A stretch of DNA of 64,000 nucleotides, from contig CAYHBS010000004.1 of assembly GCA_964354975.1 (NCBI GenBank), positions 3,614 to 67,613 of the forward strand, given 5' to 3'. Position numbers and translations under genes: made by a program. The notes under the pieces are model-generated. The model was not told where the DNA came from. It worked only from the letters and a program-made list of their open reading frames with translations, and made no database searches. This document shows positions 1 to 64,000 of the stretch, in pieces (positions within the stretch are counted from its first letter, which is position 1; every line of letters begins with the position of its first letter). The stretch comes from an uncultured Candidatus Saccharibacteria bacterium. Lineage in GTDB: Bacteria > Patescibacteriota > Minisyncoccia > Ryanbacterales > HO2-45-13.

Positions 1-1382
1 GCGATATCGCGCGTGCGCTGACCTGCAAGCACTTCATACCTCCGCTCCATTTCTGCCACTGCCCAGCGGAGCGCTTTAATGGCCCCCTTTGGGCGCGTCA
101 CCACGGGAGCGACCAGATGTGGAATATCGTGATAATGGGCAAGTTCCACGCGCTTTGGGTCAATCATTATGAAGCGCAGTTCTGCCGGAGAATTTTTAAA
201 AAGTAAACTTGTAATGATGTCATGAATTGCCACCGACTTACCGCTCCCCGTACTTCCCGCGATGAGTAGGTGTGGCATACGCGCAATATCTGCATACACC
301 GCGTCCCCCCGTACATCTTTACCGAGTGGAAATATCAGCTGTCCTCCTTCTTGAAATCGTTGATCTTCAATGAGCGGACGCAGACCAACGAATGCAATTG
401 CTTTGTTTGGAATTTCGAGCCCCACCAGCGACTTTCCTGGAATAGGAGCTTCCATGCGCAGTGGATGCGCAGCAAGCGCAAGCGCGAGGTCATTTTGCAA
501 CGCGGCGATACGCGCAATCTTCACACCCTGCGCTGGTTTGAGCGTATATTGAGTGACCGATGGACCAGTACTCACCTCGCCCATTTCCACTGGAATACCA
601 AATTCAGCAAGTGTCCGCTGAATAATATTTGCGTTCGCTTTAATATCACCGGATGTGGGCTTCCCTTTGTCTTTCTCGAGTAGCGAGAGTGGGGGTAATT
701 CATAATGATCGTCATTCATGCGCGGCCTGCGCACTTTCGCTGGACGTAGCGCTTCACGCGTCTCCGCCTCCTTCTCCTCTTCGTGTATTTCGGAAACCGC
801 GGGCACCGGCGTTCCTGCTGGCGTAGATAGCGTACTCGCGGGTTCTGCGACCTCCTCTTCGTTGTCCCCAAAAGATTCTCGCCAACGGGTGAGTGAAAAA
901 TCAAATGCGATCAGTACACCGGCGATCAAAATGACCGATAAGATAAGTCCCGTTGCCCACGCATCAAACAACATCTTCAGTGGATATGCGATGGCCCAAC
1001 CAACATATCCTGCGGTGTTATCCGCAAATCCAAGATCAATGAGTGCAAGTGCCGAGAGAAGAAACATCGTCCCTCCGATTGCTGTTGCGCTCACTACTTT
1101 TCTGCGGTGTGACGTCAGCAAATGCGCACCGAGTACGAGACATGCGATAGGTACGAGTAAATATGCTTTCCCAAATAATTGCGAGAGAAATGGATAGATG
1201 GTGCGGCCAAACGCTCCTGAAAGATCAAATTCTGCAAGCAAAAAGAGCACACCGAGCAGTATGAGTAAAATCGCGGAAATGCTATCTTTTGTTTCTTGCC
1301 GAAGTTCGGAAAACGCGGAACGGATGAAACCAGGACGCTCCTCTTTTGGTTCCTTTTTCTGGCGCTTCTGTTTAGTTTTCAC
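1..1382 (-). CDS. ftsK: DNA translocase FtsK/SpoIIIE (partial; C-terminal end lies beyond window start)
   Basis: Minus-strand translation from a GTG at 1382 gives N-terminal TM helices and then a motor domain with Walker A (LIAGSTGSGKS). It runs off the window, so it is missing from the ORF track. Confidence 0.85.
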   Translation of the reverse strand, partial: MKTKQKRQKKEPKEERPGFIRSAFSELRQETKDSISAILLILLGVLFLLAEFDLSGAFGRTIYPFLSQLFGKAYLLVPIACLVLGAHLLTSHRRKVVSATAIGGTMFLLSALALIDLGFADNTAGYVGWAIAYPLKMLFDAWATGLILSVILIAGVLIAFDFSLTRWRESFGDNEEEVAEPASTLSTPAGTPVPAVSEIHEEEKEAETREALRPAKVRRPRMNDDHYELPPLSLLEKDKGKPTSGDIKANANIIQRTLAEFGIPVEMGEVSTGPSVTQYTLKPAQGVKIARIAALQNDLALALAAHPLRMEAPIPGKSLVGLEIPNKAIAFVGLRPLIEDQRFQEGGQLIFPLGKDVRGDAVYADIARMPHLLIAGSTGSGKSVAIHDIITSLLFKNSPAELRFIMIDPKRVELAHYHDIPHLVAPVVTRPKGAIKALRWAVAEMERRYEVLAGQRTRDI

Positions 1383-1420
1383 TACCGTATTATACGGGAG
1401 AATACACCCTCCTCCAATGG

Positions 1421-1455
1421 AAAACCCCTGTCCCACACTGTGGGACAGGGGTTTT
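1421..1455. terminator. Intrinsic terminator hairpin downstream of rpoC (15 bp stem aaaacccctgtccca/tgggacaggggtttt, loop cactg)
   Basis: Perfect inverted repeat with flanking A/T runs between the rpoC stop and the ftsK start. Confidence 0.6.
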
Positions 1456-1481
1456 CGCTGGCACGGTGCTTGTGCCCGAGC

Positions 1482-4400
1482 TTATGCCGCTTCTTCAGCT
1501 TCTTCTGCGGCACGACGCTCCTGATGGGAGGCAAATCCTGTTCCTGCAGGAATGAGACGCCCAATAATAACGTTTTCTTTGAGACCCACCAACTTATCCT
1601 CGCGGCTCTCAAGTGCGGCGCGAATAAGCACCTTGGAGGTTTCCTGGAACGATGCGGCGGACAGAAAACTTGGCGTCGTGATTGCTACTTTCGTGATTCC
1701 GGAGAGCATTTCTACTGCCTCCGCTGACACTTTCCCCTCTTTGATAAATTGCCTATTCTCTGTCGCAAGTGAAAGTTTATCCACGATTTCACCTTCTGCA
1801 AACGAGGAGTCGTTTGGCTTGATGATTTTGACACGCGAAAACATCTGACGAATCATCACTTCTACGTGTTTCTGACTGATTGACGCTCCTTGGAGCGCAT
1901 ACATCTTCACAATTTCGGTGAGAATATAATTCACCGCTTTTGTCTTCCCTGCAACCTCAAACAGTTGTTTAAGATCGATTGGTCCTTCGCAGAGCAAATC
2001 TCCTGCGGCAACCGTATCGCCTTTCTTCACCGTTACGGTGCGTCCGAATGGAATATGAAATTCCTCAACCTCCCCTTTTGATTTCTTTCCACCTCCTTTG
2101 GGAAGAATGTGAATGGTTTTTTCTTTGTCGTCTTCAACAATATCGAGCACTTCTCCATCTATTTCAGAAATCACTGCGACTCCCTTCGGCATGCGCGCCT
2201 CAAATACTTCTTCCACGCGAGGAAGTCCCAGGGTAATATCCGACCCTCCCGCACCCACGGCGCCTCCGGAGTGGAAGGTGCGCATGGTCAGCTGTGTTCC
2301 CGGTTCTCCGATTGCCTGCGCGGCAACAATGCCCACTGCTGCGCCCATCTCCACAGGACGATTATGTCCGAGATCATATCCGTAACAGGTCTGACAAATA
2401 CCCCTGCGCGCCCCGCAGTACACGGGCGAGCGCAACACCACTGCTTTAATCCCCGCTTCGTCGAGCGCGGCGGCCTCTTCGTGTGAAAGGAGATGCCCTT
2501 TCTTGAACGCCACACTTCCATCCTCACTCTTTACGCCCTCTGCAAGGATACGCCCCACGAGGCGCTTTCTCATTGAAACTCCTTCTTGTTCAAGATCACT
2601 TCGACGCACCGTGAGTCCCTCGGTAACACCACAATCCTCTTCGGTAACGACAACATCATGCGCAACGTCCACGAGACGTCGAGTAAGATATCCTGCGACT
2701 GCGGTTTTCAGTGCGGTGTCTGCGGTTCCTTTCCGAGCACCGTGGGTAGAGATGAAATACTCAAACACTGAAAGTCCTTCTTTGTAGCTCGAAATAATGG
2801 GAAGTTCGATAATGCGGCCCGATGGGTTGCGCATGAGTCCTTTGATTCCCGCCATCTGCGTAATAGAGCCCCATGAACCACGCGCACCAGATGTGACGAG
2901 CTGATATACTGATCCTGTTTTATTGAGACTCATCGGCACCGCGTCAGTCACTTCCTTTGTAACGGCGCTCCATACTTCGATCACTTTTGTATATCGTTCG
3001 TCGTCGGTGAGAAGTCCGTTGTCATACTGATCCTGAATTTCTGACACCTTCTTGAGCCCCCTATCAATCATGTCGCTCTTTGCGGGAGGTACCACCAGAT
3101 CATCCATTCCCCAGCTCACACCTGATTTCGTCGCGTACTGGTATCCAATGTCTTTCACTTTATCAAGAATGCCCGGAATTGGATCTGGTCCGTACGTGCG
3201 GAACAACGTGTCCATGAGTGCGCCGAGTTTCTTTTTATCGAGTACTTCATTCACAAATGGAAAGTCATTCGGAAGAGCGGCGTTGAAATAGATACGTCCC
3301 ACCGATGTTTCGAGCGTCTCTACTTTGTCGCCGGAGCGTGTAAGAATTTTTACCGGGGCACGAAGATCTAAATCTCCGAGGTCATATGAGAGCACGGTTT
3401 CATTCTTTGAAGAAAATATTTTACCGACGCCCTTCCCATCCTCTTTCAGGGAGGTGAGCCAATAGATACCAAGCACGATATCCAGTGTTGGAGCAGAAAT
3501 ACTCTCTCCCGTAGATGGCTTGAGTAAATTCTTGGAGCTCGCCATAATTTCGCGCGCTTCTTTCTGCGCTTCTTCGGTGAGTGGTACGTGTACCGCCATT
3601 TGGTCTCCATCGAAGTCTGCGTTGAACGCGGAACAGACCATGGGATGGAGCTGAATAGCGTTCCCTTCAATGAGAAGGGGTTGGAATGCCTGAATACCAA
3701 GGCGGTGCAGTGTTGGCGCGCGGTTCAGCAGCACATACTTCCCTTTAATAACCTCTTCAAGAATCGCCCACACTTCTGGAGTGGCGTCATCAATCAGTTT
3801 TCCCGAACCACGAATATTATGTGCGTACTCGCGCTCAATAATTTTCTGAATAACAAATGGACGGAAGAGCTCGAGCGCCATGTGCTTTGGAAGTCCACAC
3901 TGGTGCATCTTGAGTGTTGGCCCCACCACAATCACCGAGCGACCAGAATAGTCCACGCGCTTTCCAAGTAAGTTCTGACGGAATCGTCCTTGTTTTCCTT
4001 TGAGCATGTCTGCGAGTGATCGCAGCGGCCGGCGTTGTGCCTGTGAACTCACAGGTGAAGTACTGCGGCGCATAGAGTTGTCGATAAGCGCGTCCACCGC
4101 TTCCTGAAGCATACGTTTTTCGTTTCGCGTAATAACTTCTGGGGCGTGAAGTTCGTAGAGTCGCTTGAGTCGGTTGTTACGATTGATGACGCGGCGATAT
4201 AAATCGTTTACATCAGATGATGCGTGGCGTCCTCCATCGAGCGGCACCATAGGGCGGAGATCCGGAGGAATCACGGGGAGCACCGAAAGGAACATCCAAT
4301 CGGGTCGGATATTTGATTTTGCAAGCGACTTTGCAAGACGAAGACGCGTGACGAGTTTCTTGCGATTCGCGGGAGATGCTAGAGCGGCCTCGCCTTCAAG

Positions 4401-5093
4401 CTTCAAAATCATCGATGGGAAATCAAACGCCTCCACAATACGCTTGAGTGCCTCCGCTCCGGTTTCTGCTTTAAATACGGTGCCGTATTTAATAGAGAGA
4501 CGGTGATATTCCACTTCAGAAAGCACGGTATGCATCGTAAGATTCTTGAGTTCTGATTTTGCGCGCTCTGCAGCGGTGCGTAATGTCGCCTTGTCGGTAA
4601 CAGTTTTTTGCTTAGATTTATATTCCTGCTCAATGGACTTGAGCGCTTCTTTACGCGCTCCTTCATCTACCGATGTAATGATGTACCCCGCAAAATAAAT
4701 CACGCGCTCCAAATCTACAATCGAGAGGTCGAGTAGTGTGCCGAGTCGAGACGGAACGGAACGGACAAACCAAATATGCGCCACAGGTGCTGCAAGCTCA
4801 ATGTGTCCCATGCGCTCACGGCGAACAAGTGAGCGCGTTACCTCGACGCCACACTTATCACACGTGATTCCCTTATACCGTACGCGGCGATACTTTCCAC
4901 AGTAACATTCAAAGTCCTTTGTGGGACCAAAAATTTTCTCACAAAAAAGCCCATCACGCTCCGGGCGTTGCGTGCGGTAGTTAATGGTTTCTGGCTTCAT
5001 GACTTCACCATGCGACCAACTGCGAATAACCTGCGGGGATGCAAGCCGCAGCACAAGAGATTTCAGATCGTTCACTTTTCTATCCATGCTCAT
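1482..5093 (-). CDS. rpoC: DNA-directed RNA polymerase subunit beta'
   Basis: 1203 aa with the NADFDGD catalytic motif and a zinc-binding CxxC N-terminus. Sits in rpoB-rpoC gene order. Confidence 0.97.
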   Translation of the reverse strand: MSMDRKVNDLKSLVLRLASPQVIRSWSHGEVMKPETINYRTQRPERDGLFCEKIFGPTKDFECYCGKYRRVRYKGITCDKCGVEVTRSLVRRERMGHIELAAPVAHIWFVRSVPSRLGTLLDLSIVDLERVIYFAGYIITSVDEGARKEALKSIEQEYKSKQKTVTDKATLRTAAERAKSELKNLTMHTVLSEVEYHRLSIKYGTVFKAETGAEALKRIVEAFDFPSMILKLEGEAALASPANRKKLVTRLRLAKSLAKSNIRPDWMFLSVLPVIPPDLRPMVPLDGGRHASSDVNDLYRRVINRNNRLKRLYELHAPEVITRNEKRMLQEAVDALIDNSMRRSTSPVSSQAQRRPLRSLADMLKGKQGRFRQNLLGKRVDYSGRSVIVVGPTLKMHQCGLPKHMALELFRPFVIQKIIEREYAHNIRGSGKLIDDATPEVWAILEEVIKGKYVLLNRAPTLHRLGIQAFQPLLIEGNAIQLHPMVCSAFNADFDGDQMAVHVPLTEEAQKEAREIMASSKNLLKPSTGESISAPTLDIVLGIYWLTSLKEDGKGVGKIFSSKNETVLSYDLGDLDLRAPVKILTRSGDKVETLETSVGRIYFNAALPNDFPFVNEVLDKKKLGALMDTLFRTYGPDPIPGILDKVKDIGYQYATKSGVSWGMDDLVVPPAKSDMIDRGLKKVSEIQDQYDNGLLTDDERYTKVIEVWSAVTKEVTDAVPMSLNKTGSVYQLVTSGARGSWGSITQMAGIKGLMRNPSGRIIELPIISSYKEGLSVFEYFISTHGARKGTADTALKTAVAGYLTRRLVDVAHDVVVTEEDCGVTEGLTVRRSDLEQEGVSMRKRLVGRILAEGVKSEDGSVAFKKGHLLSHEEAAALDEAGIKAVVLRSPVYCGARRGICQTCYGYDLGHNRPVEMGAAVGIVAAQAIGEPGTQLTMRTFHSGGAVGAGGSDITLGLPRVEEVFEARMPKGVAVISEIDGEVLDIVEDDKEKTIHILPKGGGKKSKGEVEEFHIPFGRTVTVKKGDTVAAGDLLCEGPIDLKQLFEVAGKTKAVNYILTEIVKMYALQGASISQKHVEVMIRQMFSRVKIIKPNDSSFAEGEIVDKLSLATENRQFIKEGKVSAEAVEMLSGITKVAITTPSFLSAASFQETSKVLIRAALESREDKLVGLKENVIIGRLIPAGTGFASHQERRAAEEAEEAA

Positions 5094-5098
5094 AGTGA

Positions 5099-8000
5099 TT
5101 ATTCGTTATCGAAGTTTAGCTCGACTTTTTCTCTCCGCGCGCCATACATAGGTCGTTCGCGCTCTTCCTCTTCTTCGGGTTCACTTTCGCGATAATTAAT
5201 CACAACGTCCAGCGCAAGACCCTTCAGTTCATGCACGAGCACATGGAATGACGTTGGAACATGCGGACTCTTTTTTTGTTCTCCCCGCACGATCGAGTCA
5301 TAGATGGCTGCGCGTCCGGTCACATCGTCCGATTTGATGGTAATCATTTCCTGGAGCATATATGCCGCTCCGTATCCTTCGAGGGCCCACACTTCCATTT
5401 CTCCAAAACGCTGTCCCCCTCCCTGCGCCTTTCCTCCGAGCGGCTGCTGGGTAATGAGTGAATAAGAACCAATCGAACGCATGTGGATTTTGTCTTCCAC
5501 CATGTGATGGAGTTTGAGCATGTAGATGTATCCGACCATCACATCCTGATCGAATTGCTCACCGGACCTCCCGTCGAACAGACTTACTTTTCCGGAACGC
5601 GGAAATCCTGCTTTTTCAAGCTCATCTTTAATTTCATTTTCTGTGGGACCAGCGAGCGATGGGCATACCGCGCGGTATCCAAGCGTGTGAGCCGCAAGTC
5701 CGAGGTGTGTTTCCAAAATTTGCCCGATGTTCATACGAGACGCAACGCCGAGCGGATTTAAAATAATATCCACCGGAGTACCGTCTTCAAGATGCGGCAT
5801 ATCCTCTTCAGGAAGCACTTTCGAGATCACCCCTTTATTACCGTGGCGTCCCGCAAGCTTATCTCCCACCTGAATGCGACGTAACTGCGCCACTTCCACA
5901 TGAATACGCTTAATAACACCAGATTCCAGTCGGTCACCATTTTCGCGTGAGAAAAGTTTCACCCCAATGACGCGTCCTCCCTTTCCGTTTGGTACACGCA
6001 GTGATGTGTCTTTCACATCGCGTGCTTTGTCTCCGAAAATTGCGTGCAGGAGCCGCTCTTCTGGTGTAAGATCGATTTCTCCCTTCGGAGAAATTTTTCC
6101 AACTAAAATGTCCCCGGGTCGCACTTCAGCGCCAATCCGTACTACGCCTTCCGAGTCTAAATCCTTTAATTTTTCTTCTCCGACGTTCGGGATATCTGGA
6201 GTCGTAATTTCATCTCCCAGTTTTGTCTCGCGCACGTCCATCGTGAACTCTTCGATGTAGACGGACGTAAAACGATCATCCTTCAATACACGCTCTGAAA
6301 GAATGATGGCATCTTCATAGTTTGCGCCTCCCCATGAAAGAAACGCGACGAGTAGGTTTTGACCAAGCGCGAGGTCTCCATCACGCGTGGATGAATTATC
6401 GGCGAGGAGCTGCCCTTTTGCCACTTTATCGCCTTTCTGTACGCGTGGTGTATGATGAAATGTGCTCGATGTGTTTGAACGCAGAAACGATGAGAGCGGA
6501 TACACGTGCTTTTTGCTTCCCGTTTGTACCACCACTTTCGACGCATCAATTTCAATAATTTTTCCGTCTTCCTCTGCGAGCACCACCTGACCGGAATCTT
6601 CTGCGGCACGCGTTTCCATTCCGGTTCCTACGAGCGGTGGATCTGCTTTCACACAGGGCACCGCTTGGCGCTGCATGTTCGAACCCATGAGCGCGCGATT
6701 TGCGTCATCATGCGCGAGAAACGGAATGAGACCGGTTGCAATACTGAAAATTTGTTCTGGTGCGACATCAATGTATTCAATTTCGCTGCGATCAAAAATG
6801 CCGAAGCGTCCCGCGGTACGCGCTTCTACGCGCTCATCGGAAAGCTTTCCTTTGGCGTCATACGCAACGCCAGCATGCGCAATCACATGCTCTGCCTCTT
6901 CAAACGCAGTCATGAGCTTGATCTCCTGTTTAATCACACCCTTCTCCACCTTGCGATACGGCGTTTCAATAAGACCGAGTGAATTGATCGAAGCATAAAT
7001 TGCGAGGTGTCCCACCAGACCAATGTTTGGTCCTTCCGGAGTTTCAATGGGGCATATTCGTCCGTAGTGCGAGGTGTGCACGTCGCGCACTTCAAACCCC
7101 GCGCGCTCCCTGGTAAGACCGCCCGGACCAAGCGCAGAAAGCCGACGTTTGTGCTCAAGCTCTGAAAGCACGTTCGTCTGATCCATAAACTGCGAGAGTT
7201 GGTTCGTGAGGAAAAAGTCCTTGAGCACCGTCATGAACGGACGAGAGTTCACAATTTGGAGAGGAGTGACGGTTTCTGGCTCCAAAATAGACATCCGATC
7301 TCTAATATGGCGTTCCATGCGCGCGAGTCCCACCCGGAGACGATTCTGGAGCATTTCGCCCATACCGCGAATACGGCGGTGCCCTAAGTGGTCAATATCG
7401 TCTGGAGTTTCCGTTGGTGAATTATTTTTGCGAATGATTTCGCTCACCGTATTCACTAAATCGGAAAGCGTGAGGGTACGATCAGTAATGTCTTTCTTTT
7501 GAAGCTTTTGGAAGCGTACATTTAATTTGTGTCTTCCCACCGGAGAGATATCATAGCGGGCAGCAGAAAACATACCATCAATGAGTTGACGGGCGTTATC
7601 GGCAGTTGCGAGGTCTCCCGGACGAATGCGCTTATAAATTTCGATATACGATTCGTCAACGTTCTTTGCAGTGTCCTTTTTGAGGGTATTTTCGATGTGC
7701 GGAAGCTCGCCGTTGTCCACTACCGAAAATGCTTTTTTAATTTCTTCATCGGTCTTGAGTCCAAAGACGCGAAGGAGCGAGGTGACGGGAATTTTACGCT
7801 TCCGGTCCACCTTGACCCATACACTTCCGTCCACATCAGATTCCAATTCGAGCCACACTCCGCGCCCCGGAATGATCTTGGCTCCAAAGCGGCGCTTCCC
7901 GCGCACAATCTGCTGCGTGAAATATACACCAAATGACCGCACCACTTGCGAAACAATGACGCGCTCAACGCCGTTAATAATAAAGGTGCCGCGCTTCGTC

Positions 8001-8371
8001 ATCAGCGGAAAGTCTGCAAAAAAGATTTCTTGCGTTTTTACTTCACCCGTGCGCTTATTTGTGAGCTCCATGCGTACTCTTAGCGGAGCTTCATACGAAC
8101 GATTATTGGTACGCGCCTGGGTTTCATCCATTGGCGGTGCGTCGATCGTGTAGTCGACAAATGAGAGAGAAAATTCTTTTCCGGAAACGTCTTCTATTGG
8201 GCTAAACTCCGTAAATAATTCTTTCAGTCCCTGGTCAAGAAACCATTGATACGCCTCGAGCTGCACTTTGGCGAGGTACGGGAGCGGGGCAAGCGGTTCC
8301 CGATACTTCGAGAAATACTTCTTTGGAAGCATAGATGTTTGGGGCGCAACAGTACCATCCGGAGGACTCAC
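5099..8371 (-). CDS. rpoB: DNA-directed RNA polymerase subunit beta
   Basis: 1090 aa with conserved RpoB blocks. Lies immediately upstream of rpoC. Confidence 0.97.
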   Translation of the reverse strand: MSPPDGTVAPQTSMLPKKYFSKYREPLAPLPYLAKVQLEAYQWFLDQGLKELFTEFSPIEDVSGKEFSLSFVDYTIDAPPMDETQARTNNRSYEAPLRVRMELTNKRTGEVKTQEIFFADFPLMTKRGTFIINGVERVIVSQVVRSFGVYFTQQIVRGKRRFGAKIIPGRGVWLELESDVDGSVWVKVDRKRKIPVTSLLRVFGLKTDEEIKKAFSVVDNGELPHIENTLKKDTAKNVDESYIEIYKRIRPGDLATADNARQLIDGMFSAARYDISPVGRHKLNVRFQKLQKKDITDRTLTLSDLVNTVSEIIRKNNSPTETPDDIDHLGHRRIRGMGEMLQNRLRVGLARMERHIRDRMSILEPETVTPLQIVNSRPFMTVLKDFFLTNQLSQFMDQTNVLSELEHKRRLSALGPGGLTRERAGFEVRDVHTSHYGRICPIETPEGPNIGLVGHLAIYASINSLGLIETPYRKVEKGVIKQEIKLMTAFEEAEHVIAHAGVAYDAKGKLSDERVEARTAGRFGIFDRSEIEYIDVAPEQIFSIATGLIPFLAHDDANRALMGSNMQRQAVPCVKADPPLVGTGMETRAAEDSGQVVLAEEDGKIIEIDASKVVVQTGSKKHVYPLSSFLRSNTSSTFHHTPRVQKGDKVAKGQLLADNSSTRDGDLALGQNLLVAFLSWGGANYEDAIILSERVLKDDRFTSVYIEEFTMDVRETKLGDEITTPDIPNVGEEKLKDLDSEGVVRIGAEVRPGDILVGKISPKGEIDLTPEERLLHAIFGDKARDVKDTSLRVPNGKGGRVIGVKLFSRENGDRLESGVIKRIHVEVAQLRRIQVGDKLAGRHGNKGVISKVLPEEDMPHLEDGTPVDIILNPLGVASRMNIGQILETHLGLAAHTLGYRAVCPSLAGPTENEIKDELEKAGFPRSGKVSLFDGRSGEQFDQDVMVGYIYMLKLHHMVEDKIHMRSIGSYSLITQQPLGGKAQGGGQRFGEMEVWALEGYGAAYMLQEMITIKSDDVTGRAAIYDSIVRGEQKKSPHVPTSFHVLVHELKGLALDVVINYRESEPEEEEERERPMYGARREKVELNFDNE

Positions 8372-8624
8372 CGGAAGGTCATGACGCCCAAAAAAGTATT
8401 ATGCGCACGTAATAATGGAAAACGAAACGTTTGGTTCAGTACACATGGTTGCCTGATACACCGATAAGCATATGAAAATAAAAGAGCCCCAAAGAGTCAC
8501 CCGGGTTATGCACTAGGTTAAGTTGACGTTATACGGCAAACACGCTACTTGCATTCTACCTATAATATCCTCCGTGTCAAGTTACGTGCCCCCGGATGTG
8601 GATAACATGTGGGGTGCCGGTGGA

Positions 8625-8699
8625 TTACGCCCGGAGCGCTTTTCCCTGCTTCCAAGTCATCCAGGTAACGAGGAGTGGGCCCTCACCTACGAATACCTT
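8625..8699 (-). pseudogene. Remnant duplicate of the secF 3' end (encodes ...KVFVGEGPLLVTWMTWKQGKALRA*)
   Basis: 30 nt (8646-8678) are near-identical to secF codons for PLLVTWMTWKQ at 9410-9442, with degraded similarity further upstream. The fragment is intergenic. Confidence 0.5.
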
Positions 8700-8718
8700 A
8701 GCTTAGAGACACTACTTT

Positions 8719-9330
8719 TTATTTTATCAGTATGGAAATCTCCCTTTTTCTATCTGTTGTCGTTACGTACTCTAACTTTTTTGAATGTGTAAAGCCTATT
8801 TCTCGAAAAACCATCTCCCATTCATCAAAATAAAAAAACGAAGGGCTATAACCTGAAAAGGCATTGTATGGTGCCCCGATGGCTGGATTGTCCAAAATAA
8901 CTATGCCGCCATCATTCAATAACTTATATGCCTTCTCTAAAACTTTTTTTTGCTGATTTTTATCAAAGTCACATATCACTGACCAAGGAAAAAGAACGGC
9001 ATCGAAATCTTTCCCTTCATAATCCATAAATGAGCACAGAAACAATATTTCTGATGGATGAAAACCTTTCTCTAAAAGATACTTTGAAAACTCGTCGAGA
9101 TATACCTGCTGAACATCGATACCAATATATTCATGTCCCTCAATAAAAAACCTTCCCAGCCTCCCCGTGCCACACCCAACTTCTAATACTTTATTTTTCC
9201 CCAACAATAATTTACTAAAGTACTGAAAATCAATCGGGGTATTTCCTCCAAGACCAGCTAATCTCGCATACTCACTCAAAATTTCTGGAGAAATCGTATT
9301 ATAAAACTTTTTTACTACCTCAAGGTCCAT
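8719..9330 (-). CDS. Class I SAM-dependent methyltransferase
   Basis: Motif I VLEVGCGTGRLG and an acidic motif II. The ORF is AT-rich relative to its neighbours. Confidence 0.8.
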   Translation of the reverse strand: MDLEVVKKFYNTISPEILSEYARLAGLGGNTPIDFQYFSKLLLGKNKVLEVGCGTGRLGRFFIEGHEYIGIDVQQVYLDEFSKYLLEKGFHPSEILFLCSFMDYEGKDFDAVLFPWSVICDFDKNQQKKVLEKAYKLLNDGGIVILDNPAIGAPYNAFSGYSPSFFYFDEWEMVFREIGFTHSKKLEYVTTTDRKREISILIK

Positions 9331-9392
9331 GTCAAAATTATTGGATTAAATCTGAAAAACTACTATACCGATACGCCTTTCATTAATGTACA

Positions 9393-10295
9393 TTACGAAC
9401 TCCGCCTCTGCTTCCAAGTCATCCATGTTACCAGCAGAGGAGACGCTACAAAGATCGAGGAGTAGGTACCGAATGAGATACCGAGAATCAGTGCGAGTGA
9501 GAAGTATTTGACCGTTGATCCCCCAAAGAAAAACACTGCAACAAGTACCAGCACCGTTGTGAGTGAGGTATTGATTGAACGCGCAATCGTTTCTTTAATG
9601 CTCCGTTCAACCACTGCGTCAAACGCAAGTGAAGGGTAGCGAAGCAGATTTTCTCTTACGCGATCGAAGACAACGATAGTGTCGTGAATTGAAAATCCAA
9701 GTACGGTCAATAGCGCCGAGACAAATAGCACATCAATCTCGACTCCGTAAAAATGTCCGAGCACTGCAAATACTCCTGTGGGAATGAGAATATCATGGGC
9801 AAGTGCAATGATCGCCGCGCCCGCGTACACCCATGATGAAATTTTGTACGACACTTTTCGAAATGCAAAAGCGATGTAACAAAGAATGGCAATCACGGCG
9901 ATCGCAATAGCAGTTAGTGATTTTTGTTTGAGCTCACGTCCAATAGTGGGGCCAATAGTATCAAAACGCAGCTCCTTCACGTTCCCTTCCCCCGAAGCAG
10001 CAACAATACTTGAAAGAAGCGCCTGGTGCTCGGCCTCGGTGAGTGTACGCGTACGGATGAGAAATCCAGCGTCCCCCGTTGGCTGAACCGTTGCGCCGGC
10101 AATCCCTTTTGCGGTAGTGGCCGATTCAATGACCTGCCGGTCTGGACGAGTCATACTGTATTCAATTTCTAGAATTGATCCTCCGGTGTAGTCAATTCCG
10201 AGCTTCAGGCCGTACTGCACAATTGCCCCGAGACTCACGATCATGAGTATGGCCGCTGCCGCGAAGTAGATATTTCGATTTTTGACAATTTCCAT
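9393..10295 (-). CDS. secF: Protein translocase subunit SecF
   Basis: Polytopic membrane protein with SecF family blocks, following secD. Start chosen at MEIVKN; the ORF track extends to 10331. Confidence 0.88.
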   Translation of the reverse strand: MEIVKNRNIYFAAAAILMIVSLGAIVQYGLKLGIDYTGGSILEIEYSMTRPDRQVIESATTAKGIAGATVQPTGDAGFLIRTRTLTEAEHQALLSSIVAASGEGNVKELRFDTIGPTIGRELKQKSLTAIAIAVIAILCYIAFAFRKVSYKISSWVYAGAAIIALAHDILIPTGVFAVLGHFYGVEIDVLFVSALLTVLGFSIHDTIVVFDRVRENLLRYPSLAFDAVVERSIKETIARSINTSLTTVLVLVAVFFFGGSTVKYFSLALILGISFGTYSSIFVASPLLVTWMTWKQRRSS

Positions 10296-10299
10296 AAAG

Positions 10300-11598
10300 T
10301 TACTTTTTTGATTTATCGCCCATGAGCACACGCATGCGATCTGTTTCGTTTAACTGTACTGCGCGAAGAAACATCCGCGTCACAACAATTGCTGAAAACA
10401 TACTCACGAGAACTCCGATTCCGAGGGTTAGTGCGAATCCTTTCACAAAGCTGGTACCAAAGTAATACAGAATGGTGGACGTAATAATGCTGGAAGTATT
10501 TGAGTCGCGAATCGAAGACCATGCACGATGAAATCCTTCTTCCACTGATCCTTTAATTGTCTTACCGAGTCTTAGCTCTTCTTTTGTGCGCTCAAAGATG
10601 AGCACGTTTGCGTCCACCGCCATTCCGACCGAAAGAATAAATCCGGTCATGGCAGCGGCAGTGAGTGTCACCGGAAGTAATTTAAATATGACAAGTGAGA
10701 GCGAAATATAAATACACAGTGCAAGTACCGCCACAAGTCCCGGTAATCGGTAATAGAGCAACATAAACAGCATGACCGCAATGACACCGACAATCCCTGC
10801 GCGAAATGTGTCCGAGAGTGCGCGCTCCCCAAGCGTGGATTGCACCGTCTGCTGTCCTATCAGTTCGACATTGAGCGGAAGTGCCCCAGCATTGAGACTG
10901 CGCACAAGCGCATTTGCTTCTTCAATAGTGAAGTTTCCTGTAATCACCGCCTGTCCTCCGGTAATTGGTTCGTTCACCATTGGGATACTCACCGGAGCGC
11001 CATCAAGATAAATAGCGATGCGCTGACCCACATACTGCGTAGTAAGTTCTTCAAAAATTTTTGCCCCTTCGTCGTTCAGAATAAGTCCGACTTGCGGAGA
11101 TTGTGTTTGTTGTTGGTATTCTATGCGTGCCCGCTTCAAATATCTTCCGGTCAGCGCGCTTGGAACATACACCTCCTGTGGAGTGCTGGTGGCGCCTTCT
11201 CCGGGAATCATCATGGGCACGCGAAATTCGAGATACGGAGTAGCGCCGATTTGCTGAATTGCTTGATTAATATCTTTAATTCCTGCGAGCTCTACAATGA
11301 GACGCTGTTCTCCTGCACTGCTCGCAACTTGCACGATCGGCTCGGACACGCCCATAAAATTCACGCGGCGCTCAATGGCGTCGCGTAAACTCGCAACCGC
11401 ATCTGTAACATCCTCCGGAGCAACCGTCGTTGTATCAATGCGATATGTTAAATGTGCGCCACCGGCAAGATCAAGCCCGAGTACATAGTCTGGGATAAAC
11501 CGATCAAGCGGCCCTTGTCCAAATATCGGAAACGCAACATACGCCGCAAGTATTCCACCAAGGAGCACCAGCGCGGCAATCGTACGAGGTGATTTCAT
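10300..11598 (-). CDS. secD: Protein translocase subunit SecD
   Basis: 432 aa with an N-terminal TM, a periplasmic domain and a C-terminal 6-TM bundle typical of SecD. Confidence 0.9.
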   Translation of the reverse strand: MKSPRTIAALVLLGGILAAYVAFPIFGQGPLDRFIPDYVLGLDLAGGAHLTYRIDTTTVAPEDVTDAVASLRDAIERRVNFMGVSEPIVQVASSAGEQRLIVELAGIKDINQAIQQIGATPYLEFRVPMMIPGEGATSTPQEVYVPSALTGRYLKRARIEYQQQTQSPQVGLILNDEGAKIFEELTTQYVGQRIAIYLDGAPVSIPMVNEPITGGQAVITGNFTIEEANALVRSLNAGALPLNVELIGQQTVQSTLGERALSDTFRAGIVGVIAVMLFMLLYYRLPGLVAVLALCIYISLSLVIFKLLPVTLTAAAMTGFILSVGMAVDANVLIFERTKEELRLGKTIKGSVEEGFHRAWSSIRDSNTSSIITSTILYYFGTSFVKGFALTLGIGVLVSMFSAIVVTRMFLRAVQLNETDRMRVLMGDKSKK

Positions 11599-11604
11599 GA
11601 ATGA

Positions 11605-12027
11605 TTATTTGATTTCAATGCCCATGGAACGCGCGGTACCGGCAATGATTTTTTCTGCGGCTTCCACATCGTTTGCATTGAGATCCTCCATTTTGCGTTC
11701 TGCAATCTGTCGAAGTTGCGCTTTTGAGATACTCCCCACTTTTCCGGTGAGCGGATTGCCCGCTCCCTTCTCCACCTTCGCGGCTTTGCGGAGTAAATCT
11801 GAAGCCGGAGGAGTTTTTAACTTAAATTCAAACGAACGATCGGTAAAGATCGTAATTTCTACCGGAATAATATCGGTACCCTTATCTGCGGTAGCCGCAT
11901 TAAACTTTCCAACAAAATCGCCGATGTTGATACCGTGCTGTCCGAGTGCGGGTCCTACGGGAGGCGCCGGATTTGCTTTTCCCGCGGGGATTTGAAGTTT
12001 TACAATTGTCTTAATTTCTTTAGCCAT
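11605..12027 (-). CDS. rplK: 50S ribosomal protein L11
   Basis: [35 protein letters not shown] is the canonical L11 N-terminus. Confidence 0.95.
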
Positions 12028-12048
12028 AGTGCGTTGAATATTTGGGTG

Positions 12049-12594
12049 TTATAGCTTTTTTGCCTGCAGAGGGTCAAGCTCTACGGGAGTTTCGCGCCCG
12101 AAGATGGAAACAAGCACCTTAATCTTTCCACGCTCCTCATCTACCTCCTCCACACGCCCTTCCATGTCTTTAAATGGACCGTCAGTAATGCGCACCATGT
12201 CGCCCTTCAGCACATCAATCTTGTGGCGTGGGTCTTCCTCGCCCATACGCTTCATGAGCACCCCAATTTCATCATCCGAAAGCGGAATCGGGGTGGTTCC
12301 CGCGCCCACAAACCCTGTGACACGTGGGGTGTTACGCACCACGTACCATGAGTCATCGGTCACGATCATTTCCACAAGCACATATCCCGGATAAATCTTC
12401 TCTTCTACTACTTTGCGCTTTCCCGCCTTAATTTTTATTTTCTTTTCGGTGGGAACGAGAACTTGAAAAATTTTATCCTCCATACCCATCGATTCAATGC
12501 GCTGGCGCATATTGCGCGCAACCGCATCTTCATACCCCGAATAGGTATGGATGGCATACCAGTTGCGACCGAATTCAGATGTTTGCTTTGGCAT
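12049..12594 (-). CDS. nusG: Transcription termination/antitermination protein NusG
   Basis: NGN domain plus a C-terminal KOW motif, in secE-nusG-rplK gene order. Confidence 0.93.
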   Translation of the reverse strand: MPKQTSEFGRNWYAIHTYSGYEDAVARNMRQRIESMGMEDKIFQVLVPTEKKIKIKAGKRKVVEEKIYPGYVLVEMIVTDDSWYVVRNTPRVTGFVGAGTTPIPLSDDEIGVLMKRMGEEDPRHKIDVLKGDMVRITDGPFKDMEGRVEEVDEERGKIKVLVSIFGRETPVELDPLQAKKL

Positions 12595-12612
12595 AGCGAA
12601 ACGCAGGGAATA

Positions 12613-12798
12613 CTAAATAGCGATAATACGCTCCCAAATGAGTCGGAAAAAACTATCGAGTGCGCCCAGGTACAGCGCAACCACGATGGAAAACACAACC
12701 ACGAGGATCGTGGATTTGATAGTTTGCGACCGCGTTGGCCAATTTACTTTTGTGAGTTCTCTGCGAGTTTCGCGGAGATATTCGATGAGTCCGTACAT
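12613..12798 (-). CDS. secE: Preprotein translocase subunit SecE
   Basis: 61 aa with a single C-terminal TM, immediately upstream of nusG. Confidence 0.75.
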   Translation of the reverse strand: MYGLIEYLRETRRELTKVNWPTRSQTIKSTILVVVFSIVVALYLGALDSFFRLIWERIIAI

Positions 12799-12947
12799 GC
12801 GTGTATATTTCTTTTTCTATATAAAAACCCATCCCGGGGTACTGGATCAGAGTACCATTCCCTTGAAAAAGATGCAAGTGCGAGATGTGGTGATAAATAT
12901 TCCAAGATACACCTGCGACGGCTCACCCAAAACCGCACCTACCTACG

Positions 12948-13757
12948 TTATGCGACACGCGCCTGACGTTTTTCAGTCATCAGAGCGAGAGCTCCTTTGT
13001 ATCGCCCTTTCCCAAGAAAGATTGGGTAGAAACTTCTTGTCGCGTACAATTTTATTCCTTGGTGAGAACCGATGTGCGCGCCCCGCTCAATGCGCTCAAA
13101 GTCACGCAGATGTGGATTCTGTCGAAACGGCTCGGGAACATCATACTTCCCAATAACCGTGTACAACGTCTTTCGGGGAAATAGTTGCTTGGTCCCGCGC
13201 AACATGCCGCGGTTAATCAACAACTGCTCGACATGCGCGAGTGCCTTTCGGTACTGGTGACCAAGCTTATTCGGTCCGTACTCGATAGAAATGCCAAGCG
13301 GAACATGGCTGATGAGCGCGCCCTTCGCATATATGTGCGCAGGCACATACATCACTTTTTTCACTGGAAATTCCGCGAGCAGTCTTTTCGTACGCGCATT
13401 CCACTTTGTCACGATCGCGAGACTGTCAATGCGCGAATTCGTACCATGAATATCGATAACGAGATCGAATTCGCGAAGTGCGCGGAAAATATTGCGCGCA
13501 AGCTGATGTTCCCTGGTCTTTCCTTTCACGGGAAATATTCTATTCAAATCGTAGCTAAATTCACGTTTTTTGTGCGCGTGAGCAGAAGGATGCGCAAGAA
13601 AACCTGTCAAACTCCCGCTCATCAGATCGCACCTTATCAATTCCTTGCAAACCTTCATACCGATAATCTCATCTCCGTGCATGCACGCAAGGATCGCCGC
13701 CGACGGGCGCGCGTTTCCTTTTTTTAAAATTGTTTTTGGATGTGCTTTTATCTTCAT
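12948..13757 (-). CDS. Succinylglutamate desuccinylase/aspartoacylase family zinc hydrolase
   Basis: ACMHGDEIIG and DIHGT zinc-ligand motifs. Start trimmed to MKIKAHPKT; the ORF track's first 61 residues look non-coding. Confidence 0.7.
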   Translation of the reverse strand: MKIKAHPKTILKKGNARPSAAILACMHGDEIIGMKVCKELIRCDLMSGSLTGFLAHPSAHAHKKREFSYDLNRIFPVKGKTREHQLARNIFRALREFDLVIDIHGTNSRIDSLAIVTKWNARTKRLLAEFPVKKVMYVPAHIYAKGALISHVPLGISIEYGPNKLGHQYRKALAHVEQLLINRGMLRGTKQLFPRKTLYTVIGKYDVPEPFRQNPHLRDFERIERGAHIGSHQGIKLYATRSFYPIFLGKGRYKGALALMTEKRQARVA

Positions 13758-13824
13758 CTGAAAAGCTCGATCAGTAACGAAAACTTCGCAACTAATCGGA
13801 TGTTGCTCGGAATTGCAAAACGGC

Positions 13825-15897
13825 TTACACGTCGAGATTTTTGACGGACTTTGCGCGGCTTTGAATGAAGTGTTTGCGCGGCCCCACTTCCGCACCCATG
13901 AGTACGTCAAACACAATATCCGCCTGCTTCGCGTCATCAATAGAAACTTTACGGAGATGGCGCGTGGAAGGATTCATGGTGGTCTCCCATAACTGATCCG
14001 GGTTCATCTCTCCAAGTCCTTTGTAGCGCTGCATCGTCACACCCTTGAGTGCGGGATCTTGCATTTCCTGCGTGATGTCTTCTGATTCTTGTTGAGAATC
14101 TTCTATTGCATCGAGTATCGAGGGCTTCTTGCCTTCTTTTTCAGCTTTATCCGCCTTGTCTTTCTCCTCTTTTTCTTCTTTCAGTTTTTTAAATTCGGCA
14201 AGAATACGCTCTTTATCGGCGTCCACGAATGCGTATTCCACTCTCTTTCCTTTTTGGATACGGTAGAGAGGCGGCTCTGCAATGTAGAGAAAACCTTGCT
14301 CAATAATCGGCATGTAGTAGCGATAAAACAATGTCAGCAGGAGTGTACGAATATGCGCGCCGTCCACGTCCGCGTCTGTCATAATCACGATCTTGTGATA
14401 ACGGAGTTTTGAAATATCAAACTCTTCGCCAATACCTGCGCCCATCGCAATCACGAGCGCGCGCACCTCGCTGGAGGCAAGCATCTTATCGAGACGCGCG
14501 CGTTCGACATTTAAAATTTTCCCACGAAGCGGAAGAATCGCTTGAAATTCACGCGAACGTGCTTGCTTTGCAGATCCTCCCGCAGAGTCTCCTTCCACTA
14601 TAAATATTTCCGAATCTTCCGCATTTTTTGACTGGCAGTCTGCGAGTTTGCCAGGGAGCGTAAATCCGGAGAGCGCACCTTTACGCAGAATTGTTTCTTT
14701 TGCGGCTTTTGCGGCGCGACGTGCTTTTGCGGCAAGAATGACCTTTCCAATCATTGCGCGCGCATCCTGTGGATGTTGCTCGAGAAATTCGATGAACGAA
14801 GCAGAAAATATTGAGTCCACCGCGCTTCGCGCTTCTACCGATCCAAGTTTTGCCTTCGTCTGTCCTTCAAATTGCGGATCGCGAATTTTAACGGAAATAA
14901 TTGCCGAAAGCCCCTCGCGTACGTCCTCGCCGGTGAGATTTTCTTCATCTTTTTTGAGAATCTCGTTTTTCCGTGCGTAATCATTGAGCACGCGCGTGAG
15001 TGCGGTACGAAACCCCGTCAGATGCATTCCTCCTTCCGTTGTATGGATGTTATTTGCGAATGAAAGCTCGTGTGATTGTAAATCGTCAACGTACTGCAAC
15101 GCTACTTCAACTTGTACTCCTTCTGCTTCTTTTGCAGTGTAAAACGCATTTGGATGCACTGGCTGAAAATGTTTTGTCAGTGACGCAATATACGCTTTTA
15201 CGCCTCCTTCAAAATGAAAGGTGAACGACGCGGGCTCTCCCTTACGCGCATCCACTACGCGAATCGTCACACCTGCCGTCAGATATGCCTGCTGGCGCAC
15301 ACGCGTAAGAATTGTATTCCAGATATACTCGGGCATTGTTCCCTCATCTCCAAAAATTTCTGGGTCTGGTTCGTAGATCACCGTGGTGCCTACGCGCGTG
15401 GCTTTTCCTTCTTTTTTAACTTTTGTGGTAGGAATTCCTTTTTTATATTCCTGTGTGTAGCGCTCTCCATCGCGCATCACTTCTACGCGCAGATACCGCG
15501 AAAGCGCGTTGACCACCGACACTCCCACTCCGTGAAGTCCCGCCGCCACTTTATATGAGTCCCCGCCAAATTTTCCTCCCGCGTGCAAAGTGGTGAGTAC
15601 GGTCTCGAGTGCAGATTTCTTTGTTTGTTTATGAATATCAACGGGGATACCACGACCATCGTCGGCAACGCTCACGCGATGATTGGGCAACAGTGTAATC
15701 GTAATAAATTTTGCATATCCCGCCATCGCCTCGTCAATCGAGTTGTCCACGACTTCCCAAATCAAATGATGGAGCCCATCAATGCCGGTGGATCCAATGT
15801 ACATTCCCGGGCGCTTCCGTACCGGATCCAATCCCTCAAGCACGGTAATATCACGGGATGTATATTCTGATTTTTTCTTTTCGTTTTTTGCCATCAT
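13825..15897 (-). CDS. gyrB: DNA gyrase subunit B
   Basis: GHKL ATPase N-terminus, Toprim domain and a C-terminal tail. The length fits GyrB. Confidence 0.95.
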   Translation of the reverse strand: MMAKNEKKKSEYTSRDITVLEGLDPVRKRPGMYIGSTGIDGLHHLIWEVVDNSIDEAMAGYAKFITITLLPNHRVSVADDGRGIPVDIHKQTKKSALETVLTTLHAGGKFGGDSYKVAAGLHGVGVSVVNALSRYLRVEVMRDGERYTQEYKKGIPTTKVKKEGKATRVGTTVIYEPDPEIFGDEGTMPEYIWNTILTRVRQQAYLTAGVTIRVVDARKGEPASFTFHFEGGVKAYIASLTKHFQPVHPNAFYTAKEAEGVQVEVALQYVDDLQSHELSFANNIHTTEGGMHLTGFRTALTRVLNDYARKNEILKKDEENLTGEDVREGLSAIISVKIRDPQFEGQTKAKLGSVEARSAVDSIFSASFIEFLEQHPQDARAMIGKVILAAKARRAAKAAKETILRKGALSGFTLPGKLADCQSKNAEDSEIFIVEGDSAGGSAKQARSREFQAILPLRGKILNVERARLDKMLASSEVRALVIAMGAGIGEEFDISKLRYHKIVIMTDADVDGAHIRTLLLTLFYRYYMPIIEQGFLYIAEPPLYRIQKGKRVEYAFVDADKERILAEFKKLKEEKEEKDKADKAEKEGKKPSILDAIEDSQQESEDITQEMQDPALKGVTMQRYKGLGEMNPDQLWETTMNPSTRHLRKVSIDDAKQADIVFDVLMGAEVGPRKHFIQSRAKSVKNLDV

Positions 15898-15898
15898 A

Positions 15899-17956
15899 TT
15901 ATCTGACTTCCCATCCTTCCATTTCGGAAAGCGCATTCACAGTGCGTTGAATAATGCGGCCAACCTCTTCGTCCGTTAATGTTCGGTCATGCGACTGAAA
16001 TACCAGATGAAAGGCAAGACTGCGACGTTCCTCTCCAATCTCGTCCCCCTCATAGTAATCGAAAAGATCAGAATCGATAAGGAGCATCCCCCCTTCTTTT
16101 TCGATAATTCCCTGTACTTCATCGACGCGCGTATCTGCGGGAACCAGCAGGGAAATATCGCGCACCACCGCCGGATATTTTGAGATGGGACGAAATTGTT
16201 TTTCTTCTTCAATAAGCTCTAGGAGTTCTGCGAGCATAATCTCCACCGCCGCAACACGGAGTGTAATATCGAATCTCCGGAGAACGTCGGGGTGTATTTC
16301 ATAAATCACACCCACATGCGTTCCTTCAATATCAATCGTGGCAGAGCGGTACGGATGTGCGACGTGACCCGCAATCATTGGCCAGTACGTATCACGGCGC
16401 GAACGAAAATCATGCAATCGATGTTCAGGAACACCAAAACGCTCAAGCACGGTACTGATATCCCCTTTTGCTTCAAAAAATAAATCGCCATGTTCGTCCC
16501 GTGGGCGCGCAATCATGAGTGTGAGATGTTCTCGCTCGGTCACGTGCTGGGCAGTTTCTGCAAATACACGCCCTATTTCAAAAAATTTCGGTGCGTACGT
16601 TCCATCCTGGTGCGCGCGGATATTTTTAAACATCCCCGCATGCAAGGTGCCGCGCATATATGCACTCATGCTTGAGATAGGGTTTTCGAGCGGGATAAGG
16701 TCGTTGGTATTCATAAGTAATTTTGTGGCATCGTCGGCGCTCATAAATGCATAATTCATCACTTCACTGTATCCCGACGCCGCAAGCAGATCGCGCAGTT
16801 CTTCGCTAAGCTCGTGGAGATCATTTGCATGTGGTGGCACCAACTGCGCGCTCGGAGGCACCGTAGGAATACGATCATACCCTGCAATGCGCCCGATTTC
16901 TTCGATGAGATCGGTTTCTGAATTGAGGTCAATACGAAATGTTGGCGCAATCACTCGGTACGACGATTTTGCAAGTCGCGTGACCCCGCATCCAATGCGC
17001 TTTAAAATCGCTTCTATTTCTTTCTCTGGAATTTCAACACCCAACATCGCACTCACATGCGCGGTGTTGAGCGACATCCGCGCGGGCGGAGGTTCGGTCT
17101 CGCCTACATCCAAACGTCCCCGTAGTACGACACCACCGGCAACATCACGCACAAGTGCTGCAAGCCGATCAACACCGTGCGATATGAGTGAAGGATGAAG
17201 TCCTGCCGCAAACCGCTGTGAAGCGTCTGTGGAAAGTCCAAGCAGTTTCGCGGTTTTACGAATAAGCGCCCGGTCAAAATGCGCGCCCTCAATTGCGACG
17301 CGCGTCGTGTGTTCGGTCACTCCTGTGCGCGCTCCACCTTTAATACCTGCTATAGCAATGGGCCCATCATTGTCCGCAATCACCAGCGTACCTATAGGGA
17401 GCTCTATATTTGCGCCGTCCAGTGTTTCGATGTGCTCGCCTCGGATGGAGCGGCGCACTACAATTCCGCCCTTAATAGTGTCTGCATCAAATACGTGGAG
17501 TGGCTGGCCGGTTTCAAGCATGACGTAGTTTGCGGCGTCCACCACATTATTGATCGATTGAATGTCACAGGTCGCAAGTCGCTCCACCATATGTGTCGGC
17601 GTCTCTCCAATCACTACTTTGTCCACAACGCGGAGTGCATACCGACTCACATCTCCTTCTGCGTGCAGCTTCACGCGTATCACTCCTGTCGTGCGCACGG
17701 TAGGAGATTCTTTCATCGATGGCGTGCGGTACGTCACCTTCTTATTGAGAATCGCGCCAAGTTCTCGCGCCATACCTTCGTGCCCCCCGGCATCTGCAAC
17801 GCGATTTGGCAGTACCGAGATAATGAGTTGGGTATCTTTTCCTTTACGAACAATGTCCTCTACCTCAAACGCATGTAGCGAAATTGCGTCCGCAACTACC
17901 TGCGGAGACGGAAGCGTTGGAAGATATGTTTTCAGCCACTGATAGGAATACTTCAT
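15899..17956 (-). CDS. pheT: Phenylalanine--tRNA ligase beta subunit
   Basis: 685 aa with the B3/B4 and tRNA-binding domain order, adjacent to pheS. Confidence 0.93.
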   Translation of the reverse strand: MKYSYQWLKTYLPTLPSPQVVADAISLHAFEVEDIVRKGKDTQLIISVLPNRVADAGGHEGMARELGAILNKKVTYRTPSMKESPTVRTTGVIRVKLHAEGDVSRYALRVVDKVVIGETPTHMVERLATCDIQSINNVVDAANYVMLETGQPLHVFDADTIKGGIVVRRSIRGEHIETLDGANIELPIGTLVIADNDGPIAIAGIKGGARTGVTEHTTRVAIEGAHFDRALIRKTAKLLGLSTDASQRFAAGLHPSLISHGVDRLAALVRDVAGGVVLRGRLDVGETEPPPARMSLNTAHVSAMLGVEIPEKEIEAILKRIGCGVTRLAKSSYRVIAPTFRIDLNSETDLIEEIGRIAGYDRIPTVPPSAQLVPPHANDLHELSEELRDLLAASGYSEVMNYAFMSADDATKLLMNTNDLIPLENPISSMSAYMRGTLHAGMFKNIRAHQDGTYAPKFFEIGRVFAETAQHVTEREHLTLMIARPRDEHGDLFFEAKGDISTVLERFGVPEHRLHDFRSRRDTYWPMIAGHVAHPYRSATIDIEGTHVGVIYEIHPDVLRRFDITLRVAAVEIMLAELLELIEEEKQFRPISKYPAVVRDISLLVPADTRVDEVQGIIEKEGGMLLIDSDLFDYYEGDEIGEERRSLAFHLVFQSHDRTLTDEEVGRIIQRTVNALSEMEGWEVR

Positions 17957-17961
17957 ATATA

Positions 17962-19008
17962 TTAAAATTGTTCGAGGAATTTCATATGATTCTCTCGAAA
18001 CAGCCGAATATCAGGAATGTGATATTTCATCATCGCAATGCGATCCATGCCAACACCAAACGCCGCGCCCTTCCACTCGTTTTTTACATATCCCGCTGCG
18101 CGAAATACCTCGTCGTGCACCATGCCGGCTCCGGCAAGCTCTAACCAACCCGTCTGTTTGCAAATCGCGCACCCCTTCCCGCGACACGCTTGGCACGAAA
18201 CATCAATTTCAAACCCCGGCTCTACAAATGGAAAAAAGCTCGGACGCAAACGAATCTCCACATCTTTCGCAAGGAGCGTGCGAAAGAATGTAAGTAAAAT
18301 ATATTTGAGATTACTCACGGAAATATCTTTGTCCACGATGAGCCCTTCCATATTCACAAATTCGGAATCGTGGCTCGCGTCGCTCGCTTCATATCGATAC
18401 ACCGGCCCCGGAGCAATCATGCGAAATGGCGGTTGGTGCGACTGCATATACCTCACCTGGAGTGACGAGGTGTGTGTACGCAGAAGCAAGCGTTGCTTTG
18501 GATTCGTTGGACGAGGATGTTGGCGAATCCAAAACGTGTCCCAAAAATCTCGCGCGGGATGATCAATCGGAATATTTAACGAATCAAAATTGTAAAACTC
18601 GGATTCTACATGCGGCCCATCCACAACCTCAAATCCCATCGGCACAAATACTTTCTCTGCTTCTCTTCGAATTTGTGTGAGCGGATGAATATGCCCCCGC
18701 GATGCGCGACGGGAGGGTAACGAAATATCAATTGCCTCTTTTTCAAGTTGTGAGCGCGTATGTGCCCCCTTCATGGCGCTCATCCGCTCTGCAATAAGTT
18801 TCTCAATTTCGATGCGAAGTCCGTTTGCCTTCGTACCAACGATCGCCCGCTCATCTGTAGGAAGATCTTTCAATCCGCGCAAAATGGCCGTCAATTTCCC
18901 TTGCTTACGACCAATATATCGCAGTTCAATATCCCGTAGCTCATCTACAGAAGCGGCGGATCTAATCGCCTCGCGGGCCTCTCGAGAGAGCGCATCCAGT
19001 GCGTGCAT
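17962..19008 (-). CDS. pheS: Phenylalanine--tRNA ligase alpha subunit
   Basis: Class II aaRS motifs (FRMIAPGPVYRYE, GAGMVHDEV). Confidence 0.95.
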   Translation of the reverse strand: MHALDALSREAREAIRSAASVDELRDIELRYIGRKQGKLTAILRGLKDLPTDERAIVGTKANGLRIEIEKLIAERMSAMKGAHTRSQLEKEAIDISLPSRRASRGHIHPLTQIRREAEKVFVPMGFEVVDGPHVESEFYNFDSLNIPIDHPARDFWDTFWIRQHPRPTNPKQRLLLRTHTSSLQVRYMQSHQPPFRMIAPGPVYRYEASDASHDSEFVNMEGLIVDKDISVSNLKYILLTFFRTLLAKDVEIRLRPSFFPFVEPGFEIDVSCQACRGKGCAICKQTGWLELAGAGMVHDEVFRAAGYVKNEWKGAAFGVGMDRIAMMKYHIPDIRLFRENHMKFLEQF

Positions 19009-19058
19009 GGACTTCAGTATACCCCAAAAAAGACCGATATTGAAGTGGAAATACTGAA

Positions 19059-20066
19059 TTATGCGCCGGCGACCGCAGCGAGAATACGCTCCGCCTCAAC
19101 CGCATTCTTTGCAAGCATCAATGCAGATTTGACCTCTCCCAGTGACGGCACTCCTTTCAGGTAGGCATTCAAATGTTTTTTGATGACCGCAAAATGTTTT
19201 TCGTGCCCGTGAAATTCGCGCGTATTCCGATCCGAAGGACCAAAATATTCAACGTACGCAGCGAGGTGCTGCCGCATCACCGCAATGCGCTCGGCGTCGC
19301 TGATTTCAATTTTTCCACTCCCAAACCACGGATTTCCAAACCACGCACGCCCCACCATAATACCGTCCACACCGGTTTCCTCTGCGCGTGTGCGCGCCTC
19401 CTCGAGTGAGGCGACGTCACCATTACCAATAATCAACGTGCCACTTCCGCGCGCTAACTCCACCGCGCGTACCGCAAGATCCCACCGCGCAGGCACTTTC
19501 GACATTTCTTTGCGCGTACGGAGATGGAGTGTGATTGCGTCGGGGTGTGCCGTCAGGAGTGTTGGTAGCCACGTATCAATCTCGACTGTGTTATATCCGA
19601 GTCGGGTTTTAATCGAAACCGGAAGTCCACCACTTTCTGACTGCGCTGCCTGTATTACCTCCACTGCAAGTGCAGGATTTTTTATGAGCGCGGCACCCGC
19701 GCCTTGTTTTTCGATACCGCGGTCGGGACATCCCATATTGATATCAATTCCGTCAAATCCGAGGGACAAGATGAGCGCCGCGCACCGAGCTACGTTATCC
19801 GGTTTTGAAGAAAAAATTTGCGCGACGATCGGGCGCTCGTTCGGTGCATATGATAAATCGCGAAGTAGTTTTGGGCGGCCTTTTTCAGAACAGAGTCCAT
19901 CGCACGAAACAAATTCGGTGTACATCACGTCCGGTCGCCCATGCGCAGCAATCACCCGCCGAAATGCGGGATCGGTGCCGTCTGCCATAGGAGCGCATAC
20001 TAAAAATGGACGTGGAAGTCGCTTCCAAAAATTCGTGGTATGCATTTCTGCGGTAGTCTTCAACAT
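19059..20066 (-). CDS. dus: tRNA-dihydrouridine synthase
   Basis: FLVCAPMADGTDPAFRRV N-terminus and an FMN-binding TIM-barrel Dus signature. Confidence 0.88.
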   Translation of the reverse strand: MLKTTAEMHTTNFWKRLPRPFLVCAPMADGTDPAFRRVIAAHGRPDVMYTEFVSCDGLCSEKGRPKLLRDLSYAPNERPIVAQIFSSKPDNVARCAALILSLGFDGIDINMGCPDRGIEKQGAGAALIKNPALAVEVIQAAQSESGGLPVSIKTRLGYNTVEIDTWLPTLLTAHPDAITLHLRTRKEMSKVPARWDLAVRAVELARGSGTLIIGNGDVASLEEARTRAEETGVDGIMVGRAWFGNPWFGSGKIEISDAERIAVMRQHLAAYVEYFGPSDRNTREFHGHEKHFAVIKKHLNAYLKGVPSLGEVKSALMLAKNAVEAERILAAVAGA

Positions 20067-20181
20067 ATCGCATGAGTATGGTATCTCGTGACTGGATCAT
20101 TTGCACGAACTCCTTCTCCTCTCTATCCAATTCGCGCAACCCTACCCATCCACTATTTACATTTTCACAAATATTATTCCA

Positions 20182-20205
20182 CCCCTAATTCGCGCGAATT
20201 AGGGG
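20182..20205. promoter_or_regulatory. Perfect 24 bp palindrome ccccTAATTCGCGCGAATTAgggg (copy 1)
   Basis: Self-complementary sequence between the arsR-like stop and the dus start. Confidence 0.5.
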
Positions 20206-20240
20206 TATATCATACCACCGCGCTGTTTATAATTACATTT

Positions 20241-20516
20241 TTACAACATCGAGAGTATTGCACGAACTGTGGAAGACTGCGCGCGAGATGTCACAATACG
20301 GTAATGTACTTTCAGTCTGCGCTGTTCTCTCTCAAGGATATCAACACTGAACAGGATGGTGAGATGTTTTGATGTTGCTTTCACCGATAATTTAAGTGCA
20401 CCCGCAATGTCGCTCACTGCCATCTCTTTATTCTTCTGGAGCATGCGCAATATTTCGAGCCTACGCCTGTTTGCAAGGGCTTTTAATGTGCGCTCAATGT
20501 TTTTCATCTGTTCCAT
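20241..20516 (-). CDS. ArsR/SmtB family transcriptional regulator
   Basis: 91 aa winged HTH (RRRLEILRML...VSDIAGALKLSVKATSKHL). Confidence 0.8.
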   Translation of the reverse strand: MEQMKNIERTLKALANRRRLEILRMLQKNKEMAVSDIAGALKLSVKATSKHLTILFSVDILEREQRRLKVHYRIVTSRAQSSTVRAILSML

Positions 20517-20585
20517 ATAACGTACAGTTTGTTTTGATAATATTACACAGTGACTTTTTTGCTATTCAATCTACTTCTTATAGTA

Positions 20586-20607
20586 CCCTAATTCGCGCGA
20601 ATTAGGG
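20586..20607. promoter_or_regulatory. Perfect 22 bp palindrome CCCTAATTCGCGCGAATTAGGG (copy 2), likely ArsR-family operator
   Basis: Identical to copy 1. Lies about 70 bp upstream of the arsR-like start. Confidence 0.5.
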
Positions 20608-20734
20608 ACATAGTACACGGCGGAGGCGTACTATCAATCGCAGCAACGGAGGAAAAACGAGGATACCGCGATCTATGATAAAGAAACGTATCTGTGAGGA
20701 TGCGCTCTTGCCGACGTGCTCCCCCATATACTAC

Positions 20735-22216
20735 TCACTCCGATATTTGAAAAATTGGAAGCACTGAAGCGGTAGCGCCTTCCATATCTTCGACTGCAGC
20801 GGATGTCTTGGTATTTGCCAGGTAGGTATAAAATACGCTTTCGGAAATATACGTACGAATAAGATCGGCATCCTTCTTACGATCAGTACTGCCAAGCAGT
20901 ACAATCCCTATGGGGCGCCCCTCAAATTCAGTCATTTTCAGATTGAACACCGCAACGAGCGTCTCACCTGCAGCGCCCGTAAACCCGCTTTTACTCCCAA
21001 TGTGTCCGGGGGTATCCAAAAATTGGCTGATATTTTTCCATTGATACGCATGGTGCGACTCACTCGCGGGCAGCGCCTTGGTGCGCAACGTCGTTACGTC
21101 AAGTACATGTTGCTTACTGATATAGAGATACCGCGCAAGCCGAATGAGATCGAGCGCGGTGGAAGTGTTTTTTGGCGAAAGTCCACTCGCATCTTCAAAG
21201 TGTGTTTGCTTCAGTCCAATCGACGACACTTTTGTATTCATCAAATCAACAAAACGCCGCTCTCCTACATATTCCGCAAGTGCCATTGCCGCATCGTTAC
21301 TTGATTCGAGGAGTAATGGAAACACAAATTCCTGTACTGCAAGTATGTCCCCAGGAACTAAATCTCCCCCCACCCCTTCGGTATCTACTGCGGTACGCGA
21401 AATAGAAAGTTCTTTGTAGTGGTCAAAATTATCAAACGCAGCGAGCACGGTAAATAATTTGCTAATCGACGCAATTGGCATCACGGTATTTCCTTGCTCT
21501 TCGAGGAGCACATCTCCCGTCGTGAGATCCGCAACCGCAAACGCCGTGGCACTGATACCACTCGGTATAGGAACGCCCGAGGAACGCACATAATATCCTG
21601 TTGGTGCCGCCGTTACTTCGTCGCGTACACCCGTCACGATAATGGGCGTTCCGATATCGATGATTTCAAACAGCGCTTTCGCGTCTTCCGTAGAAAGTCG
21701 AATGCATCCGCCGGAATACGTAGAATTCACGAGCGTACCATCATCCTTGTGCGGCCAGCCGTGAATAAAATAGTTGCCGTAAAAATGCATCGAGTATGGC
21801 ATCCAAATTTTTGCAATCGAAGAGAAGTGATTTTTTTCTTTCGTCTTGATGGCATAGGTGCCCGCGGGAGTCTCATAGGTAGAACCCGGTTTCCCGATCG
21901 CAAGGATGGGAAAGGTGCGATCTGCTTTTCCATCACGAAATACGGTGAGCACATGCGCATGAAGATCCGCATGAATAGACACTCCTTCCTTTGGAATTGA
22001 GAGTGGTTCGCGTACTGTTCCCGGAGTAAATGGCGGAACGGTGTGTTCAGCCTGTGGGATCTCTATTTCCTCGATCGATTCAGCGTCATGTGTTTGGAAT
22101 ACGTCCGATAGTAGCGCGGGAGAATGACCGAGTGCCGTAGCACCCCCCGATGTTAACAAAAAACCCAGCGCGAGGGTAAAGAGTACAAAAAAATGCCTGT
22201 GGACGTAGCGTATCAT
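20735..22216 (-). CDS. Fusion protein: N-terminal L,D-transpeptidase (YkuD) domain plus C-terminal D-alanyl-D-alanine carboxypeptidase (S11, PBP5-like) domain
   Basis: HGWP...SGGCIRL catalytic Cys motif in the N-terminal domain. SISK (SxxK), SSND (SxN) and KSG (KTG) motifs in the C-terminal domain. N-terminal signal/TM. Confidence 0.75.
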   Translation of the reverse strand: MIRYVHRHFFVLFTLALGFLLTSGGATALGHSPALLSDVFQTHDAESIEEIEIPQAEHTVPPFTPGTVREPLSIPKEGVSIHADLHAHVLTVFRDGKADRTFPILAIGKPGSTYETPAGTYAIKTKEKNHFSSIAKIWMPYSMHFYGNYFIHGWPHKDDGTLVNSTYSGGCIRLSTEDAKALFEIIDIGTPIIVTGVRDEVTAAPTGYYVRSSGVPIPSGISATAFAVADLTTGDVLLEEQGNTVMPIASISKLFTVLAAFDNFDHYKELSISRTAVDTEGVGGDLVPGDILAVQEFVFPLLLESSNDAAMALAEYVGERRFVDLMNTKVSSIGLKQTHFEDASGLSPKNTSTALDLIRLARYLYISKQHVLDVTTLRTKALPASESHHAYQWKNISQFLDTPGHIGSKSGFTGAAGETLVAVFNLKMTEFEGRPIGIVLLGSTDRKKDADLIRTYISESVFYTYLANTKTSAAVEDMEGATASVLPIFQISE

Positions 22217-22275
22217 GCGTTCAGTATTTCTATTATACGTGCATGCACAGCATATGCTGCTGTGGATAGAAAAAT

Positions 22276-22299
22276 CCCGTCCCGCCTAGGCGGGACGGG
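22276..22299. terminator. Hairpin cccgtcccgcc-ta-ggcgggacggg followed by a T-run on the minus strand
   Basis: Immediately downstream of the 22314..22718 gene. Confidence 0.55.
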
Positions 22300-22313
22300 C
22301 AGTTGCATTGTCA

Positions 22314-22718
22314 CTACGCGTGCTGACTTTGCGCCACACGCACGAGCGCCGTGTACATGATGCGCTCAATACCTTGCACGACCCGCCGCTCTTCATCGTG
22401 ATGACGAATACGGTATGAGACGCGTAGCATTCGCGTCACGATCTTTGGGCTCTTATTGAGATATAGCGCAAGTGTTGCGGTGGAAAGATCGGGCGCATAC
22501 TTCCGCGCAATGGCGCACACCAGTCTTCTCGCCTCGTTGAAATGGCGTACTGACCGGGAAGATTTCATCTGCTCAAGACTGACGGTTGTCACCTTTGACA
22601 CTGTTGAAGTAATCAACTCCAGTCGCACATACGCGCGCCGACCAAACAGCGCGGCACGAATACTGCGTTCCACTGCGGCCGCGGCGGTGGAAGAGTCCCT
22701 CGGTAATGTTTGTTGCAC
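22314..22718 (-). CDS. DnaA C-terminal (domain IV)-like HTH protein
   Basis: Weak similarity to the DnaA DNA-binding domain (RHFNEARRLVCAIARKY...). No AAA+ domain. Confidence 0.45.
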   Translation of the reverse strand: MQQTLPRDSSTAAAAVERSIRAALFGRRAYVRLELITSTVSKVTTVSLEQMKSSRSVRHFNEARRLVCAIARKYAPDLSTATLALYLNKSPKIVTRMLRVSYRIRHHDEERRVVQGIERIMYTALVRVAQSQHA

Positions 22719-22827
22719 GGTGCTACCTCCTAGATTCTAGGGCGTAACTATACTGGATTATTCCCCGATGTAAAGAGAGTGGGGGCAGCTGATATAGCTA
22801 CCCCCTCCTGTTGAATGCTGTGCGTCA

Positions 22828-23580
22828 TCAGCTACTCGTTTTGGTAGATACGTCGGAAGCGGACGGAACTTTTGCAGGTACCGGGTGAGTGATACCGAGC
22901 ACCTCGTCCAATCGATCGAGTATCAGTTGAATATCACGCAAATGGTCACGTGTTTTTTTGCTTTCATCGATGTCAATGGTCACGACCCCGCGTAATACGG
23001 TGGTATGATTTCTCTGCGAAAGTGCGCCCCCAATATCTGGAAGGGATAGCTGTGTGCGTACGCGCGCGATCCAATAGAGAATATTGCGTGGATAGTTTTG
23101 ACGTCTCTTCTTTTGTCGCGAAAGTATTTCACTTTCTGGTATCTTAAAGTACCACGCGACGACCGCGAGAATACGATCTAATTCGGATGCTGATCGTAAT
23201 CTTTTCAACTCCCCGTCAGAAAACAAGTCGATGGATGGCCGTTTGACGGTATGATCACCCCTATCATCAGCGGTGCGCTCGTATGTCGCGCACGGTGAGT
23301 CCTCACGGTTTATGATACGCGCTTTCGATTGTTGATCTTTCTTCTTATCATGCTCGCCAATACGCTGTTGGGCAGTCAATGCTCCGTGGAACATACACCG
23401 ACCTTCATTCGTAGGATTTCCACATTGAAAGCAATACCTGCGTTTGAGTGTGGTCGGATCTTTTTGCGTGCACTCGCGACAGAGATCGTTTCCCCCCACT
23501 AAATCGATGCGTAGTAGCTGTGTGCCATCTTCGGTGCAATACCGATTAATGCCTCCAAACATGTACGCGTCCATATACAC
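22828..23580 (-). CDS. Zn-ribbon plus DnaA domain IV-like HTH protein
   Basis: C-terminal PRNILYWIARVRTQLSLPDIGGALSQRNHTTVL closely matches the DnaA box-binding signature (RDHTTVLHA). The N-terminus has CxxC...CxxC. Confidence 0.65.
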   Translation of the reverse strand: MYMDAYMFGGINRYCTEDGTQLLRIDLVGGNDLCRECTQKDPTTLKRRYCFQCGNPTNEGRCMFHGALTAQQRIGEHDKKKDQQSKARIINREDSPCATYERTADDRGDHTVKRPSIDLFSDGELKRLRSASELDRILAVVAWYFKIPESEILSRQKKRRQNYPRNILYWIARVRTQLSLPDIGGALSQRNHTTVLRGVVTIDIDESKKTRDHLRDIQLILDRLDEVLGITHPVPAKVPSASDVSTKTSS

Positions 23581-23631
23581 TCCTTAAGGTGCGTTTGATT
23601 GGGTTGTACCATTTTGTAATCAAAATGTACA

Positions 23632-23883
23632 TCAACGCTTGCGCGCGCGTTGAATCAGCCGTAGCTTGCGATCGCGGCGTAACTGCTTAATCGCATGTTC
23701 ACGCGTGAGTGCGTGTGATTTATTTTTACAGCGTTCGGTATACGCAATTGCGACTGGCGGGTGGGACCTCGTATAGCGTCCGCCCCTTCCTGCTTTGTGT
23801 GCGGTAAAACGGCGCGCGAGATTATCGGTACTTCCGGTATACAAACTCCCATCCTTACATTTGAGGATATATATGCACCACAT
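23632..23883 (-). CDS. GIY-YIG nuclease family protein (UPF0213/YhbQ-like)
   Basis: YILKCKDGSLYTGSTDNLARRFTAH is the GIY-YIG motif. Confidence 0.8.
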   Translation of the reverse strand: MWCIYILKCKDGSLYTGSTDNLARRFTAHKAGRGGRYTRSHPPVAIAYTERCKNKSHALTREHAIKQLRRDRKLRLIQRARKR

Positions 23884-23910
23884 AGATACAGTATAAAAGA
23901 AAACCGCCCC

Positions 23911-24138
23911 TCATGGGGCGGGTTGTTTCAAAAAATTCGGGTGCCACGGCAATGTGGTGGTGTTGATTGACTCGCGAATGTTTGCTGGCAGACTCATGCG
24001 AATCACTCTTGCCGCTCCCTCAAGCAGGGTGCGATCGGCGCTCCCTTCATTTGAGCGATGTGCTAATTTCTCAATGAGAACAGCGCACCATTCGTTTTCC
24101 ATCGCACGAATCGTTTGAGATTGCTCTGAAGTACTCAT
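23911..24138 (-). CDS. Hypothetical protein
   Basis: ORF with its own intrinsic terminator hairpin (aaccgcccc/ggggcggtt) overlapping its stop. Confidence 0.4.
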   Translation of the reverse strand: MSTSEQSQTIRAMENEWCAVLIEKLAHRSNEGSADRTLLEGAARVIRMSLPANIRESINTTTLPWHPNFLKQPAP

Positions 24139-24165
24139 TGCATCCCTCCTTGTTCGTTGGGCACT

Positions 24166-24393
24166 CTACCGCCGAAGTGTCAGCGACGCAAGACCTTTAC
24201 GCAAGTTCTCGGTTGCACCACCATAGCGCTGACGAGTCGTCATGTCTCGTGGTGCGTCTCCGAGCTCGGCCTGCGCTATGCGCCGATTCAGCAGAGCTGG
24301 AGTTTCTAGAATTTTGATAGATCTCCTTTTCGACTTTCCGAGACTTTCAGTATTACGCCGTGACTTTTGAGTTCTTGGTAGTAACTTTTTCAT
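24166..24393 (-). CDS. Hypothetical basic protein
   Basis: 75 aa ORF, co-oriented with its neighbours. Confidence 0.35.
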   Translation of the reverse strand: MKKLLPRTQKSRRNTESLGKSKRRSIKILETPALLNRRIAQAELGDAPRDMTTRQRYGGATENLRKGLASLTLRR

Positions 24394-24726
24394 CTACTCC
24401 TCCTGGTGTCATCTGTAGTAATTCTATCACAACAAAACCACGCGCCAAACACGCGTCCGACGCACATAAAAAAATTTAGCGAGCACTGCGGATATTCCCA
24501 ATTTGCACGGAAGCGACTGCCATCGCATCTGCTGCAACGACATCTTGCTCGATCGCAAACTTTTGCACTTCCCCCCACACACCAATAAACGTCACGAGAA
24601 TAATTGCGAGCGTCCAATCGAGCCAGCGTTCGAGAAAGACTTTTTTGTTCATATGTATATTGTGGCACGTTCATCCAGCATGGCGAGCACGGGGTGTGCA
24701 AATCCCTAGAGCGAAGGTATGTGATC

Positions 24727-25452
24727 TTATTTTTCACCTGCGGCGTAGTTAAACGCCTCATGCCAGTTGATATTACGCGTGATATACATCACTCCCGAAA
24801 GTAATGCGAATAGGAGGAGCGAACCCGCGAGGAGCGCATACGTTTCAAGATGGAGCGTAATCAACAAATACGCATAAATAATTGTGAGGAGAAGTGCGAT
24901 GAGCATTCCCCCACTTTTTGTTTTGAGTATGAAATGACTATAGAGCGAAATCAGCGCCGTGGTCATGAGCGCAGCAATGATATACGCCGCTAAAAATCCA
25001 ATGTGCTCCATAAATGCGAGGAGTAATAGATAAAATTCCGCAAGTGAAAGCCCAACAAGTAAATATTGTATCGGGTGGAGCCGGAGGCGATAAAAAATTT
25101 CCATGAGGAAAAACGCAAGGAACGTAAGTACAATAAAAAGAATTGCATACTTCAGCACGCGATCAACAAGTCTATACACGCTTACACCGTTTTCATCAAA
25201 CCCCGGAAGTTTCCCGTGTATAAGCACTTTGGCCACGTCTCCACCTTGTCTCTCTACTGCGGCCCCTTGATATGCAATTCGGTCGTTGACCATTGACTGA
25301 ACAAATAGACTGGCAGCAAAACTCACAATCAAAATCACCCCAATCACGAAGATTTTTATAGCAAACGCAATATACGAAGCAAGCGGTGTGAGTGGCCCCA
25401 TGTACTTATGGTAACACCGGTAGGGCGGTAAAAGTAACGCCATCAAGGACAC
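24727..25452 (-). CDS. Polytopic inner-membrane protein, CreD-family-like
   Basis: Five to six predicted TM helices. The YRLVDRVLKYAILFIVLTF block resembles the CreD family. Real start may be MGPLTP at 25401. Confidence 0.5.
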   Translation of the reverse strand: MSLMALLLPPYRCYHKYMGPLTPLASYIAFAIKIFVIGVILIVSFAASLFVQSMVNDRIAYQGAAVERQGGDVAKVLIHGKLPGFDENGVSVYRLVDRVLKYAILFIVLTFLAFFLMEIFYRLRLHPIQYLLVGLSLAEFYLLLLAFMEHIGFLAAYIIAALMTTALISLYSHFILKTKSGGMLIALLLTIIYAYLLITLHLETYALLAGSLLLFALLSGVMYITRNINWHEAFNYAAGEK

Positions 25453-25497
25453 GAGTAATCACCTGTGTGACTTTAGGAGAGATGAAATAAACAAGAG

Positions 25498-25523
25498 AAA
25501 ACCAGGACGTTAGGTCCTGGTTT
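25498..25523 (-). terminator. Hairpin aaaccaggac-gtta-gtcctggttt followed by ttttctcttgttt on the minus strand
   Basis: 10 bp perfect stem and a U-rich tail in minus-sense. Bounds the structured segment. Confidence 0.5.
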
Positions 25524-25870
25524 GGTTGGCACCCGGAAGGTTGGCGCTCACGCAGTCAATGCTGCCAAGAGTCTCCGCTGAACACAACGAACCACTCGCG
25601 TCGCGAACACAGGAAAGAGAGAACATCACCATCAAGAAAAAAGAAACAAGGCGTTCGCTCGTATGGGAGTGCGCTCGCAAGCACATCCCTCGTACCCAAC
25701 TCGGTACCCGTTGATTGCCTGCGCTCACCAACCTTCCGGGGACTTTTGACCGTCTGTAGAGACGACCAAGAGCCTACAGCAATAATAGCGCGAGAGATAC
25801 AACAGAGCAACTCACCGGAATTGGTGGGCGCAGTGAAAACTTTCCCTAATACTCAATACCTAAATATGAA
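25524..25870. ncRNA. Candidate structured ncRNA downstream of the RT gene, flanked by a 13 bp inverted repeat and bounded by hairpin terminators (strand uncertain, minus favoured)
   Basis: No convincing ORF. IR cccggaaggttgg (25532-25544) / ccaaccttccggg (25728-25740). Internal stem-loops. A/T strand asymmetry. Confidence 0.3.
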
Positions 25871-25902
25871 AAAAGGGGTAGCTGGATTCCGCTACCCCTT
25901 TT
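25871..25902. terminator. Bidirectional intrinsic terminator (aaaaggggtagc-tggattcc-gctacccctttt plus gttttttt) overlapping the RT stop codon
   Basis: 12 bp stem flanked by A-run and T-run. Confidence 0.65.
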
Positions 25903-26836
25903 GTTTTTTTCTCCTCCGCGCAGCTTTCCTCGCTACACGGTATGTATGCACTAGTCGTGTAAAGGTTTGATCGAAGGGTTCTTCCCGCATAATCCCAGAT
26001 ATGACGCCCATTCTTCCAGAAAGTTCAGAGAACCCTTCCCCAGTCTCTAGGAATTTTCTGAGAAGTTTTTTGGTCTTCCAGCGAAATTGTTGTGGAACAA
26101 AAATACGTCCTCCAAGTTCTAGTCCCACGCCATTGACCACTACTGGACCTTTCATCAAATCCCATACGTGCGTCTTTCGATGACTAATAGAAAATCCAGC
26201 GGATTCGATAATGGATCGAATGTTGCTCCGTTTTTTCTCTCCTATCACTTCTGCCGCAGAAAACACAAGATCATCGATATAGCGCGTATAGGTCATACCA
26301 TACCTCGCGACCACAGGGGCAAGCACTCGATCAAGTACTGCGCTCGCATAGATATTAAACAGGTCGGGCGATGCGGGGGCGCCAACTGCAAGTCCACCAG
26401 AGCATGATGCACAATAATTCTCTAGAAATGTGCGTGCCATCTCTACTTCGGTGTTTAGGGGGAGTTGTCCTTCCAATGAAAGTAGAATCTCCGCGAGCGT
26501 ATTGAGATTGATGGTATGATACGCATCACGCAAATCAAGGTGATAGATATATCGATTTTGACGATGACGCGCAACGTGTCGTGCCGGGTTAGCCCCTGGG
26601 CGCGCTCCCGTGGCAAACCGCAGATCGGCGGGTAGTGAACGTAAGTGAGAAATGAGGCGCTTGTGAAGTTGTCTCATCGATGTATTCGGAGCTTCGATAA
26701 GACGCTTTTTCCTCGTACCACTAAGTGGATTGATGTCGTTGTAAAGGAACCTCCGAAACTTCGGAGGTGTTTTTGTTCTGGGCAACAAATCTATCAGATA
26801 CATCTGAAACACCTCCTCTATCCTTGGTTTGGCCAC
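25892..26836 (-). CDS. Reverse transcriptase, retron-type RT domain only (314 aa, GTG start)
   Basis: RT motifs: KKRLIEAPNTSMRQL, NPARHV...YIYHLDLRDAYHTI (NAxxH/motif A-like), GLAVGAPASPDLFNIY, TYTRYIDDLVFS (YIDD), VVNGVGL (VTG-like). No maturase or endonuclease domains. Confidence 0.85.
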   Translation of the reverse strand: MAKPRIEEVFQMYLIDLLPRTKTPPKFRRFLYNDINPLSGTRKKRLIEAPNTSMRQLHKRLISHLRSLPADLRFATGARPGANPARHVARHRQNRYIYHLDLRDAYHTINLNTLAEILLSLEGQLPLNTEVEMARTFLENYCASCSGGLAVGAPASPDLFNIYASAVLDRVLAPVVARYGMTYTRYIDDLVFSAAEVIGEKKRSNIRSIIESAGFSISHRKTHVWDLMKGPVVVNGVGLELGGRIFVPQQFRWKTKKLLRKFLETGEGFSELSGRMGVISGIMREEPFDQTFTRLVHTYRVARKAARRRKKQKG

Positions 26837-27283
26837 ACTCTATCATACACGCGCAGCGAATGATACTTTTCAAGATTCGAGAGAATATCACTCCGCTTTG
26901 CAAATCCCGACGCCTCGGTTGGGGCATGTGTTTTGCAAATCAAAAACCGCCATACTGCGGTTTTTGAGTAAAACTTCTGGCTGCCATGGGTGGGCGCTCA
27001 TTGGCACCGAATAATCAGGGACATCAATACGTTAAATGTTGCTAATACAGAATAGAGCAGCTCTTTTTTGTAAATTGGGTCTCCTGCTAGTGGAAGTTGG
27101 AACTGCGCTTTATAACACAACATCCCTACTGATGGATTTTTTTGATTTACGTGTCACTATTACCTAGCCAACGTTTATATGGGTTTCTGCGGGTAAAATC
27201 TCTCAGGAATATTCCGTAGCTTACATAACCTCTATCTTTATACTATGCTAAAAATGTGATGAAGCTTCAATACATAAGCTTGA

Positions 27284-28522
27284 ATGAATAAGAAAAAAAA
27301 GGTGATGATCTTCGTTGACGGAGAATTCATCCCATCCTACAGTGGGGCGACAAATAGATTTCACTATTTATCTGACGCCCTTCAACGATATACAAATACA
27401 GAAGTTGTTGTCGTTGTGTCCGACCGTGGTTGGACAGACACAAAGCTAATTAGAAAAGAGCGATTTAGGACATATTTGGTTCGCTCTGACTTATTTAAAA
27501 ACATTGACTTTCTGTTCCATCTAGTAAACAGGGAGCAACCTCAGATACTACAATTTGCTAACCTTGAGCTTGCCGTTCAACTAGGCATCCCCTTATCAGT
27601 AATGGGTGGTCAACACTTGGTGTATGAGGCGCATTATGATGATTTGGAATTCGCTAAATCTCTTGGTGCACCCAAAAAACAATTAGATAGCGTAAGGGGT
27701 TTAATGCATCACTTCGGCATTTATTTTGATAAGATTATTTCCCTCAGTAAGGATGACCACCTTGTTAAATCAAGATTTGGGGTTAGCGCGTCTCGCATCG
27801 CTATAGTGCCGAGCGGAATCAGACTAGATGACTTTCCACATAGTTGTTTTAAAGCGACCTCAAAAAAAATAATATTTCTAGGGAATTATTATTATGCCGT
27901 CAATTTAGCGGCTCTGAAACTGATTAGGAATTCTGTTTATCCAAAATTATCTGAGAAAGGATATATTTTTTATATTATTGGTGACATTCCATCCAAGATA
28001 AAGAAATCACTTGAGAAAAAAAACTTCGTAATCGTCGGCAAACAAAGTACGCTAAATACATACTTCAGTAATTCATTGTGCGCCCTTTCACCCGTTGCTG
28101 CTGGGTCCGGGATGAGAATTAAGATACTTGACTATTTGAATGCGGGGCTACCTGTCATCACAACCAGCCAGGGATCGCGGGGGTTCCTAAATAGAAACTT
28201 ATTGATGATTGAGGATGACATTAATAAGTTTTCCGAAATTATAGAGCTCATTGCAAGGTCAACTTTCACCTCTAGATTATTATCTGAGGCAGGCAGAAGG
28301 TTTGTTAGAAAACATATGTCCTGGAGTGTGGTCGCACAAAGCATGTCTGAAGAGTACGATAAAATTCTCCATAAAAGGAGGGTTACAAAGATCAATGCCC
28401 TGAATAGAATAAGTCAGCTAACTGCTCGTGATCCCGCGTGGCTTAAAGAAGTCATCAAAAAGGGGCGTTTTCAGGGAGCGAAACCCCATCTTTCGAAAAA
28501 ATCATATATAGTACTAAATTGA
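27284..28522 (+). CDS. Glycosyltransferase family 1/4 (GT-B fold)
   Basis: C-terminal GT1 signature (AAGSGMRIKILDYLNAGLPVITT). 412 aa. Confidence 0.8.
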   Translation: MNKKKKVMIFVDGEFIPSYSGATNRFHYLSDALQRYTNTEVVVVVSDRGWTDTKLIRKERFRTYLVRSDLFKNIDFLFHLVNREQPQILQFANLELAVQLGIPLSVMGGQHLVYEAHYDDLEFAKSLGAPKKQLDSVRGLMHHFGIYFDKIISLSKDDHLVKSRFGVSASRIAIVPSGIRLDDFPHSCFKATSKKIIFLGNYYYAVNLAALKLIRNSVYPKLSEKGYIFYIIGDIPSKIKKSLEKKNFVIVGKQSTLNTYFSNSLCALSPVAAGSGMRIKILDYLNAGLPVITTSQGSRGFLNRNLLMIEDDINKFSEIIELIARSTFTSRLLSEAGRRFVRKHMSWSVVAQSMSEEYDKILHKRRVTKINALNRISQLTARDPAWLKEVIKKGRFQGAKPHLSKKSYIVLN

Positions 28523-29109
28523 TGAAATCAATCATCGCCCTTGAAGGGCTCCCCTGCTCAGGGAAAACTGAATTTTTTGAGAAGTTCAAAACCAGTGGGG
28601 TGGAAATGTTTTTCATTCCTGAGCTCTACATGGATGCCCGCGACAAAGTGAATGCTAAAGATGCCCGAGCATTATATACTGAGGCTGAGAAGGATAAGTT
28701 TAAAAAAGTGCCTAAAAATGCACATACCATTTTGTGTGATCGATCATATATTTCAACACTCGGATTTTCCTATGCTTATGGGAAAACATTTTGGGAATAC
28801 AGCACATATGACTACAACACTAAGTTTTTTTCTACAAATCACGATGCAATCCTAGTCCCAACGCATGTTATTGTATTTCGAATACCACCCGAAGAAAGTT
28901 TGAGAAGAAGCACAGAGAAGGGCAGAACTGAAGACGTAGCATATTGGCAGAATATTCAGTTTCTGAGTAATTTTGCAGCCTTTTACGAGTCAGATTTATT
29001 AAAAACGCTTATTAAGAGTAAAATAATATTTGTAGACGCATTAAATATCCATCCTGAGCAAGTTTACGGTCAAGTCGATCAATCGATTAGACAATATATC
29101 AGGAAGTGA
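28519..29109 (+). CDS. P-loop nucleoside/nucleotide kinase, deoxynucleoside kinase/thymidylate kinase-like
   Basis: IALEGLPCSGKT P-loop, a DRS motif (LCDRSYIS) and an Arg-rich lid (LRRSTEKGRTED). Confidence 0.55.
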   Translation: MMKSIIALEGLPCSGKTEFFEKFKTSGVEMFFIPELYMDARDKVNAKDARALYTEAEKDKFKKVPKNAHTILCDRSYISTLGFSYAYGKTFWEYSTYDYNTKFFSTNHDAILVPTHVIVFRIPPEESLRRSTEKGRTEDVAYWQNIQFLSNFAAFYESDLLKTLIKSKIIFVDALNIHPEQVYGQVDQSIRQYIRK

Positions 29110-29137
29110 TTATTACGATGTGAGCGGGTCATAATAA

Positions 29138-29992
29138 GTGTGTAGTAAAAATATGGAATCATTTAAAATTGTCCGCCATCTCGAAGAGTCTCATCAAGAG
29201 GAGATTAATCGTGACGCCGATATAGACCCAGAAGAAATTGCATTGCTAAAGACTTACTACTTGCCTGCGATTTTAGAAAATATACGATCAGGAAAATATG
29301 ACAGTGCAACGGTAATCTGCAGCGACAAGTTGCGCTCAAGCCGGACTGCTGACATCCTTCGGGAAGAACTGCAGCGTTATGGAGATATCCCCGTCAATCA
29401 GGAAACTGACGATCGGATCTCTGCTGAAATCCATGGGCGATATAAAACTGGAACAAATTCTGATAATCCTTTAATTGAACGTGCTAAAATGATTTTTTTA
29501 CATGAGGCATTCGAAAAGCACAATGTTTGGTATAGACACGGATCCGCTAGTAATGATGCGGGTGAAATTCTGTATCCTGAGTTGAATGAAATATTTGAAT
29601 CCCCTGGGGAAAATCAAATTGAATTAAATATTCGCATGTATCGATTTGTTTTGGATTTACTCCAGAGGATTGAAGAAAATCCGACAAATCTCTTCATCTT
29701 ATCTGCTCATCATGTAGTGATGTCCACCTTACTTGCACTTCAGCGCATTTCCGAAAAAGGTGGGCCTTTTATTAACATCCGGTACCACCCTCAGGGCTTA
29801 TTGTATGCGGATCAAAATATGGAAACTGAGGAAATGATCGGGGGTTGGGATAATTTTTACGATTATTACAAATCTCGAAACTATATTTTTGATATTGATG
29901 TTCAAAAACTCAAACAGATAAGAGAGATAATCCAGGCTGAGCTGGATCTTTGCCTAGCGAGCTACACTCAACACTACGGAAATAGACTCTAG
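29138..29992 (+). CDS. Hypothetical protein, possible histidine-phosphatase (phosphoglycerate-mutase-like) fold
   Basis: N-terminal VRH and C-terminal LSAHHV motifs weakly resemble the RHG/SHG catalytic motifs. Confidence 0.3.
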   Translation: MCSKNMESFKIVRHLEESHQEEINRDADIDPEEIALLKTYYLPAILENIRSGKYDSATVICSDKLRSSRTADILREELQRYGDIPVNQETDDRISAEIHGRYKTGTNSDNPLIERAKMIFLHEAFEKHNVWYRHGSASNDAGEILYPELNEIFESPGENQIELNIRMYRFVLDLLQRIEENPTNLFILSAHHVVMSTLLALQRISEKGGPFINIRYHPQGLLYADQNMETEEMIGGWDNFYDYYKSRNYIFDIDVQKLKQIREIIQAELDLCLASYTQHYGNRL

Positions 29993-31665
29993 TCGTTTCC
30001 CTTAATGATCTCGGATTTGAGTAGTTTCCCATTGTAGATTAAACCCTTGGTATAATTTATTTTTTCGTAAAGACTTATCGTATCCTCGAGACTATTTGTC
30101 AGTGGCATGCCCTTAAAATTCAGCGATGTGTTGAGCAATAGTGCAATTCCGGTTTTATGGAAAAACAAACTGATTAAGTCACACAGAAATGGATTATCTT
30201 CCTTTGTGATAGTCTGAACTCGCGCACTCCCGTCTACATGTAGAGCCCCTGGTATTTTTGATTGAACTTCGCTCTTAACTTCATACTTGTAAAGCATAAA
30301 AGGAGATTTTGCAGGTCCAGTAAAGTATTCGTTTAACTTACTTTCCAGCACAATCGGAGCGAGCGGCCTGTAGGATTCGCGCTCTTTGATTCTCTCACTT
30401 AACAAGTCTCTTACTTTTTTACTATCCGGTCTTGCTATGAATGACCTGTTGCCTAGCGCACGTGGCCCTACTTCTGATCGTCCATTATGCACAAGTAATA
30501 TGCCATCAGACAGCAATATTTCGATGCATTTCTCAATTGTCTCCGATGAATATTCATATACATGCACCCCCTCGCCCAAGTAGGGAAAACGTGCACCTAT
30601 TCGTCCCCCTAAGACATTGTTTATCAAAATTGACAATGACCCAAGCGATTGACCTGAATCGTCGCAACAGGGCGCCACAAAGTGAATTTTGTCTTTATAA
30701 AATCCTGCGACGCGAGAATTAAGTTCGAGATTTAAACCCACTCCTCCAGACATAATAATTCCATCAACATTTTTTGCGTGTTGATCAATCACTGAAGAAA
30801 TGTCATCCATCTTGTGATTTACAAAGAATTCCTGGACAGTCGCTGCAAAATCTGTTGCTGAATTGGTTGGCCTTAGTGCTTGACCCTTTAATATCCTTAA
30901 TGGACTACTCTCAAAAATCTGGTAAATATCCTCGTACTTTGCAATTTCTATTTCTCGGTAAATCTGCTCCAAGACATCATAATACTCGACACGCACTTTA
31001 CCCAGTCCAGCTAGTGCCATCATTTTGCCATCTGGTGGATTGTGACTATGAAGCTCCGCTCCGTAAAGAAACATAGCACACGCGCCATAAGTTTTCCCGG
31101 AGATGTGCCCGGCTAAATCAATATTTAGCCTAGTTATAGAATTCCCTCTTCCTAAATAGTACGAGTTACACTCATTCATTTTTGTCAGTGGGTCCACGTC
31201 CCCACCACCATCAGAAGTGACAATAAGGACATTTTCAATTCCTGTGGTTAGATATATCCCCGCATGAGATAAGTGATGATTCGTAATCAAAACGTTACGC
31301 CTTAAACCAAAAAAATTAATTTCTTTCCAAAAGGCTGTCTTTAAGGTTTGCTCACCATAATCAATAATGTCTGCTTCCTGCAAAAAGGGATTGTTAAAGG
31401 TGGTCATAGACCAGTACTTCACACTTTCTATTGACTCTCCTAGTATATTGAGGCCGTATCTCACAAGGTATTCCATTTCATCCACAGCGCAAGCTTTTTT
31501 CTTTTCGCGAAACACTCTTTCAGCCTCTAATACCAAACAGATGTTTCTGCCAAACGCAAAAGATGCGGATGAGTCATGAAAATTAAACGAAATACTGCAG
31601 AACAACTCGCCGTCAATATTGGACGCGTGGGACAGTCCAAATTTTTCTGTACCGCTGTTATCCAA
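29989..31665 (-). CDS. Carbamoyltransferase (NodU/CmcH family)
   Basis: N-terminal LSHASNIDG...FHDSSAS and HLSHAGIY blocks typical of NodU/CmcH O-carbamoyltransferases. 558 aa. Confidence 0.8.
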   Translation of the reverse strand: MDNSGTEKFGLSHASNIDGELFCSISFNFHDSSASFAFGRNICLVLEAERVFREKKKACAVDEMEYLVRYGLNILGESIESVKYWSMTTFNNPFLQEADIIDYGEQTLKTAFWKEINFFGLRRNVLITNHHLSHAGIYLTTGIENVLIVTSDGGGDVDPLTKMNECNSYYLGRGNSITRLNIDLAGHISGKTYGACAMFLYGAELHSHNPPDGKMMALAGLGKVRVEYYDVLEQIYREIEIAKYEDIYQIFESSPLRILKGQALRPTNSATDFAATVQEFFVNHKMDDISSVIDQHAKNVDGIIMSGGVGLNLELNSRVAGFYKDKIHFVAPCCDDSGQSLGSLSILINNVLGGRIGARFPYLGEGVHVYEYSSETIEKCIEILLSDGILLVHNGRSEVGPRALGNRSFIARPDSKKVRDLLSERIKERESYRPLAPIVLESKLNEYFTGPAKSPFMLYKYEVKSEVQSKIPGALHVDGSARVQTITKEDNPFLCDLISLFFHKTGIALLLNTSLNFKGMPLTNSLEDTISLYEKINYTKGLIYNGKLLKSEIIKGND

Positions 31666-31688
31666 AAAAATATTTAATTGATCCTTTT

Positions 31689-32153
31689 TTAGCTCACGCC
31701 AATAAATGGATCCTCTGATTCAGCAAAAAACTTTATGTTCTCCCAGAACGTGTTCTTCAGCCTCTTTGGAAATACCTTCAAATCCTGCAAGTCGTCCTTT
31801 GTGAACCACTTTGCCTCTTCTACTGCCCCATTTGGATCAAGATCAATATGTGCTTCATTTAACGCTTGCTCATGAGACATTTTTGCCAACCAGAATGTTT
31901 CAAGACAAATATTTTCAATCTCTCCCTCGATACCGTGAAATTCTTGGAGATAAAGAAGTTTTAGTATTTCGACGTGCATGCCCGTCTCCTCAAGAACTTC
32001 TCGCTTCGCACATTCAACAATGTTTTCAATCTCATATTCCCAACTCCCCCCGGGGGCATACCAAAACTTAGTGCCCTTATTTCTAACTAGCAAAATCTTG
32101 TTCTCGTCAGGCTTGTAAGTTATAACACGAGCTATTGGTTTAATTTTCTTCAT
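31689..32153 (-). CDS. NUDIX hydrolase
   Basis: Nudix box GGSWEYEIENIVECAKREVLEETG. Confidence 0.8.
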   Translation of the reverse strand: MKKIKPIARVITYKPDENKILLVRNKGTKFWYAPGGSWEYEIENIVECAKREVLEETGMHVEILKLLYLQEFHGIEGEIENICLETFWLAKMSHEQALNEAHIDLDPNGAVEEAKWFTKDDLQDLKVFPKRLKNTFWENIKFFAESEDPFIGVS

Positions 32154-32310
32154 AATTAACGGCCGTGAAGCCTTAGTGATTAATATAGAAACTTATCTTC
32201 TTAGTATGCTATCTCAAATACATGCTTTCTGCATCTATTCTTGCTCAAAGAACGTTTGAGAATACATATTAGCTCGCTTCCCCAATGGATGGTAGAACTG
32301 CGATGAGCTC

Positions 32311-32352
32311 CACAATCAATAATAAAGAAATAGTCTCGCACATGCGAGGCTA
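32311..32352. repeat. Long near-perfect hairpin (aataaagaaatagtctcgca / tgcgagGctatttctttatt)
   Basis: About 20 bp stem with one bulge, immediately left of the direct-repeat copy. Confidence 0.5.
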
Positions 32353-32361
32353 TTTCTTTAT

Positions 32362-32383
32362 TTTGTTGCGGGACCGGGATTTG
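32362..32383. repeat. Direct repeat copy A, tttgttgcgggaccgggatttg (22 bp perfect, with about 50 bp of imperfect extension)
   Basis: Identical 22-mer at 37315-37336. Confidence 0.6.
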
Positions 32384-32553
32384 ATTGGAACCAAGTCTTC
32401 GGGCACATACGGGAAATCGCTATATTCAGTAAAGAAGTGCTCATGCCCGCGTGAAGGGGTGAGGGTGCAGATTTGACGGTATGGGTATTTAAAAAGAATG
32501 CTATTGATAGGCATATAGCATTCTCCTTTAAAGCTCTATCATTCAAATCGTGT

Positions 32554-32958
32554 TCACTGTGGGTATTTCCTGAAACAGTCTGATTTATTTTGCTGAAGCT
32601 GTGCGTCATTCTTATCATGCGCATCAGTAAATGCCGCCGCCCCCACACAGGTGCCACCGCCATCTACTTTACAATCTTCATACATTCCAACTAACTGTCT
32701 CCCCCATTCCTGCCAGTCAATTTCCGCGTTAGTTATGCAAGTATTCAATAATTGTTTAGCCTTCTCTTCAGTACGTGACTCCGTGAATGATTTATTAATT
32801 TGCTCCTGTCTTTCCTGCTCGATTTTTATTAGTTGCTGCTTTTCAATAGACCTTTGCTTGTTTACTTCACTTGCGAAGTAAAAACCGCCCAAAATAATAC
32901 TCGCGACAATAATCGTGACTGGTAATGACAGGTTATTAAATCTTGCGAAGATATCCAA
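32554..32958 (-). CDS. Secreted/membrane-anchored Cys-rich protein (DUF1311/LprI-like, tentative)
   Basis: N-terminal TM and a C-terminal domain with four Cys. Confidence 0.35.
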   Translation of the reverse strand: MDIFARFNNLSLPVTIIVASIILGGFYFASEVNKQRSIEKQQLIKIEQERQEQINKSFTESRTEEKAKQLLNTCITNAEIDWQEWGRQLVGMYEDCKVDGGGTCVGAAAFTDAHDKNDAQLQQNKSDCFRKYPQ

Positions 32959-32963
32959 ATTTT

Positions 32964-33950
32964 TTAGTTATCTTCAAATAAGCTCCCTGCAATCCAATCG
33001 TCGGTTCCGGTTGCTGTTCTGTTTAGTCCTCCACTGACCGTAGCGTGGGGTCCCCAGGATAAATTACCGTTCCCACCAGTTACTGATGAGCCTCCGCTAC
33101 GAGCTTCATTGAATACTCCGCCGCAAACGGCAGCAGAGCCCCCACTGGCAAGATTATCATTTCCTCCGGCAACCGACGCATAATCTGCGGTTGTTTTGTT
33201 TCTCAATCCTCCGCTAATAGTTGAGCTGTTTCCAATAACATTATTTCCTTCTCCGCCAGACACCGATGCATATACACCTGTAGTAGAATTATATCTTCCG
33301 GCTCCAATCCACGACATTAAACCATTGGCAGAATTTCTCCATCCGCCCGTGATAGAGGAAAGCTCTCCAACAGCGTGGTTTTCACTACCACCAACAATTG
33401 TTGAGTTCGCACCGACCAATTGGTTTTGTCGACCAGTAGTAAAGCCGCCATAGCTGATATATTCATGCTCCGGCCCAACAACAAGATTGTGCGAACCGTC
33501 TCGAGAAAATAGGCCGGTGCTTTGCTCATTGTAACCTATAATTAAGTTTCCTAAACCATTCTTTGTTGCCGTACTTCCAGCGCCATTTGTAAGGTGTATG
33601 TTGCATCCTTCAAAATACACATCATTACCATCAACTCTCACACAGGGGATGGATGTTCCGGCAATACCTTGTGGTCCTTGCTCTCCTTGTGAGCCCGCTT
33701 CACCTTGAGGGCCTTGCGCCCCTGTTGCCCCCTGAATATTCCAGACCACGAGCTTTTCTCCCTCTCTGCAAACCGTACGTCTAAAGCCGTCACCTATCAT
33801 CTGCATCGTTCCGTCTCTTTTTACACATGCAGCAAGAGTTTCTCCGCCCACTTGCCCATAAGTTTGAGCAGCAAACATGAGAATTAAGATAACAATACCC
33901 CCGGCAACAAATGAGGGCATATTGATTTGAGAATATTTTGAATAGTTCAT
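32964..33950 (-). CDS. Collagen-like triple-helix repeat protein with C-terminal SGG/NG-repeat beta-helix (phage tail-fibre-like)
   Basis: G-x-y run (GATGAQGPQGEAGSQGEQGPQGIAGT). Repeated xSGGxxN units. N-terminal signal/TM. Confidence 0.6.
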   Translation of the reverse strand: MNYSKYSQINMPSFVAGGIVILILMFAAQTYGQVGGETLAACVKRDGTMQMIGDGFRRTVCREGEKLVVWNIQGATGAQGPQGEAGSQGEQGPQGIAGTSIPCVRVDGNDVYFEGCNIHLTNGAGSTATKNGLGNLIIGYNEQSTGLFSRDGSHNLVVGPEHEYISYGGFTTGRQNQLVGANSTIVGGSENHAVGELSSITGGWRNSANGLMSWIGAGRYNSTTGVYASVSGGEGNNVIGNSSTISGGLRNKTTADYASVAGGNDNLASGGSAAVCGGVFNEARSGGSSVTGGNGNLSWGPHATVSGGLNRTATGTDDWIAGSLFEDN

Positions 33951-34607
33951 GATAGTTTTGATATTAACTAATAATTTTTGATAATTTTACCTCGGCAACA
34001 CAAAACCCACCGCTAGGCGATGGCTTGCGCCACCTACCACTCTTTCGAGCGGTAACCACTGCTGGTGCTCCTAAACGATGGGTTTAGTAGCCAGCAGTGG
34101 TTTTTTGCCATGCCACGAGAAAGGTTGTGGTTTAGGCACACAATACATGTATCTATTTAGTTGTACATCACAATCGTATACTTGCGCTACATACCTGTAA
34201 AGAGTGGGACTAATTGTTAAGCGTATTTATTTCCTCTTGATTATTGGACAAGATTATGCTAAGTTAAAAATAGAAAGTACTTAAGAAAATTATTTTTCCT
34301 GCACAAACGTTCTCGACTGTAATCTACGTATAGCTTGATGCACTCCGAGGGCCAAAGTGACAATATCCCTGAAATATGGGAGGCCATGTTTTCGGCCAGG
34401 CTTCAGTTCAATGCGTGTTATCACTTGGGGAACGATGGAAAAATTTATATTTTTGTGATTACTTGGCGAGATGAATTGACGGGCACCAATCGGTGATACC
34501 CGCGAATCGCGACTAGATGAGTATGTGCAATGCACTCATTTGTGAGGCGTTGCTTTGTTATTCGTCACATCCCGTCAGAGAGTCACAACGAAGCAACGGC
34601 ATCAGAA

Positions 34608-34877
34608 ATGGTGCCGTTATTCGTTTTTCTACTCCTCTTAATGCTCACAATTGCAGAATGTAAGGAAATATTGGGAGAGGATGTGTCATCAATATCTGAT
34701 GATGAAATTTTAGTTGTTCGTGATGCATTATATGCGCTGGCAGAGCTTGCTATAGATAAACAGTCGAATACTAACCACTTTGATTTTCATGCTGGTTTTG
34801 GGCAAAAGGACGGCATCCCCCCGCCCAAAACCGACATGAGAACCGGGAGATGCCATGACCCAAAACCAGGAGAATAA
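34608..34877 (+). CDS. Hypothetical exported or lipoprotein-like protein
   Basis: MVPLFVFLLLLMLTIAEC signal-like N-terminus. Start trimmed from the ORF at 34530. Confidence 0.3.
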   Translation: MVPLFVFLLLLMLTIAECKEILGEDVSSISDDEILVVRDALYALAELAIDKQSNTNHFDFHAGFGQKDGIPPPKTDMRTGRCHDPKPGE

Positions 34878-35394
34878 AAATTGCGCTAAAGCGATAAAAA
34901 TACCATATATTATGATTCCTACAGCAGTTGCAATGCGCAAAGATATTTCCCAAGGAGCGAAATTAACATACGGCATTATTTACACGCGACAGAATGGGAC
35001 GAAACCAGCCTACGCATCCCAAAAAAATATGGCTTTTCATATCGGCGTCTCTGAACGAACTATTCGAAAATATTTACGGGCATTAATAGCTCTGAATTTG
35101 ATATATCAGAAGCGCTTTGGACTAACGAGAACCAATAGATACTGGGTAAAGGACCGCACGAAACCGTCCTCTCATGATAGGAACTCTACTTCGGCTCTAC
35201 ATAGGTATGAACCTTCCGGTCATAGTAATAGTAAGGGAAATAGTAAAGCAGTAAGTCAGCTGCCCTTACATAAATCAGAAGGAACATGGAGGGAATACCG
35301 TATTCATAGACACCCTGATGGTAATATCAAGATTTGTGTTGACAGCGAATGGAAGATATTCGCGGGTGACGAACGCGACATTATATGGAAATAA
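34855..35394 (+). CDS. Winged-helix HTH protein (phage replication-organizer/DnaD-like N-terminal domain, tentative)
   Basis: IKIPYIMIPTAV...FHIGVSERTIRKYLRALIALNLI HTH pattern. Confidence 0.45.
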   Translation: MTQNQENKNCAKAIKIPYIMIPTAVAMRKDISQGAKLTYGIIYTRQNGTKPAYASQKNMAFHIGVSERTIRKYLRALIALNLIYQKRFGLTRTNRYWVKDRTKPSSHDRNSTSALHRYEPSGHSNSKGNSKAVSQLPLHKSEGTWREYRIHRHPDGNIKICVDSEWKIFAGDERDIIWK

Positions 35395-35786
35395 GAATGA
35401 GCAAGACACACATCGGGCCAGAAAACTCACAAAAAAAATCCCAACTTACAGTTAAACAGAAAGAGTGGGTTTCCGAAACCATTGCCACAAAAAATCCAAC
35501 GGAAGCCGCCTATCGAGCCTATGATGTTAAAGACCGACATAATGCATCAGTTATTGCTTCTGAAAACCTGTTAAAACCTTACTTACGAGAGGCATTAAAT
35601 GAAATGCTGGAAAACCATAATCTGCATTTAAATGACACCGTGCAAGAACATAAATGGCTCATCGCACAACGTGAGCATATTGCTACAAAGTTCGATGCAA
35701 TTAAAGAACACTACGAATTGCTCGGTCTACACACAAAGGACAGAGTCAATACAGGAATAAATATTGCATTAGTGGTCAGAAAATGA
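35385..35786 (+). CDS. Phage terminase small subunit-like protein
   Basis: LTVKQKEWVSETIATKNPTEAAYRAYDVKD resembles the TerS (Terminase_2) N-terminal helix pattern. Confidence 0.45.
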   Translation: MEIRMSKTHIGPENSQKKSQLTVKQKEWVSETIATKNPTEAAYRAYDVKDRHNASVIASENLLKPYLREALNEMLENHNLHLNDTVQEHKWLIAQREHIATKFDAIKEHYELLGLHTKDRVNTGINIALVVRK

Positions 35787-35811
35787 AACAGATGTAATGA
35801 TAAAATAATAT

Positions 35812-37404
35812 ATGCAGACTCCAAAAGGAATCATCTATTGCAGGGTGTCTTCTCAAGACCAGGTATCTGGGACTTCTTTAGATAGCCAACAAAAAGCATG
35901 TTTGGAATATGCAGAAACAAAAGGTATTAAAGTTGAGAAAATATTTGTCGAAAAAGGAGAGTCAGCCACTGCCGCAAATAGAGCGGAACTGATAAAAGCA
36001 TTGAACTTTTGTGGAGACAGAAAGGGTCAGATTTCGGCATTTATTGTTTGGAAGATTGATAGATTTGCGCGAAATACAACTGACCACTTTGGCTTACAGG
36101 CACAATTAATTAAATTTGGGACATCATTACATTCTGTTACCGAACCTATCGATAAAACTCCTATCGGAAAGATGATGGAAACCATGCTAGCCGGATATGC
36201 TCAGCTTGAAAATGATATTAGGCGGCAAAGATGCGAGGGGGGTATGCAGCGCAAAATTGCAGAAGGCATTCGACCGTGGAAACCACCACTGGGCTATGCC
36301 GTTCCACCAAAGACTGAGCGGAGGAAAACCAAGGCAGATGTGCGTGACCCCGAGCGTTTTCTGCTTGTACAAAAAACATTAAAGGCATATGCCACAGGGG
36401 CTTATTCCATAGCTAATTTAACCCAGGAAGCGACTAAACGGGGTCTTCGCACTCGTACTGGGAAGCCTATGCGCATTCAGCTTCTAGAGCGACTATTAAC
36501 AGATAAGTATTATGCGGGAATATTAACTGACCCCTGGACCAAGAAAGAGTACCCCGGACTACATGAACCAATGATAACCCTTGAGGAACACCAGCACATC
36601 CAACTCGTAAAATCTGGCCTATCCAACAATGCAATTAATACACGAACCTATGCTCATCCAGATTTTCCACTTCGAGGGCTTTTGATTTGTGTGTGTGGCG
36701 TGAAATTGACCGCTGGTTGGACGAAAGGAAGAAACAACAAATACCCCTATTATCACTGTAAACAAAAAGGATGCGTGCACTTTGGACATGCAATTCCTAA
36801 ACATAGGCTGGAGGAAAAGTTTCTTATTTTTCTCAAGCGCATTACCCCTCAGGAGCATTTCATAAAACTTTTTGAAACCATTGTGCTAGATGTATGGCGA
36901 AACAAACATCAATCACACACACAACAACGCATGCATTATGAAGCGGAAATCAAAAGATTAAATTCGCAACGAGAGCGATATATTGAAATGCGCGCAAATG
37001 GAGAGATTAACCGCGAGGAATTTAAAATCTATAGTGAACGCTTAGAAAACCAGATAACGGGTCTTACTATTTCGAGAAACGAAGAGAATATTGAAGAGTT
37101 AGACATGGGGACATTACTCTCCTATACAACACAATTCATGCGTAATTTATCTCGGCAGTGGCAGGATATGCAGGATATAAAACAAAAACAGCGGCTCCAG
37201 AAATTGGTTCTACCGGAAGGGATTATGTTTGATAAATCCACCGGAGAGCTTGGAACCGCTGTTTTGTCGCCTGTTTTCAGGATGAATCAGGTATTTGAGG
37301 ATGGCGAATCCGACTTTGTTGCGGGACCGGGATTTGCACCCGGGTCTGGAGGTTCGCACATTCCCAATATTTCTAATGGGGCTGGACTATACCATCTTCC
37401 ATAA
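35812..37404 (+). CDS. Large serine recombinase (resolvase/invertase N-terminal catalytic domain plus recombinase and zinc-ribbon/coiled-coil domains)
   Basis: YCRVSSQDQ catalytic Ser motif, DRFARN, recombinase domain and a Cys cluster. 530 aa. Confidence 0.9.
   Translation: MQTPKGIIYCRVSSQDQVSGTSLDSQQKACLEYAETKGIKVEKIFVEKGESATAANRAELIKALNFCGDRKGQISAFIVWKIDRFARNTTDHFGLQAQLIKFGTSLHSVTEPIDKTPIGKMMETMLAGYAQLENDIRRQRCEGGMQRKIAEGIRPWKPPLGYAVPPKTERRKTKADVRDPERFLLVQKTLKAYATGAYSIANLTQEATKRGLRTRTGKPMRIQLLERLLTDKYYAGILTDPWTKKEYPGLHEPMITLEEHQHIQLVKSGLSNNAINTRTYAHPDFPLRGLLICVCGVKLTAGWTKGRNNKYPYYHCKQKGCVHFGHAIPKHRLEEKFLIFLKRITPQEHFIKLFETIVLDVWRNKHQSHTQQRMHYEAEIKRLNSQRERYIEMRANGEINREEFKIYSERLENQITGLTISRNEENIEELDMGTLLSYTTQFMRNLSRQWQDMQDIKQKQRLQKLVLPEGIMFDKSTGELGTAVLSPVFRMNQVFEDGESDFVAGPGFAPGSGGSHIPNISNGAGLYHLP
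37315..37336. repeat. Direct repeat copy B, tttgttgcgggaccgggatttg, inside the 3' end of the serine recombinase gene
   Basis: Identical to 32362-32383. Confidence 0.6.
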
Positions 37405-37733
37405 TTGGAAGTCCTCATTATAGTCTCTGAACCTTTCCTATCTATCAGATAAGACTTGGCTGCTGATTGTCGAATCTCTGTTTTTTTTTGCCATCACGCC
37501 CACTCTTTCGAATCACGTTGTGGCAAACAAAGCTCTCACGAGTTTCCAGCAGTTTCGAAGATTTTTCCGTCGCACATTACTGAGCGAGGTCACAATTATT
37601 TATGAGCCTCCCGAGGTACTACTCCTCTATCCCGCGGCTTACAGATTACCACAATATTACAACTGTGACAATCTTGGCACATACAAAATAACTGTGAATA
37701 TTATCGAACCAACGATATGATATAATATATATT

Positions 37734-38438
37734 ATGGCTAAAACACTGGCGCGCTCACGTGCAATACAATTACGCATAGAAGGAAAAAGTGTCAAGGAAA
37801 TTGCGCGATTGTTACAGGTTTCTACAAGCTCCGTAAGTATCTGGTGCCGCGACATTCAACTCTCATCTACTCAGTCTGAATTCCTTCGGTTAAGGCAAAT
37901 TGCATCAGGTTTCAGGGGTCGCCAAATCGGTGCCGACGTAAATAGAAAGAAGAAGCAATTGCGCATCGAAAAAGCACGCATTTACGCAGCAACGCTGTGG
38001 AAACAACATGGAGATGATCCTCTGTTTTTATTGGGCATTGGCTTGTATTGGGGGGAGGGAAGCAAAACTGATAAGTTGAGTTTTTCCAATTCGGATCCTG
38101 CTATGGTGCGATTTATGATGCTTTGGTTACAAAAATACCTCGGCGTATCGAAAAGTGATTTTGTCGCACGCGTCTATATAAACAATATTCACCATAAGCG
38201 CGCTACGGTGGTTCAACAATATTGGATACACTATCTCACATTGCCGGAAAGACAATTTCGATCTACGTGCTATATTTATTCAGTCCCTAAAAAACGGTAC
38301 GACAATCATGATATATATTTTGGTATACTTGCATTACGTGTTCGCCGTAGTACAGTATTGAAATATATTGTGCTAGCATTGCTCGCACGAGTAAAGGATG
38401 TCGGGGTAGCTCAGTTGGTTAGAGCGGAGCACTCATAA
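37734..38438 (+). CDS. HTH plus single-motif LAGLIDADG-like endonuclease (tentative)
   Basis: N-terminal HTH (GKSVKEIARLLQVSTSSVSIWCR). LLGIGLYWGEGSK resembles the LAGLIDADG motif. The 3' end overlaps the tRNA. Confidence 0.4.
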   Translation: MAKTLARSRAIQLRIEGKSVKEIARLLQVSTSSVSIWCRDIQLSSTQSEFLRLRQIASGFRGRQIGADVNRKKKQLRIEKARIYAATLWKQHGDDPLFLLGIGLYWGEGSKTDKLSFSNSDPAMVRFMMLWLQKYLGVSKSDFVARVYINNIHHKRATVVQQYWIHYLTLPERQFRSTCYIYSVPKKRYDNHDIYFGILALRVRRSTVLKYIVLALLARVKDVGVAQLVRAEHS

Positions 38439-38473
38439 AGCTCAGGTCGGCAGTTCGATCCTGCCCCCCGGCA
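38400..38473 (+). tRNA. tRNA with CAT anticodon (Met, or Ile2 if modified)
   Basis: Manual fold: acceptor gtcgggg/ccccggc, D-arm gctc-agttggtta-gagc, anticodon loop ctCATaa, T-arm ggcag-ttcgatc-ctgcc, discriminator A. One A-A mispair at 31-39. No encoded CCA. Confidence 0.75.
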
Positions 38474-38501
38474 CAAGTATAAAAAAGCCATTTGGCGTTT
38501 T

Positions 38502-39050
38502 TTATTTGCACGAAACAGCAAATTCCTTCAGACGTTCCCCCACAAGCACTGCATCCGCCTCAGAATGCACGTCATCGATTGACCCAATTAAACTCGCTTG
38601 GCACATCCAACCGGAAAATATACTTCTCGCTTCGGCAAAAGATTCCTTTTTTCTTTTGCCCGTTTGTAAATCACGACTGTTCCAAACTGCACGAACCTGT
38701 GCCGGCAAATCCGCTAGCTCCTGAATGGTATTGGGTTCGATGAGGCACTTTTCAATGTGCGTACTCGGTACTCTTCCCACCACCAGCACCCAGTCCGCTC
38801 CTGCCGCGAGTGCTCGCTCAATATCTCCGTCACTCGCGTGAATTCCCTTTGCGAGAATTGGTTTGTTGGTCATCGTGCATGCTTTTTTAATGAGATCAAA
38901 AGATCCGCCCCACCGCGGGTCGGTATGAATTGAGATCATATCTCCCACGCGATTTGCCACCGCAAAAAGTTCGTCCCATGTGTGCGCTGACCTAAATCCA
39001 AATGGAGACTGCGTTTTGACTTCAGCAATGATTTTAATTCCATGATACAT
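38502..39050 (-). CDS. trpC: Indole-3-glycerol-phosphate synthase-like protein (compact, 182 aa)
   Basis: IIAEVKTQSPFGF (IAEVKxxSPSxG signature), ILAKGIHASD and DAVLVGERL blocks. Confidence 0.55.
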   Translation of the reverse strand: MYHGIKIIAEVKTQSPFGFRSAHTWDELFAVANRVGDMISIHTDPRWGGSFDLIKKACTMTNKPILAKGIHASDGDIERALAAGADWVLVVGRVPSTHIEKCLIEPNTIQELADLPAQVRAVWNSRDLQTGKRKKESFAEARSIFSGWMCQASLIGSIDDVHSEADAVLVGERLKEFAVSCK

Positions 39051-39087
39051 ATGTCCATGGTACCAACGGACCGAAAGAAGTGAAAAC

Positions 39088-39261
39088 TTATCTTAAGCTC
39101 CTTTTGTGTTCTTCAATTTCTTTATCGAGCCTCTCTCGTTGCTGTTGCATTTCCTTTAACTTAGCTTCCTTCTCTTTTTTTTGCGCTTCCTGGGCTTCTC
39201 TAAGCCGCCTTTCCGCCTCGGCTACTTTTTTCGCCGAATCAGTCGATGTATCTTTTTCCAT
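39088..39261 (-). CDS. Small coiled-coil protein (57 aa), hypothetical
   Basis: Manual minus-strand translation MEKDTSTDSAKKVAEAERRLREAQEAQKKEKEAKLKEMQQQRERLDKEIEEHKRSLR. Below the ORF-track cutoff. Confidence 0.25.
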   Translation of the reverse strand: MEKDTSTDSAKKVAEAERRLREAQEAQKKEKEAKLKEMQQQRERLDKEIEEHKRSLR

Positions 39262-39329
39262 ACGATATGAATTAATTATACGGATAATATTTTTGCAACC
39301 TTATATATAGTATAACAAATAGTGAACAT

Positions 39330-39363
39330 GTGAAGTGCATATCCCATGGGATATGCACTTCAC
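39330..39363. repeat. Perfect palindrome gtgaagtgcatatccc-atg-gggatatgcacttcac (16 bp arms)
   Basis: Self-complementary. No flanking T-run. Confidence 0.5.
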
Positions 39364-39577
39364 GCCAAAGCTACGAATTTACCAGAAACATAAATTTGTT
39401 GCGCACAACCTTTTGTTTTGGAGTAAGCCGCTCGACGAGATAGACACTTATTGGGATGACTCTATCACCCACGCTGAATGAATAATTCTCTTTTTTTGTA
39501 ATGTGTGAACGATATCTCTCGCCACACCACTTCTCCCATATACGGTTAGTGAAATAACCTATCAGTGCGATATAATA

Positions 39578-40270
39578 ATGGGTATGCGAATCCGCACTCA
39601 TCGGGTCGTGAACAAAGACTTCTTTAAAGAGTGGGCCGCTCCGATGGCATATGTGCTTGGATTTTTCATGGCGGATGGATACATGACACATAATTCCCGA
39701 GGCGCACACTTTCTCTGTATGCAAATTACTGACAGGAATCTGCTATACAAGCTCCGCGCCGCAATGCGATCCACGCACAAAGTGAGCGCGAGAACCACGC
39801 ACGACGCCGGGAAACCACTGTACCGATTACAAATCGGCAGCAAAGAAATGTGTGATGATTTGCGCAAACTCGGCATCAGAAATGGGAAAACGCACAATAT
39901 GCGCTTACCAAATGTACCACAAAAATATGTTTCGGATTTTGTTCGCGGGTACTTTGATGGAGACGGAAACGTTTGGGTTGGACTTGTCCACAAGGAGCGT
40001 CAACGATCATTACTTGCTATCAACACCGTATTCACTTCGTGCTCCGGACATTTTCTGCGCGTCCTCAAAAAAACGCTGAAAGAGTATGAAATCCACGGCC
40101 ATATGAGCAACGCAAACTCGTACTGTAGGCTCTCCTACAGCATTCATGCGTCGCTAAAGTTACACGGATTGATGTATGGAAAGTATCATGGTAATCTGTT
40201 CCTGCGCCGAAAACGAAAAGTATTTGAGCGATATGTTCGAAACCGAAATGCGGCTGTAGCTCAACGGTAG
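39578..40270 (+). CDS. LAGLIDADG family homing endonuclease (double-motif)
   Basis: Motif 1 YVLGFFMADGYM and motif 2 VRGYFDGDGNVWV. A -10-like gatataat lies upstream. The 3' end overlaps the tRNA-Asp. Confidence 0.8.
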   Translation: MGMRIRTHRVVNKDFFKEWAAPMAYVLGFFMADGYMTHNSRGAHFLCMQITDRNLLYKLRAAMRSTHKVSARTTHDAGKPLYRLQIGSKEMCDDLRKLGIRNGKTHNMRLPNVPQKYVSDFVRGYFDGDGNVWVGLVHKERQRSLLAINTVFTSCSGHFLRVLKKTLKEYEIHGHMSNANSYCRLSYSIHASLKLHGLMYGKYHGNLFLRRKRKVFERYVRNRNAAVAQR

Positions 40271-40321
40271 AGCGCTCGCCTGTCACGTGAGAGGTCGTGG
40301 GGTCAGCACCCATCAGCCGCG
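40250..40321 (+). tRNA. tRNA-Asp(GTC)-like with non-canonical T-loop (GTCAGCA)
   Basis: Perfect 7 bp acceptor gcggctg/cagccgc, canonical D-arm tagctcaacggtagagc, anticodon loop ctGTCac. The T-stem needs a G-U pair and the T-loop lacks T54/A58. Confidence 0.5.
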
Positions 40322-40490
40322 CAGTATAAAAAAACCGCCGAAGGGCGCGTTTTTTTGTTTTGCGGTAGAGGAAGTGATCTGCATCACTTCCGTATGGGTG
40401 CTGACGGACGGAGCTGTGTATTAACACCAGTTAAAACCAGCGAGTCGGGGTAGCGAACATTTCGAGCGAGTGCGAGAAATGATTCGTGAC

Positions 40491-40511
40491 CAGCACCCAT
40501 CAGCCGCGCCA
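40491..40511 (+). repeat. Duplicated tRNA-Asp 3' end (cagcacccatcagccgcgc plus CA completing CCA), direct repeat of 40304-40322
   Basis: 19 bp perfect copy with imperfect extension back to tcgtg. Only this copy encodes CCA. Confidence 0.55.
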
Positions 40512-40579
40512 ATAACCCCGCTGGTAAGAAACATGCTCGCGAAAATCATTCCATGTGGCGCTGGGTGCCGCCTCGGTAA

Positions 40580-41986
40580 CTAACCCTCCTTCTCTGTGAG
40601 ACGCTCAATCTCTGCTCCCAATGCAAATAGCGTCCCTTCGTCAAACGGCTTCCCAATCAACTGCACCCCAACGGGCAGATTCCCCACCTTGCCACACGGA
40701 AGTGAGAGCGCGGGAACACCCGCCAAATTTACAGGTACCGTGTACACGTCCGAGAGATACATCGTGAGCGGATCGCTTGTTTTTTCTCCAAATTTGAATG
40801 GCAATGTTGGAGATGTTGGAGTGAGTATTACGTCCACCGATTCAAATGCTGTAGTAAAATCTTGTGCGATCAATGTACGCACTTTTTGTGCGCGGCCATA
40901 AAACTCATCGTAGTACCCGCTCGACAGTACGTGAGTGCCAAGAATAATACGGCGTCGCGCTTCTTTTCCAAATCCATTCGAGCGCGACTTCAGATAATCC
41001 CCTGCGAGTGTACCTGTAGATTCAAAATATCCGTACCGGAGTCCATCAAATCGCGCGAGATTTGATGATACTTCTGCAGGCATAATAATGTAATACACTG
41101 CAAGCGCGTGCGGGGAATGTGGCAGTGAAATATCTTGTATAATTGCCCCATTCTTCTCGAGTAAATCGATGGTGTTCTGAATAATTTTTTTAATTTCTGG
41201 ATCGAGCCCATCTGCAAAATATTCTTTTGGCACTCCAACTGTCCATCCCACAGTTTTTGTCGGCCGCTCGCGCGGAACTACCGACGTTGCATCTTTTGGA
41301 TCTTTCCCGCGGATGACGTTAAATAATGTTTCTGCGTCTGCAACTGAAGTTGCGAGTGGCCCAATTTGATCAAGCGAAGACGCCATCGCAATAAGTCCCG
41401 ATCGCGACACGCTACCATATGTGGGCTTAAGTCCCACAACCCCACAAAATGCGGCGGGCTGGCGGATAGATCCACCTGTGTCTGATCCGAGTGCAACCGG
41501 TACCATATCTGCCGCAACCGCCGCGGCAGAGCCCCCAGATGAACCTCCTGGTACGCGACTGGTATCTATCGGATTTTTTGTTGGACCATATGCGGAATTC
41601 TCCGTGGAGCTGCCCATCGCAAACTCGTCCATATTGGTTTTGCCAATGAGCACCGCCCCTGCCGCGCGCAATTTTTTCACCACAAACGCGTCGTACGCCG
41701 CAATGTGATTCGCAAGCATTTTTGATCCCGCCGTGGTCACGGTTCCGGCAATACACATGTTATCCTTTATTGCGATGGGTACACCTGCAAGCGGCAATTG
41801 TTCCTCTCCTTTCCGCACACGTTCATCCACCGCCGCGGCTTCTGCGAGCGCATGTTCGGGATTTACTAACAAGAACGCATGAAGTTCCTTGTCGCGCTCG
41901 GCGATGCGATTTAGATACTCTTGAGCCACATCAACAGCCGAGCGGACCCCACCCGACACCGAAGTAACAATATCAGTGATATGCAT
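40580..41986 (-). CDS. gatA: Glutamyl-tRNA(Gln)/aspartyl-tRNA(Asn) amidotransferase subunit A
   Basis: Amidase signature GGSSGGSAAAVAA. Start chosen at MHITDIV; the ORF track extends to 42049. Confidence 0.92.
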   Translation of the reverse strand: MHITDIVTSVSGGVRSAVDVAQEYLNRIAERDKELHAFLLVNPEHALAEAAAVDERVRKGEEQLPLAGVPIAIKDNMCIAGTVTTAGSKMLANHIAAYDAFVVKKLRAAGAVLIGKTNMDEFAMGSSTENSAYGPTKNPIDTSRVPGGSSGGSAAAVAADMVPVALGSDTGGSIRQPAAFCGVVGLKPTYGSVSRSGLIAMASSLDQIGPLATSVADAETLFNVIRGKDPKDATSVVPRERPTKTVGWTVGVPKEYFADGLDPEIKKIIQNTIDLLEKNGAIIQDISLPHSPHALAVYYIIMPAEVSSNLARFDGLRYGYFESTGTLAGDYLKSRSNGFGKEARRRIILGTHVLSSGYYDEFYGRAQKVRTLIAQDFTTAFESVDVILTPTSPTLPFKFGEKTSDPLTMYLSDVYTVPVNLAGVPALSLPCGKVGNLPVGVQLIGKPFDEGTLFALGAEIERLTEKEG

Positions 41987-41993
41987 TCGTTTC

Positions 41994-42290
41994 TCAAACA
42001 TTTCCAAATACGTTCGGTACTTGTAACTGGTCGTCTTTTGCTTTGGCAAGTTGCGACATCATGCGATTACGCTCGGCCTCGTCAGTAGGAATTGCAACGT
42101 CGTCGCGTATCACATTTTCGAGAAGCTCTGCGTGCGTCATTGGTGTCACTTCTGCAACATCAAGCGTATTCAGTGACTCTGCATAATTCAAAATACTCCC
42201 CGCTTCCCGAGCGAGCGTTTCTACTTCTGCGTCTGTCACTTCGAGTCTCGCAAGAGAGGCGAGTTTTTTGATGGTGTCCTTGGAAATCAT
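41994..42290 (-). CDS. gatC: Amidotransferase subunit C
   Basis: 98 aa GatC-like, upstream of gatA. Confidence 0.8.
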   Translation of the reverse strand: MISKDTIKKLASLARLEVTDAEVETLAREAGSILNYAESLNTLDVAEVTPMTHAELLENVIRDDVAIPTDEAERNRMMSQLAKAKDDQLQVPNVFGNV

Positions 42291-42305
42291 GCGTCGTATC
42301 CTACG

Positions 42306-44369
<2,064 letters not shown>

Positions 44370-44948
44370 TTAATTGCAGTTTGATGGCAAGCGCTCAATG
44401 AACGTGAACTCAAGCGCTCGCTCTATGACGCGATCCGCCACCCCGCATGACGCTCCCGCGCGCACCCTTCCCCGCGAAAGAATGGAAGTCTGCAGTTGTT
44501 TTGGAGATCCATTAATACAGGACTTGGTCACGGTAACTGCCGCGCAGTCTGGACTCGTATTATTCAATATAAAATTGGATGTATATGCTCTGGGGGCTCC
44601 GCCACCGGTGAGTAGTATCGTAGAAAAGGTGATAGTCTGTCCGCCACAGGATATTTCTTTTGCGCCCGTTGTACGAGAGAACGCGCGATAAGAATCATTT
44701 GCGGAATTGTTAATTTGCTCTCGCGCTTCACCCCAATACCGTGCGCACTCAAGCCCAAAATTTGCCATATAAAAAGCGCGGATGGAGTCGGACTCTTGCC
44801 CCGAGAGCTTATACTCGGAAAATAGCAGTGTAAAAATACCGGTTGCAAGACTAAAACTCATGGTCATCACGAGAAATGCGATCAGCAACGTCACACCGGA
44901 CGTGCGCGTCGGAAACGATACAGAATGTTGATAAGATAGGTGCATCAT
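44370..44948 (-). CDS. Hypothetical membrane-anchored protein, possibly pilus-associated
   Basis: N-terminal TM. Located at the head of the pilin gene run. Confidence 0.35.
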   Translation of the reverse strand: MMHLSYQHSVSFPTRTSGVTLLIAFLVMTMSFSLATGIFTLLFSEYKLSGQESDSIRAFYMANFGLECARYWGEAREQINNSANDSYRAFSRTTGAKEISCGGQTITFSTILLTGGGAPRAYTSNFILNNTSPDCAAVTVTKSCINGSPKQLQTSILSRGRVRAGASCGVADRVIERALEFTFIERLPSNCN

Positions 44949-44949
44949 A

Positions 44950-45513
44950 TTACGGCTGTAATTTTCTCGGTGTCACTGATGTTTGTAAAAATATGTTGGT
45001 TTCGATATTTGCCCTGCTGCGCCCCGCGGTACCTTGCACTGCAATAGTGACAAAAGATTGCCTGCGCGTTGTTGGTTCCGAGGTTTCATCGGCGAGAAAG
45101 AAGGAGAGTTGGTCAATCGGCACATTCGCATCCGTAATGGCCCCCCAACCTTCACTGCCTATTTTTCGCTCGATTGCTTTCTTTGCCGTAGTAAGTCTGA
45201 TTCGTACAGTTTCGTCTTTGGAATTTTGATACTGAAAATACTGACAGGGAATTGTGGTAGTGTCTATCGCTAAAAAGTCGGAATTCATGCAATTATAATT
45301 GGTGCCTGTGCGCATATCTTTTGCAATCGCCTCAACGGCAAAGCGCACGTTATCAAACGCACTCTGAAGGGCCGCCGCTTTGCGCTGCGCATTAGTGAGC
45401 GTGAGGAGCGACCCAATCGCTACCGTTGCGACAAGTGAAAAAATTCCTACGGACACAATCAGTTCAATAAGGGAAAACCCTTTATTCGCCGGACGGAAGG
45501 TGTGAGTGATCAT
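44950..45513 (-). CDS. Prepilin-type N-terminal cleavage/methylation domain protein (minor pilin or pseudopilin)
   Basis: KGFSLIELIVSVGIF class III signal motif. Confidence 0.7.
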   Translation of the reverse strand: MITHTFRPANKGFSLIELIVSVGIFSLVATVAIGSLLTLTNAQRKAAALQSAFDNVRFAVEAIAKDMRTGTNYNCMNSDFLAIDTTTIPCQYFQYQNSKDETVRIRLTTAKKAIERKIGSEGWGAITDANVPIDQLSFFLADETSEPTTRRQSFVTIAVQGTAGRSRANIETNIFLQTSVTPRKLQP

Positions 45514-45514
45514 A

Positions 45515-46261
45515 TTATGGCGTTTGCAATGAATTGGGCAGCCAGTTAAACATGCGCGTCGACACTACGTGCTGTAAATCATTTCCGTTTCTATCTTCCC
45601 AAAATACCGTCGCGGTCACAATAATCTCCTGCACACTGTTATCATCTCCCCCGCAAAATGCACTTTCCGTCACGGTGACGTATCTCCTAAATATTGTTTG
45701 TGTCGAACTCCCGGGAGGGGTGCTCGCCTGGATAAATATCTTTTTTCCTCCCGTAAGCGTTTGTTCATACACGATTTGATTTGAATCCCCCGCAGCGGTA
45801 TTTGCAAGTCGAGTGCTCGTCGTTTTTGATCCCGTGGGAATAGTCACAATAAATTGTTTGCTTCCTGCACCAGGGCACGAGGGATCGTCTACTAAATCTA
45901 TTGTGGGCGACGTGTCACTGACCCACGTTCCATTACGGAGCGACGTGTCAGAGTGCAGTAGGCGCAAGAAATTACTATCACGTTCAGATTGCACCGCTTC
46001 CATGGCTTCCTGGGCAAGCATTGACGCGGTGAGGCGATTTCTGGTATATGACGCGGTTGCAATACTCGTCGAAGCAAGCCCCATGGCACTCGTCACTCCG
46101 ATGAGTAAAATCGAAATAGACACCATGGACTCCACCAAGGTAAACCCTCGCGCGCAGTGTTTTTGATGAAATGGTATTTTTTCCGCACGTGCCATCTCTA
46201 CCTCGCGGAGTAATTGCGTTGCGAAACATTGTTTGTGTTGTGTGGAAACGCTACGCAACAT
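45515..46261 (-). CDS. Prepilin-type N-terminal domain protein (minor pilin)
   Basis: RGFTLVESMVSISIL motif. Confidence 0.65.
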   Translation of the reverse strand: MLRSVSTQHKQCFATQLLREVEMARAEKIPFHQKHCARGFTLVESMVSISILLIGVTSAMGLASTSIATASYTRNRLTASMLAQEAMEAVQSERDSNFLRLLHSDTSLRNGTWVSDTSPTIDLVDDPSCPGAGSKQFIVTIPTGSKTTSTRLANTAAGDSNQIVYEQTLTGGKKIFIQASTPPGSSTQTIFRRYVTVTESAFCGGDDNSVQEIIVTATVFWEDRNGNDLQHVVSTRMFNWLPNSLQTP

Positions 46262-46263
46262 AC

Positions 46264-47016
46264 TTAATTACAGGCCTGGTAGGCGCCTGCCGTGTTCATA
46301 AGACTAATCTGCCCTGTTTTCCATATATCAATTTTTCGCACCAAATTTGATCCGTCTGTAGTAGTGAGACATATCCAGACATGATTTGTCGCGCCGGGCG
46401 CGTCGGGAATGGGACCCCCGTTATCATAGGTGAAATATACAGTGGGATCCGGACGATGATAGATAACGTGGAGCACCCTATTTGATCCGGGATTAATGTC
46501 TGCTCCATTTGGCGTACCGTCGTCGTAGCGAATTGCGGAGATCACCACGCGGGGATTTAATTTCCATTCTTGATAGTAATCGGTTGACTGTTCATTATAG
46601 GTATTCCCAAATCCCGTTTGGTCATATTTGAGATTCCCCGCGCTTAACGAATCGGTTGCGTTACTTGCAGGAAGATCAGGAAATAGAATAACTTGATTGT
46701 TTGCGGCAAGATCAAAACGTGCGCCTACCGCAGGATAAAAATCGCAATTACTGACACAAGACAGTCGCTTCACTGCACTGACACTAATACCTTGTTGTTG
46801 CACTTCTCGCAGTAGGAGCGTTAACTCCTGCGCCGTTTGATTGAGCGCGGTGTGACTACGAGATTTTGTAATGCTCTCCACCGTAATTCCGGAAAGAATG
46901 ACTACAATCCCGAGCGCAATAATCATCTCAAGAAGGGTAAATCCACGCGTTGCTGTGGCGAGCACCGGTAAGCGATCGCGGACATGCATGCGCATACGCG
47001 CTCTTTCTTTATTCAT
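46264..47016 (-). CDS. Prepilin-type N-terminal domain protein (minor pilin)
   Basis: RGFTLLEMIIALGIV motif. Confidence 0.65.
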   Translation of the reverse strand: MNKERARMRMHVRDRLPVLATATRGFTLLEMIIALGIVVILSGITVESITKSRSHTALNQTAQELTLLLREVQQQGISVSAVKRLSCVSNCDFYPAVGARFDLAANNQVILFPDLPASNATDSLSAGNLKYDQTGFGNTYNEQSTDYYQEWKLNPRVVISAIRYDDGTPNGADINPGSNRVLHVIYHRPDPTVYFTYDNGGPIPDAPGATNHVWICLTTTDGSNLVRKIDIWKTGQISLMNTAGAYQACN

Positions 47017-47497
47017 ATTTCAGCATCAGTACATCGCCAGACGCGACGAACACATGCTCAAGCGATGATACCCTGGCACCATTAATATACAGCGTCCACC
47101 GTTTCCCGTCCTCTTCATTGGCAACGTCGCCAAGTGCGATGGGTAAAAATTTTTCACCGACTTGTACCCGATATTCATGTGTTGCGGCGGCCAAATAGAC
47201 GATATCGCGCGCGTCAAGCGGAGCGCTAATGTCGCGCTCTTCTTCAATATTCGTTCCATTCCCAAAATCAATAGTTACTTTGACCATGCCCAGTACAGCG
47301 GTCTCGTCGTTACTGCCTTTAGGCGACTCGGCGTCCGACGCAGATACGGCGGCACCACCCGAAGCATCATTTCCTCGCAAGGCAGAATTAAAAAAGGCAA
47401 CGCCTGCGACAGCAATGAGTAGCGTGGTAATTCCCGCTAAAATATATTCCCCTTTTTGATTCATGTGAGGAGCGTCACTACGGTTGTAGTATACCAC
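47009..47497 (-). CDS. Hypothetical membrane-anchored protein
   Basis: TM near the N-terminus. Overlaps the pilD start. Confidence 0.35.
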   Translation of the reverse strand: MVYYNRSDAPHMNQKGEYILAGITTLLIAVAGVAFFNSALRGNDASGGAAVSASDAESPKGSNDETAVLGMVKVTIDFGNGTNIEEERDISAPLDARDIVYLAAATHEYRVQVGEKFLPIALGDVANEEDGKRWTLYINGARVSSLEHVFVASGDVLMLKYE

Positions 47498-48450
47498 TCA
47501 ACGAGTTCGTACCCAAAAGCAAATGCAATGACGGTGCCTGCAAAGAGAAACGGGCCAAATGGAATCTGCGTTTTGCGGTTGTATGCACCTACAAGCAAAA
47601 AGACGATTCCCCAGATGGCGCCGATCCAAAACGCGAGGAGCAAGGAAACCAATGTCAGGAGTGGTCCGGAAAATAATGCGATGCCAAATACGAGCTTCGC
47701 GTCTCCAAGGCCCATCCATGTTCCTTTTGATATCGCCCAGAGCGCCCAGAAAAGTCCCGCCGCAAGCACCGCTACAGAAAACGTGAGTGACGGCTCCAGT
47801 CTCACAATGTTGGATAGGTCATGTACTACGAATGCATAAATTCCCCCCGAGATAGCGAGAATAAGATTCAGTGTGTCGGGAATTATCTTGTGGCGAATAT
47901 CATATACAGAGAGCACTACTCCCACCGCCATCACGACGAGCGCTGATACTACTGCAACAAACACAGGGATCATGTCGCCGAGTGTAAATAGCCGCGCACC
48001 CTCTCCCACCGAGTCCAAATTGTCCGTAATAAATTGCATGAGGCCGCTTTTCCACGCAACTAATACAAATAGCGCTCCCGTAAGCAATTCCACAACTGGA
48101 TATTGCCAAGAAAATTTTGAACCGCAGTGCCGGCATCTACCGCGCAGATATAAAAAGCTGACTACCGGTATCAAATCAATCGCCGTGAGTCGCGCGCCAC
48201 ATGACAAGCATTTCGACTCCCCCCGTACAATCGATTCACTGGTGCGCAGACGCAGAGAAACAACATTGAGGAAACTCCCAATACCAACTCCTATCACAAA
48301 AACTAATAATATAATCAGATACTGCACTACGTTATAGTATAAACTACTAACTAGGTTGAGGTGTGCGCAACTTAGATTAGGGCGATTAAAAGCAAAAAAT
48401 GATACCCTCCCGCACTCCGTATGCTGCACGCGGGAGTGGCCGGGCATCAA
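47461..48450 (-). CDS. pilD: Prepilin peptidase (A24 family)
   Basis: Tetra-Cys zinc motif (CLSCGARL...CRHCGSKF) and a polytopic membrane domain. Confidence 0.85.
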   Translation of the reverse strand: MMPGHSRVQHTECGRVSFFAFNRPNLSCAHLNLVSSLYYNVVQYLIILLVFVIGVGIGSFLNVVSLRLRTSESIVRGESKCLSCGARLTAIDLIPVVSFLYLRGRCRHCGSKFSWQYPVVELLTGALFVLVAWKSGLMQFITDNLDSVGEGARLFTLGDMIPVFVAVVSALVVMAVGVVLSVYDIRHKIIPDTLNLILAISGGIYAFVVHDLSNIVRLEPSLTFSVAVLAAGLFWALWAISKGTWMGLGDAKLVFGIALFSGPLLTLVSLLLAFWIGAIWGIVFLLVGAYNRKTQIPFGPFLFAGTVIAFAFGYELVEWYTTTVVTLLT

Positions 48451-48496
48451 AACACAAACGCCGCCAGTAGGGCGGCGTTTGTGTTAATATCTCAAA

Positions 48497-48955
48497 TTAG
48501 TTGCACGATACGTCGCTCGCCCCCAACTCAGTTGCTGTCACCTTTGCGGCTCCAGTTCCATCAATACAAAACACTGATGCGGGAACCGTTTTTAATGGAA
48601 CCTCGATCGCATAACCAGCAGCGGCATTCTCATGACAAGTCGCTTGTCCATCGGCACCAGCAAGTGTAAGAGTTGATACCGTTCCACCAGAAACCCCCGC
48701 TTGAACTTTCGAAGCGTCGATTGCAGCAGTAACTGCTGGATCGGCACAAAGTCCGGCATATGATTGAGGGGTGTCATAAAACAACTCGGCTGTCGCACGA
48801 AGACCCGATAAGTTTGCCTTAATTGCCGCGTCATTTGCTTTTGAACGCGCAGTTTGAAGTGAAGCGAGCACCACTCCTGCCAGTATTCCAATGATGGCGA
48901 TCACGACGAGGAGTTCAATAAGGGTAAAACCTTTTTCTGAACGATTTTTAAACAT
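48497..48955 (-). CDS. pilA: Type IV major pilin
   Basis: [23 protein letters not shown]-terminus and a C-terminal Cys pair. Confidence 0.8.
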
Positions 48956-49140
48956 ATTTTTGTAATTGATAATGATAAACCACCTAATAATATAAATAGA
49001 GTTTGTTATATATTGCTCGACCAGTTAGCTTTGTGCCCCTTTATTATACTTCCTTACGAAATAAGGAAAAAATGGGGTGTGGACAACGCCGGCCCCGCAT
49101 GTGGGGGCGAAATGGCTAATATCTCATTGACCTAATGCCT

Positions 49141-49340
49141 AAAATCATTAAATCACAAGAACATTAAATCATGAGATTACGAGAACATGAAAACACGAGA
49201 ACATGAAAACACGAGAACATGAAAACACGAGAACATGAAAACACGAGAACATTAATTCATAAAATCACAAGAACAGTACATCACGAGATCATGAAAACAT
49301 TAAATCATGAAAACACGAGATCATAGAAACAGGTTCGGCC
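49141..49340. repeat. Tandem repeat region: 4 perfect copies of acgagaacatgaaaac (49179-49242) plus degenerate atcacaagaacat/catgaaaac-type flanks
   Basis: Direct reading of the sequence. Related motifs recur at 49897-49918 (inverted) and 51164-51195. Confidence 0.7.
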
Positions 49341-49370
49341 TGCTACCAGCGGTAAGCCATGTGTATCAGT

Positions 49371-49616
49371 CTACCTTAGTTTTTTGTAGGTATTATCGCC
49401 GCGGCGCTCGATGGCAAAAACAAATATGCCACGCGCGTCAATACGAACAATAATGCGAATATCACCAACTCGCACACGATACATGTGCCCACGCGCAGTA
49501 AGTCTTTTTATATCTAGCCCCTCAATATCCCCGACAAAGAGCAATTCCAGTGCCTTCGCCACACGAGCGCGCTCGGCAACGCTCAACTTTCTTAAATACT
49601 TCTCTATTTTATCCAT
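49371..49616 (-). CDS. Type II toxin, RelE/ParE family
   Basis: YRVRVGDIRIIVRID...FVFAIERRGDNTY resembles the RelE/ParE core. Lies downstream of and overlapping the antitoxin. Confidence 0.75.
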   Translation of the reverse strand: MDKIEKYLRKLSVAERARVAKALELLFVGDIEGLDIKRLTARGHMYRVRVGDIRIIVRIDARGIFVFAIERRGDNTYKKLR

Positions 49617-49851
49617 TCAGCTTTTTGAGCACAGAAATGACTTTTTTTGCAGAAACCCCACCATCAGAAATTTTCCCAAAATCAGCAACTGTTTCCCATG
49701 CGCCCTCATCTCCCCATGGATCTACGGGAGAGAGTTTAAAAAGCGGACGAGAACGGCGCATCACAATAAATTGCTCCCCTTTCGCAACACGCGATGAATA
49801 TTTTTCTACATTTTCCCTCAATTCCTTTAGTCCAATGATGTTTGTTTTCAT
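49609..49851 (-). CDS. Type II antitoxin, Phd/YefM family
   Basis: NIIGLKELRENVEKYSSRVAKGEQFIVMRRSRP resembles the Phd/YefM N-terminal domain. Confidence 0.75.
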   Translation of the reverse strand: MKTNIIGLKELRENVEKYSSRVAKGEQFIVMRRSRPLFKLSPVDPWGDEGAWETVADFGKISDGGVSAKKVISVLKKLNG

Positions 49852-49858
49852 ATCTTAA

Positions 49859-49876
49859 GATTATCTTAAGATAATC
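49859..49876. promoter_or_regulatory. Perfect 18 bp palindrome gattatcttaagataatc, candidate TA operator
   Basis: Starts 8 bp upstream of the antitoxin start codon. Overlapping direct repeats atcttaaga x2. Confidence 0.5.
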
Positions 49877-49933
49877 TTTGTGTCAACCGTGCTTATGATC
49901 TTGTGATTTCATGTTTTTATGAGTAGCTGTTCG

Positions 49934-51142
49934 CTAAAATGCGGTACCGAGACTGTAGAGCGGAAGAAGCACCGAGGCAACAAGAAATGCCACGCCCCCT
50001 CCCAAAATAAGAATCATCGCTGGCTCGATGATGGAAACGAAATTTTCGACAAGCGAATCTACTTCGCGGCGGTAAAATCGGGAAAGAGACTCAAGCATGG
50101 TATTCATCTTTCCCGCTTCCTCTCCAATGCGCATCATCTGGGTGACGAGCACGGGAATATCCGCGTGACGAGACAGCGCGTCCGAAATGGTAGACCCTCC
50201 TTTCACCGCCTCAATTGCCTCTACGATAATATCTTGATAAACAACACTCCCCATCACCGATGCAGTCACTTCGAGGGATCGAATAACCGGAACTCCGGCG
50301 GAAAGTAATGTCTGTAAATTGTCGCAAAATCGCGCCATATATATCTTGCGCTCAAGTGTGCCAAGCACAGGGAGTGCAAGTAAAAATCGCTCCCATGCAA
50401 GTTGCCCCGCTGGCGTATGAACAAATCTCCATAAAAATGACCCTGCGATACCTACGAGCACAAAGATGACAATCCAAAACGCTCTAAAAAATTCTCCGGT
50501 GCCGATGACAATGCGAGTGTAAATCGGCAGTTCAATATTTTGCTCTTTAAAAATGGTTGCGAGATTTGGGATCACAATAGTGAGCATCAGCATCATGACA
50601 ATCAGGAAGGCGAGCATCACGAACGCGGGATACACCAGCGCGTTCCGCGCCTTGTTTCGTAACTCGTATTGGCGCTCTAAGTAGTCCGCAAGATAATTAA
50701 ATACCTGTCCTAATTTTCCGGATTCCTCTCCGGACCGCACCATATTGACATAAAACTCGGAAAACAACTTCGGATGTTTTGTCATCGCGGCCGACATTGG
50801 CTGTCCTCCTTGAATATCCTCGAGTACTTGTTGGAGAATGGTGCGAATGGTATTTTTTTCTACCTCCCCCGCCATGGTTTTGAGCGCTTCCAGTACCGGA
50901 ATTTTTGCGTCAAAGAGTGTGGCGAGCTGTCGAGAAATAAGTACCACATCACGATTACTCACGCGCTCCAGTGAAACCCCAAGCATCGCCGCAAGCCCTC
51001 CCTCGGATCCCGATGGCACCACATTCACCACAATAAAGTTACGGCGCTGAAGTCCTTCGATCGCCGCATCCATAGAAACGGCTTCAAGCTGCCCTTCTTT
51101 GAGGGCGCCGTCGGTGGTGCGAACCTTGTAGTTAAATAACAT
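49934..51142 (-). CDS. pilC: Type IV pilus platform protein PilC/GspF
   Basis: 402 aa with the two GspF repeat domains. Confidence 0.9.
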   Translation of the reverse strand: MLFNYKVRTTDGALKEGQLEAVSMDAAIEGLQRRNFIVVNVVPSGSEGGLAAMLGVSLERVSNRDVVLISRQLATLFDAKIPVLEALKTMAGEVEKNTIRTILQQVLEDIQGGQPMSAAMTKHPKLFSEFYVNMVRSGEESGKLGQVFNYLADYLERQYELRNKARNALVYPAFVMLAFLIVMMLMLTIVIPNLATIFKEQNIELPIYTRIVIGTGEFFRAFWIVIFVLVGIAGSFLWRFVHTPAGQLAWERFLLALPVLGTLERKIYMARFCDNLQTLLSAGVPVIRSLEVTASVMGSVVYQDIIVEAIEAVKGGSTISDALSRHADIPVLVTQMMRIGEEAGKMNTMLESLSRFYRREVDSLVENFVSIIEPAMILILGGGVAFLVASVLLPLYSLGTAF

Positions 51143-51263
51143 GGGGAAGAATTTCTAATTTCTAAATCATTAAATCACAAGAACATGAAAACATGGGAGC
51201 GGGGAGGGGGTTGAAGGCCACACATCTCATGGGGCAATTAATCATATCAATCACCTGCGGTGA

Positions 51264-52328
51264 TTACCTAAGAAGTAATTTAAACTCATCCGGTTTCAAG
51301 CTGTAATTGATTGCGTGTTCCAGCGACACCTCTCCGCGCTTTACAAGATCCACCAGCGAGCGGTTGAGACTTACCATTCCCTCCTGCGAGCTCGTGTCAA
51401 TGACCATTGGAATTTCGTGCGTCTTCCCTTCTCGTATCAGGTTCCGCACCGCAGAGTTTGCAATGAGGAGTTCATACGCAGGAATGAGTCCTCCGGATAT
51501 CCGGGGGATGAGTCGCTGCGAAAAAATACCAATCATGGTGGCGGCGAGTTGCGCGCGAATCTGCTGCTGTTGATGCCCCGGAAAACTATCGAGAATACGA
51601 TCAATCGTTTGCGAGGCGGAGTTGGTGTGCAGCGACGAAAAAATCAGGTGCCCGGTTTCTGCGGCGGTCACTGCGGCTGACATGGTTTCTGGGTCTCTCA
51701 TTTCACCGATCATCCCCACGTTTACATCTTGGCGAAACATTGCGCGAAGCGCGCTTGCAAAATCAGATGCATCGATGCCAATTTCACGCTGACTGATGAC
51801 AGATCTGTCCTGCGTAAACATGTACTCAATAGGATCTTCGATCGTCACAATGTGTTCCGCTCGCGTGTGGTTGATGAGATCCACCAGCGCCGCGAGCGTC
51901 GTTGATTTCCCGTGTCCCGTGGGGCCGGCAATCAAGAAAAACCCTTGCTCGCGGAGCGTGAACTCTTTTAAAATCTGCGGGACACCAAGGTCTTCAATGG
52001 TACGAATATGTACCGGAATCAGGCGAAGCGCGGCACCCATAAATCCGCTGTAAAAAAATGAGTTCACGCGGAAGCGCGCCTGCTCGGCGTGCTGATATGA
52101 AAAATCGAGTGAACGACGGCGCAAAAACTCTTCTTTCCTTCCGGCCGGGATGAGCGCACTCACAAGTCCTTCGGTTATTTCAGGGGTGAGTAAATTTTTT
52201 TTCGTAAGCGCAACCAGTTCCCCATTGACACGAATAGTTGGATACCGCCCCACGGCAATATGTAAGTCAGACGCATTCTCGCGAAGTACGGTCTCTACTA
52301 AATCTCGTATTTCTTCTCGGTAATCCAT
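51264..52328 (-). CDS. pilT: Twitching-motility retraction ATPase PilT
   Basis: Walker A GPTGHGKSTT and the AIRNLIRE-like motif (AVRNLIRE). 354 aa. Confidence 0.88.
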   Translation of the reverse strand: MDYREEIRDLVETVLRENASDLHIAVGRYPTIRVNGELVALTKKNLLTPEITEGLVSALIPAGRKEEFLRRRSLDFSYQHAEQARFRVNSFFYSGFMGAALRLIPVHIRTIEDLGVPQILKEFTLREQGFFLIAGPTGHGKSTTLAALVDLINHTRAEHIVTIEDPIEYMFTQDRSVISQREIGIDASDFASALRAMFRQDVNVGMIGEMRDPETMSAAVTAAETGHLIFSSLHTNSASQTIDRILDSFPGHQQQQIRAQLAATMIGIFSQRLIPRISGGLIPAYELLIANSAVRNLIREGKTHEIPMVIDTSSQEGMVSLNRSLVDLVKRGEVSLEHAINYSLKPDEFKLLLR

Positions 52329-52712
52329 TTACGAATGTGAACTGATAATCTGTTTTACTTTTTCAACGATCTCCGTTGGTGTGGAATATGCCTTTAACAT
52401 ATAGTCCGTTGCACCATGCGCCATACATTTTTCCTTACCTTCCTCTTCGCCGAGATTCGTCAGTACGAGCACTGGAGTCGTTTTTGTAATACCAAGTCTA
52501 TCAAGCTCCTCGATAAGATCAAAGCCGTTGGTGTGTGGCATAATCATGTCGGAAATAATCAACTGATACTTTCCTGGCGCTATTTTTGTGAGCGCTTCCT
52601 TTCCGTCGCGCGCAAACTCAAGATTAAATCCGGCTTGCTTAAACTTGAGCGCATACATTTCGAGCACAAACTCATCGTCATCGACAAAGAGTATGGCATT
52701 GGTATCGCTCAT
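52329..52712 (-). CDS. Response regulator receiver-domain protein (CheY-like)
   Basis: Asp pocket (DDDEFVLEMY...ISDMIMP...K) in a single REC domain. Confidence 0.8.
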   Translation of the reverse strand: MSDTNAILFVDDDEFVLEMYALKFKQAGFNLEFARDGKEALTKIAPGKYQLIISDMIMPHTNGFDLIEELDRLGITKTTPVLVLTNLGEEEGKEKCMAHGATDYMLKAYSTPTEIVEKVKQIISSHS

Positions 52713-52723
52713 GAGTATATCTA

Positions 52724-54445
52724 TTATAGCGCGACCTCGGAGAGACTCTCAAGGCCAATTTCTCCTTTAAAGACTTTTACGAGACCGTCTTGGCGAAGCA
52801 CAATCATACCTTGGCGTTTTGCCTCTCTCGAAATGGTGGCTTCAGTGGCGCCTTTGGCAATAATTTCCTCAAGTTCTGGCGTCATGGAAAGCACCTCCGT
52901 AATGGCAAGTCGTCCTCGCGTGCCTTTCGGACATGTCGGCGATGGTTTTGCTTCATATATCGTGTCCGGAATTTTGACCTTTTTCTTGAGGTGATCGGGG
53001 AACACTTCATACTCTGCCTCTAACTGCTCTTTCAATTTTCCCGTCACGGGTATTTCGGTACGCGAGTCTGGGCACAGTGTACGTGTCAGACGTTGCGCGA
53101 TGGCAAGCACCAGAGTCGGCGCAATAAGATACGGATCCACCCCCATATCAATAAGGCGCGGAATGACTCCAACGGAATCGTTGGTGTGCAACGTAGAAAG
53201 CACCAAGTGACCGGTGAGCGCGGCATGAATTGCAAGTTGCGCGGTTTCTTTATCGCGAATTTCTCCCACCATAATAACGTCGGGGTCTTGGCGAAGTACC
53301 GAACGGAGTCCGCTCGCAAACGAATAATCGATTTCAGGGCGTACCTGCGATTGATTGAGTCCTTCAATGTAATATTCGATGGGGTCTTCCAAACTCACAA
53401 TGTTGCGTCCCTCATCGTTAATAATTTGCAACATTGCGTAGAGTGTGGTGGATTTTCCGGATCCGGTAGGACCGGTAATAAGCACCATACCGAACGGACG
53501 CTTCAGACCTTCTTGAATGAGCTGTAAATTTTTTCCGGTGTATCCGAGATTTTCAAGATCATTGACGCCACGCGATGGATCCAGAATACGAATCGCTACT
53601 TTTTCTCCGTAATATGTGGGAAACGTGGAAACACGAAAATCAATGTCATTTCCGTCGAGTGATACTTTAAATCTGCCGTCTTGTGGCTTGCGCTTCTCGT
53701 CGATTTTGAGATTCGACATAATCTTGATACGCGAAATCACCGCTTCGTGCACGCGCATTGGAAGTAAAATACTCGTGTAGAGCACACCGTCCACACGAAA
53801 ACGCACACGGAGTTTTTCCTTCCCTGGTTCAATATGAATGTCGGAAGCGCGCCCTTCAATCGCGTGGCGAATAATCACCTGTACTGTTTTTGTAATTGGA
53901 GCGTCCTCCTTGATTTGCTCAATTGCATCCTCGCGAGTTGCCTTTATTTCCATCTCCGACTCTTTCTTCTGCTCATCGGCCTGCATCACCGACAACGCCT
54001 CTTCTACCTCTCCGGAAAGTCCCCCATAGTTTTTGATGACCGATTCGAAATCGGACTGCGAAATGAGATAAATGCGAAACGCGCGGTTTGTCCCGGACGA
54101 AATAAACTGGAGCGCCTCGCGCGCCTCAATGTCTTCGGGATTGACCATGCCCACTTCCAAAATACCGTCGTCGCTCAATGCAAGTGGTACAAATTTATAC
54201 TGCGTCGCAGTATCTTTCGGGATGAATTTGAGCGTATCAAACTCAATGGTTTTTTCTGTCACGTGGCGCGCCGGTATACCAAGGAGCGCGGATTTTGCCT
54301 CCAGTATCCGCTCCTTTGCAACGCCGCGACGCACGAGTATTTCCTCTGGATCCGCGCCAGAAACACGCGCTTCATTACGAATCGCGGACGCGTCATCAAG
54401 CGTTATGGTATTTTGTGCGACAAGGACGTCGAGCAGGGATTGCAT
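52724..54445 (-). CDS. pilB: Type IV pilus assembly ATPase PilB/GspE
   Basis: Walker A GPTGSGKSTT, Asp/His boxes and a tetra-Cys motif. 573 aa. Confidence 0.9.
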   Translation of the reverse strand: MQSLLDVLVAQNTITLDDASAIRNEARVSGADPEEILVRRGVAKERILEAKSALLGIPARHVTEKTIEFDTLKFIPKDTATQYKFVPLALSDDGILEVGMVNPEDIEAREALQFISSGTNRAFRIYLISQSDFESVIKNYGGLSGEVEEALSVMQADEQKKESEMEIKATREDAIEQIKEDAPITKTVQVIIRHAIEGRASDIHIEPGKEKLRVRFRVDGVLYTSILLPMRVHEAVISRIKIMSNLKIDEKRKPQDGRFKVSLDGNDIDFRVSTFPTYYGEKVAIRILDPSRGVNDLENLGYTGKNLQLIQEGLKRPFGMVLITGPTGSGKSTTLYAMLQIINDEGRNIVSLEDPIEYYIEGLNQSQVRPEIDYSFASGLRSVLRQDPDVIMVGEIRDKETAQLAIHAALTGHLVLSTLHTNDSVGVIPRLIDMGVDPYLIAPTLVLAIAQRLTRTLCPDSRTEIPVTGKLKEQLEAEYEVFPDHLKKKVKIPDTIYEAKPSPTCPKGTRGRLAITEVLSMTPELEEIIAKGATEATISREAKRQGMIVLRQDGLVKVFKGEIGLESLSEVAL

Positions 54446-54460
54446 AGCATAGGAAGAATA

Positions 54461-54787
54461 CTAGAACGGAAGGAATGGGTTTGCATTCCGGTAATTGGTT
54501 GGTGGATCAATACGCACCGATCCGTCACGAAGCGCACGAAATTGTGGGTCCTGAAACATCTGGCTATTGAGTTTAATCTCCCCATTTTCTTCTGGAATGG
54601 CGTCAATTCGATTCAGCGTCTCTACTACCTCCCGATACATTCCTGCCGATTCCGCGGTACCGGATTGCGTAATGGTTCCGTCGGAAGCGGGCGCGCGCAT
54701 GCTGTAATACAGCACCACCACTCCTCCAACAAGCACCAGAAGAAGAATGAAAATGATATTTTGATTTGTACCTCCGGAGTCTTGCAT
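54461..54787 (-). CDS. Hypothetical pilus-associated membrane protein
   Basis: Single TM. Start trimmed to MQDSGGT; the ORF track extends to 54904. Confidence 0.35.
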   Translation of the reverse strand: MQDSGGTNQNIIFILLLVLVGGVVVLYYSMRAPASDGTITQSGTAESAGMYREVVETLNRIDAIPEENGEIKLNSQMFQDPQFRALRDGSVRIDPPTNYRNANPFLPF

Positions 54788-54788
54788 A

Positions 54789-55310
54789 TTATTCGCCAAC
54801 GTAATATGATTTTGCGTTGATATTAAAAGAATATTCGTCAGATTCCCCTGCTGTGAACGCAACGGTTTGCATATCAGTGAGGCGTACCATGTATTCAATC
54901 TCATTCAAAAAATTAATGAGCGCTCCGTACGTGCCTTTCACACCAATCGTCACATCGAGTGTGGAGAGATTTCCTTCATCCCCTGTCTTTCCGCTTGGTT
55001 TGAGCGCCAAAGATTCGAGTTCTACGTTCCCGCGAGACACCATACCATTGAGCATGAGCAGCATATCTTCACGAGAAGATCCCGTGGGAATCATTTTATC
55101 CAACTTCTCGCGGTCCCCAGGGGAAATGGTATTAAAACTTGTCTGCATCTGATCAAGTTTCATTTTTGCGCGTTCAATGTGAGCCACTTTCTGTTCAAGA
55201 TCGTCCAGTTCCACCCGCACTCCCCCAATGTCAGCCCAAATATTTGTGCCAATTGCGTACATCGCGCCGAGTGATCCCAGAATGAGTATGATTCCTAATA
55301 AATTTTTCAT
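54789..55310 (-). CDS. PilO-like pilus assembly protein
   Basis: N-terminal TM and a coiled-coil. Position between pilN-like and pilB. Confidence 0.5.
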   Translation of the reverse strand: MKNLLGIILILGSLGAMYAIGTNIWADIGGVRVELDDLEQKVAHIERAKMKLDQMQTSFNTISPGDREKLDKMIPTGSSREDMLLMLNGMVSRGNVELESLALKPSGKTGDEGNLSTLDVTIGVKGTYGALINFLNEIEYMVRLTDMQTVAFTAGESDEYSFNINAKSYYVGE

Positions 55311-55888
55311 GGGTTGGAAGTGGGGGTCACTTGAGACCCGATACGCGGAAGCGCATTGGCCTTTACTATTAACGCGACCGAAAACGATATTGATTTATCA
55401 TCTCCAAGTTGCATATTATCAAACTCTACTTTTTCGATATTGGGATTTTGTCGGTATCCCACAAGCTGTTCTGCAAATGCACGGTCAGTTTTTGCAACGG
55501 CGGAAAGGGTAATCGAACGCGTGGTTGGCACATATGCAAATGACGTATAGCGGACATCGCGCGTGGTGGCGCGTTCAAGAATATCAAACACGGGAGAAAC
55601 GCGTGTGTGTGCATTTAGCAGTGTCACCCCACGATCAATAGAGTCTGCAAAATTAAGCAGGGATTTTTTCTCTGGTGTCGCAACGTCATTTTTAAACACT
55701 TCAATTTGTGCGCGTGCATTATTCCTTTGACGGATAAGATACTGTTTGTATCCATAGAGTCCTCCAATCAGGATGAGTGCCATCACTACAAAAATGAACC
55801 CCATCACGAGGGTAAACGAAACAGGTTCCCGCCGCGAAATGGGAAGCGGTGCGCGCGTTGGCATAGGTGGCAAAGGTACGCCTGACAT
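55307..55888 (-). CDS. PilN-like pilus assembly protein
   Basis: Single TM plus a periplasmic domain, immediately after pilM. Confidence 0.5.
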   Translation of the reverse strand: MSGVPLPPMPTRAPLPISRREPVSFTLVMGFIFVVMALILIGGLYGYKQYLIRQRNNARAQIEVFKNDVATPEKKSLLNFADSIDRGVTLLNAHTRVSPVFDILERATTRDVRYTSFAYVPTTRSITLSAVAKTDRAFAEQLVGYRQNPNIEKVEFDNMQLGDDKSISFSVALIVKANALPRIGSQVTPTSNP

Positions 55889-55943
55889 GTAGCTGTCTAT
55901 ATTCTACACGAAAGTAGCACGACTGTGATGTGCATATCTGATA

Positions 55944-57062
55944 TTACCGTGCGTTAAATCCCGCAAACGCGAGTCCCACAGCAACGGCAAATGGTGGAGC
56001 AATTGATTTTGCAATAGGTTCCATAGCGGCGGGATACTCAAGGAGCATAAATGGATTTCCGAGCGCGGTCTCAAGTCCAAAAAATTGCGCTGCGTATTCC
56101 ACAAGTCCGGGAAGTAACGCGGTGCCCCCGACCAGTATGACTTTCGTTGCATCATGTCCAACGGTTTTTTGGTAATGCCTCCGAAGCCGTTCGACATCTT
56201 GAAAGATTGCATCAATAACTGGAAGAAGGGTAGCGCGTACTTCGCGCGTTTCTGGGCGATCGATAATACCAGAAGAACGTTTCATTTCTTCCGCGCGCTG
56301 AAATTCTACGTTCATTGCTTGTGCAAGCGTGAGCGTTAAATTTTGTCCGCCACGTTCACTTCCCAGTACGCTACGAATGCTCCCCTGTTCTACAATGGCA
56401 ATTTTTGTTGTTGCCGCTCCAACATCTATCACAACGGTTGGTGTGCGAATGCGCCCAATGACGCTTCGCACCGCGCTCGACACCTCAAGTTCAATGACTG
56501 CAGAAGAGAGTCCAACGCTGTCGACAATGCGCGCATAGTACGATTCCATTTCGCGCTGCAGTGCGGTGAGTAAAATTGGAATTTTCCCTTGTTTCTGCTG
56601 TTGTTCTTCGGGAGAGAGTTGAATATATTCCCATGACGTATTCACCTCTGAAATTGGGAGCGGAATATATTTACGTGCCTCAAATTGCACGGTGGATGCA
56701 ATTTCTGCAGCAGGCATTTGCGGAAGCTCTAACATTTTCATAAATCCATATCGGAGGGGTAGCGCGATTGCCGCAGCACGTGCAGTTGCCTCTGATTCTT
56801 TGAGGAGATCTTTGAGCATTTGAGAAAGTCGTTCGTCAGTGGGCGCGACCACGCGACCAATCTCTCTTCCTTCGTATATGCCCGTGGATAGTTCTCCGTA
56901 CGTAGAAAGTACCGCGCGATCTTTAAGGAGTTGCACCTGGGCAATTTTGATCGAAGCGGCGCCAATATCCACACCGATCACCGTGCCCGGCGCGGACTTT
57001 TTCGACCCAAAAATTTTCAGTTTTCCCAACTGAAATCCCATTCCTGCAAAGTAGTATATCAT
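55944..57062 (-). CDS. pilM: Type IV pilus assembly protein PilM (actin-like ATPase)
   Basis: Actin/FtsA-like fold motifs (VIGVDIGAASIKIA, DVGAATTKIAIV). Confidence 0.85.
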   Translation of the reverse strand: MIYYFAGMGFQLGKLKIFGSKKSAPGTVIGVDIGAASIKIAQVQLLKDRAVLSTYGELSTGIYEGREIGRVVAPTDERLSQMLKDLLKESEATARAAAIALPLRYGFMKMLELPQMPAAEIASTVQFEARKYIPLPISEVNTSWEYIQLSPEEQQQKQGKIPILLTALQREMESYYARIVDSVGLSSAVIELEVSSAVRSVIGRIRTPTVVIDVGAATTKIAIVEQGSIRSVLGSERGGQNLTLTLAQAMNVEFQRAEEMKRSSGIIDRPETREVRATLLPVIDAIFQDVERLRRHYQKTVGHDATKVILVGGTALLPGLVEYAAQFFGLETALGNPFMLLEYPAAMEPIAKSIAPPFAVAVGLAFAGFNAR

Positions 57063-57068
57063 GGAGTC

Positions 57069-57773
57069 ATGAACACACGTGAGCGCGCTTGGGAATATCT
57101 GTGCACACAGATTGGGTCATTGTTGTTCCCTTCGTACTGCGTTGGTTGTCATACGCCGCACACATTACTGTGTCATGCATGTGCCGGCGTGCTCTTCGCT
57201 CCTCCCTCAAAATGCTTACTCTGTGCGCGTCCGGTGCTTGGTGGAATATGTAGAGATTGCGCAAAGAAAAGCGCGATAACACACATCGATGCATATGCTC
57301 CCTACAGGCACCCGCTTGCGCGTGCGCTTGTCACGGGAACAAAGTACCACTATGAACACGCGCTTGCACGTCCAATCGGTACACTCCTTGCAACGCTTCT
57401 TACAGATGTTCCCGCAAACTCGTTGTTCGTACCAATCCCGCTTCATAGAAAAAAACTCCGCGAGCGCGGATTCAATCAATCACACCTCATAGCGCGAAGT
57501 ATTGCAGCAGAGCTCCATATTCCTATCGAAGAAACCGATTCGCTCTATCGTACGCGCTACACTCCCCCACAAGCGCGCACGACGTCCCGAAAAGAACGGC
57601 GCGCACATCTTGCCTCCGCATTTGCTCTTCAAAATACAACGGTGTTGACGGGAAAACACCTCATCCTCGTCGATGATGTCATCACCAGCGGCGCTACTGC
57701 ACGCGAAGCAGCGCGCACCCTTGTGCGCGCTGCTCCCGCATCTATTCGCGTGCTCGCATTTGCGTACGGCTAA
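57069..57773 (+). CDS. comFC: Competence protein ComFC (phosphoribosyltransferase domain)
   Basis: N-terminal CxxC...CxxC and the PRTase motif LILVDDVITSGAT. Start trimmed from the ORF at 56931. Confidence 0.8.
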   Translation: MNTRERAWEYLCTQIGSLLFPSYCVGCHTPHTLLCHACAGVLFAPPSKCLLCARPVLGGICRDCAKKSAITHIDAYAPYRHPLARALVTGTKYHYEHALARPIGTLLATLLTDVPANSLFVPIPLHRKKLRERGFNQSHLIARSIAAELHIPIEETDSLYRTRYTPPQARTTSRKERRAHLASAFALQNTTVLTGKHLILVDDVITSGATAREAARTLVRAAPASIRVLAFAYG

Positions 57774-58498
57774 ATCACCAGCTCTCTTCGCTTTCCTTTC
57801 ACTTCCACAATACTGGTGGACGCAATATATGCCGCCATTGCGCTCGCGAGCGCAAGAAGTCTCGTCACCGGAATAACTGCGCCGGTTGCAATACCCATCT
57901 CTTCAAGCGACCCGGAGATGGCGAGTACCATCACGGAGAGTGTTGCAAACAACACAAATTTTCGTTCAATGTGTGGAATGCGTTGGTCAAAGAGCGCCCG
58001 AAGCATCATGAGTCCCGCCACAAAGAGTGCGGGCACAATTGCAATGGCATACAATTCTTGAGAAAATTTCGTCAATACAAATGTATTCGTAAAGAACGCT
58101 TCACCGTGCACCTGCAGACCAAACACGAAGACCGACCACGTAAAAATAAGCGCAAGTGACATAAGTGGAATGAAGAGTAGCCAAAGTGCTCTGCGATTTT
58201 GCAAACGCGCGTGAAAAAAAATGATGAGTGTCACCAGTGCGATACCAATACCAATTTGAGAAAGAAGTGAAAAGTTATAAGAAAGTGGACCCTTCCCTTT
58301 CCAAAGTAAAAAATCAGAAAATCCGGTGAACATCCAGACGATACCGATAATAAACCAGAAGAGCGAAAAAAAGAGCGCCTGGAGGTGAATGTTGAGCGCC
58401 ACAAGGTCGCGCTTGCGTAAAAAATAATAGAACTGCGCAATCGCGATGAGCGCAATTGATCCGGCAACAAGCGCCATAAAGAGCATGCCGTTTGTCAT
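57770..58498 (-). CDS. Polytopic membrane protein, hypothetical
   Basis: Seven to eight TM helices. Confidence 0.5.
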   Translation of the reverse strand: MTNGMLFMALVAGSIALIAIAQFYYFLRKRDLVALNIHLQALFFSLFWFIIGIVWMFTGFSDFLLWKGKGPLSYNFSLLSQIGIGIALVTLIIFFHARLQNRRALWLLFIPLMSLALIFTWSVFVFGLQVHGEAFFTNTFVLTKFSQELYAIAIVPALFVAGLMMLRALFDQRIPHIERKFVLFATLSVMVLAISGSLEEMGIATGAVIPVTRLLALASAMAAYIASTSIVEVKGKRRELVI

Positions 58499-58672
58499 AC
58501 TATATATAGTATACGCGATAGCGCTGCGGCGGTGCAGCGCTCCTGTTGATGGCCCTCACACCAGAATGCAGAGACTATGACACATGCAAATGACTCTGGG
58601 TGCGCATTCGGTGTGGGGTTTCGCGTTTCTCACTCACCAACCACACGTGAGATGGTGTGTTTCGAGAAATGC

Positions 58673-59398
58673 TCAATTTTTCGGCGTACCTGGAACCACC
58701 TCGGTGGACACTACGCGGATCTTGTCAGCGGTAAATTGATAGAAAATCTTGAGCGTTGGTAAATCGGGACAACACCGTGCGGCGTCCGCCGAGTAACCGG
58801 GAACGGTTTCAACCACCATATTGCGCTCCACGTGCACTTCGTTGTACCCCATGAATTGATAGTTTTTCCCGTCCAGCACGCCGTCAAGTAGTGTTCCTCG
58901 TGGATATACGTTCGCTTTCCCGTTACGCAGCGTAATGATTTCCCATTCCATCGATGTGCCCGTTCCCGCATATTCTTTTTTCACGACAAGTACTTTACTA
59001 CTCGCAGTGTCAAGCGTGTCGAGCTCTATTGATTCAGGGGCTTCTTTGTCGGCGTCAGCGCGGTATACAGTTTCCCATTTTCCATCCTCACAAACATCAA
59101 TAACAAGACCGGATGATGGAAGCAGATAGTCATCATTTCCGGCAGATTTGAATGTGCGCACGAGCTCAATCTCACTTGTTGCGTCCATTTCAATCGTCCG
59201 CTCTTCTGTCACGTTGCCAGTGGTAATGCTTGGAGCGTCCGCGATATCACATTTCGTATTTTCTGGACTGGCAATTTGTCCTGCTTGGTACGCAAGCTCT
59301 CTCCCACTTTGCGTTCGTGTGAGATACACACCCCCCACGAGCACGATGATTGCCACACTAATACCAAGTAGGCGCGAACGAGATATGTGTGAAGGCAT
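58673..59398 (-). CDS. Secreted/membrane-anchored hypothetical protein
   Basis: N-terminal signal-anchor. Confidence 0.5.
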   Translation of the reverse strand: MPSHISRSRLLGISVAIIVLVGGVYLTRTQSGRELAYQAGQIASPENTKCDIADAPSITTGNVTEERTIEMDATSEIELVRTFKSAGNDDYLLPSSGLVIDVCEDGKWETVYRADADKEAPESIELDTLDTASSKVLVVKKEYAGTGTSMEWEIITLRNGKANVYPRGTLLDGVLDGKNYQFMGYNEVHVERNMVVETVPGYSADAARCCPDLPTLKIFYQFTADKIRVVSTEVVPGTPKN

Positions 59399-59459
59399 AA
59401 GTGCTCTTTATCATACAATCCTGAGGCGCACACATCAAAGCCATATGTGCGACAAACCC

Positions 59460-59499
59460 AATGTGCAACTTTTCCGCGGTCGCGGAAAAGTTGCACATT
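59460..59499. repeat. 40 bp near-perfect palindrome aatgtgcaacttttccgc-ggtc-gcggaaaagttgcacatt
   Basis: 18 bp perfect arms. No flanking T-run. Confidence 0.5.
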
Positions 59500-59566
59500 C
59501 GTTATGAACGCAACACACAACATCAACAGAAAAGCGCCGTCGTCTTACGACTCGGGCGCTTGGTGT

Positions 59567-59764
59567 TCAACACTTGGTGAGTGCCACGGCGGGATAGAGC
59601 ACACCATCAGCACCCTCGCGCAAAGTGATCTTTCCAACCACGCGCGCGATTATGGTCTCACAACGCGTCACCACTACTACTGCGGGCGTGCCCATGCTGA
59701 CGCTTTCATCGCACATCGACACGTCGATCAGATGGGCACAATTCGGATTTACGCACTGCTCCAT
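59567..59764 (-). CDS. Hypothetical small Cys-containing protein
   Basis: Translationally coupled to the upstream ORF. Confidence 0.3.
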   Translation of the reverse strand: MEQCVNPNCAHLIDVSMCDESVSMGTPAVVVVTRCETIIARVVGKITLREGADGVLYPAVALTKC

Positions 59765-59766
59765 GT

Positions 59767-59976
59767 TTAATCCCTCCCAAACTCTCTATCCATCGCGTGA
59801 TTGAGAGCAATCTTGGCCAGAAGCTCTGGCAACTGTGCATCCAGCCACTTTGCCGTCTTGGCCAACCGTACGACATCAAGATCAACTGATGGCTTTGTAC
59901 GCCAGAGCTCGTCGCGGATCGGCGCATCAATGATGCCGTTTGTGATGAGAATCCGATCAAACTCTGATCTCTCCAT
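59767..59976 (-). CDS. Hypothetical protein
   Basis: 69 aa ORF in the same operon-like run. Confidence 0.35.
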   Translation of the reverse strand: MERSEFDRILITNGIIDAPIRDELWRTKPSVDLDVVRLAKTAKWLDAQLPELLAKIALNHAMDREFGRD

Positions 59977-59977
59977 C

Positions 59978-60259
59978 TTACTCCCTCCTCATGGAACTTT
60001 TATGTATTTCACCAACCGGGCGCGTGGACATACGATTGAGCTCGCGACCGCACTTCGGACAATTGTCTGTTGTCACAGAACGGCCAGCTAACGCTCCCTC
60101 GAGCATTATGGAAACGAACTGTGTCACCTTGTATGGATCGTGCGCACCGCTGATGACCATATACGTCACGGGGTAATTGCAACCGTTGCATTCTCGGCGC
60201 TCCTCGTGCATCATATTGCCTTCCTCCTCTGTTGTTGGATGAACGATGTTGGTTTCCAT
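59978..60259 (-). CDS. Zinc-ribbon protein (CxxC...CxxC), hypothetical
   Basis: CNGCN...CPKCG. Confidence 0.4.
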   Translation of the reverse strand: METNIVHPTTEEEGNMMHEERRECNGCNYPVTYMVISGAHDPYKVTQFVSIMLEGALAGRSVTTDNCPKCGRELNRMSTRPVGEIHKSSMRRE

Positions 60260-61088
60260 GGAGTCCGTAGATGGATCGCACCGAAACTGATCGCTTTCGC
60301 GCCGAGTTCCCTGAGCTTTTCCATATCTTCAAATTCCATGACGCTTGGACCAATCACAGGGATCGATCCTTGCTTGGCGAGCGCTTCAACTGCCTTCCAG
60401 TTATGTTTTTGTGCCGGCTTGCCGGAGACGCCACCGCCTCCACCACCGACTTACCTCTCGAGCTTCCACAACGGTGTCTGCTCGCCTTGAATAAATACTG
60501 TCTTCCACGGCACGCTGTTGAGAGAAACTGCTTCCGCAATTCCAATAAGTCCGCGCGCGATAGTGAGGTAGTCTTGGTCAGCTGAGATCTTCACGATGAT
60601 GGGATGACGCGAAGCACGTTTAACCGCCTTCACACTGTCGATCACCATCTGAGCCTGCTCCATTGTGTGTCCGGTATTGGGACATGAGACGTTCACTTCA
60701 AGCGCGACGAGGTCGAAGCGATTGAGCATGTCCGTCATTTCCACCAGCTCCTTTTTATCACCGAAGATTGATCCGGCTGTCGGGAACTTTTTGAAGTCGA
60801 GCGTAGGACCTACTCCCTACACCACCATTCGATGCCGGGGTTGGTAAGTCCAACCTTATTGACCGCGCCTCCTGGAATTAGGCGAACGCAGGTCCAGGGT
60901 TTCCACCACCGCAAATTCCCAGGTCGCGGGTTTCGCGTCAGGGACTTGATGACGACAGTGAATAATTCGGGCTTAATGAGACCGGACCACACGAGTGGTC
61001 GTTCCCAGGGCCATCCTTTGCCATCAAACGCAAGAGCGCCGCTTGCGACCATATATGTGAAAACATGGTCATTTGAAAGAGCGATCAT
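60241..61088 (-). pseudogene. pyrD: Dihydroorotate dehydrogenase (pyrD) gene disrupted by at least two frameshifts
   Basis: Three consecutive minus-strand pieces in different frames: an N-terminal piece (60810..61088, GLTNPG block), a middle piece (EVNVSCPNT = DHOD signature) and a C-terminal piece (GGVSGKP...IPVIGPSV). Confidence 0.6.
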
Positions 61089-61521
61089 GAGAAAATCCTC
61101 CTGTGTGCTGGTCTATTTCAAAGTTCAAATGAGCACACGAATCCGTGCTTTTGGCTTTGCCGAAATGAATCAGCTCTGCCGCAACCTTAGCGAGAAAAGA
61201 GGATATTGTAAATAATAAAATCCCTACGTCTTAAGGGTTTAAAGTTGCCAATCTGGCGGAGACGGTGTCCCGAAGTTAGAACCGAAAAAGTGGCTTAAAT
61301 TCAAGTATCTTGATAAAAGTATACAGAAACTACGGGCTATCTACAAAGTTCACCCTGAATGGTTTGAGGTGCCGAAACCAAAGTCAGATAAGGGGCAGAA
61401 CGCGGTAGATTACTCGATTAAATAAATTCATACCATCTGGCGGACGATATTGAGCGACGTTAGAACGTACTTCCAGAGTATCAAAATACCAGATCTTGCC
61501 AGATTTAAGGGACAAATAACG

Positions 61522-62415
61522 CTATTCTTCGTTGAGCCCTTGCCATTTACCACCCCGCTCAAATGACCAGATCGCATCATACGCAAAATCCTTACGAGTG
61601 AGTTCTGATTTATCTTTGATGGAAAAATCAAAGAAAACGAAATTCGGTACATCCTTCGCTGGTGTAGAGTTATCAAAAGGTGGAAGGATAAATTCAAACA
61701 AGATTGGCACGCCCGGCCGGTAGCGACGACGGAATTCCAAAAAATATGAACCCTTTCCCATTTTGCATCGCTTACCTAATACTAGAGAGATATGATGTTC
61801 GGCTATCTCGTCTTTGAGCGAAGCATTTCTGAGTTTGTCTCGGGCACTTTGAAAGAATTTATTGGCCATTGGCCGCTTTGGGTTTGGGTAGCATAAAAAT
61901 ACGTATTCATCGGGGCTTATCACTACTATCGAAATCTGTACATTTTTCGATTCATCCTTATTGCTTCCGTCCGTCCACTTTAAGAAAAGCCCTGAGAGGT
62001 TTTTGGCTAGTTCTAAGTCCGTCACCATCATGGAAACGAGCGGAATGTCCTCTTCGGTTGGCGGTTTTACATAACCAAAACCCATCCCGACCCATTTCTC
62101 TGGGTCTATCTCAAAATCCGGCATCGGATGAATGAATGCATAGGCATGCGCGAACGCTACCTTTTCCAAAAACAAGGAGATGAGATAAACGACAACTCCG
62201 AAACTAAAAGCGATCCATACCGAACCGAAAACAAAAAAGGCTGAAAGTAATCCAACCAGTGTAAAGAAGTATTTAATAAGTCGTGTTTTCCGCTGATGCC
62301 GTTGAGGTATAACCAATCTGAAAAACCTCTCTCCCTTCCGGATCTGGTACTCACTTCGAAAACGGTTTATTCGAAGCATTACTCGCCTATAAAATTGTCT
62401 GATTTGCTGTGGCAT
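61522..62415 (-). CDS. Hypothetical membrane-anchored protein
   Basis: 297 aa with two N-terminal TM helices. Confidence 0.5.
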   Translation of the reverse strand: MPQQIRQFYRRVMLRINRFRSEYQIRKGERFFRLVIPQRHQRKTRLIKYFFTLVGLLSAFFVFGSVWIAFSFGVVVYLISLFLEKVAFAHAYAFIHPMPDFEIDPEKWVGMGFGYVKPPTEEDIPLVSMMVTDLELAKNLSGLFLKWTDGSNKDESKNVQISIVVISPDEYVFLCYPNPKRPMANKFFQSARDKLRNASLKDEIAEHHISLVLGKRCKMGKGSYFLEFRRRYRPGVPILFEFILPPFDNSTPAKDVPNFVFFDFSIKDKSELTRKDFAYDAIWSFERGGKWQGLNEE

Positions 62416-62469
62416 AGCTTGTGGATAAATTCAATTCTTTTTATATAGGTATCATACTATAATATACAT

Positions 62470-63561
62470 ATGGCGAGCAATCAGATTTTCAAAGCAGTTT
62501 ATTTTTCTGACTACAAAGAAACGAACCCAAAAGCAAAGGGTGTTATTTTGGCTTTCGGTGAGAGAAATATAGATTTATATAAGAGCATAGTTGATTTAGG
62601 AAGTAGCGAGTTACGCAACTTGCTTGGAACCGACTCGTATCTTGAGCTAGAGCAACGCGCGCAACGGGAGGGGTTACCACTAAACACTTACTGCCTTTGG
62701 TATTTGCGGAAAAATCTCGGCGTAGAAGAAATAAAAACGAAAACAGTAAAGAGTGGCGGAAAGACAATCTCTAACTTTATGGGTCAGGTCATTAAGGGAG
62801 ATTGCTTAGAAGTAATGAAGTCAATTCCAGCAAAATCAATAGACATGATTTTGTGTGATTTGCCATACGGTACTACGCAAAACCATTGGGACAGTGTCAT
62901 CCCGATTGACCAACTTTGGAAGCACTATGAGCGAATTATAAAAGATAAGGGTGTCATTGCTCTTACGGGACAGGGGCTCTTTACGGCAAATTTGATGTTG
63001 TCTAACTCAAGATTATTTAAATACAAAATCACTTGGGTAAAATCAAAACCGACAAACTTTCTTAATGCCAAAAAACAACCGTTGAGGAAGCATGAGGATA
63101 TCTGTATTTTTTATAAGAGTCAGCCCGAATATAATCCTCAGATGACTTATGGTGAGCCTTATAATAAAGGTTTTAGGAAAGATCAATTCACTGGAAGCTA
63201 TGGCAATTTCAAAACCGTTGAGGTAAAAAGCAATGGCGAAAGGTATCCTACCGATGTTGTTTATTTTAAAACCGCCGAAAGTGAGGGCGAAGTTTATCAT
63301 CCTACACAAAAACCAGTAGAGCTTGGTCGCTATCTAATTCGCACTTTCACAAAGGAGGGCGAAGTTGTGCTAGACAATACTTGCGGAAGCGGCAGTTTCC
63401 TTGTTTCGGCCGTTTTAGAAGGAAGAAAATTTATTGGGATTGAAAAAAACGAAGATGTTTATCTGTTCAAGAAACATAAAGTGGATTATATCGAGGTTTC
63501 CAAAAAGCGTATCAAAGAAGCTGAAAATCAATACAAAGCTACTAGTAATAAACTTTTTTAG
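62470..63561 (+). CDS. Beta-class (N6-adenine/N4-cytosine) DNA methyltransferase
   Basis: DLPYG (DPPY motif IV) precedes HPTQKP and DNTCGSGSF (motif I). Confidence 0.85.
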   Translation: MASNQIFKAVYFSDYKETNPKAKGVILAFGERNIDLYKSIVDLGSSELRNLLGTDSYLELEQRAQREGLPLNTYCLWYLRKNLGVEEIKTKTVKSGGKTISNFMGQVIKGDCLEVMKSIPAKSIDMILCDLPYGTTQNHWDSVIPIDQLWKHYERIIKDKGVIALTGQGLFTANLMLSNSRLFKYKITWVKSKPTNFLNAKKQPLRKHEDICIFYKSQPEYNPQMTYGEPYNKGFRKDQFTGSYGNFKTVEVKSNGERYPTDVVYFKTAESEGEVYHPTQKPVELGRYLIRTFTKEGEVVLDNTCGSGSFLVSAVLEGRKFIGIEKNEDVYLFKKHKVDYIEVSKKRIKEAENQYKATSNKLF

Positions 63562-63618
63562 TTTAAAGTATTAAAAACCTTCAAATTCCGTCTCCGGTAT
63601 TTTTTCCACCATTTCACT

Positions 63619-64000
63619 CTATTCTTGTTGGGTGATAACCTCCTTCTCAAGGAGCCATTTTAGAACATGAATCGACTGATTGGGGTGTAGGAAGGGGCTC
63701 ACCTCTCCATTTAAGTGCATTTCGTTTTTAATATAATCAAGGTGTTTTTGTTGTAACACACCCCGTCCAACAAGATCGTAGCCGATACGTAAAGTATCGA
63801 CCCGAGTAAGATTTAAATCTCCCTTTTTCTCCGCATCCAATTTCACGTCTTCAGGTTCTATTTTTAGTAAATCGGTTATGGACTCAAGTCCATTTAAATT
63901 TCTATTATAAAATTCAATTTCATGCGCTCGATAGGCAAACCACTCTCTACCACGTTCTGATATTGCACCGGGTGGAAGATATACACCTTCGCGCAGTACC
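63619..64000 (-). CDS. Hypothetical protein (partial, continues beyond window end); candidate restriction endonuclease partner
   Basis: The ORF continues upstream past 64000. Convergent with the MTase. Confidence 0.35.
   Translation of the reverse strand, partial: VLREGVYLPPGAISERGREWFAYRAHEIEFYNRNLNGLESITDLLKIEPEDVKLDAEKKGDLNLTRVDTLRIGYDLVGRGVLQQKHLDYIKNEMHLNGEVSPFLHPNQSIHVLKWLLEKEVITQQE

Follow-up and report, generated by a model that had tools for sequence, protein, structure and literature searches.

Organisation of the secF-rpoB locus

The region between secF and rpoB in the window, i.e. the whole 64,000 nt stretch of DNA analysed here, raises the question of how a methyltransferase gene of deviating base composition came to lie between an apparently intact secF gene and a second copy of the secF 3' end. 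On the minus strand, the genes of this region are arranged in the order pheT, gyrB, an AstE/AspA-like gene, secE, nusG, rplK, secD, secF, a 203-aa ORF, rpoB and rpoC. The identity of secF was established by matches to TIGR00966 (SecF, 272 bits) and to the Pfam family SecD_SecF_C, together with the 300-aa gene calls in public contigs. The longest secF ORF reaches a GTG codon at 10331, its stop codon occupies positions 9393-9395, and the C-terminal sequence of its product is ...SSIFVASPLLVTWMTWKQRRSS*. The features on which the following analysis is based, all of which are located on the minus strand, are listed below.

10300-11598, minus strand: secD, between rplK and secF
9393..10295, minus strand: secF in its present form, 300 aa from ATG (MEIVKN...), C-terminus ...PLLVTWMTWKQRRSS*
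9408..9440, minus strand: upstream repeat copy, CCT CTG CTG GTA ACA TGG ATG ACT TGG AAG CAG, within functional secF
9393..9407, minus strand: new secF tail and stop, AGG CGG AGT TCG TAA (RRSS*), in place of an ancestral tail of six residues
9331..9392, minus strand: AT-rich spacer from the secF stop to the methyltransferase start, 62 nt, 29% GC; the foreign DNA starts here
8719..9330, minus strand: inserted methyltransferase gene, 203 aa, class I SAM-dependent, 35.8% GC
8679..8718, minus strand: stretch from the methyltransferase stop to the downstream repeat copy, 40 nt, holding the right-hand junction; its VFVGEG reading is not SecF-like
8646..8678, minus strand: downstream repeat copy, CCA CTC CTC GTT ACC TGG ATG ACT TGG AAG CAG; the putative displaced native end begins here
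8625..8645, minus strand: displaced native tail and stop, GGA AAA GCG CTC CGG GCG TAA (GKALRA*)
8553..8580, minus strand: rpoB promoter, TTGACA-16-TAGAAT, 11/12 match, ~45 nt past the displaced stop, conserved in relatives
8333..8552, minus strand: conserved rpoB 5' leader; the distance from the displaced stop to the rpoB ATG (8332) is 292 nt
Left junction of the insert: AGGCGGAGTTCGTAATGTACATTAATG
Right junction of the insert: GGTGAGGGCCCACTCCTCG
Reconstructed empty site, 9408 joined to 8645: ...AAGCAG followed by GGAAAAGCG

The peptide PLLVTWMTWKQ is encoded by both repeat copies on the same strand. This was the central observation of the original prediction, whose coordinates for the secF end and for the repeat at 8646-8678 were all correct, and nucleotide alignment of the two copies revealed 28/33 identical positions at a spacing of 762 bp. 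Within the repeat, an exact 18-nt block (TGGATGACTTGGAAGCAG) is present at 9408-9425 and 8646-8663; with up to two mismatches allowed, this 18-mer was found twice in the window, compared with 0.02 occurrences expected from 100 window shuffles, and PLLVTWMTWKQ represents the sole same-strand peptide repeat of such kind in the 64 kb. The minus-strand segment 8625-8702 translates as AKVFVGEGPLLVTWMTWKQGKALRA*. A degraded similarity had also been proposed upstream of the repeat (VFVGEG compared with IFVAS), but with ~7/12 nt matching and one indel it does not clearly exceed the level of chance, and the sequence was found in no SecF homologue. An 11-mer microhomology, CCNACTCCTCG, shared by 8669-8679 and 9456-9466, was dismissed as being at the level of chance for a region of such size, and an Rfam search of 8200-9600 returned nothing meaningful.

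The methyltransferase ORF has a GC content of 35.8% and a GC3 of 0.34, compared with 47-51% and 0.43-0.55, respectively, for the ten neighbouring genes, which confirms its reported AT-richness. It deviates by 13 points from its ~49% GC context and is thus compositionally foreign. Among the ORFs of the insert, it is the only one with a family match, a single other ORF on the opposite strand being without a Pfam match.

Comparison with the nearest relatives

The locus was compared with that of three related genomes, L099, L104 and L011, whose SecF proteins are 90, 84 and 79% identical, respectively, to that of the window and which represent the only three outgroups. All three share the gene order of the window, but in each of them secF is followed by a spacer of ~290-305 nt and then by rpoB. 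The methyltransferase gene is absent between secF and rpoB in 3/3 of these nearest relatives, with the rpoB promoter and leader placed directly after secF. SecF relatives at greater distance fall into lineages of the Parcubacteria type, and no closer insert-free relative was found in the 90% SecF cluster, which consists of four members only, the two 302-aa ones being of the L099 type.

The SecF proteins of the three relatives are 302-303 aa in length (302 in the two closest, 303 in the third) and end in KQKRTLRA*, KQRRTLRA* and QQGRVKKA*, the last six residues being KRTLRA*, RRTLRA* and GRVKKA*. The downstream copy in the window ends in KQGKALRA* and is followed by TCCAC...ATCCACATCCGGGGG...TTGACAC...TAGGTAGAATG; this tail and the DNA beyond it are orthologous to the secF tails and spacers of the relatives. 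Consistent with this orthology, MAFFT aligned the secF end of L011 with the downstream copy and not with the functional one. Since its tail and spacer match those of the relatives, the downstream copy is the displaced native secF end. When the 762 bp were deleted in silico, a 302-aa SecF and a 292-nt spacer were obtained, which corresponds to the ancestral layout. By this comparison, the RRSS* tail of the present secF is new and the insertion is the derived state, which upholds the original proposal of a gene insertion into the 3' end of secF, with secDF on one side and rpoB on the other. The insertion left the strong rpoB promoter intact.

Divergence of the two secF 3' ends

The two repeat copies differ at five positions, all of which are third positions of the PLLVT codons (CCT CTG CTG GTA ACA versus CCA CTC CTC GTT ACC) and all of which are synonymous. 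The six codons that follow are identical in both copies, and the tails beyond these are unrelated (RRSS* versus GKALRA*). Five randomly placed differences would be confined to third positions with P=0.002, and the probability that each of five random substitutions is synonymous is ~3e-4. At the first and second codon positions of the repeat, 0/22 were changed between the copies, compared with ~5-6 changes expected, by our own estimate, had the untranslated copy drifted for an equally long time. The restriction of the differences to synonymous third positions indicates that both copies were translated as part of secF during their divergence, i.e. that they evolved as coding sequence in different lineages.

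The extent of divergence is in line with that of diverged orthologues within the clade, given that 3/8 degenerate codons are identical between the repeat copies and that the fraction of conserved degenerate codons identical between the window and each relative ranges from 0.38 to 0.45. The orthologous 33 nt of L099 encode the same 11 residues and exhibit four synonymous differences from the downstream copy. Among 120 SecF homologues, the WMTWKQ peptide was observed only in this small clade, which implies that the second allele was derived from a close relative. Each of the PLLVT codons of the downstream copy is used by at least one of the three relatives, compared with 0/5 of those of the functional copy; as the relatives are near synonymous saturation, this codon usage is no more than weakly indicative of the functional secF end being the imported one. 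The two repeat copies thus resemble a pair of secF-end alleles from different lineages, one being a presumed replacement end and the other the displaced native end.

Ancestry of secF upstream of the insert

Three-taxon site-pattern counts were obtained for the window, L099 and L104, the relatives being near saturation, and the numbers of window-odd and L104-odd sites were compared between segments of the locus, as listed below.

Minus strand: secF 5' part, window-odd:L104-odd = 39:66
9408..9825, minus strand: secF 3' part (last 392 nt in the segment counts, ~420 nt up to 9825), candidate donor-derived anchor, window-odd:L104-odd = 40:21
Minus strand: tail plus spacer, window-odd:L104-odd = 23:39

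The secF 3' part differed from each of its two flanks (Fisher, P=0.0007 and 0.002). When only the left end was allowed to vary and the right end was kept at the insertion, the optimal left boundary was located at 9825 (permutation P=0.028), and segments ending near the insertion were the most extreme across the 4.8-kb locus. The last ~420 nt of secF may therefore be of weakly aberrant ancestry, which fits, in a supportive though not decisive manner, a donor-derived anchor.

Other mosaic stretches are present at the locus, and rplK also exhibits an excess of window-odd sites. In three contigs (L001, L003 and L178), ~35 substitutions (~4%) are confined to 10032-10990 (~1 kb), and few or no differences from the window were found in the rest of secDF and near the insertion; this ~1-kb patch represents an imported recombination tract, the occurrence of which at the locus speaks for the recombination favoured below. 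A reading in which the identity of L178 to the window is limited to the cassette side was discarded, as longer contigs show an isolated ~1-kb patch (covering secD and the secF 5' part) that is unlinked to the insertion.

Characteristics of the methyltransferase cargo

The 203-aa protein scores 44.5 bits against Methyltransf_25 (Pfam cut-off 27) and also exceeds the cut-offs of Methyltransf_12, _31, _11 and _23. Its motif I, the GxGxG SAM-binding loop, reads VLEVGCGTGRLG and is invariant in eight family members, across which 52 columns are invariant in total. An AlphaFold2 model (pLDDT 91.6, pTM 0.90) displayed alternating strands and helices, and its top fold matches in the PDB were all SAM methyltransferases of the Rossmann type (Foldseek E ~1e-10, TM-score 0.65-0.75); PDB profile matches were generic (E 2e-9 to 1e-4). 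The fold and the GxGxG motif I are held in common with the uncharacterised small class I SAM methyltransferases 2p8j, 3d2l and 1wzn, with glycine sarcosine N-methyltransferase and with NTMT1, but identity to these proteins is only 13-23% and no substrate-specific family was matched. With respect to substrate, NCBIfam, PDB sequence and fold searches yielded generic matches only, every methyltransferase match in NCBIfam being far below its cut-off. The protein is, accordingly, a class I SAM-dependent methyltransferase of generic type. The NCBI name L-histidine N(alpha)-methyltransferase (EgtD-like) was rejected: the score against PF10017 (Methyltransf_33), 21.7 bits, does not reach the cut-off of 23, and the match covers only profile positions 61-175 of 304 in a query of 203 aa.

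The family is rare, comprising eight clusters in a word search and 22 representatives at E < 1e-30 among 1.84 billion. Homologues in other Patescibacteria occupy unrelated contexts, i.e. before recG, beside rplS and near pilM and pilN. As the homologue in L096, a Patescibacteria genome of 37% GC, matches the composition of its host, the gene may have arisen in members of the phylum with a low GC content. Between secF and the methyltransferase gene, neither a promoter nor a terminator match was obtained, for which reason this gene is probably transcribed by read-through from secDF.

Origin of the insertion

The explanation that we favour, and to which we assign about an even chance, is homology-facilitated illegitimate recombination with DNA carrying a replacement secF 3' end together with the methyltransferase gene, by which the native end was displaced. 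In outline, this would have been a recent horizontal acquisition at the last codons of secF, in an ancestor of the Hainich groundwater Patescibacteria population. The incoming DNA would have consisted of a secF 3' end (...PLLVTWMTWKQRRSS*) from a related lineage and of the low-GC methyltransferase gene. On the left side, a homologous crossover may have occurred within secF, perhaps near 9825, and on the right side an illegitimate joint may have formed immediately before the resident codons for PLLVTWMTWKQ. The resident secF end (PLLVTWMTWKQGKALRA*) would thereby have been shifted 762 bp downstream rather than replaced, leaving an untranslated fossil directly before the untouched rpoB promoter, and SecF would have remained functional with a tail of four residues, formerly six. 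Such displacement predicts donor ancestry just upstream of the insert and native DNA past the fossil. At this locus, the resident 3' end is kept downstream with a short conserved piece, and the new 3' end and the cargo are contiguous with secF. The derived state of the insertion, the native origin of the downstream copy, the foreign composition of the cargo and the purely synonymous differences are shown by the data, whereas the donor and the recombination pathway are inferred; no RRSS-tailed donor lineage was sampled outside this population. It should be mentioned that the model needs a donor in which the low-GC gene already lay beside its own secF, which moves the primary insertion one step earlier. 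The exact 18-nt block and the abrupt tail switch could, as a counter-point, mark a crossover inside the repeat, of either the single-crossover or the site-specific type.

Homology-facilitated illegitimate recombination leaving orphaned 3' regions has been proposed for Rhs, CdiA and type VI secretion effector loci (Kirchberger et al. 2017, PMC5361080, where Jackson et al. 2009 and Poole et al. 2011 are cited on C-terminal displacement). In those loci, as proposed here, a new 3' end and its cargo enter by homology in the conserved upstream part, and the resident 3' end is moved downstream, where it keeps a short conserved stretch as an untranslated fossil. Unlike those loci, the target here is the housekeeping gene secF and not a polymorphic toxin gene, only a few C-terminal residues were replaced without functional diversification, the cargo is a methyltransferase gene and not an immunity gene, and there is one event in place of an array. 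The process is also documented in natural transformation (de Vries and Wackernagel 2002; Prudhomme et al. 2002; Meier and Wackernagel 2003, as cited in PMC5361080), and a related study is available for E. coli (PMC3240628). As in those transformation events, one homologous anchor and one illegitimate joint would here have brought in non-homologous foreign DNA; the experimental anchors closely matched the recipient, whereas the divergence between donor and recipient implied here is high and the pathway is read from sequence alone.

The 762 bp could, in an unlikely but more substantial alternative than any of the others considered, constitute a small cassette that integrates site-specifically, or what is left of a larger element after stripping, with an att site that mimics the secF 3' end. 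In this reading, recombination would have taken place at or near the 18-bp core, with a surrogate secF tail being supplied and the recombinase acting in trans or having been lost. Such an origin would account for the exact 18-nt direct repeat that flanks the insert, the abrupt tail switch after it and the restored secF reading frame (RRSS*), and the order of five differing codons followed by three identical degenerate codons has a probability of ~1/56 under a model without a junction. A gene for a large serine recombinase is furthermore present in the window (35812-37404), within an island of low GC that has exact 22-nt direct repeats on either side, but this gene, the nearest recombinase gene, lies ~27 kb away without a demonstrated link, and none is present in the 762 bp. 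The ends of the insert carry neither inverted repeats nor an attC-like structure; an integron gene cassette was rejected on the latter ground, there being no imperfect inverted-repeat (attC) structure at the cassette end and the flanking genes being secF and rpoB. The site does not appear to be recurrent, since a second SecF C-terminus downstream of secF was found in 0/46 other Patescibacteria loci (46 usable among 87 secF loci scanned). An 18-mer scan of metagenome contigs returned 72 matches, essentially all by chance, and no empty-site or alternative-cassette version of the locus. Four methyltransferase homologues in other genomes are without flanking repeats, the homologues share no upstream or downstream flanks with the window cassette (scores equal to those of shuffles), and viral contigs yielded only generic SAM-motif matches to the family. 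An untranslated element arm would, moreover, not be expected to differ from secF at synonymous sites only. Staphylococcal SCCmec and ccr-less pseudo-SCC elements reside at the rlmH (orfX) 3' end, and genomic islands at the 3' ends of tRNA genes. With these elements, the locus has in common a position at a conserved gene's 3' end, flanking direct repeats of short length and a coding capacity kept by element-borne sequence, and some SCC-like elements also lack a recombinase of their own; it differs from them in the absence of a recombinase in or adjoining the insert, in the lack of repeated use of the site and in the synonymous, coding-like differences between the repeat arms. A bolder version, in which the 762-bp unit is a minimal integrase-less Patescibacteria mobile cassette with an 18-bp core at the last codons of secF and its own surrogate SecF C-terminus, moved in trans by, for example, the large serine recombinase ~27 kb away, is regarded as a long shot. 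If it were true, the essential gene would survive the insertion by virtue of the surrogate end, and precise excision could still occur and restore the stranded native end.

A Campbell-type single crossover, in which a circle carrying the methyltransferase gene and a short secF 3' fragment of a related species recombined inside the 18-nt block, is deemed improbable, more so than the site-specific cassette in general. Like the two mechanisms considered above, it could yield a replacement end, a cargo gene and a stranded native end. Single-crossover integration is a classic source of duplicated homology flanking an insert (PMC3240628) and would account for the identical 18 nt and the tail switch, but 18-33 nt is very short for a RecA-dependent crossover, the donor fragment would read AKVFVGEGPLLVTW... 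with an in-frame stop before it, unlike any SecF, and aberrant ancestry upstream of the repeat is not predicted. Plain duplication of the target site at insertion, followed by drift of both copies, had been the original prediction and is very improbable in light of the present data. Same-orientation direct repeats do flank a compositionally foreign gene, but 33 nt far exceeds the duplications of the transposase type, the sequence past the 18-nt block is unrelated, and neither terminal inverted repeats nor a transposase was found at the 762-bp insert. A duplication would start out identical and then decay randomly in the unselected copy, a course that is disfavoured by the synonymous-only pattern (5/5 differences synonymous and 0/22 first or second positions changed in an untranslated copy, P ~0.002-0.004). 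The least probable of all readings, and one that we consider to be effectively refuted, is that the order secF-methyltransferase-rpoB is the ancestral one, with subsequent loss in the relatives, or that the locus is an assembly chimera. The small number of outgroup genomes speaks for the former, but a second secF end orthologous to the real ends of the relatives would not have resulted from an ancestral arrangement, and the 13-point GC deviation stands against it as well. Across 10 contigs, which come from several samples and were assembled by two pipelines (Hainich groundwater 0.1-µm filter-fraction assemblies and Logan assemblies of other runs), the 1.4 kb around the insert show 100% identity, which argues against an assembly artefact or chimera.

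Implications

The locus carries a footprint of horizontal gene gain that is clear but of an ordinary kind, and it exemplifies a process of a known class. Patescibacteria possess small, streamlined genomes, and their modes of gene gain are poorly documented; here, the gain of a single gene was traced inside the highly conserved cluster secE-nusG-rplK-secDF-rpoBC, with an ancestral state that can be reconstructed to the base. The analysis also flags a rare methyltransferase family that is encountered in differing gene neighbourhoods across Patescibacteria genomes, and the footprint at secF points away from a transposon and towards recombination with DNA of a related lineage.

Displaced-3'-end footprints and other repeats

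The footprint of a displaced 3' end seen at secF is represented by another example of the same type at a tRNA gene, where the final 19 nt (40304-40322) were found again as an exact copy at 40491-40509, 187 bp downstream.

40250-40322: tRNA-Asp

Outside the window, the exact 18 nt block common to both copies of the secF 3'-end repeat was observed at positions 209-226 of a 3,048 bp contig from Hainich groundwater well H43 (L119), within a small, unrelated ORF whose peptide product resembles a membrane helix (...LLAGLAMWMTWKQASNH...). This is one of 72 database matches to the block, most of which are attributable to chance, and similarity between this contig and the secF repeat ends with these 18 nt.

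Furthermore, two other types of repeat were observed in the window. A 27 nt palindromic sequence (CCCTAATTCGCGCGAATTAGGG...) occurs twice, at 20183-20209 and 20586-20612 (403 bp apart), and a tandem array of ~230 nt with an 8/16 nt period (CATGAAAACACGAGAA) is located at 49114-49345, with a related 35 nt copy at 51164-51198, 2 kb downstream.

A large serine recombinase gene and a direct repeat

The low-GC zone at 27-40 kb (38-43% GC) contains a pair of direct repeats; the rightmost of the two falls within the 3' end of a large serine recombinase gene.

32362-32383 and 37315-37336: exact 22 nt direct repeat TTTGTTGCGGGACCGGGATTTG, bracketing 4,953 bp
35812-37404, + strand: large serine recombinase gene (530 aa; Resolvase, Recombinase and Zn_ribbon_recom domains)

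The stretch and the repeats that bracket it may represent an integrated element and its attachment sites.

Variability within the conserved cluster

Between gyrB and secE, the conserved cluster that holds secF and rpoB varies at a second point.

12948-13940, - strand: AstE/AspA-like gene (succinylglutamate desuccinylase/aspartoacylase), between gyrB and secE

This gene, whose GC content is host-like, is absent from the relative L099, in which gyrB is directly followed by secE, while an unrelated 135 aa ORF occupies its slot in the relative L104. The placement of secDF (10300-12027, - strand) between rplK and rpoB, a position usually occupied by rplA, rplJ and rplL, is common to the window and all three closest relatives.

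Among co-occurring strain variants (L001, L003 and L178), a ~1 kb patch (window 10032-10990) limited to the secD 3' end and the secF 5' end was shown to carry ~35 substitutions (~4%). Outside this patch, these contigs are nearly identical to the window; the differences, patch included, total 44-73 per 11-14 kb. The patch looks like a recombination tract or the product of mixed-strain assembly.

The rpoB 5' leader

Long conserved blocks were observed in the region preceding rpoB across the relatives, whose synonymous sites are saturated.

8333-8552, - strand: rpoB 5' leader, ~230 nt (L099 8975-9213; L104 8975-9203; L011 1818-2047)

Identity with L099 reaches 85-90% over most of its length, compared with 73-80% for the neighbouring coding DNA. 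The leader includes a terminator-like hairpin, CCCGGGTGACTCTTTGGG, with a T-run (8505-8488); it returned no Rfam match, and its variation across the relatives is too low for covariation. In this clade, the leader may be an uncharacterised regulatory element of rpoBC.

What the first reader, a model, noticed from the sequence alone, without database searches (positions are those of the whole stretch)
25498..25902. About 340 nt structured, ORF-free segment immediately downstream of the RT: candidate partner ncRNA in a non-canonical position
The segment lies between the RT's terminator (25871-25902, which overlaps the RT stop) and a second strong minus-sense terminator hairpin (25498-25523) just before the membrane-protein gene. 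It is flanked by a 13 bp inverted repeat (cccggaaggttgg at 25532-25544 and ccaaccttccggg at 25728-25740) enclosing about 183 nt. The inverted repeat is flanked by direct gcgctcac motifs. It contains further stem-loops (for example GGGAuGUGC...GCACUCCC) and shows strong strand asymmetry, with the plus strand rich in A/AAC and the minus strand pyrimidine-rich. A terminal-inverted-repeat-bounded RNA next to an RT recalls retron a1/a2 architecture, but here it is downstream of the RT. RT, ncRNA and a polytopic membrane protein (24727-25452) in a row would form a retron-like tripartite unit. I compared it by eye with RNase P, SRP, tmRNA and 6S consensus features and found no match.
Basis: partly seen in the sequence, partly recalled or inferred. 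Interest (0 to 1): 0.75.

Follow-up and report, generated by a model that had tools for sequence, protein, structure and literature searches.

The report
Partner RNA of a retron-like RT
The gene-free stretch after the reverse transcriptase most likely encodes that enzyme's own structured partner RNA, a divergent member of an RNA family I could not find described, which accompanies hundreds of small retron-like reverse transcriptases in Patescibacteria (CPR) and has no conserved third gene.

Summary
A perfect 13-bp inverted repeat (25532-25544 / 25728-25740), two minus-sense terminators, internal hairpins and an A-rich plus strand are all present, and no gene is called there.

The RT (25892-26803, minus strand, 303 aa) belongs to the retron RT superfamily. 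Its closest solved structures are Ec83 and Ec86 (E about 1e-26). It fits none of the 13 known retron types.

Across about 150 homologous CPR loci I found a conserved structured RNA on the RT strand. Its layout is a1, a YGAGG linker, hairpins P2 and P3, a long-range stem P4 enclosing a pyrimidine tract, UCAGCG, hairpin P5, a2, then CGCUGA. It usually lies upstream of the RT, but it lies downstream in at least 15 loci from several lineages. It is not in Rfam.

The window's element, read on the minus strand, matches the family's geometry, a1 sequence type, P3 shape, pyrimidine tract and UCAGCG. However, it has a weak P2, lacks the CGCUGA partner, and scores only 11.8 bits with my covariance model.

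The CreD-like membrane gene is not a conserved partner, and neither is any other gene. So "partner ncRNA downstream" is supported and "tripartite unit" is not. DNA synthesis from the RNA is inferred, not shown.

The parts
25892..26836 (-). Retron-superfamily reverse transcriptase. The ORF runs from GTG 26836; the likely true start is ATG 26803, giving 303 aa. The YIDD catalytic motif is intact. The NAXXH-equivalent reads HVARH and the VTG-equivalent reads VNG.
   Evidence: public gene call of 303 aa
25871..25902 (-). Intrinsic-terminator hairpin (12 bp followed by a U-run) overlapping the RT stop codon. It separates the RT transcript from the RNA unit downstream.
25782..25810 (-). Promoter-like TTGCTC-N17-TATTAT, a candidate own promoter for the ncRNA. 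It is weak, was read by eye, and falls below the scan tool's threshold.
   Evidence: Sequence, coordinates; inference only
25740..25774 (-). Strong hairpin immediately 5' of a1. Its role is unknown.
25726..25743 (-). a1, the 5' arm of the closing duplex (perfect core 25728-25740). Its sequence type, CCGGAAGGTTGG, resembles the a1 of L013, L093 and L009.
25692..25713 (-). Linker motif CAACGGG (the family has YGAGG) followed by P2, which here is only 5 bp with a 6-nt loop. This is weaker than the family's P2 of 7-10 bp with a 4-nt loop.
25665..25689 (-). P3 hairpin GGGAUGUGCU-UGCG-AGCGCA-C-UCCC. It has the family-typical shape of 10 bp with a 1-nt 3' bulge, preceded by GAGG and followed by CCAU. 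This is the part that the covariance model matches.
25582..25660 (-). P4 long-range stem (about 25660-25650 paired with 25593-25582). It encloses a pyrimidine tract (25649-25608) and a small hairpin (25607-25595). This is the putative template (msd-like) region.
25575..25581 (-). UCAGCGG, the family's most conserved 3' motif. It lies 162 nt after the start of a1 and 52 nt before the end of a2.
25552..25566 (-). P5, a small variable hairpin between UCAGCG and a2.
25529..25546 (-). a2, the 3' arm of the closing duplex (perfect core 25532-25544). The CGCUGA that follows a2 in 37 of 40 family members is absent here.
25489..25523 (-). Intrinsic terminator (10-bp stem followed by a U-rich tail) that ends the ncRNA unit 5 nt after a2.
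24727..25452 (-). CreD-like membrane protein (241 aa; only its C-terminal 142 aa match the CreD model). It is a neighbour and not part of the system.

Best explanation
On the minus strand, about 25775 to 25490 is a separate small transcription unit. It begins after the RT's terminator and ends at its own terminator. It encodes a structured non-coding RNA of about 215 nt (a1 to a2, 25743-25529) that is the cognate RNA of the adjacent retron-superfamily RT.

It is a divergent member of an RNA family that accompanies this CPR-specific RT clade. The family architecture is:
- a closing a1:a2 duplex;
- a YGAGG linker;
- two adjacent hairpins, P2 and P3, the likely RT-recognition module (equivalent to msr);
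- a long-range stem P4 enclosing a pyrimidine-rich variable segment, the likely template (equivalent to msd);
- a UCAGCG motif, a small hairpin P5, a2, and usually a CGCUGA clamp.

Proposed mechanism, inferred by analogy with retrons. The RT binds P2/P3. The a1:a2 duplex brings the template's 3' end next to a priming nucleotide near a1. The RT then copies P5, UCAGCG, P4 and the pyrimidine tract into a short purine- and A-rich single-stranded DNA. That DNA would have the sequence of the window's plus strand.

What is shown: the structure, its linkage to the RT clade, the strand, and the variable placement. What is inferred: RNA expression, the priming chemistry, the cDNA product and any biological role. 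No effector gene belongs to the unit.
For: RT identity:
- PADLOC and NCBIfam match only retron-type RT models. All 28 aligned members hit many retron types at E 1e-24 to 1e-32, with none standing out.
- The closest solved structures are the retron Ec83 and Ec86 RTs, E about 1e-26, across nearly the full length.

The RNA family:
- 8 loci have a conserved element of about 300 nt directly downstream of the RT. It has a GGGTTTGGGA/TCCCAAACCC closing duplex, and 13 of 50 predicted pairs show compensatory changes.
- The same architecture lies upstream of the RT in many other loci.
- In the P2/P3 module alignment of 27 sequences, all 15 pairs show compensatory changes.
- Covariance model R1 gives 71 hits across the 89 CPR loci searched, 69 of them on the RT strand.
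- a1:a2 complementarity is locus-specific: median score 30 within a locus versus 19 across loci, p = 4e-23. The same holds for P4: 17 versus 13, p = 6e-12.
- The element lies downstream of the RT in at least 4 separate RT lineages.

The window element:
- The a1-to-TCAGCG distance is 162 nt and TCAGCG-to-a2-end is 52 nt. The closest relatives give 161/41, 158/41, 158/36 and 163/47.
- Its helix score of 39 is among the highest in the family. Only 0.7% of random anchors reach it.
- P3 has the family's shape with the bulge, and a pyrimidine tract follows the P4 5' strand as in the family.
- The R1 best hit over the whole 128-kb search space falls exactly here on the RT strand: 11.8 bits, E = 0.097. 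Within the RT locus and both its gaps, E = 0.0028.
- There is no R1 hit on the RT strand in the upstream gap.
- Terminators bracket the unit.
Against: - The covariance-model score of 11.8 bits is far below typical members (20-67 bits). It is not significant window-wide, and with model R2 it ranks second.
- P2 is short with an atypical loop. The YGAGG linker is altered.
- The CGCUGA partner of UCAGCG is absent. It is present in 37 of 40 other members.
- There is no primary-sequence similarity to any other locus.
- No close relatives of this lineage exist between 48% and 100% RT identity. Same-organism contigs are identical in this region, so there is no covariation evidence for this particular copy.
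- The RT deviates at two nearly invariant family positions, S83N and N87H. The latter lies in the NAXXH-equivalent motif.
- There are no expression or cDNA data. The proposed promoter is weak.
- The RT family's VTG triplet reads (I/V)NG. No effector is present, so retron-style msDNA chemistry is an extrapolation.
Confidence: 0.68

Rival explanations
1. The segment is a decaying relic. It was once a functional family ncRNA, displaced downstream of the RT, and is now eroding (P2, linker and 3' clamp lost) and no longer used by the RT.
For: Low model score. The CGCUGA clamp is missing and P2 is weak. The RT itself carries substitutions at two nearly invariant positions. A terminator separates the segment from the RT.
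Against: The a1:a2 duplex is perfect over 13 bp and among the strongest in the family. P3, P4, the pyrimidine tract and UCAGCG are intact and at family spacing. The RT ORF and its YIDD motif are intact. No other copy of the RNA exists in the locus to serve the RT. The unit has its own terminator.
Confidence: 0.15
2. The segment is ordinary intergenic spacer. It holds two terminators for the RT and for read-through transcripts, plus a chance inverted repeat and incidental hairpins.
For: No sequence conservation with other loci. The covariance-model hit is marginal. About 0.4 perfect 13-bp inverted repeats with spacing under 400 nt are expected by chance in a 64-kb window (my estimate).
Against: The inverted repeat, UCAGCG and the P3-like hit coincide on the correct strand, in the correct order and at family spacing, next to an RT of exactly the clade that carries such an RNA. 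The rough joint chance is below 1e-6.
Confidence: 0.07
3. The segment is a structured 5' leader or attenuator of the CreD-like gene, with the 25523-25499 terminator acting as a regulated switch.
For: Only about 46 nt separate the terminator from the CreD-like start codon, which leaves little room for a separate promoter.
Against: The RNA architecture tracks the RT and not CreD. No other locus has a CreD-like gene. No riboswitch or leader family matches.
Confidence: 0.04
4. A plus-strand small RNA, a miniature inverted-repeat transposable element (MITE), a template repeat of a diversity-generating retroelement (DGR), or a group II intron fragment.
For: The plus strand folds slightly better (z = -4.9), and the 25871-25902 hairpin is followed by a T-run on the plus strand. 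The segment has terminal inverted repeats and an A-rich plus strand.
Against: - Family hits are on the RT strand in 69 of 71 cases.
- The plus-strand T-run is simply the complement of the Lys-rich C-terminal codons of the RT.
- There is no second copy and no variable-repeat-like partner anywhere in the window.
- The GCGCTCAC repeats lie inside the arms, so there is no target-site duplication.
- The RT is not of the DGR or group II clade.
- There is no intron hit in Rfam.
Confidence: 0.04

Closest known systems
Bacterial retrons (RT plus msr/msd ncRNA; Mestre et al. 2020, PMC7736814; solved Ec86 and Ec83 complexes)
   Same: - The RT is closest to retron RTs in every library searched.
- The adjacent ncRNA is closed by a1/a2 inverted repeats.
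- Two short hairpins are followed by a stem enclosing a variable region, which resembles the msr-then-msd layout.
- The NAXXH-equivalent (NVxRH) aligns with NAKIH of Ec83.
   Different: - No conserved effector gene or fused effector domain.
- The VTG triplet reads (I/V)NG.
- The RT fits none of the 13 types better than the others.
- The ncRNA has extra conserved elements: a YGAGG linker, a UCAGCG...CGCUGA clamp enclosing a2, and a pyrimidine tract.
- The ncRNA is placed upstream or downstream of the RT depending on lineage. In the window it lies behind a terminator, 150 nt after the RT.
- Hosts are Patescibacteria (CPR).
- msDNA has not been shown.
Candidate type XI-like retrons of Bacteroidota with computationally predicted upstream ncRNAs (bioRxiv 10.64898/2026.05.14.725207)
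   Same: Divergent retron-clade RTs for which a multi-stem-loop RNA flanked by a1/a2 was found only by de novo covariation analysis. The Bacteroidota RTs recovered by my genome scan are the nearest non-CPR relatives, at 25-30% identity.
   Different: Those lineages have accessory modules (WYL, DnaB_C) and ncRNAs reported only upstream of the RT. My P2/P3 model finds nothing in 39 non-CPR loci, mostly from Bacteroidota.
Defence-associated RT plus ncRNA systems (DRT2/UG2; DRT3, whose required ncRNA lies downstream of the UG8 RT gene, as reviewed in PMC8632793)
   Same: An RT plus a structured ncRNA form the functional core, and in DRT3 the ncRNA sits downstream of an RT gene. DRT2 has no separate effector gene.
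   Different: The RT here is only distantly related to these (Drt2 E about 1e-4 to 1e-5, Drt3a E about 1e-4 to 1e-6). Nothing tested here bears on rolling-circle or protein-primed synthesis.

Membership tests
Retron | RT belongs to the retron RT clade | tested here: met
   Only retron-type models match strongly. The best solved relatives are Ec83 and Ec86 at E 1e-26 over residues 33-273. All scores are below NCBIfam's curated cut-offs for specific retron families.
Retron | [quoted passage not shown] | tested here: inconclusive
   The family has N-V-x-R-H aligned to Ec83's NAKIH, and (I/V)NG aligned to VTG. The window RT reads HVARH and VNG, so the Asn and the Thr are both replaced.
Retron | Contiguous ncRNA with a1/a2 inverted repeats enclosing msr-like hairpins and an msd-like stem | tested here: met
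   The 13-18-bp a1:a2 duplex encloses P2, P3 and P4. Family-level covariation supports a1:a2, P2, P3 and P4.
Retron | ncRNA upstream of the RT and co-transcribed with it | tested here: not met
   In the window the RNA lies 150 nt downstream of the RT stop, behind a terminator. The family majority is upstream, but at least 15 loci are downstream.
Retron | Associated effector gene or fused effector domain (tripartite system) | tested here: not met
   CreD-like gene is absent from all other loci. No recurrent neighbouring family among ORFs of 80 aa or more, or among ORFs of 35-130 aa. The RT is a single domain of about 300 aa.
Retron | Produces msDNA joined to a branching G through a 2'-5' bond | not testable with these tools
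   Needs biochemistry.
CPR RT-associated ncRNA family (defined here) | a1:a2 duplex with a1-to-UCAGCG distance of about 145-420 nt and UCAGCG-to-a2-end distance of about 33-58 nt, on the RT strand | tested here: met
   162 nt and 52 nt, with helix score 39.
CPR RT-associated ncRNA family (defined here) | P2/P3 module recognised by covariance models R1 and R2 | tested here: inconclusive
   11.8 and 11.6 bits. E = 0.097 window-wide (rank 1 with R1, rank 2 with R2) and E = 0.0028 within the locus. P3 matches; P2 is handled as a local end.
CPR RT-associated ncRNA family (defined here) | P4 stem followed by a pyrimidine tract, with its 3' strand near UCAGCG | tested here: met
   AGCGAAC pairs with GUUCGUU, followed by GCCUUGUUUCUUUUUUCU. 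The P4 3' strand ends 5 nt before UCAGCG, whereas it abuts UCAGCG in other members.
CPR RT-associated ncRNA family (defined here) | CGCU(GA) after a2, complementary to UCAGCG | tested here: not met
   Absent in the window. It is present in 37 of 40 members, and two of the other exceptions keep GCUGA.
Diversity-generating retroelement | Template repeat paired with a variable repeat that differs at adenines, and an RT of the DGR clade | tested here: not met
   No second copy of the segment in the 64-kb window. The RT matches retron models, not DGR models.
Group II intron | Ribozyme domains V/VI and a maturase (X) domain in the RT | tested here: not met
   No Rfam hit at E up to 1 over 24000-28000. 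The RT is about 300 aa. Matches to group II RTs are weak: E 3.8e-8 and far below the cut-off, and E about 1e-7 to solved structures.
Housekeeping RNAs (RNase P, SRP, tmRNA, 6S) and any other Rfam family | Covariance-model match | tested here: not met
   No match in the window segment. No match at the ncRNA positions of six family loci.
MITE or other element with terminal inverted repeats | Multiple copies and a target-site duplication outside the terminal repeats | tested here: not met
   Single copy in the window. The GCGCTCAC repeats lie inside the arms.

The most novel reading that the evidence does not exclude
The window carries one member of a large retron-like system that I could not find described. 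It is specific to Patescibacteria and has only two components. It pairs a compact RT of about 300 aa (482 clusters at 50% identity with E of 1e-30 or better) with its own conserved RNA, which has a1/a2 arms, P2-P5 and a UCAGCG clamp. It has no effector. The RNA gene has repeatedly moved or been duplicated around the RT: upstream, downstream, in tandem or on both sides. If these RTs make a purine-rich single-stranded DNA from the pyrimidine tract without any toxin partner, they would be either a new effector-less retron type or a non-defence use of retron chemistry in organisms with minimal genomes. They would also be a source of very small RT/ncRNA pairs for genome-editing tools.
Probability: 0.4. 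Interest if true: 0.75.

Novelty: new variant of a known kind. Interest (0 to 1): 0.6.

Why it matters
Retrons are defined as RT plus ncRNA plus effector, with the ncRNA upstream of the RT. This RT clade keeps the RT-ncRNA core but shows no conserved effector. It also tolerates the RNA gene on either side of the RT, even as a separate transcription unit.

That raises two points:
- It argues that RNA placement is not mechanistically constrained.
- It raises the question of what an effector-less retron-like pair does in episymbiotic bacteria with tiny genomes.

The RNA family has strong covariation support, is absent from Rfam and did not turn up in my literature searches. It could therefore be curated directly. 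The compact RTs of about 300 aa with defined RNAs are testable candidates for making DNA in cells. For the window itself, the practical outcome is an annotation: a minus-strand ncRNA gene at about 25490-25775 that belongs with the RT, and a CreD-like gene that does not.

Tried and rejected
- DGR template repeat. BLAST of the segment against the whole window with a word size of 7 found no variable-repeat-like copy.
- Rfam. A permissive scan of 24000-28000 found nothing. Six family loci gave only tRNA, tmRNA and chance hits away from the ncRNA.
- Direct sequence similarity of the window's flanks to the flanks of 87 other loci: none.
- A sequence-only HMM built from the 8-locus subgroup reached only one further locus, so a structure-aware model was needed.
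- Rebuilding the model from 71 hits (R2) did not raise the window's score.
- Microdiversity. Five contigs from the same organism are identical across the RNA. All 38 differences in L157 lie in the 3' part of the CreD-like gene, so they give no covariation information.
- Upstream gap 26837-27283 as the canonical ncRNA site. It has no family motif and no model hit on the RT strand.
- Effector search. CreD-like and glycosyltransferase neighbours were searched by tblastn. Neighbouring ORFs of 80 aa or more were clustered, as were ORFs of 35-130 aa. No conserved partner emerged.
- Extension to Bacteroidota relatives: no RNA module found.
- Literature. Searches for retron plus Patescibacteria, CPR or Saccharibacteria, and for retron ncRNAs downstream of the RT, found no description of this family. 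The library is incomplete, so this is not proof of novelty.
- A full-length covariance model (a1 to a2) was not attempted.

Full report
**Observation**

The region lies between two minus-strand genes. One is an RT (ORF 25892-26836; public gene calls start at ATG 26803, giving 303 aa). The other is a 241-aa CreD-like membrane protein (24727-25452).

- The repeat finder confirms a perfect 13-bp inverted repeat at 25532-25544 and 25728-25740, with 183 nt between the arms.
- The terminator scan finds minus-sense hairpins with U-runs at 25902-25871, overlapping the RT stop codon, and at 25523-25499.
- Both strands fold better than shuffled controls. The z-score is -4.2 for the minus strand, -4.9 for the plus strand and -2.5 for the inverted-repeat-bounded core.
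- The plus strand is A-rich, with AT skew of about +0.3.
- Two details need correcting. The GCGCTCAC motifs lie inside the repeat arms, not outside them. Four TTG-start ORFs of 62-84 aa exist mechanically, but no gene is called there on identical public contigs.

**What the RT is**

- Pfam gives RVT_1.
- PADLOC and NCBIfam match only retron-type RT models. All NCBIfam matches are below the curated family cut-offs.
- A profile of 28 homologues hits the solved retron RTs Ec83 and Ec86 at E about 1e-26 over nearly the full length. Group II intron and Drt2/Drt3a RTs follow far behind.
- All 28 members match many retron types about equally well, so this is a retron-superfamily clade outside the 13 named types.
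- The retron NAXXH motif corresponds to NVxRH in the family and HVARH in the window. VTG corresponds to (I/V)NG.
- All close homologues come from Patescibacteria (CPR) genome bins or from metagenomes.
- An exhaustive profile search finds 482 clusters at 50% identity with E of 1e-30 or better. Nearly all are single-domain proteins of about 300 aa.

**A conserved RNA travels with this RT clade**

I fetched 154 loci and compared the flanks of the RT.

- Eight loci share an element of about 300 nt directly downstream of the RT. It has a GGGTTTGGGA/TCCCAAACCC closing duplex, two adjacent hairpins, a long-range stem around a pyrimidine-rich variable region, and the motif CTTCAGCGG. Of 50 predicted pairs, 13 show compensatory changes.
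- In many other loci the motif TCAGCG lies 40-120 nt upstream of the RT start and is followed by CCGCTGA. Reading these upstream regions shows the same architecture.
- The architecture is a1, a YGAGG linker, P2 (7-10 bp with a 4-nt loop), P3 (about 10 bp with a 3' bulge), P4 enclosing a pyrimidine tract, UCAGCG, P5, a2, then CGCUGA.
- In an alignment of the P2/P3 module from 27 loci, all 15 consensus pairs have compensatory changes.
- The covariance model built from that alignment (R1) gives 71 hits across the 89 CPR loci searched, 69 of them on the RT strand.
- Most copies are upstream. At least 15 loci carry the module downstream of the RT. Several loci have two or three copies, or copies on both sides.
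- A rough RT tree places the downstream cases in at least four separate lineages. The window's nearest relatives (L001, L093, L077, L088) have the RNA upstream.
- Locus-specific complementarity supports the long-range helices. For a1:a2 the median score is 30 within a locus versus 19 for mismatched loci (p = 4e-23). For P4 it is 17 versus 13 (p = 6e-12).
- Rfam has no match at these RNAs.
- The module is not found next to the distant non-CPR RT relatives, which are mostly from Bacteroidota.

**Is the window's segment a member?**

Read on the minus strand it has the following parts:

| Part | Coordinates | Note |
|---|---|---|
| a1 | 25743-25726 | |
| Linker | 25713-25707 | CAACGGG |
| P2 | 25707-25692 | short |
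| P3 | 25689-25665 | family shape with the single-nucleotide bulge, flanked by GAGG and CCAU |
| P4 5' strand | 25660-25650 | |
| Pyrimidine tract | 25649-25608 | |
| P4 3' strand | 25593-25582 | |
| UCAGCGG | 25581-25575 | |
| P5 | 25566-25552 | |
| a2 | 25546-25529 | |
| Terminator | 25523-25489 | starts 5 nt after a2 |

- The a1-to-UCAGCG and UCAGCG-to-a2 distances (162 and 52 nt) match the closest relatives: 161/41, 158/41, 158/36 and 163/47.
- The a1 sequence CCGGAAGGTTGG resembles the a1 of L013, L093 and L009.
- With the family's search geometry, its helix score of 39 is reached by 0.7% of random anchors. It is reached by none of the other 26 TCAGCG sites in the window.
- With filters off, the best R1 hit in the whole window on both strands is exactly here, on the RT strand. 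It scores only 11.8 bits (E = 0.097). Within the RT locus and both its gaps, E = 0.0028. With R2 it scores 11.6 bits and ranks second.
- The upstream gap has no copy on the RT strand.
- Against membership: P2 is weak, the linker is altered, and the CGCUGA partner of UCAGCG is missing, although 37 of 40 other members have it. There is no primary-sequence similarity to other loci. No relatives close enough for copy-specific covariation exist.

Taken together, the coincidence of independent family features, in the right order, spacing and strand, next to an RT of the right clade that has no other RNA copy, makes chance very unlikely. I read it as a divergent member, or possibly a partly eroded one.

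**What is not part of it**

- No CreD-like gene lies within about 3 kb of the RT in any other locus.
- Clustering of neighbouring ORFs finds no family shared by more than 4-5 of 88 non-redundant loci. The only small-ORF "family" is the conserved RNA itself, translated.
- The unit is therefore RT plus RNA, not a tripartite system.

**Mechanism (inferred)**

By analogy with retrons (PMC7736814, PMC8632793), the steps would be:

- P2/P3 would be the RT-binding msr-like part.
- a1:a2 would juxtapose the template's 3' end and the priming nucleotide.
- The RT would copy P5, UCAGCG, P4 and the pyrimidine tract into a purine- and A-rich single-stranded DNA, which would have the sequence of the window's plus strand.

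In the window the RNA lies behind the RT's terminator. A weak promoter-like TTGCTC-N17-TATTAT sits at 25810-25782, so it is probably a separate transcription unit. In the 8-locus subgroup a1 starts 10-15 nt after the RT stop, so there it is probably co-transcribed with the RT. Expression, priming chemistry, product and biological role are untested.

**Comparison and novelty**

- The closest known kind is the retron. The differences are the lack of an effector, the altered VTG triplet, the extra conserved RNA elements, the variable RNA placement, and the CPR hosts.
- Candidate type XI-like retrons with predicted upstream RNAs (bioRxiv 10.64898/2026.05.14.725207) are a methodological parallel and possibly the nearest non-CPR relatives.
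- DRT3 is a precedent for a required ncRNA downstream of an RT gene (PMC8632793), but it is only distantly related.
- Literature searches found no description of this CPR family. The library is incomplete.

I rate the finding as a new variant of a known kind.

Noticed in passing
L128 1059-1200 and 2613-2753; also L117, L079, L075, L126: Direct repeats flank the RT or RT-plus-RNA cassette. In L128 a 142-nt block (terminator, promoter-like sequence and ribosome-binding site) occurs at 94% identity just before the RT start and again after the RNA, just ahead of the next gene, as if the cassette had been inserted by recombination. Shorter repeats of 27-44 nt, mostly terminator-like, flank the RT in other loci. 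This may mean the RT-RNA cassette is mobile.
   Followed up: partly
L002 (2460, 2813), L088 (112, 482), L001, L016, L114, L098, L029, L014 and L020 (three copies each); L011 and L005 (copies on both sides of the RT): Many loci carry two or three copies of the RNA's P2/P3 module, in tandem or on both sides of the RT. In L011 a 56-nt stretch of the module is 95% identical upstream and downstream of the RT.
   Followed up: partly
L091 4361-4714; L116 1858-2801; L025 1777-1849; L009 879-1458; L121 about 400 nt downstream of the RT stop: A tmRNA gene and tRNA genes lie within about 0.2-2 kb of several RT loci. A tRNA-like sequence follows the RNA in L121. This could indicate integration near tRNA or tmRNA genes, or it could reflect the compact CPR genomes. 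The nearest tRNAs in the window are about 12 kb away.
   Followed up: no
window 24742-24979: Contig L157, a strain variant, is identical to the window over about 7.4 kb, then has 38 substitutions packed into the last 240 nt of the alignment, at the 3' end of the CreD-like gene. This looks like a recombination boundary or a hypervariable C-terminus.
   Followed up: no
window 24727-25452: The CreD-like protein is 241 aa. Only residues 90-231 match the C-terminal third of the 428-position CreD model. It is a truncated or minimal CreD homologue.
   Followed up: no
window 26837-27283: A 447-nt gene-free gap lies upstream of the RT, between divergent genes. It contains a strong hairpin (26940-26967, 11 bp), which is terminator-like in the RT sense, and a 10-nt direct repeat TTTGCAAATC (26897 and 26932). 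It has no family RNA module and its content is unexplained.
   Followed up: partly
window RT residues 83 and 87 (numbered from GTG 26836): The window's RT has N and H where at least 90% of aligned homologues have S and N. The second position is the Asn of the NAXXH-equivalent motif. The same locus has an atypical RNA (weak P2, no CGCUGA clamp). This could be co-variation of the protein with its RNA, or joint decay.
   Followed up: no
window, unspecified positions: In the null sampling for long-range helices, a few random anchors reached scores of 56-59, far above the 99th percentile of 34. Other long inverted repeats therefore exist elsewhere in the window. I did not locate them.
   Followed up: no
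L040-L071 (Flavobacterium, Chitinophaga, Cyclobacteriaceae and others): The nearest non-CPR relatives of the RT (25-30% identity) are in Bacteroidota and lack the CPR RNA module. They may correspond to the type XI-like lineages reported in bioRxiv 10.64898/2026.05.14.725207.
   Followed up: partly
window 22828-23883: Downstream of the CreD-like gene lie a small stand-alone GIY-YIG protein (83 aa, 23632-23883) and a 250-aa protein with a DnaA C-terminal helix-turn-helix domain and a weak zinc-ribbon match that is below the Pfam cut-off (22828-23580). I did not examine them further.
   Followed up: no

Follow-up and report, generated by a model that had tools for sequence, protein, structure and literature searches.

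The window analyzed is a 64,000-nt stretch of DNA from uncultured groundwater Patescibacteria (CPR). A reverse transcriptase (RT) ORF spans positions 25892-26836 on its minus strand, is uninterrupted over 314 aa when read from the GTG at 26836, and features the active site YIDD. Translation likely starts at the ATG at 26803, giving a protein of 303 aa (25892-26803). The sequence GAGGAGG, readable as a Shine-Dalgarno element, is found 8 nt before this codon (26812-26818, minus strand), a database protein (P0001) is 100% identical to the 303-aa form over the full 303 aa, and, in the AF2 model, the GTG form has pLDDT values <50 for its first 10 residues. The model as such has a pLDDT of 92.7. The ORF matches Pfam RVT_1 (E=1.4e-18), and keeps all of the 22 columns, YxDD included, which are invariant in an alignment of 41 sequences. 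Both inverted-repeat and terminator scans marked a terminator-like hairpin of 12 bp over the RT stop codon (25871-25902, minus strand); since T/A runs are found on both flanks, this is possibly a bidirectional terminator.

By sequence and predicted fold, the protein is a retron-type RT. Of 68 PADLOC families, the best 25 listed are without exception models of retron RTs (4e-28 to 7e-16), scores being 96.8 for RT_other, 95.4 for RT_outgroup, 90.9 for III-A, 86.5 for II-A and 85.9 for X; no type-specific PADLOC/Mestre model, out of 13 described retron types, is clearly best. The top NCBIfam match is retron_St85 (94 bits, under the equivalog cut-off of this model). Lower scores were obtained with group II RTs (33 bits; TIGR04416, group II RT/maturase, 32.8 bits, cut-off 300), Drt3a (27 bits) and Drt2 (26 bits; NF041746, 25.8 bits, cut-off 390). 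All of the 13 phmmer matches in PDB come from retron RT entries, the best at 2.5e-11, and retron RTs also make up the top 18 structures ranked by Foldseek against PDB, aligned over about 300 columns; group II RT, G2L4 and DGR structures occupy lower ranks of the list. The four comparisons thus back the description in an earlier note, made from the sequence alone, of a retron-clade RT with nothing past the RT/thumb fold.

The motifs quoted in that note (NPARH..YIYHLDL, TYTRYIDD, VNGVGL) are all present in the ORF. Two of them read differently once relatives are aligned. The isoleucine of YIDD had been taken as a tie to group-II-like RTs. Leucine or isoleucine at this position is the norm in the family (YLDD in 73 and YIDD in 15 of 93 members), and group II, G2L, DRT and DGR models and structures fall well below the retron ones. 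NPARH (residues 83-87), which had been called an NAxxH-like block, is there, but is out of register by 4 residues, and it is HVARH (residues 87-91) that aligns with region X of the family, which lies between RT motifs 3 and 4 and is NAxxH in retrons. In the family it mostly has the form N[VAIL]xxH, as counted in the 44 of 93 members matched by the scan (NVxxH 24, NAxxH 6, NLxxH 6, NIxxH 4), the window RT being the sole HVxxH among them. In region Y (motif 7), where retrons have the triplet VTG, the window sequence VNG is one of the variants of [IV][TN]G seen in the family (ITG 27, ING 24, VTG 4, VNG 4), the glycine being invariant in the 41-sequence alignment.

At a membership threshold of E<=1e-30, the RT family includes 232 clusters at 50% identity, distributed in many CPR classes. 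It appears restricted to Patescibacteria, the nearest sequences found beyond it being Bacteroidota relatives of retron type VI (L040, L053), of 26-30% identity; no members were found on viral contigs. As judged by sequence, it is an undescribed retron-like lineage matching none of the PADLOC retron types. Retron catalogues list mainly Proteobacteria, Bacillota, Bacteroidota and Actinobacteria, and Patescibacteria are absent from the retron surveys consulted. Copies of the window cassette, either identical or 99.5% identical, occur in several groundwater samples; the near-identical contigs L077-L080 hold no informative variation in either the RT or the ncRNA described below.

The flanks of the gene were searched for a partner RNA. 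No match relevant to the RT was found with Rfam, either at gathering thresholds over the whole window or at E<=10 on the interval 25300-27400. These scans reveal no group II intron RNA, the presence of which around the RT the earlier note had regarded as pointing to a group II intron protein. In the upstream 447 nt, just one weak, A/T-rich inverted repeat of 10 bp was observed (I8; 27148-27132/26953-26937, span 212); as a candidate ncRNA it is backed on the RT strand by neither of the two covariance models described next. The downstream flank of equal length (25453-25891) hosts a perfect 13-bp inverted repeat, which extends to 15 bp with G-U pairs.

The flanks of different loci are too diverged in primary sequence for BLASTN, which pointed only to a TTATTACYCAAGTAATAA hairpin common to three loci (L016, L026, L029), later recognised as hairpin 1 of the element described below. 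MAFFT gave structurally inconsistent alignments of the elements (A2, A3), and a first model, R1, was therefore seeded from four sequences identical in geometry (A4), upstream elements from distant relatives (39-44% identity), the window itself being left out; a second model, R2, was built from 35 matches. The best R1 match in the whole window, searched on both strands with filters off, is at 25665-25707 on the minus strand (19.1 bits, E=0.0064; next match E=0.23). With R2, the best match in the window again falls in the same element (15.5 bits, E=0.052), the score being lower because hairpin 1 is divergent here. The absence of an msr-msd from the upstream 447 nt, claimed earlier, is therefore borne out on the RT strand by R1, R2 and Rfam. 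The covariance-model search of both flanks that the earlier note had called for was empty upstream on the RT strand and gave its best match downstream. The broader claim that no msr-msd could be recognised is not supported, as 152 nt past the RT stop, at 25740-25526, the same strand hosts a structured, family-conserved element bounded by a1/a2-like repeats. No second copy of this region was found in the window.

The element is closed by a stem made up by a 5' arm (a2-like, CCCGGAAGGTTGGTG, 25726-25740) and a 3' arm (a1-like, CGCCAACCTTCCGGG, 25532-25546), both, like all features that follow, on the minus strand. Centroid folds add an inner extension, GCGCAG (25719-25724), pairing with CTGCGT (25550-25555). 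Hairpin 1, GTACC-GAGTTG-GGTAC (25692-25707), is msr-like and weak, with a loop diverging from the family consensus; R1 aligns it, R2 aligns just the two base-proximal pairs, and it is spaced 18 nt from the 5' arm vs. the usual ~40. Hairpin 2, GGGATGTGCT-TGCG-AGCGCA-C-TCCC (25665-25689), also msr-like, lies inside the best R1 and R2 matches and has the geometry of the family consensus. A variable, msd-like region (25547-25664), the putative template, follows; its first part hosts a pyrimidine-rich tract (25611-25649), candidate stop region for reverse transcription. No long stable msd stem-loop was found in the window template region in either RNA or DNA folds (z=-0.12 for the RNA, z=+1.2 for the DNA complement). 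The motif TCAGCGG (25575-25581), conserved in the family, is found 28 nt 5' of the 3' arm; eight copies are present in the 128 kb of the two window strands, and placement of one in register by chance has a probability of ~0.002. Two complementary hexamers, X (TTGGCA, 25563-25568) and X' (TGCCAA, 25526-25531), the latter abutting the 3' arm, may pair in a pseudoknot or switch topology; they differ in sequence and register from the usual TCAGCGG/CCGCTGA, and the canonical CCGCTGA past the 3' arm is missing. The fold of the whole element has z values of -3.05 to -3.6. A terminator-like hairpin of 10 bp plus T-run (25499-25523), detected by folding and terminator scan, ends the putative transcript. 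No passing match was found in a promoter scan of the minus strand ahead of the ncRNA; a promoter-like TTGCTC-17-TATTAT (25810-25782) noticed by eye fails the scan criteria. The TTGG within the 5' arm resembles the TTA-G branch context of retrons.

Elements of the same kind are frequent next to RT genes of the family. Perfect inverted repeats of 10-16 bp, spanning ~200-380 nt, adjoin the RT in most of 39 genome loci. The elements that they bound, ~200-300 nt in length and present in most homologous loci, lie on the RT strand, upstream, downstream or on both sides of the gene, and fold to a common anatomy: two hairpins that covary are accompanied by a tract of pyrimidines, the conserved TCAGCGG, and base pairing that bridges the 3' arm. 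Of the model matches, 34 of 35 in 489 kb of genome loci and 52 of 53 in 304 kb of metagenome loci adjoin the RT and share its strand; in the genome loci, the ncRNA is found within ~750 nt of the RT ORF. Among 46 metagenome loci with a match, 33 have it upstream only, 12 downstream only, and one on both sides, and the downstream placement recurs in several RT subclades. A single RT is often accompanied by two ncRNAs, which share the same hairpins and differ in their variable regions; the locus L011, a canonical member of the family, has one ncRNA upstream and one downstream. The upstream msr-msd, named in the earlier note as evidence against its own reading, is hence found in the family, though not literally in the window.

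The structure is sustained by covariation. In alignments fitted to the model structure, 95.5% of cells are paired (slid controls: 44-60%), with compensatory changes at 16 of 18 pairs; the helix of hairpin 2 covaries, and bipartite closing stems are common. TCAGCGG precedes the 3' arm by 14-36 nt in most elements. At least 11 pyrimidines in a 12-nt window, no more than 45 nt past hairpin 2, were found in 42 of 57 elements vs. 10% of control windows. X and X' form a helix of 6 bp or more, with compensatory variants, in 37 of 57 elements, shuffling of X' giving 9.3% (binomial 1e-24). The 5' arm contains TT[AG]G in 21 of the 57 elements vs. 17% of shuffles, and its last nucleotide is G in 27. The RNA fold of the template region has a median z of -1.3, being below -2 in 19 of 57 elements. 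Rfam, searched with six strong family elements, gave nothing. On sequence grounds, this is a covarying ncRNA family absent from Rfam, which belongs to the RT lineage, and the window copy is a divergent member, with its weak hairpin 1, the lack of a long msd stem and the N-to-H change in region X of the RT.

Protein genes next to the RT are not conserved. In an all-against-all BLASTP comparison of four genes per side (ORFs of at least 70 aa), no neighbour family was detected, at the sensitivity of this method, in more than five of the 39 genome loci. The two annotated families which recur are ABC-type ATPases and amino-acid permeases; tRNA synthetase, SMC, HtrA-type protease and chloride channel genes were sampled also, so that the neighbourhood is one of housekeeping genes. 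PADLOC defence models match none of nine neighbouring ORFs in the window. The adjoining membrane protein (CreD family), which the earlier note took to fit a defence-type or repair-type RT system, is not supported as a functional partner, being conserved in none of the 39 loci, and the RT is free-standing, as proposed earlier, in that no protein partner is conserved beside it. A stand-alone (ncRNA)-RT cassette is therefore the organization indicated.

Stand-alone (msr-msd)-RT cassettes are known in retron clades 2 and 11 (Mestre et al. 2020, PMC7736814). As in the window, clade 2 (the Retron-Eco5/Ec107 branch) and clade 11 cassettes encode RTs of ~300 aa, have a contiguous ncRNA closed by a1/a2 and no specific effector, and sit among unrelated host genes. 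In contrast to the window lineage, apparently found in Patescibacteria only, they come from Gammaproteobacteria and Actinobacteria, and the PADLOC model RT_Ec107-like scores just 66 bits with the window RT; the window ncRNA family is further distinguished by TCAGCGG, X/X' and the pyrimidine tract, and can be downstream or doubled. Three other CPR members of the family have RT_VI as their marginally best PADLOC model, at 90-102 bits, no better than II, III and X, whereas true type VI RTs score 216-226 bits (next model ~172-175). Type VI retrons are reportedly associated with a small HTH protein; no partner protein is conserved in the window family. Retron-Eco1 (Ec86), Eco7/Ec78, Eco2/Ec67, Ec83, Eco8 and Kva2 share the full-length fold with the window RT (TM ~0.6-0.66, 285-370 aligned columns), and the ncRNA of the solved retrons combines, like that of the window, a stem that pairs the two ends, hairpins close to the RT and a template region. 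Identity is limited to 14-22%, and the active site is YADD in the solved RTs vs. YIDD or YLDD in the family, which is also set apart by regions X (N[VAIL]xxH, or HVARH in the window) and Y ([IV][TN]G); unlike them, the window has neither an effector nor a fused effector domain, the ncRNA is 3' of the RT, and a long msd hairpin is lacking. To annotate retron ncRNAs, the stretch up to 500 bp from the RT is examined for hairpins, a G suited to priming and an a1/a2 repeat >8 bp (PMC10849725). The window has a stem of 15 bp and two short hairpins at 152 nt from the RT; the gene order msr-msd-ret is found in the majority of relatives, not in the window, where the element is downstream.

All this makes it probable that the locus is a stand-alone retron-type cassette, formed by a compact RT and a cognate, same-strand, downstream ncRNA (25740-25526) with its own terminator (25523-25499). 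Several features count against this reading: the CM scores of the window element (19.1 and 15.5 bits) are modest and rest mainly on hairpin 2; the spacing of the 5' arm from hairpin 1, the loop of hairpin 1 and the sequence and register of X/X' depart from the family; the template region has no long hairpin; a residue which is asparagine in at least 90% of relatives is histidine in region X; between the RT and the ncRNA there is a strong terminator, and no promoter match passing the scan precedes the latter; and the covariation counts come from alignments fitted to the model structure. By analogy with characterized retrons, the cassette would synthesize msDNA. Comparison of loci indicates that the RT lineage co-occurs with the ncRNA on the RT strand, and the two RNA ends are held together by the 15-bp a2/a1 closing stem and the inner 6-bp helix. 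As in solved retrons, the RT would recognise the two covarying msr-like hairpins; the 2'-OH primer would come, as retron biochemistry suggests, from a guanosine in the TTGG context, close to the 3' terminus of the 5' arm. Copying of the variable region would then begin next to the 3' arm, on its 5' side, and proceed via TCAGCGG, and synthesis might stop at the pyrimidine tract; termination of reverse transcription in retrons tends to fall before an AT-rich stretch (PMC10849725). The product would be a cDNA of ~70-115 nt linked to RNA. Pairing of X and X' across the 3' arm probably clamps the closing stem or competes with it. As no effector is adjacent, the output would act alone, or with factors encoded elsewhere.

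A wider proposal, speculative and rather doubtful, is that the family is a Patescibacteria-specific RT-ncRNA class devoid of a protein effector, in which one RT serves one or several position-independent ncRNAs with shared RT-binding hairpins and differing templates, X/X' makes a pseudoknot or switch, and the output is the cDNA itself, or results from unconventional priming or template-jumping, rather than a toxin restrained by msDNA. Also unlikely is that the RT and the ncRNA are partners but no classical retron: X' might snap back on X and prime from its 3'-OH, or synthesis might be repetitive or template-jumping as in DRT2, the cDNA being the effector. DRT2 (UG2) similarly consists of two components, an RT and a structured ncRNA, with no protein effector, and its structure 9c0i is among the fold matches (4.4e-11). 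Compensatory changes accompany the strong conservation of X/X', a pairing which crosses the a2/a1 stem. To our knowledge, no such topology has been described for retron ncRNAs. Neither is a long msd hairpin a consistent trait of the family, and the association of one RT with two ncRNAs differing in their variable regions suits this scheme also. Yet the RT is far nearer, by HMM score and fold rank, to retron RTs than to DRT2, DRT9 and G2L4; DRT2 shows no specific sequence kinship to the window RT, its structure ranks below all retron RTs, and its ncRNA is unrelated. Both the a1/a2 repeat with its proximal hairpins and the TT[AG]G context suit the retron scheme, and in upstream elements X' is not at the 3' end, but within a longer transcript.

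Decay is an alternative that we deem improbable: the window cassette might be an inactive copy, in which the RT and a degenerate ncRNA persist and cDNA is no longer made. The weak hairpin 1 and low CM scores, the missing CCGCTGA, a template region with no stable stem, the unique substitution in region X and the terminator between RT and ncRNA all fit with this. Against it, the RT ORF is intact and none of the invariant columns has changed, 13 bp of the closing stem are perfectly paired, another X/X' pair takes the place of the usual one, the element has a well-formed terminator of its own, and the cassette recurs, identical or nearly so, in several groundwater samples.

An RT truly devoid of an ncRNA, as first read, with a downstream structure that is a terminator-rich spacer or a small RNA unrelated to it, is very unlikely. 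The E-values obtained in the window are only 0.0064 and 0.052, spacers can yield inverted repeats and stable folds, and Rfam has no match; still, in 128 kb of strand sequence, two models both have their best match, on the RT strand, in one 209-nt element, which is closed by the strongest inverted repeat in the vicinity of the RT, has the length and internal order seen in the family, and features TCAGCGG in register, the pyrimidine tract and an X/X' pair, in a downstream position found in several RT subclades. That the protein is a group II intron, G2L or DGR RT may be dismissed as extremely improbable: the isoleucine of YxDD, which the earlier note ties to group-II-intron-like free-standing RTs, and the presence of such structures lower in the fold list speak for it, but TIGR04416 is matched far below cut-off, no group II intron RNA is seen with Rfam, either in the window at gathering thresholds or in 25300-27400 at E<=10, the protein is ~100 aa shorter than such RTs, no direct repeat of at least 35 nt that could make a DGR-type TR/VR pair is found within 18000-34000, and motif 4 reads GAPASPDLFN, which we take not to be of the DGR type.

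The stand-alone retron-type cassette is of interest beyond this locus. As the ncRNA can follow the RT, or be duplicated, pipelines looking upstream only would label such RTs as ncRNA-less, which is what happened in the earlier note. Small RTs of 300 aa with defined RNA partners are also candidates for RT-DNA tools. For the biology of Patescibacteria, whose genomes of ~1 Mb host few known defence systems, a coherent RT lineage with its own covarying ncRNA family and no adjacent effector provides a concrete, testable case for the role of an effector-less retron.

The ORF at 25892-26836(-) is unbroken and encodes 314 aa if counted from the GTG; its translation contains the motifs cited in an earlier note, and matches the Pfam RVT_1 domain at 1.4e-18. 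Judging from the sequence, the true start is probably the ATG at 26803, 8 nt past a GAGGAGG stretch, and the product the 303-aa protein P0001 of public assemblies. The extra N-terminal residues of the GTG form are disordered in the structure model. By every line of sequence and modelling evidence the RT is placed in the retron superfamily, as the earlier note had proposed. The best 25 of 68 families matching it in PADLOC are all retron RT models (4e-28 downward), NCBIfam scores are 94 bits for retron_St85, 33 for group II RT/maturase, 27 for Drt3a and 26 for Drt2, and all 13 PDB chains matched by the sequence come from retron RT entries (Kva2, Ec67, Ec86, Ec83, Ec78). A fold search with the high-confidence AlphaFold model (pLDDT 92.7, pTM 0.89) ranks retron RT structures in the first 18 positions, followed by group II, DRT2, G2L4, DRT9 and DGR RTs. 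No one retron type fits the protein, which scores 97, 95, 91, 87 and 86 bits on five different PADLOC type models; the RT_VI model gives 216-226 bits for genuine type VI RTs of Bacteroidota, the closest relatives outside the family.

All relatives with 32-51% identity are proteins of about 300 aa, and those named belong to Patescibacteria (Parcubacteria/Paceibacterota, Saccharibacteria, Berkelbacteria, Wildermuthbacteria, others). Among 1.84 billion representatives, scanned exhaustively with HMMER, the family numbers 232 clusters at E<=1e-30, rising to 745 with the threshold at E<=1e-10; no member was found in IMG/VR viral contigs. The YIDD box of the window RT had been linked to group-II-like RTs. 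Among 93 family members the catalytic box is YLDD in 73 and YIDD in 15, and the isoleucine is therefore a family trait, carrying no such link. Family region X reads N[VAIL]xxH, region Y [IV][TN]G. The NPARH block previously taken for region X is present, but lies four residues out of register with it; the block in register is HVARH, the window RT being the only one with His at the Asn position among the 44 of 93 members in which the motif scan matched. P0047, a family protein of 418 aa, is annotated with Pfam PF01807 (CHC2 primase-type zinc finger) besides RVT_1, and may be, from this annotation, an RT-primase-domain fusion in an otherwise single-domain family.

Two unusually long spacers, about 440 nt each, flank the window RT. 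The 3' spacer hosts a perfect 13-bp inverted repeat (25728-25740 / 25532-25544), with arms 183 nt apart. Perfect 10-16-bp repeats spanning about 200-380 nt lie beside the RT in most of 39 homologous genome loci. In roughly a dozen the repeat stops about 20-90 nt short of the start codon or overlaps it, and in about ten it starts 15-150 nt past the stop codon. Folded upstream elements share a common order, in which the closing stem is followed by about 40 nt, hairpin 1 (with ACUCAxGU as a frequent loop), hairpin 2 (pattern GGGAxxxxx-tetraloop-xxxxxUCCC), a pyrimidine tract, a variable region, the sequence (A)CCUCAGCGG and, after another 15-30 nt, the 3' arm.

Four upstream elements (L018, L011, L013, L001) supplied the hairpins 1 and 2 from which a covariance model (R1; 47 positions, 18 pairs) was built; the window and every downstream example were left out of the seed. 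Searched with filters off on both strands of the whole 64-kb window, R1 finds its top match at 25665-25707(-) (19.1 bits, E=0.0064; second match E=0.23), on the RT strand and within the element bounded by the inverted repeat. The best match thus lies 3' of the RT; the earlier note had looked for an msr-msd upstream. The 39 genome loci (489 kb) yield 35 matches, 34 of them on the RT strand and all no farther than about 750 nt from the RT ORF. In the 35-match alignment, which is model-fitted and hence favours the structure, paired cells amount to 95.5%, vs. 44-60% with slid partners, and compensatory changes occur at 16 of 18 pairs. With R2, derived from the 35 matches, the window element is again the top match, at a reduced score (15.5 bits, E=0.052), only hairpin 2 aligning well; the scores of the window element itself are modest with both models. 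In 74 metagenome loci, partly overlapping the genome set, 52 of 53 matches are on the RT strand, and 46 loci have at least one. Matches are upstream only in 33 of the 46, with 54-513 nt (mostly 113-320 nt) between their end and the estimated RT start, downstream only in 12, starting 72-458 nt past the stop, and on both sides in one. The deepest-branching RTs (L035-L039, L148-L152, L007/L092) have no match with R1 or R2, and the RNA family is probably broader than these models capture. No family in Rfam 15 matches the elements. Upstream of the L007 RT, hairpins and a pyrimidine tract resemble a diverged element.

The window element is a divergent family member. Reading along the minus strand, it is made up by the 5' arm a2 (25740-25726), the 5' strand of an inner helix (25724-25719), hairpin 1 (25707-25692), hairpin 2 (25689-25665), a pyrimidine tract (25649-25611), TCAGCGG (25581-25575), segment X (TTGGCA, 25568-25563), the 3' strand of the inner helix (25555-25550), the 3' arm a1 (25546-25532), and segment X' (TGCCAA, 25531-25526), with a terminator hairpin at 25523-25499. 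Strand sequence totalling 128 kb contains TCAGCGG 8 times, which puts the chance of an in-register copy at about 0.002. The element folds with z=-3.05 (-3.6 with the terminator). Its 5' spacer is only 18 nt long, hairpin 1 is atypical, and the X/X' register is shifted; a long stem is absent from the template region (118 nt; z=-0.12 as RNA, +1.2 as DNA). A 12-bp terminator hairpin over the RT stop codon (25871-25902) divides the RT from the ncRNA, whose transcription therefore depends on read-through or on a separate promoter; on the minus strand, no promoter passed a scan for one. In the RT 5' spacer neither R1 nor R2 has a match on the RT strand, and to this extent the reported absence of an msr-msd upstream is borne out. 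This spacer contains a terminator-like hairpin (AAAAACCGC-AGTAT-GCGGTTTTT, about 26940-26963), followed on the minus strand by two GATTTGCAAA copies around a small GC hairpin (region 26890-26965), and a weak A/T-rich inverted repeat (27148-27132 / 26953-26937, span 212); these structures may have a regulatory function or belong to a further small RNA. Hainich groundwater assemblies and two Logan runs contain copies of the whole neighbourhood that are identical or 99.5% identical; with their few differences confined to the CreD gene, these copies are uninformative for comparison.

Across the family, X and X' pair over at least 6 bp in 37 of 57 non-redundant elements, vs. 9.3% with shuffled X' (binomial 1e-24), compensatory versions including TCAACGAC/GTCGTTGA, CTCAGCT/AGCTGAG and TCAATG/CATTGA. 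As the order is a2, X, a1, X', the pairing is either a pseudoknot or a competitor of the closing stem; we know of no description of this type of pairing in retron ncRNAs. A pyrimidine tract (at least 11 pyrimidines in a 12-nt window) follows hairpin 2 in 42 of the 57 elements, vs. 10% of control windows. Most elements carry TCAGCGG 14-36 nt ahead of the 3' arm; the complement, CCGCTGA, comes directly past that arm. The family median z of the template region is -1.3, a long msd stem being not universal. TT[AG]G occurs in 21 of 57 5' arms, vs. 17% in shuffles, and is reminiscent of the TTA-G context at which functional retrons branch (PMC10849725).

Downstream placement is found in several separate clades of a neighbour-joining tree of 93 RTs, one coherent clade of about 10 members, L005/L006/L096, L009, L003 and the window. 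Loci occupied on both sides (L011, L005, L109) are scattered among the downstream clades, and tandem pairs (L001, L002, L021, L094, L104, L120, L132, and downstream in L003) are similarly scattered on the tree. Two complete elements accompany one RT in L011 (5760-5977 and 7077-7316) and in L094 (84-342 and 457-654). The L011 copies have almost identical hairpins 1 and 2, and unrelated arms and template regions. The same pattern, near-identical hairpins and unrelated arms and template, is seen in the eight loci with tandem pairs. We infer that ncRNA duplication, then loss of one copy, would explain the position switches.

All-against-all BLASTP of four ORFs (at least 70 aa) on each side of the RT in the 39 genome loci revealed no neighbour family in more than five loci. 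Two recurrent families were annotated, one as ABC-type ATPases and one as amino-acid permeases, and sampling of further neighbours gave a tRNA synthetase, SMC, an HtrA-type protease and a chloride channel. The window RT sits between the genes of a glycosyltransferase and of a CreD-family membrane protein, and none of nine ORFs tested around it matched PADLOC models. In roughly 7-8 of the 39 loci a tRNA gene is no more than about 1 kb away from the cassette, a rough chance estimate being about 3-4. Cases are L012 (6910-7479), L022 (5041-5372), L025 (5291-5513), L023 (5148-5220 and 7168-7239), L026 (1777-1852) and L122 (1858-2801); in L084 (2133-2525) the adjoining RNA is RNase P RNA. Such neighbours may hint that cassettes insert beside stable-RNA genes.

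Beyond the CreD gene, an accessory stretch hosts an odd trio (22314-23883(-)), of which 22828-23580 matches Bac_DnaA_C, the sole Pfam match recorded; 23632-23883 is presumably a small GIY-YIG-like ORF, and 22314-22718 we take, from its translation, to be a DnaA C-terminal-like helix-turn-helix region. A full-length LOOT RNA (RF03000; 87.3 bits, gathering score 46.4) at 34019-34138(-) adjoins, just upstream, the start of ORF 32964-33950(-). A complete group I catalytic intron (RF00028), matched over model positions 1-253 with 76.6 bits, resides at 37363-37611(-), between or overlapping plus-strand ORFs 35812-37404 and 37734-38438; ARAGORN found no tRNA there.

Open-access papers and preprints yielded no description of a Patescibacteria retron lineage or its ncRNA family, nor of X/X' pairing, downstream or duplicated ncRNA placement, or the L/I catalytic box. 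Nothing relevant in the open-access literature joins retrons with Patescibacteria, CPR or Saccharibacteria, and a 2020 classification, 2021 and 2022 RT reviews and a 2026 metagenome survey are silent on retrons of these groups. Retron clades 2 (Ec107) and 11 already include stand-alone (msr-msd)-RT cassettes (PMC7736814), which share the effector-less state with the Patescibacteria family; effector-less retrons as such are therefore not new. What is established, at the sequence level, is a retron-type RT with a co-located cognate RNA on the same strand, covarying hairpins, a closing stem, extra conserved motifs, and no conserved neighbour. By analogy with retron biochemistry and solved retron complexes, the RT would bind hairpins 1 and 2, and the a2/a1 stem would present a guanosine 2'-OH. 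The putative cDNA would start just 5' of a1, proceed through TCAGCGG and the variable region, and stop at the pyrimidine tract.
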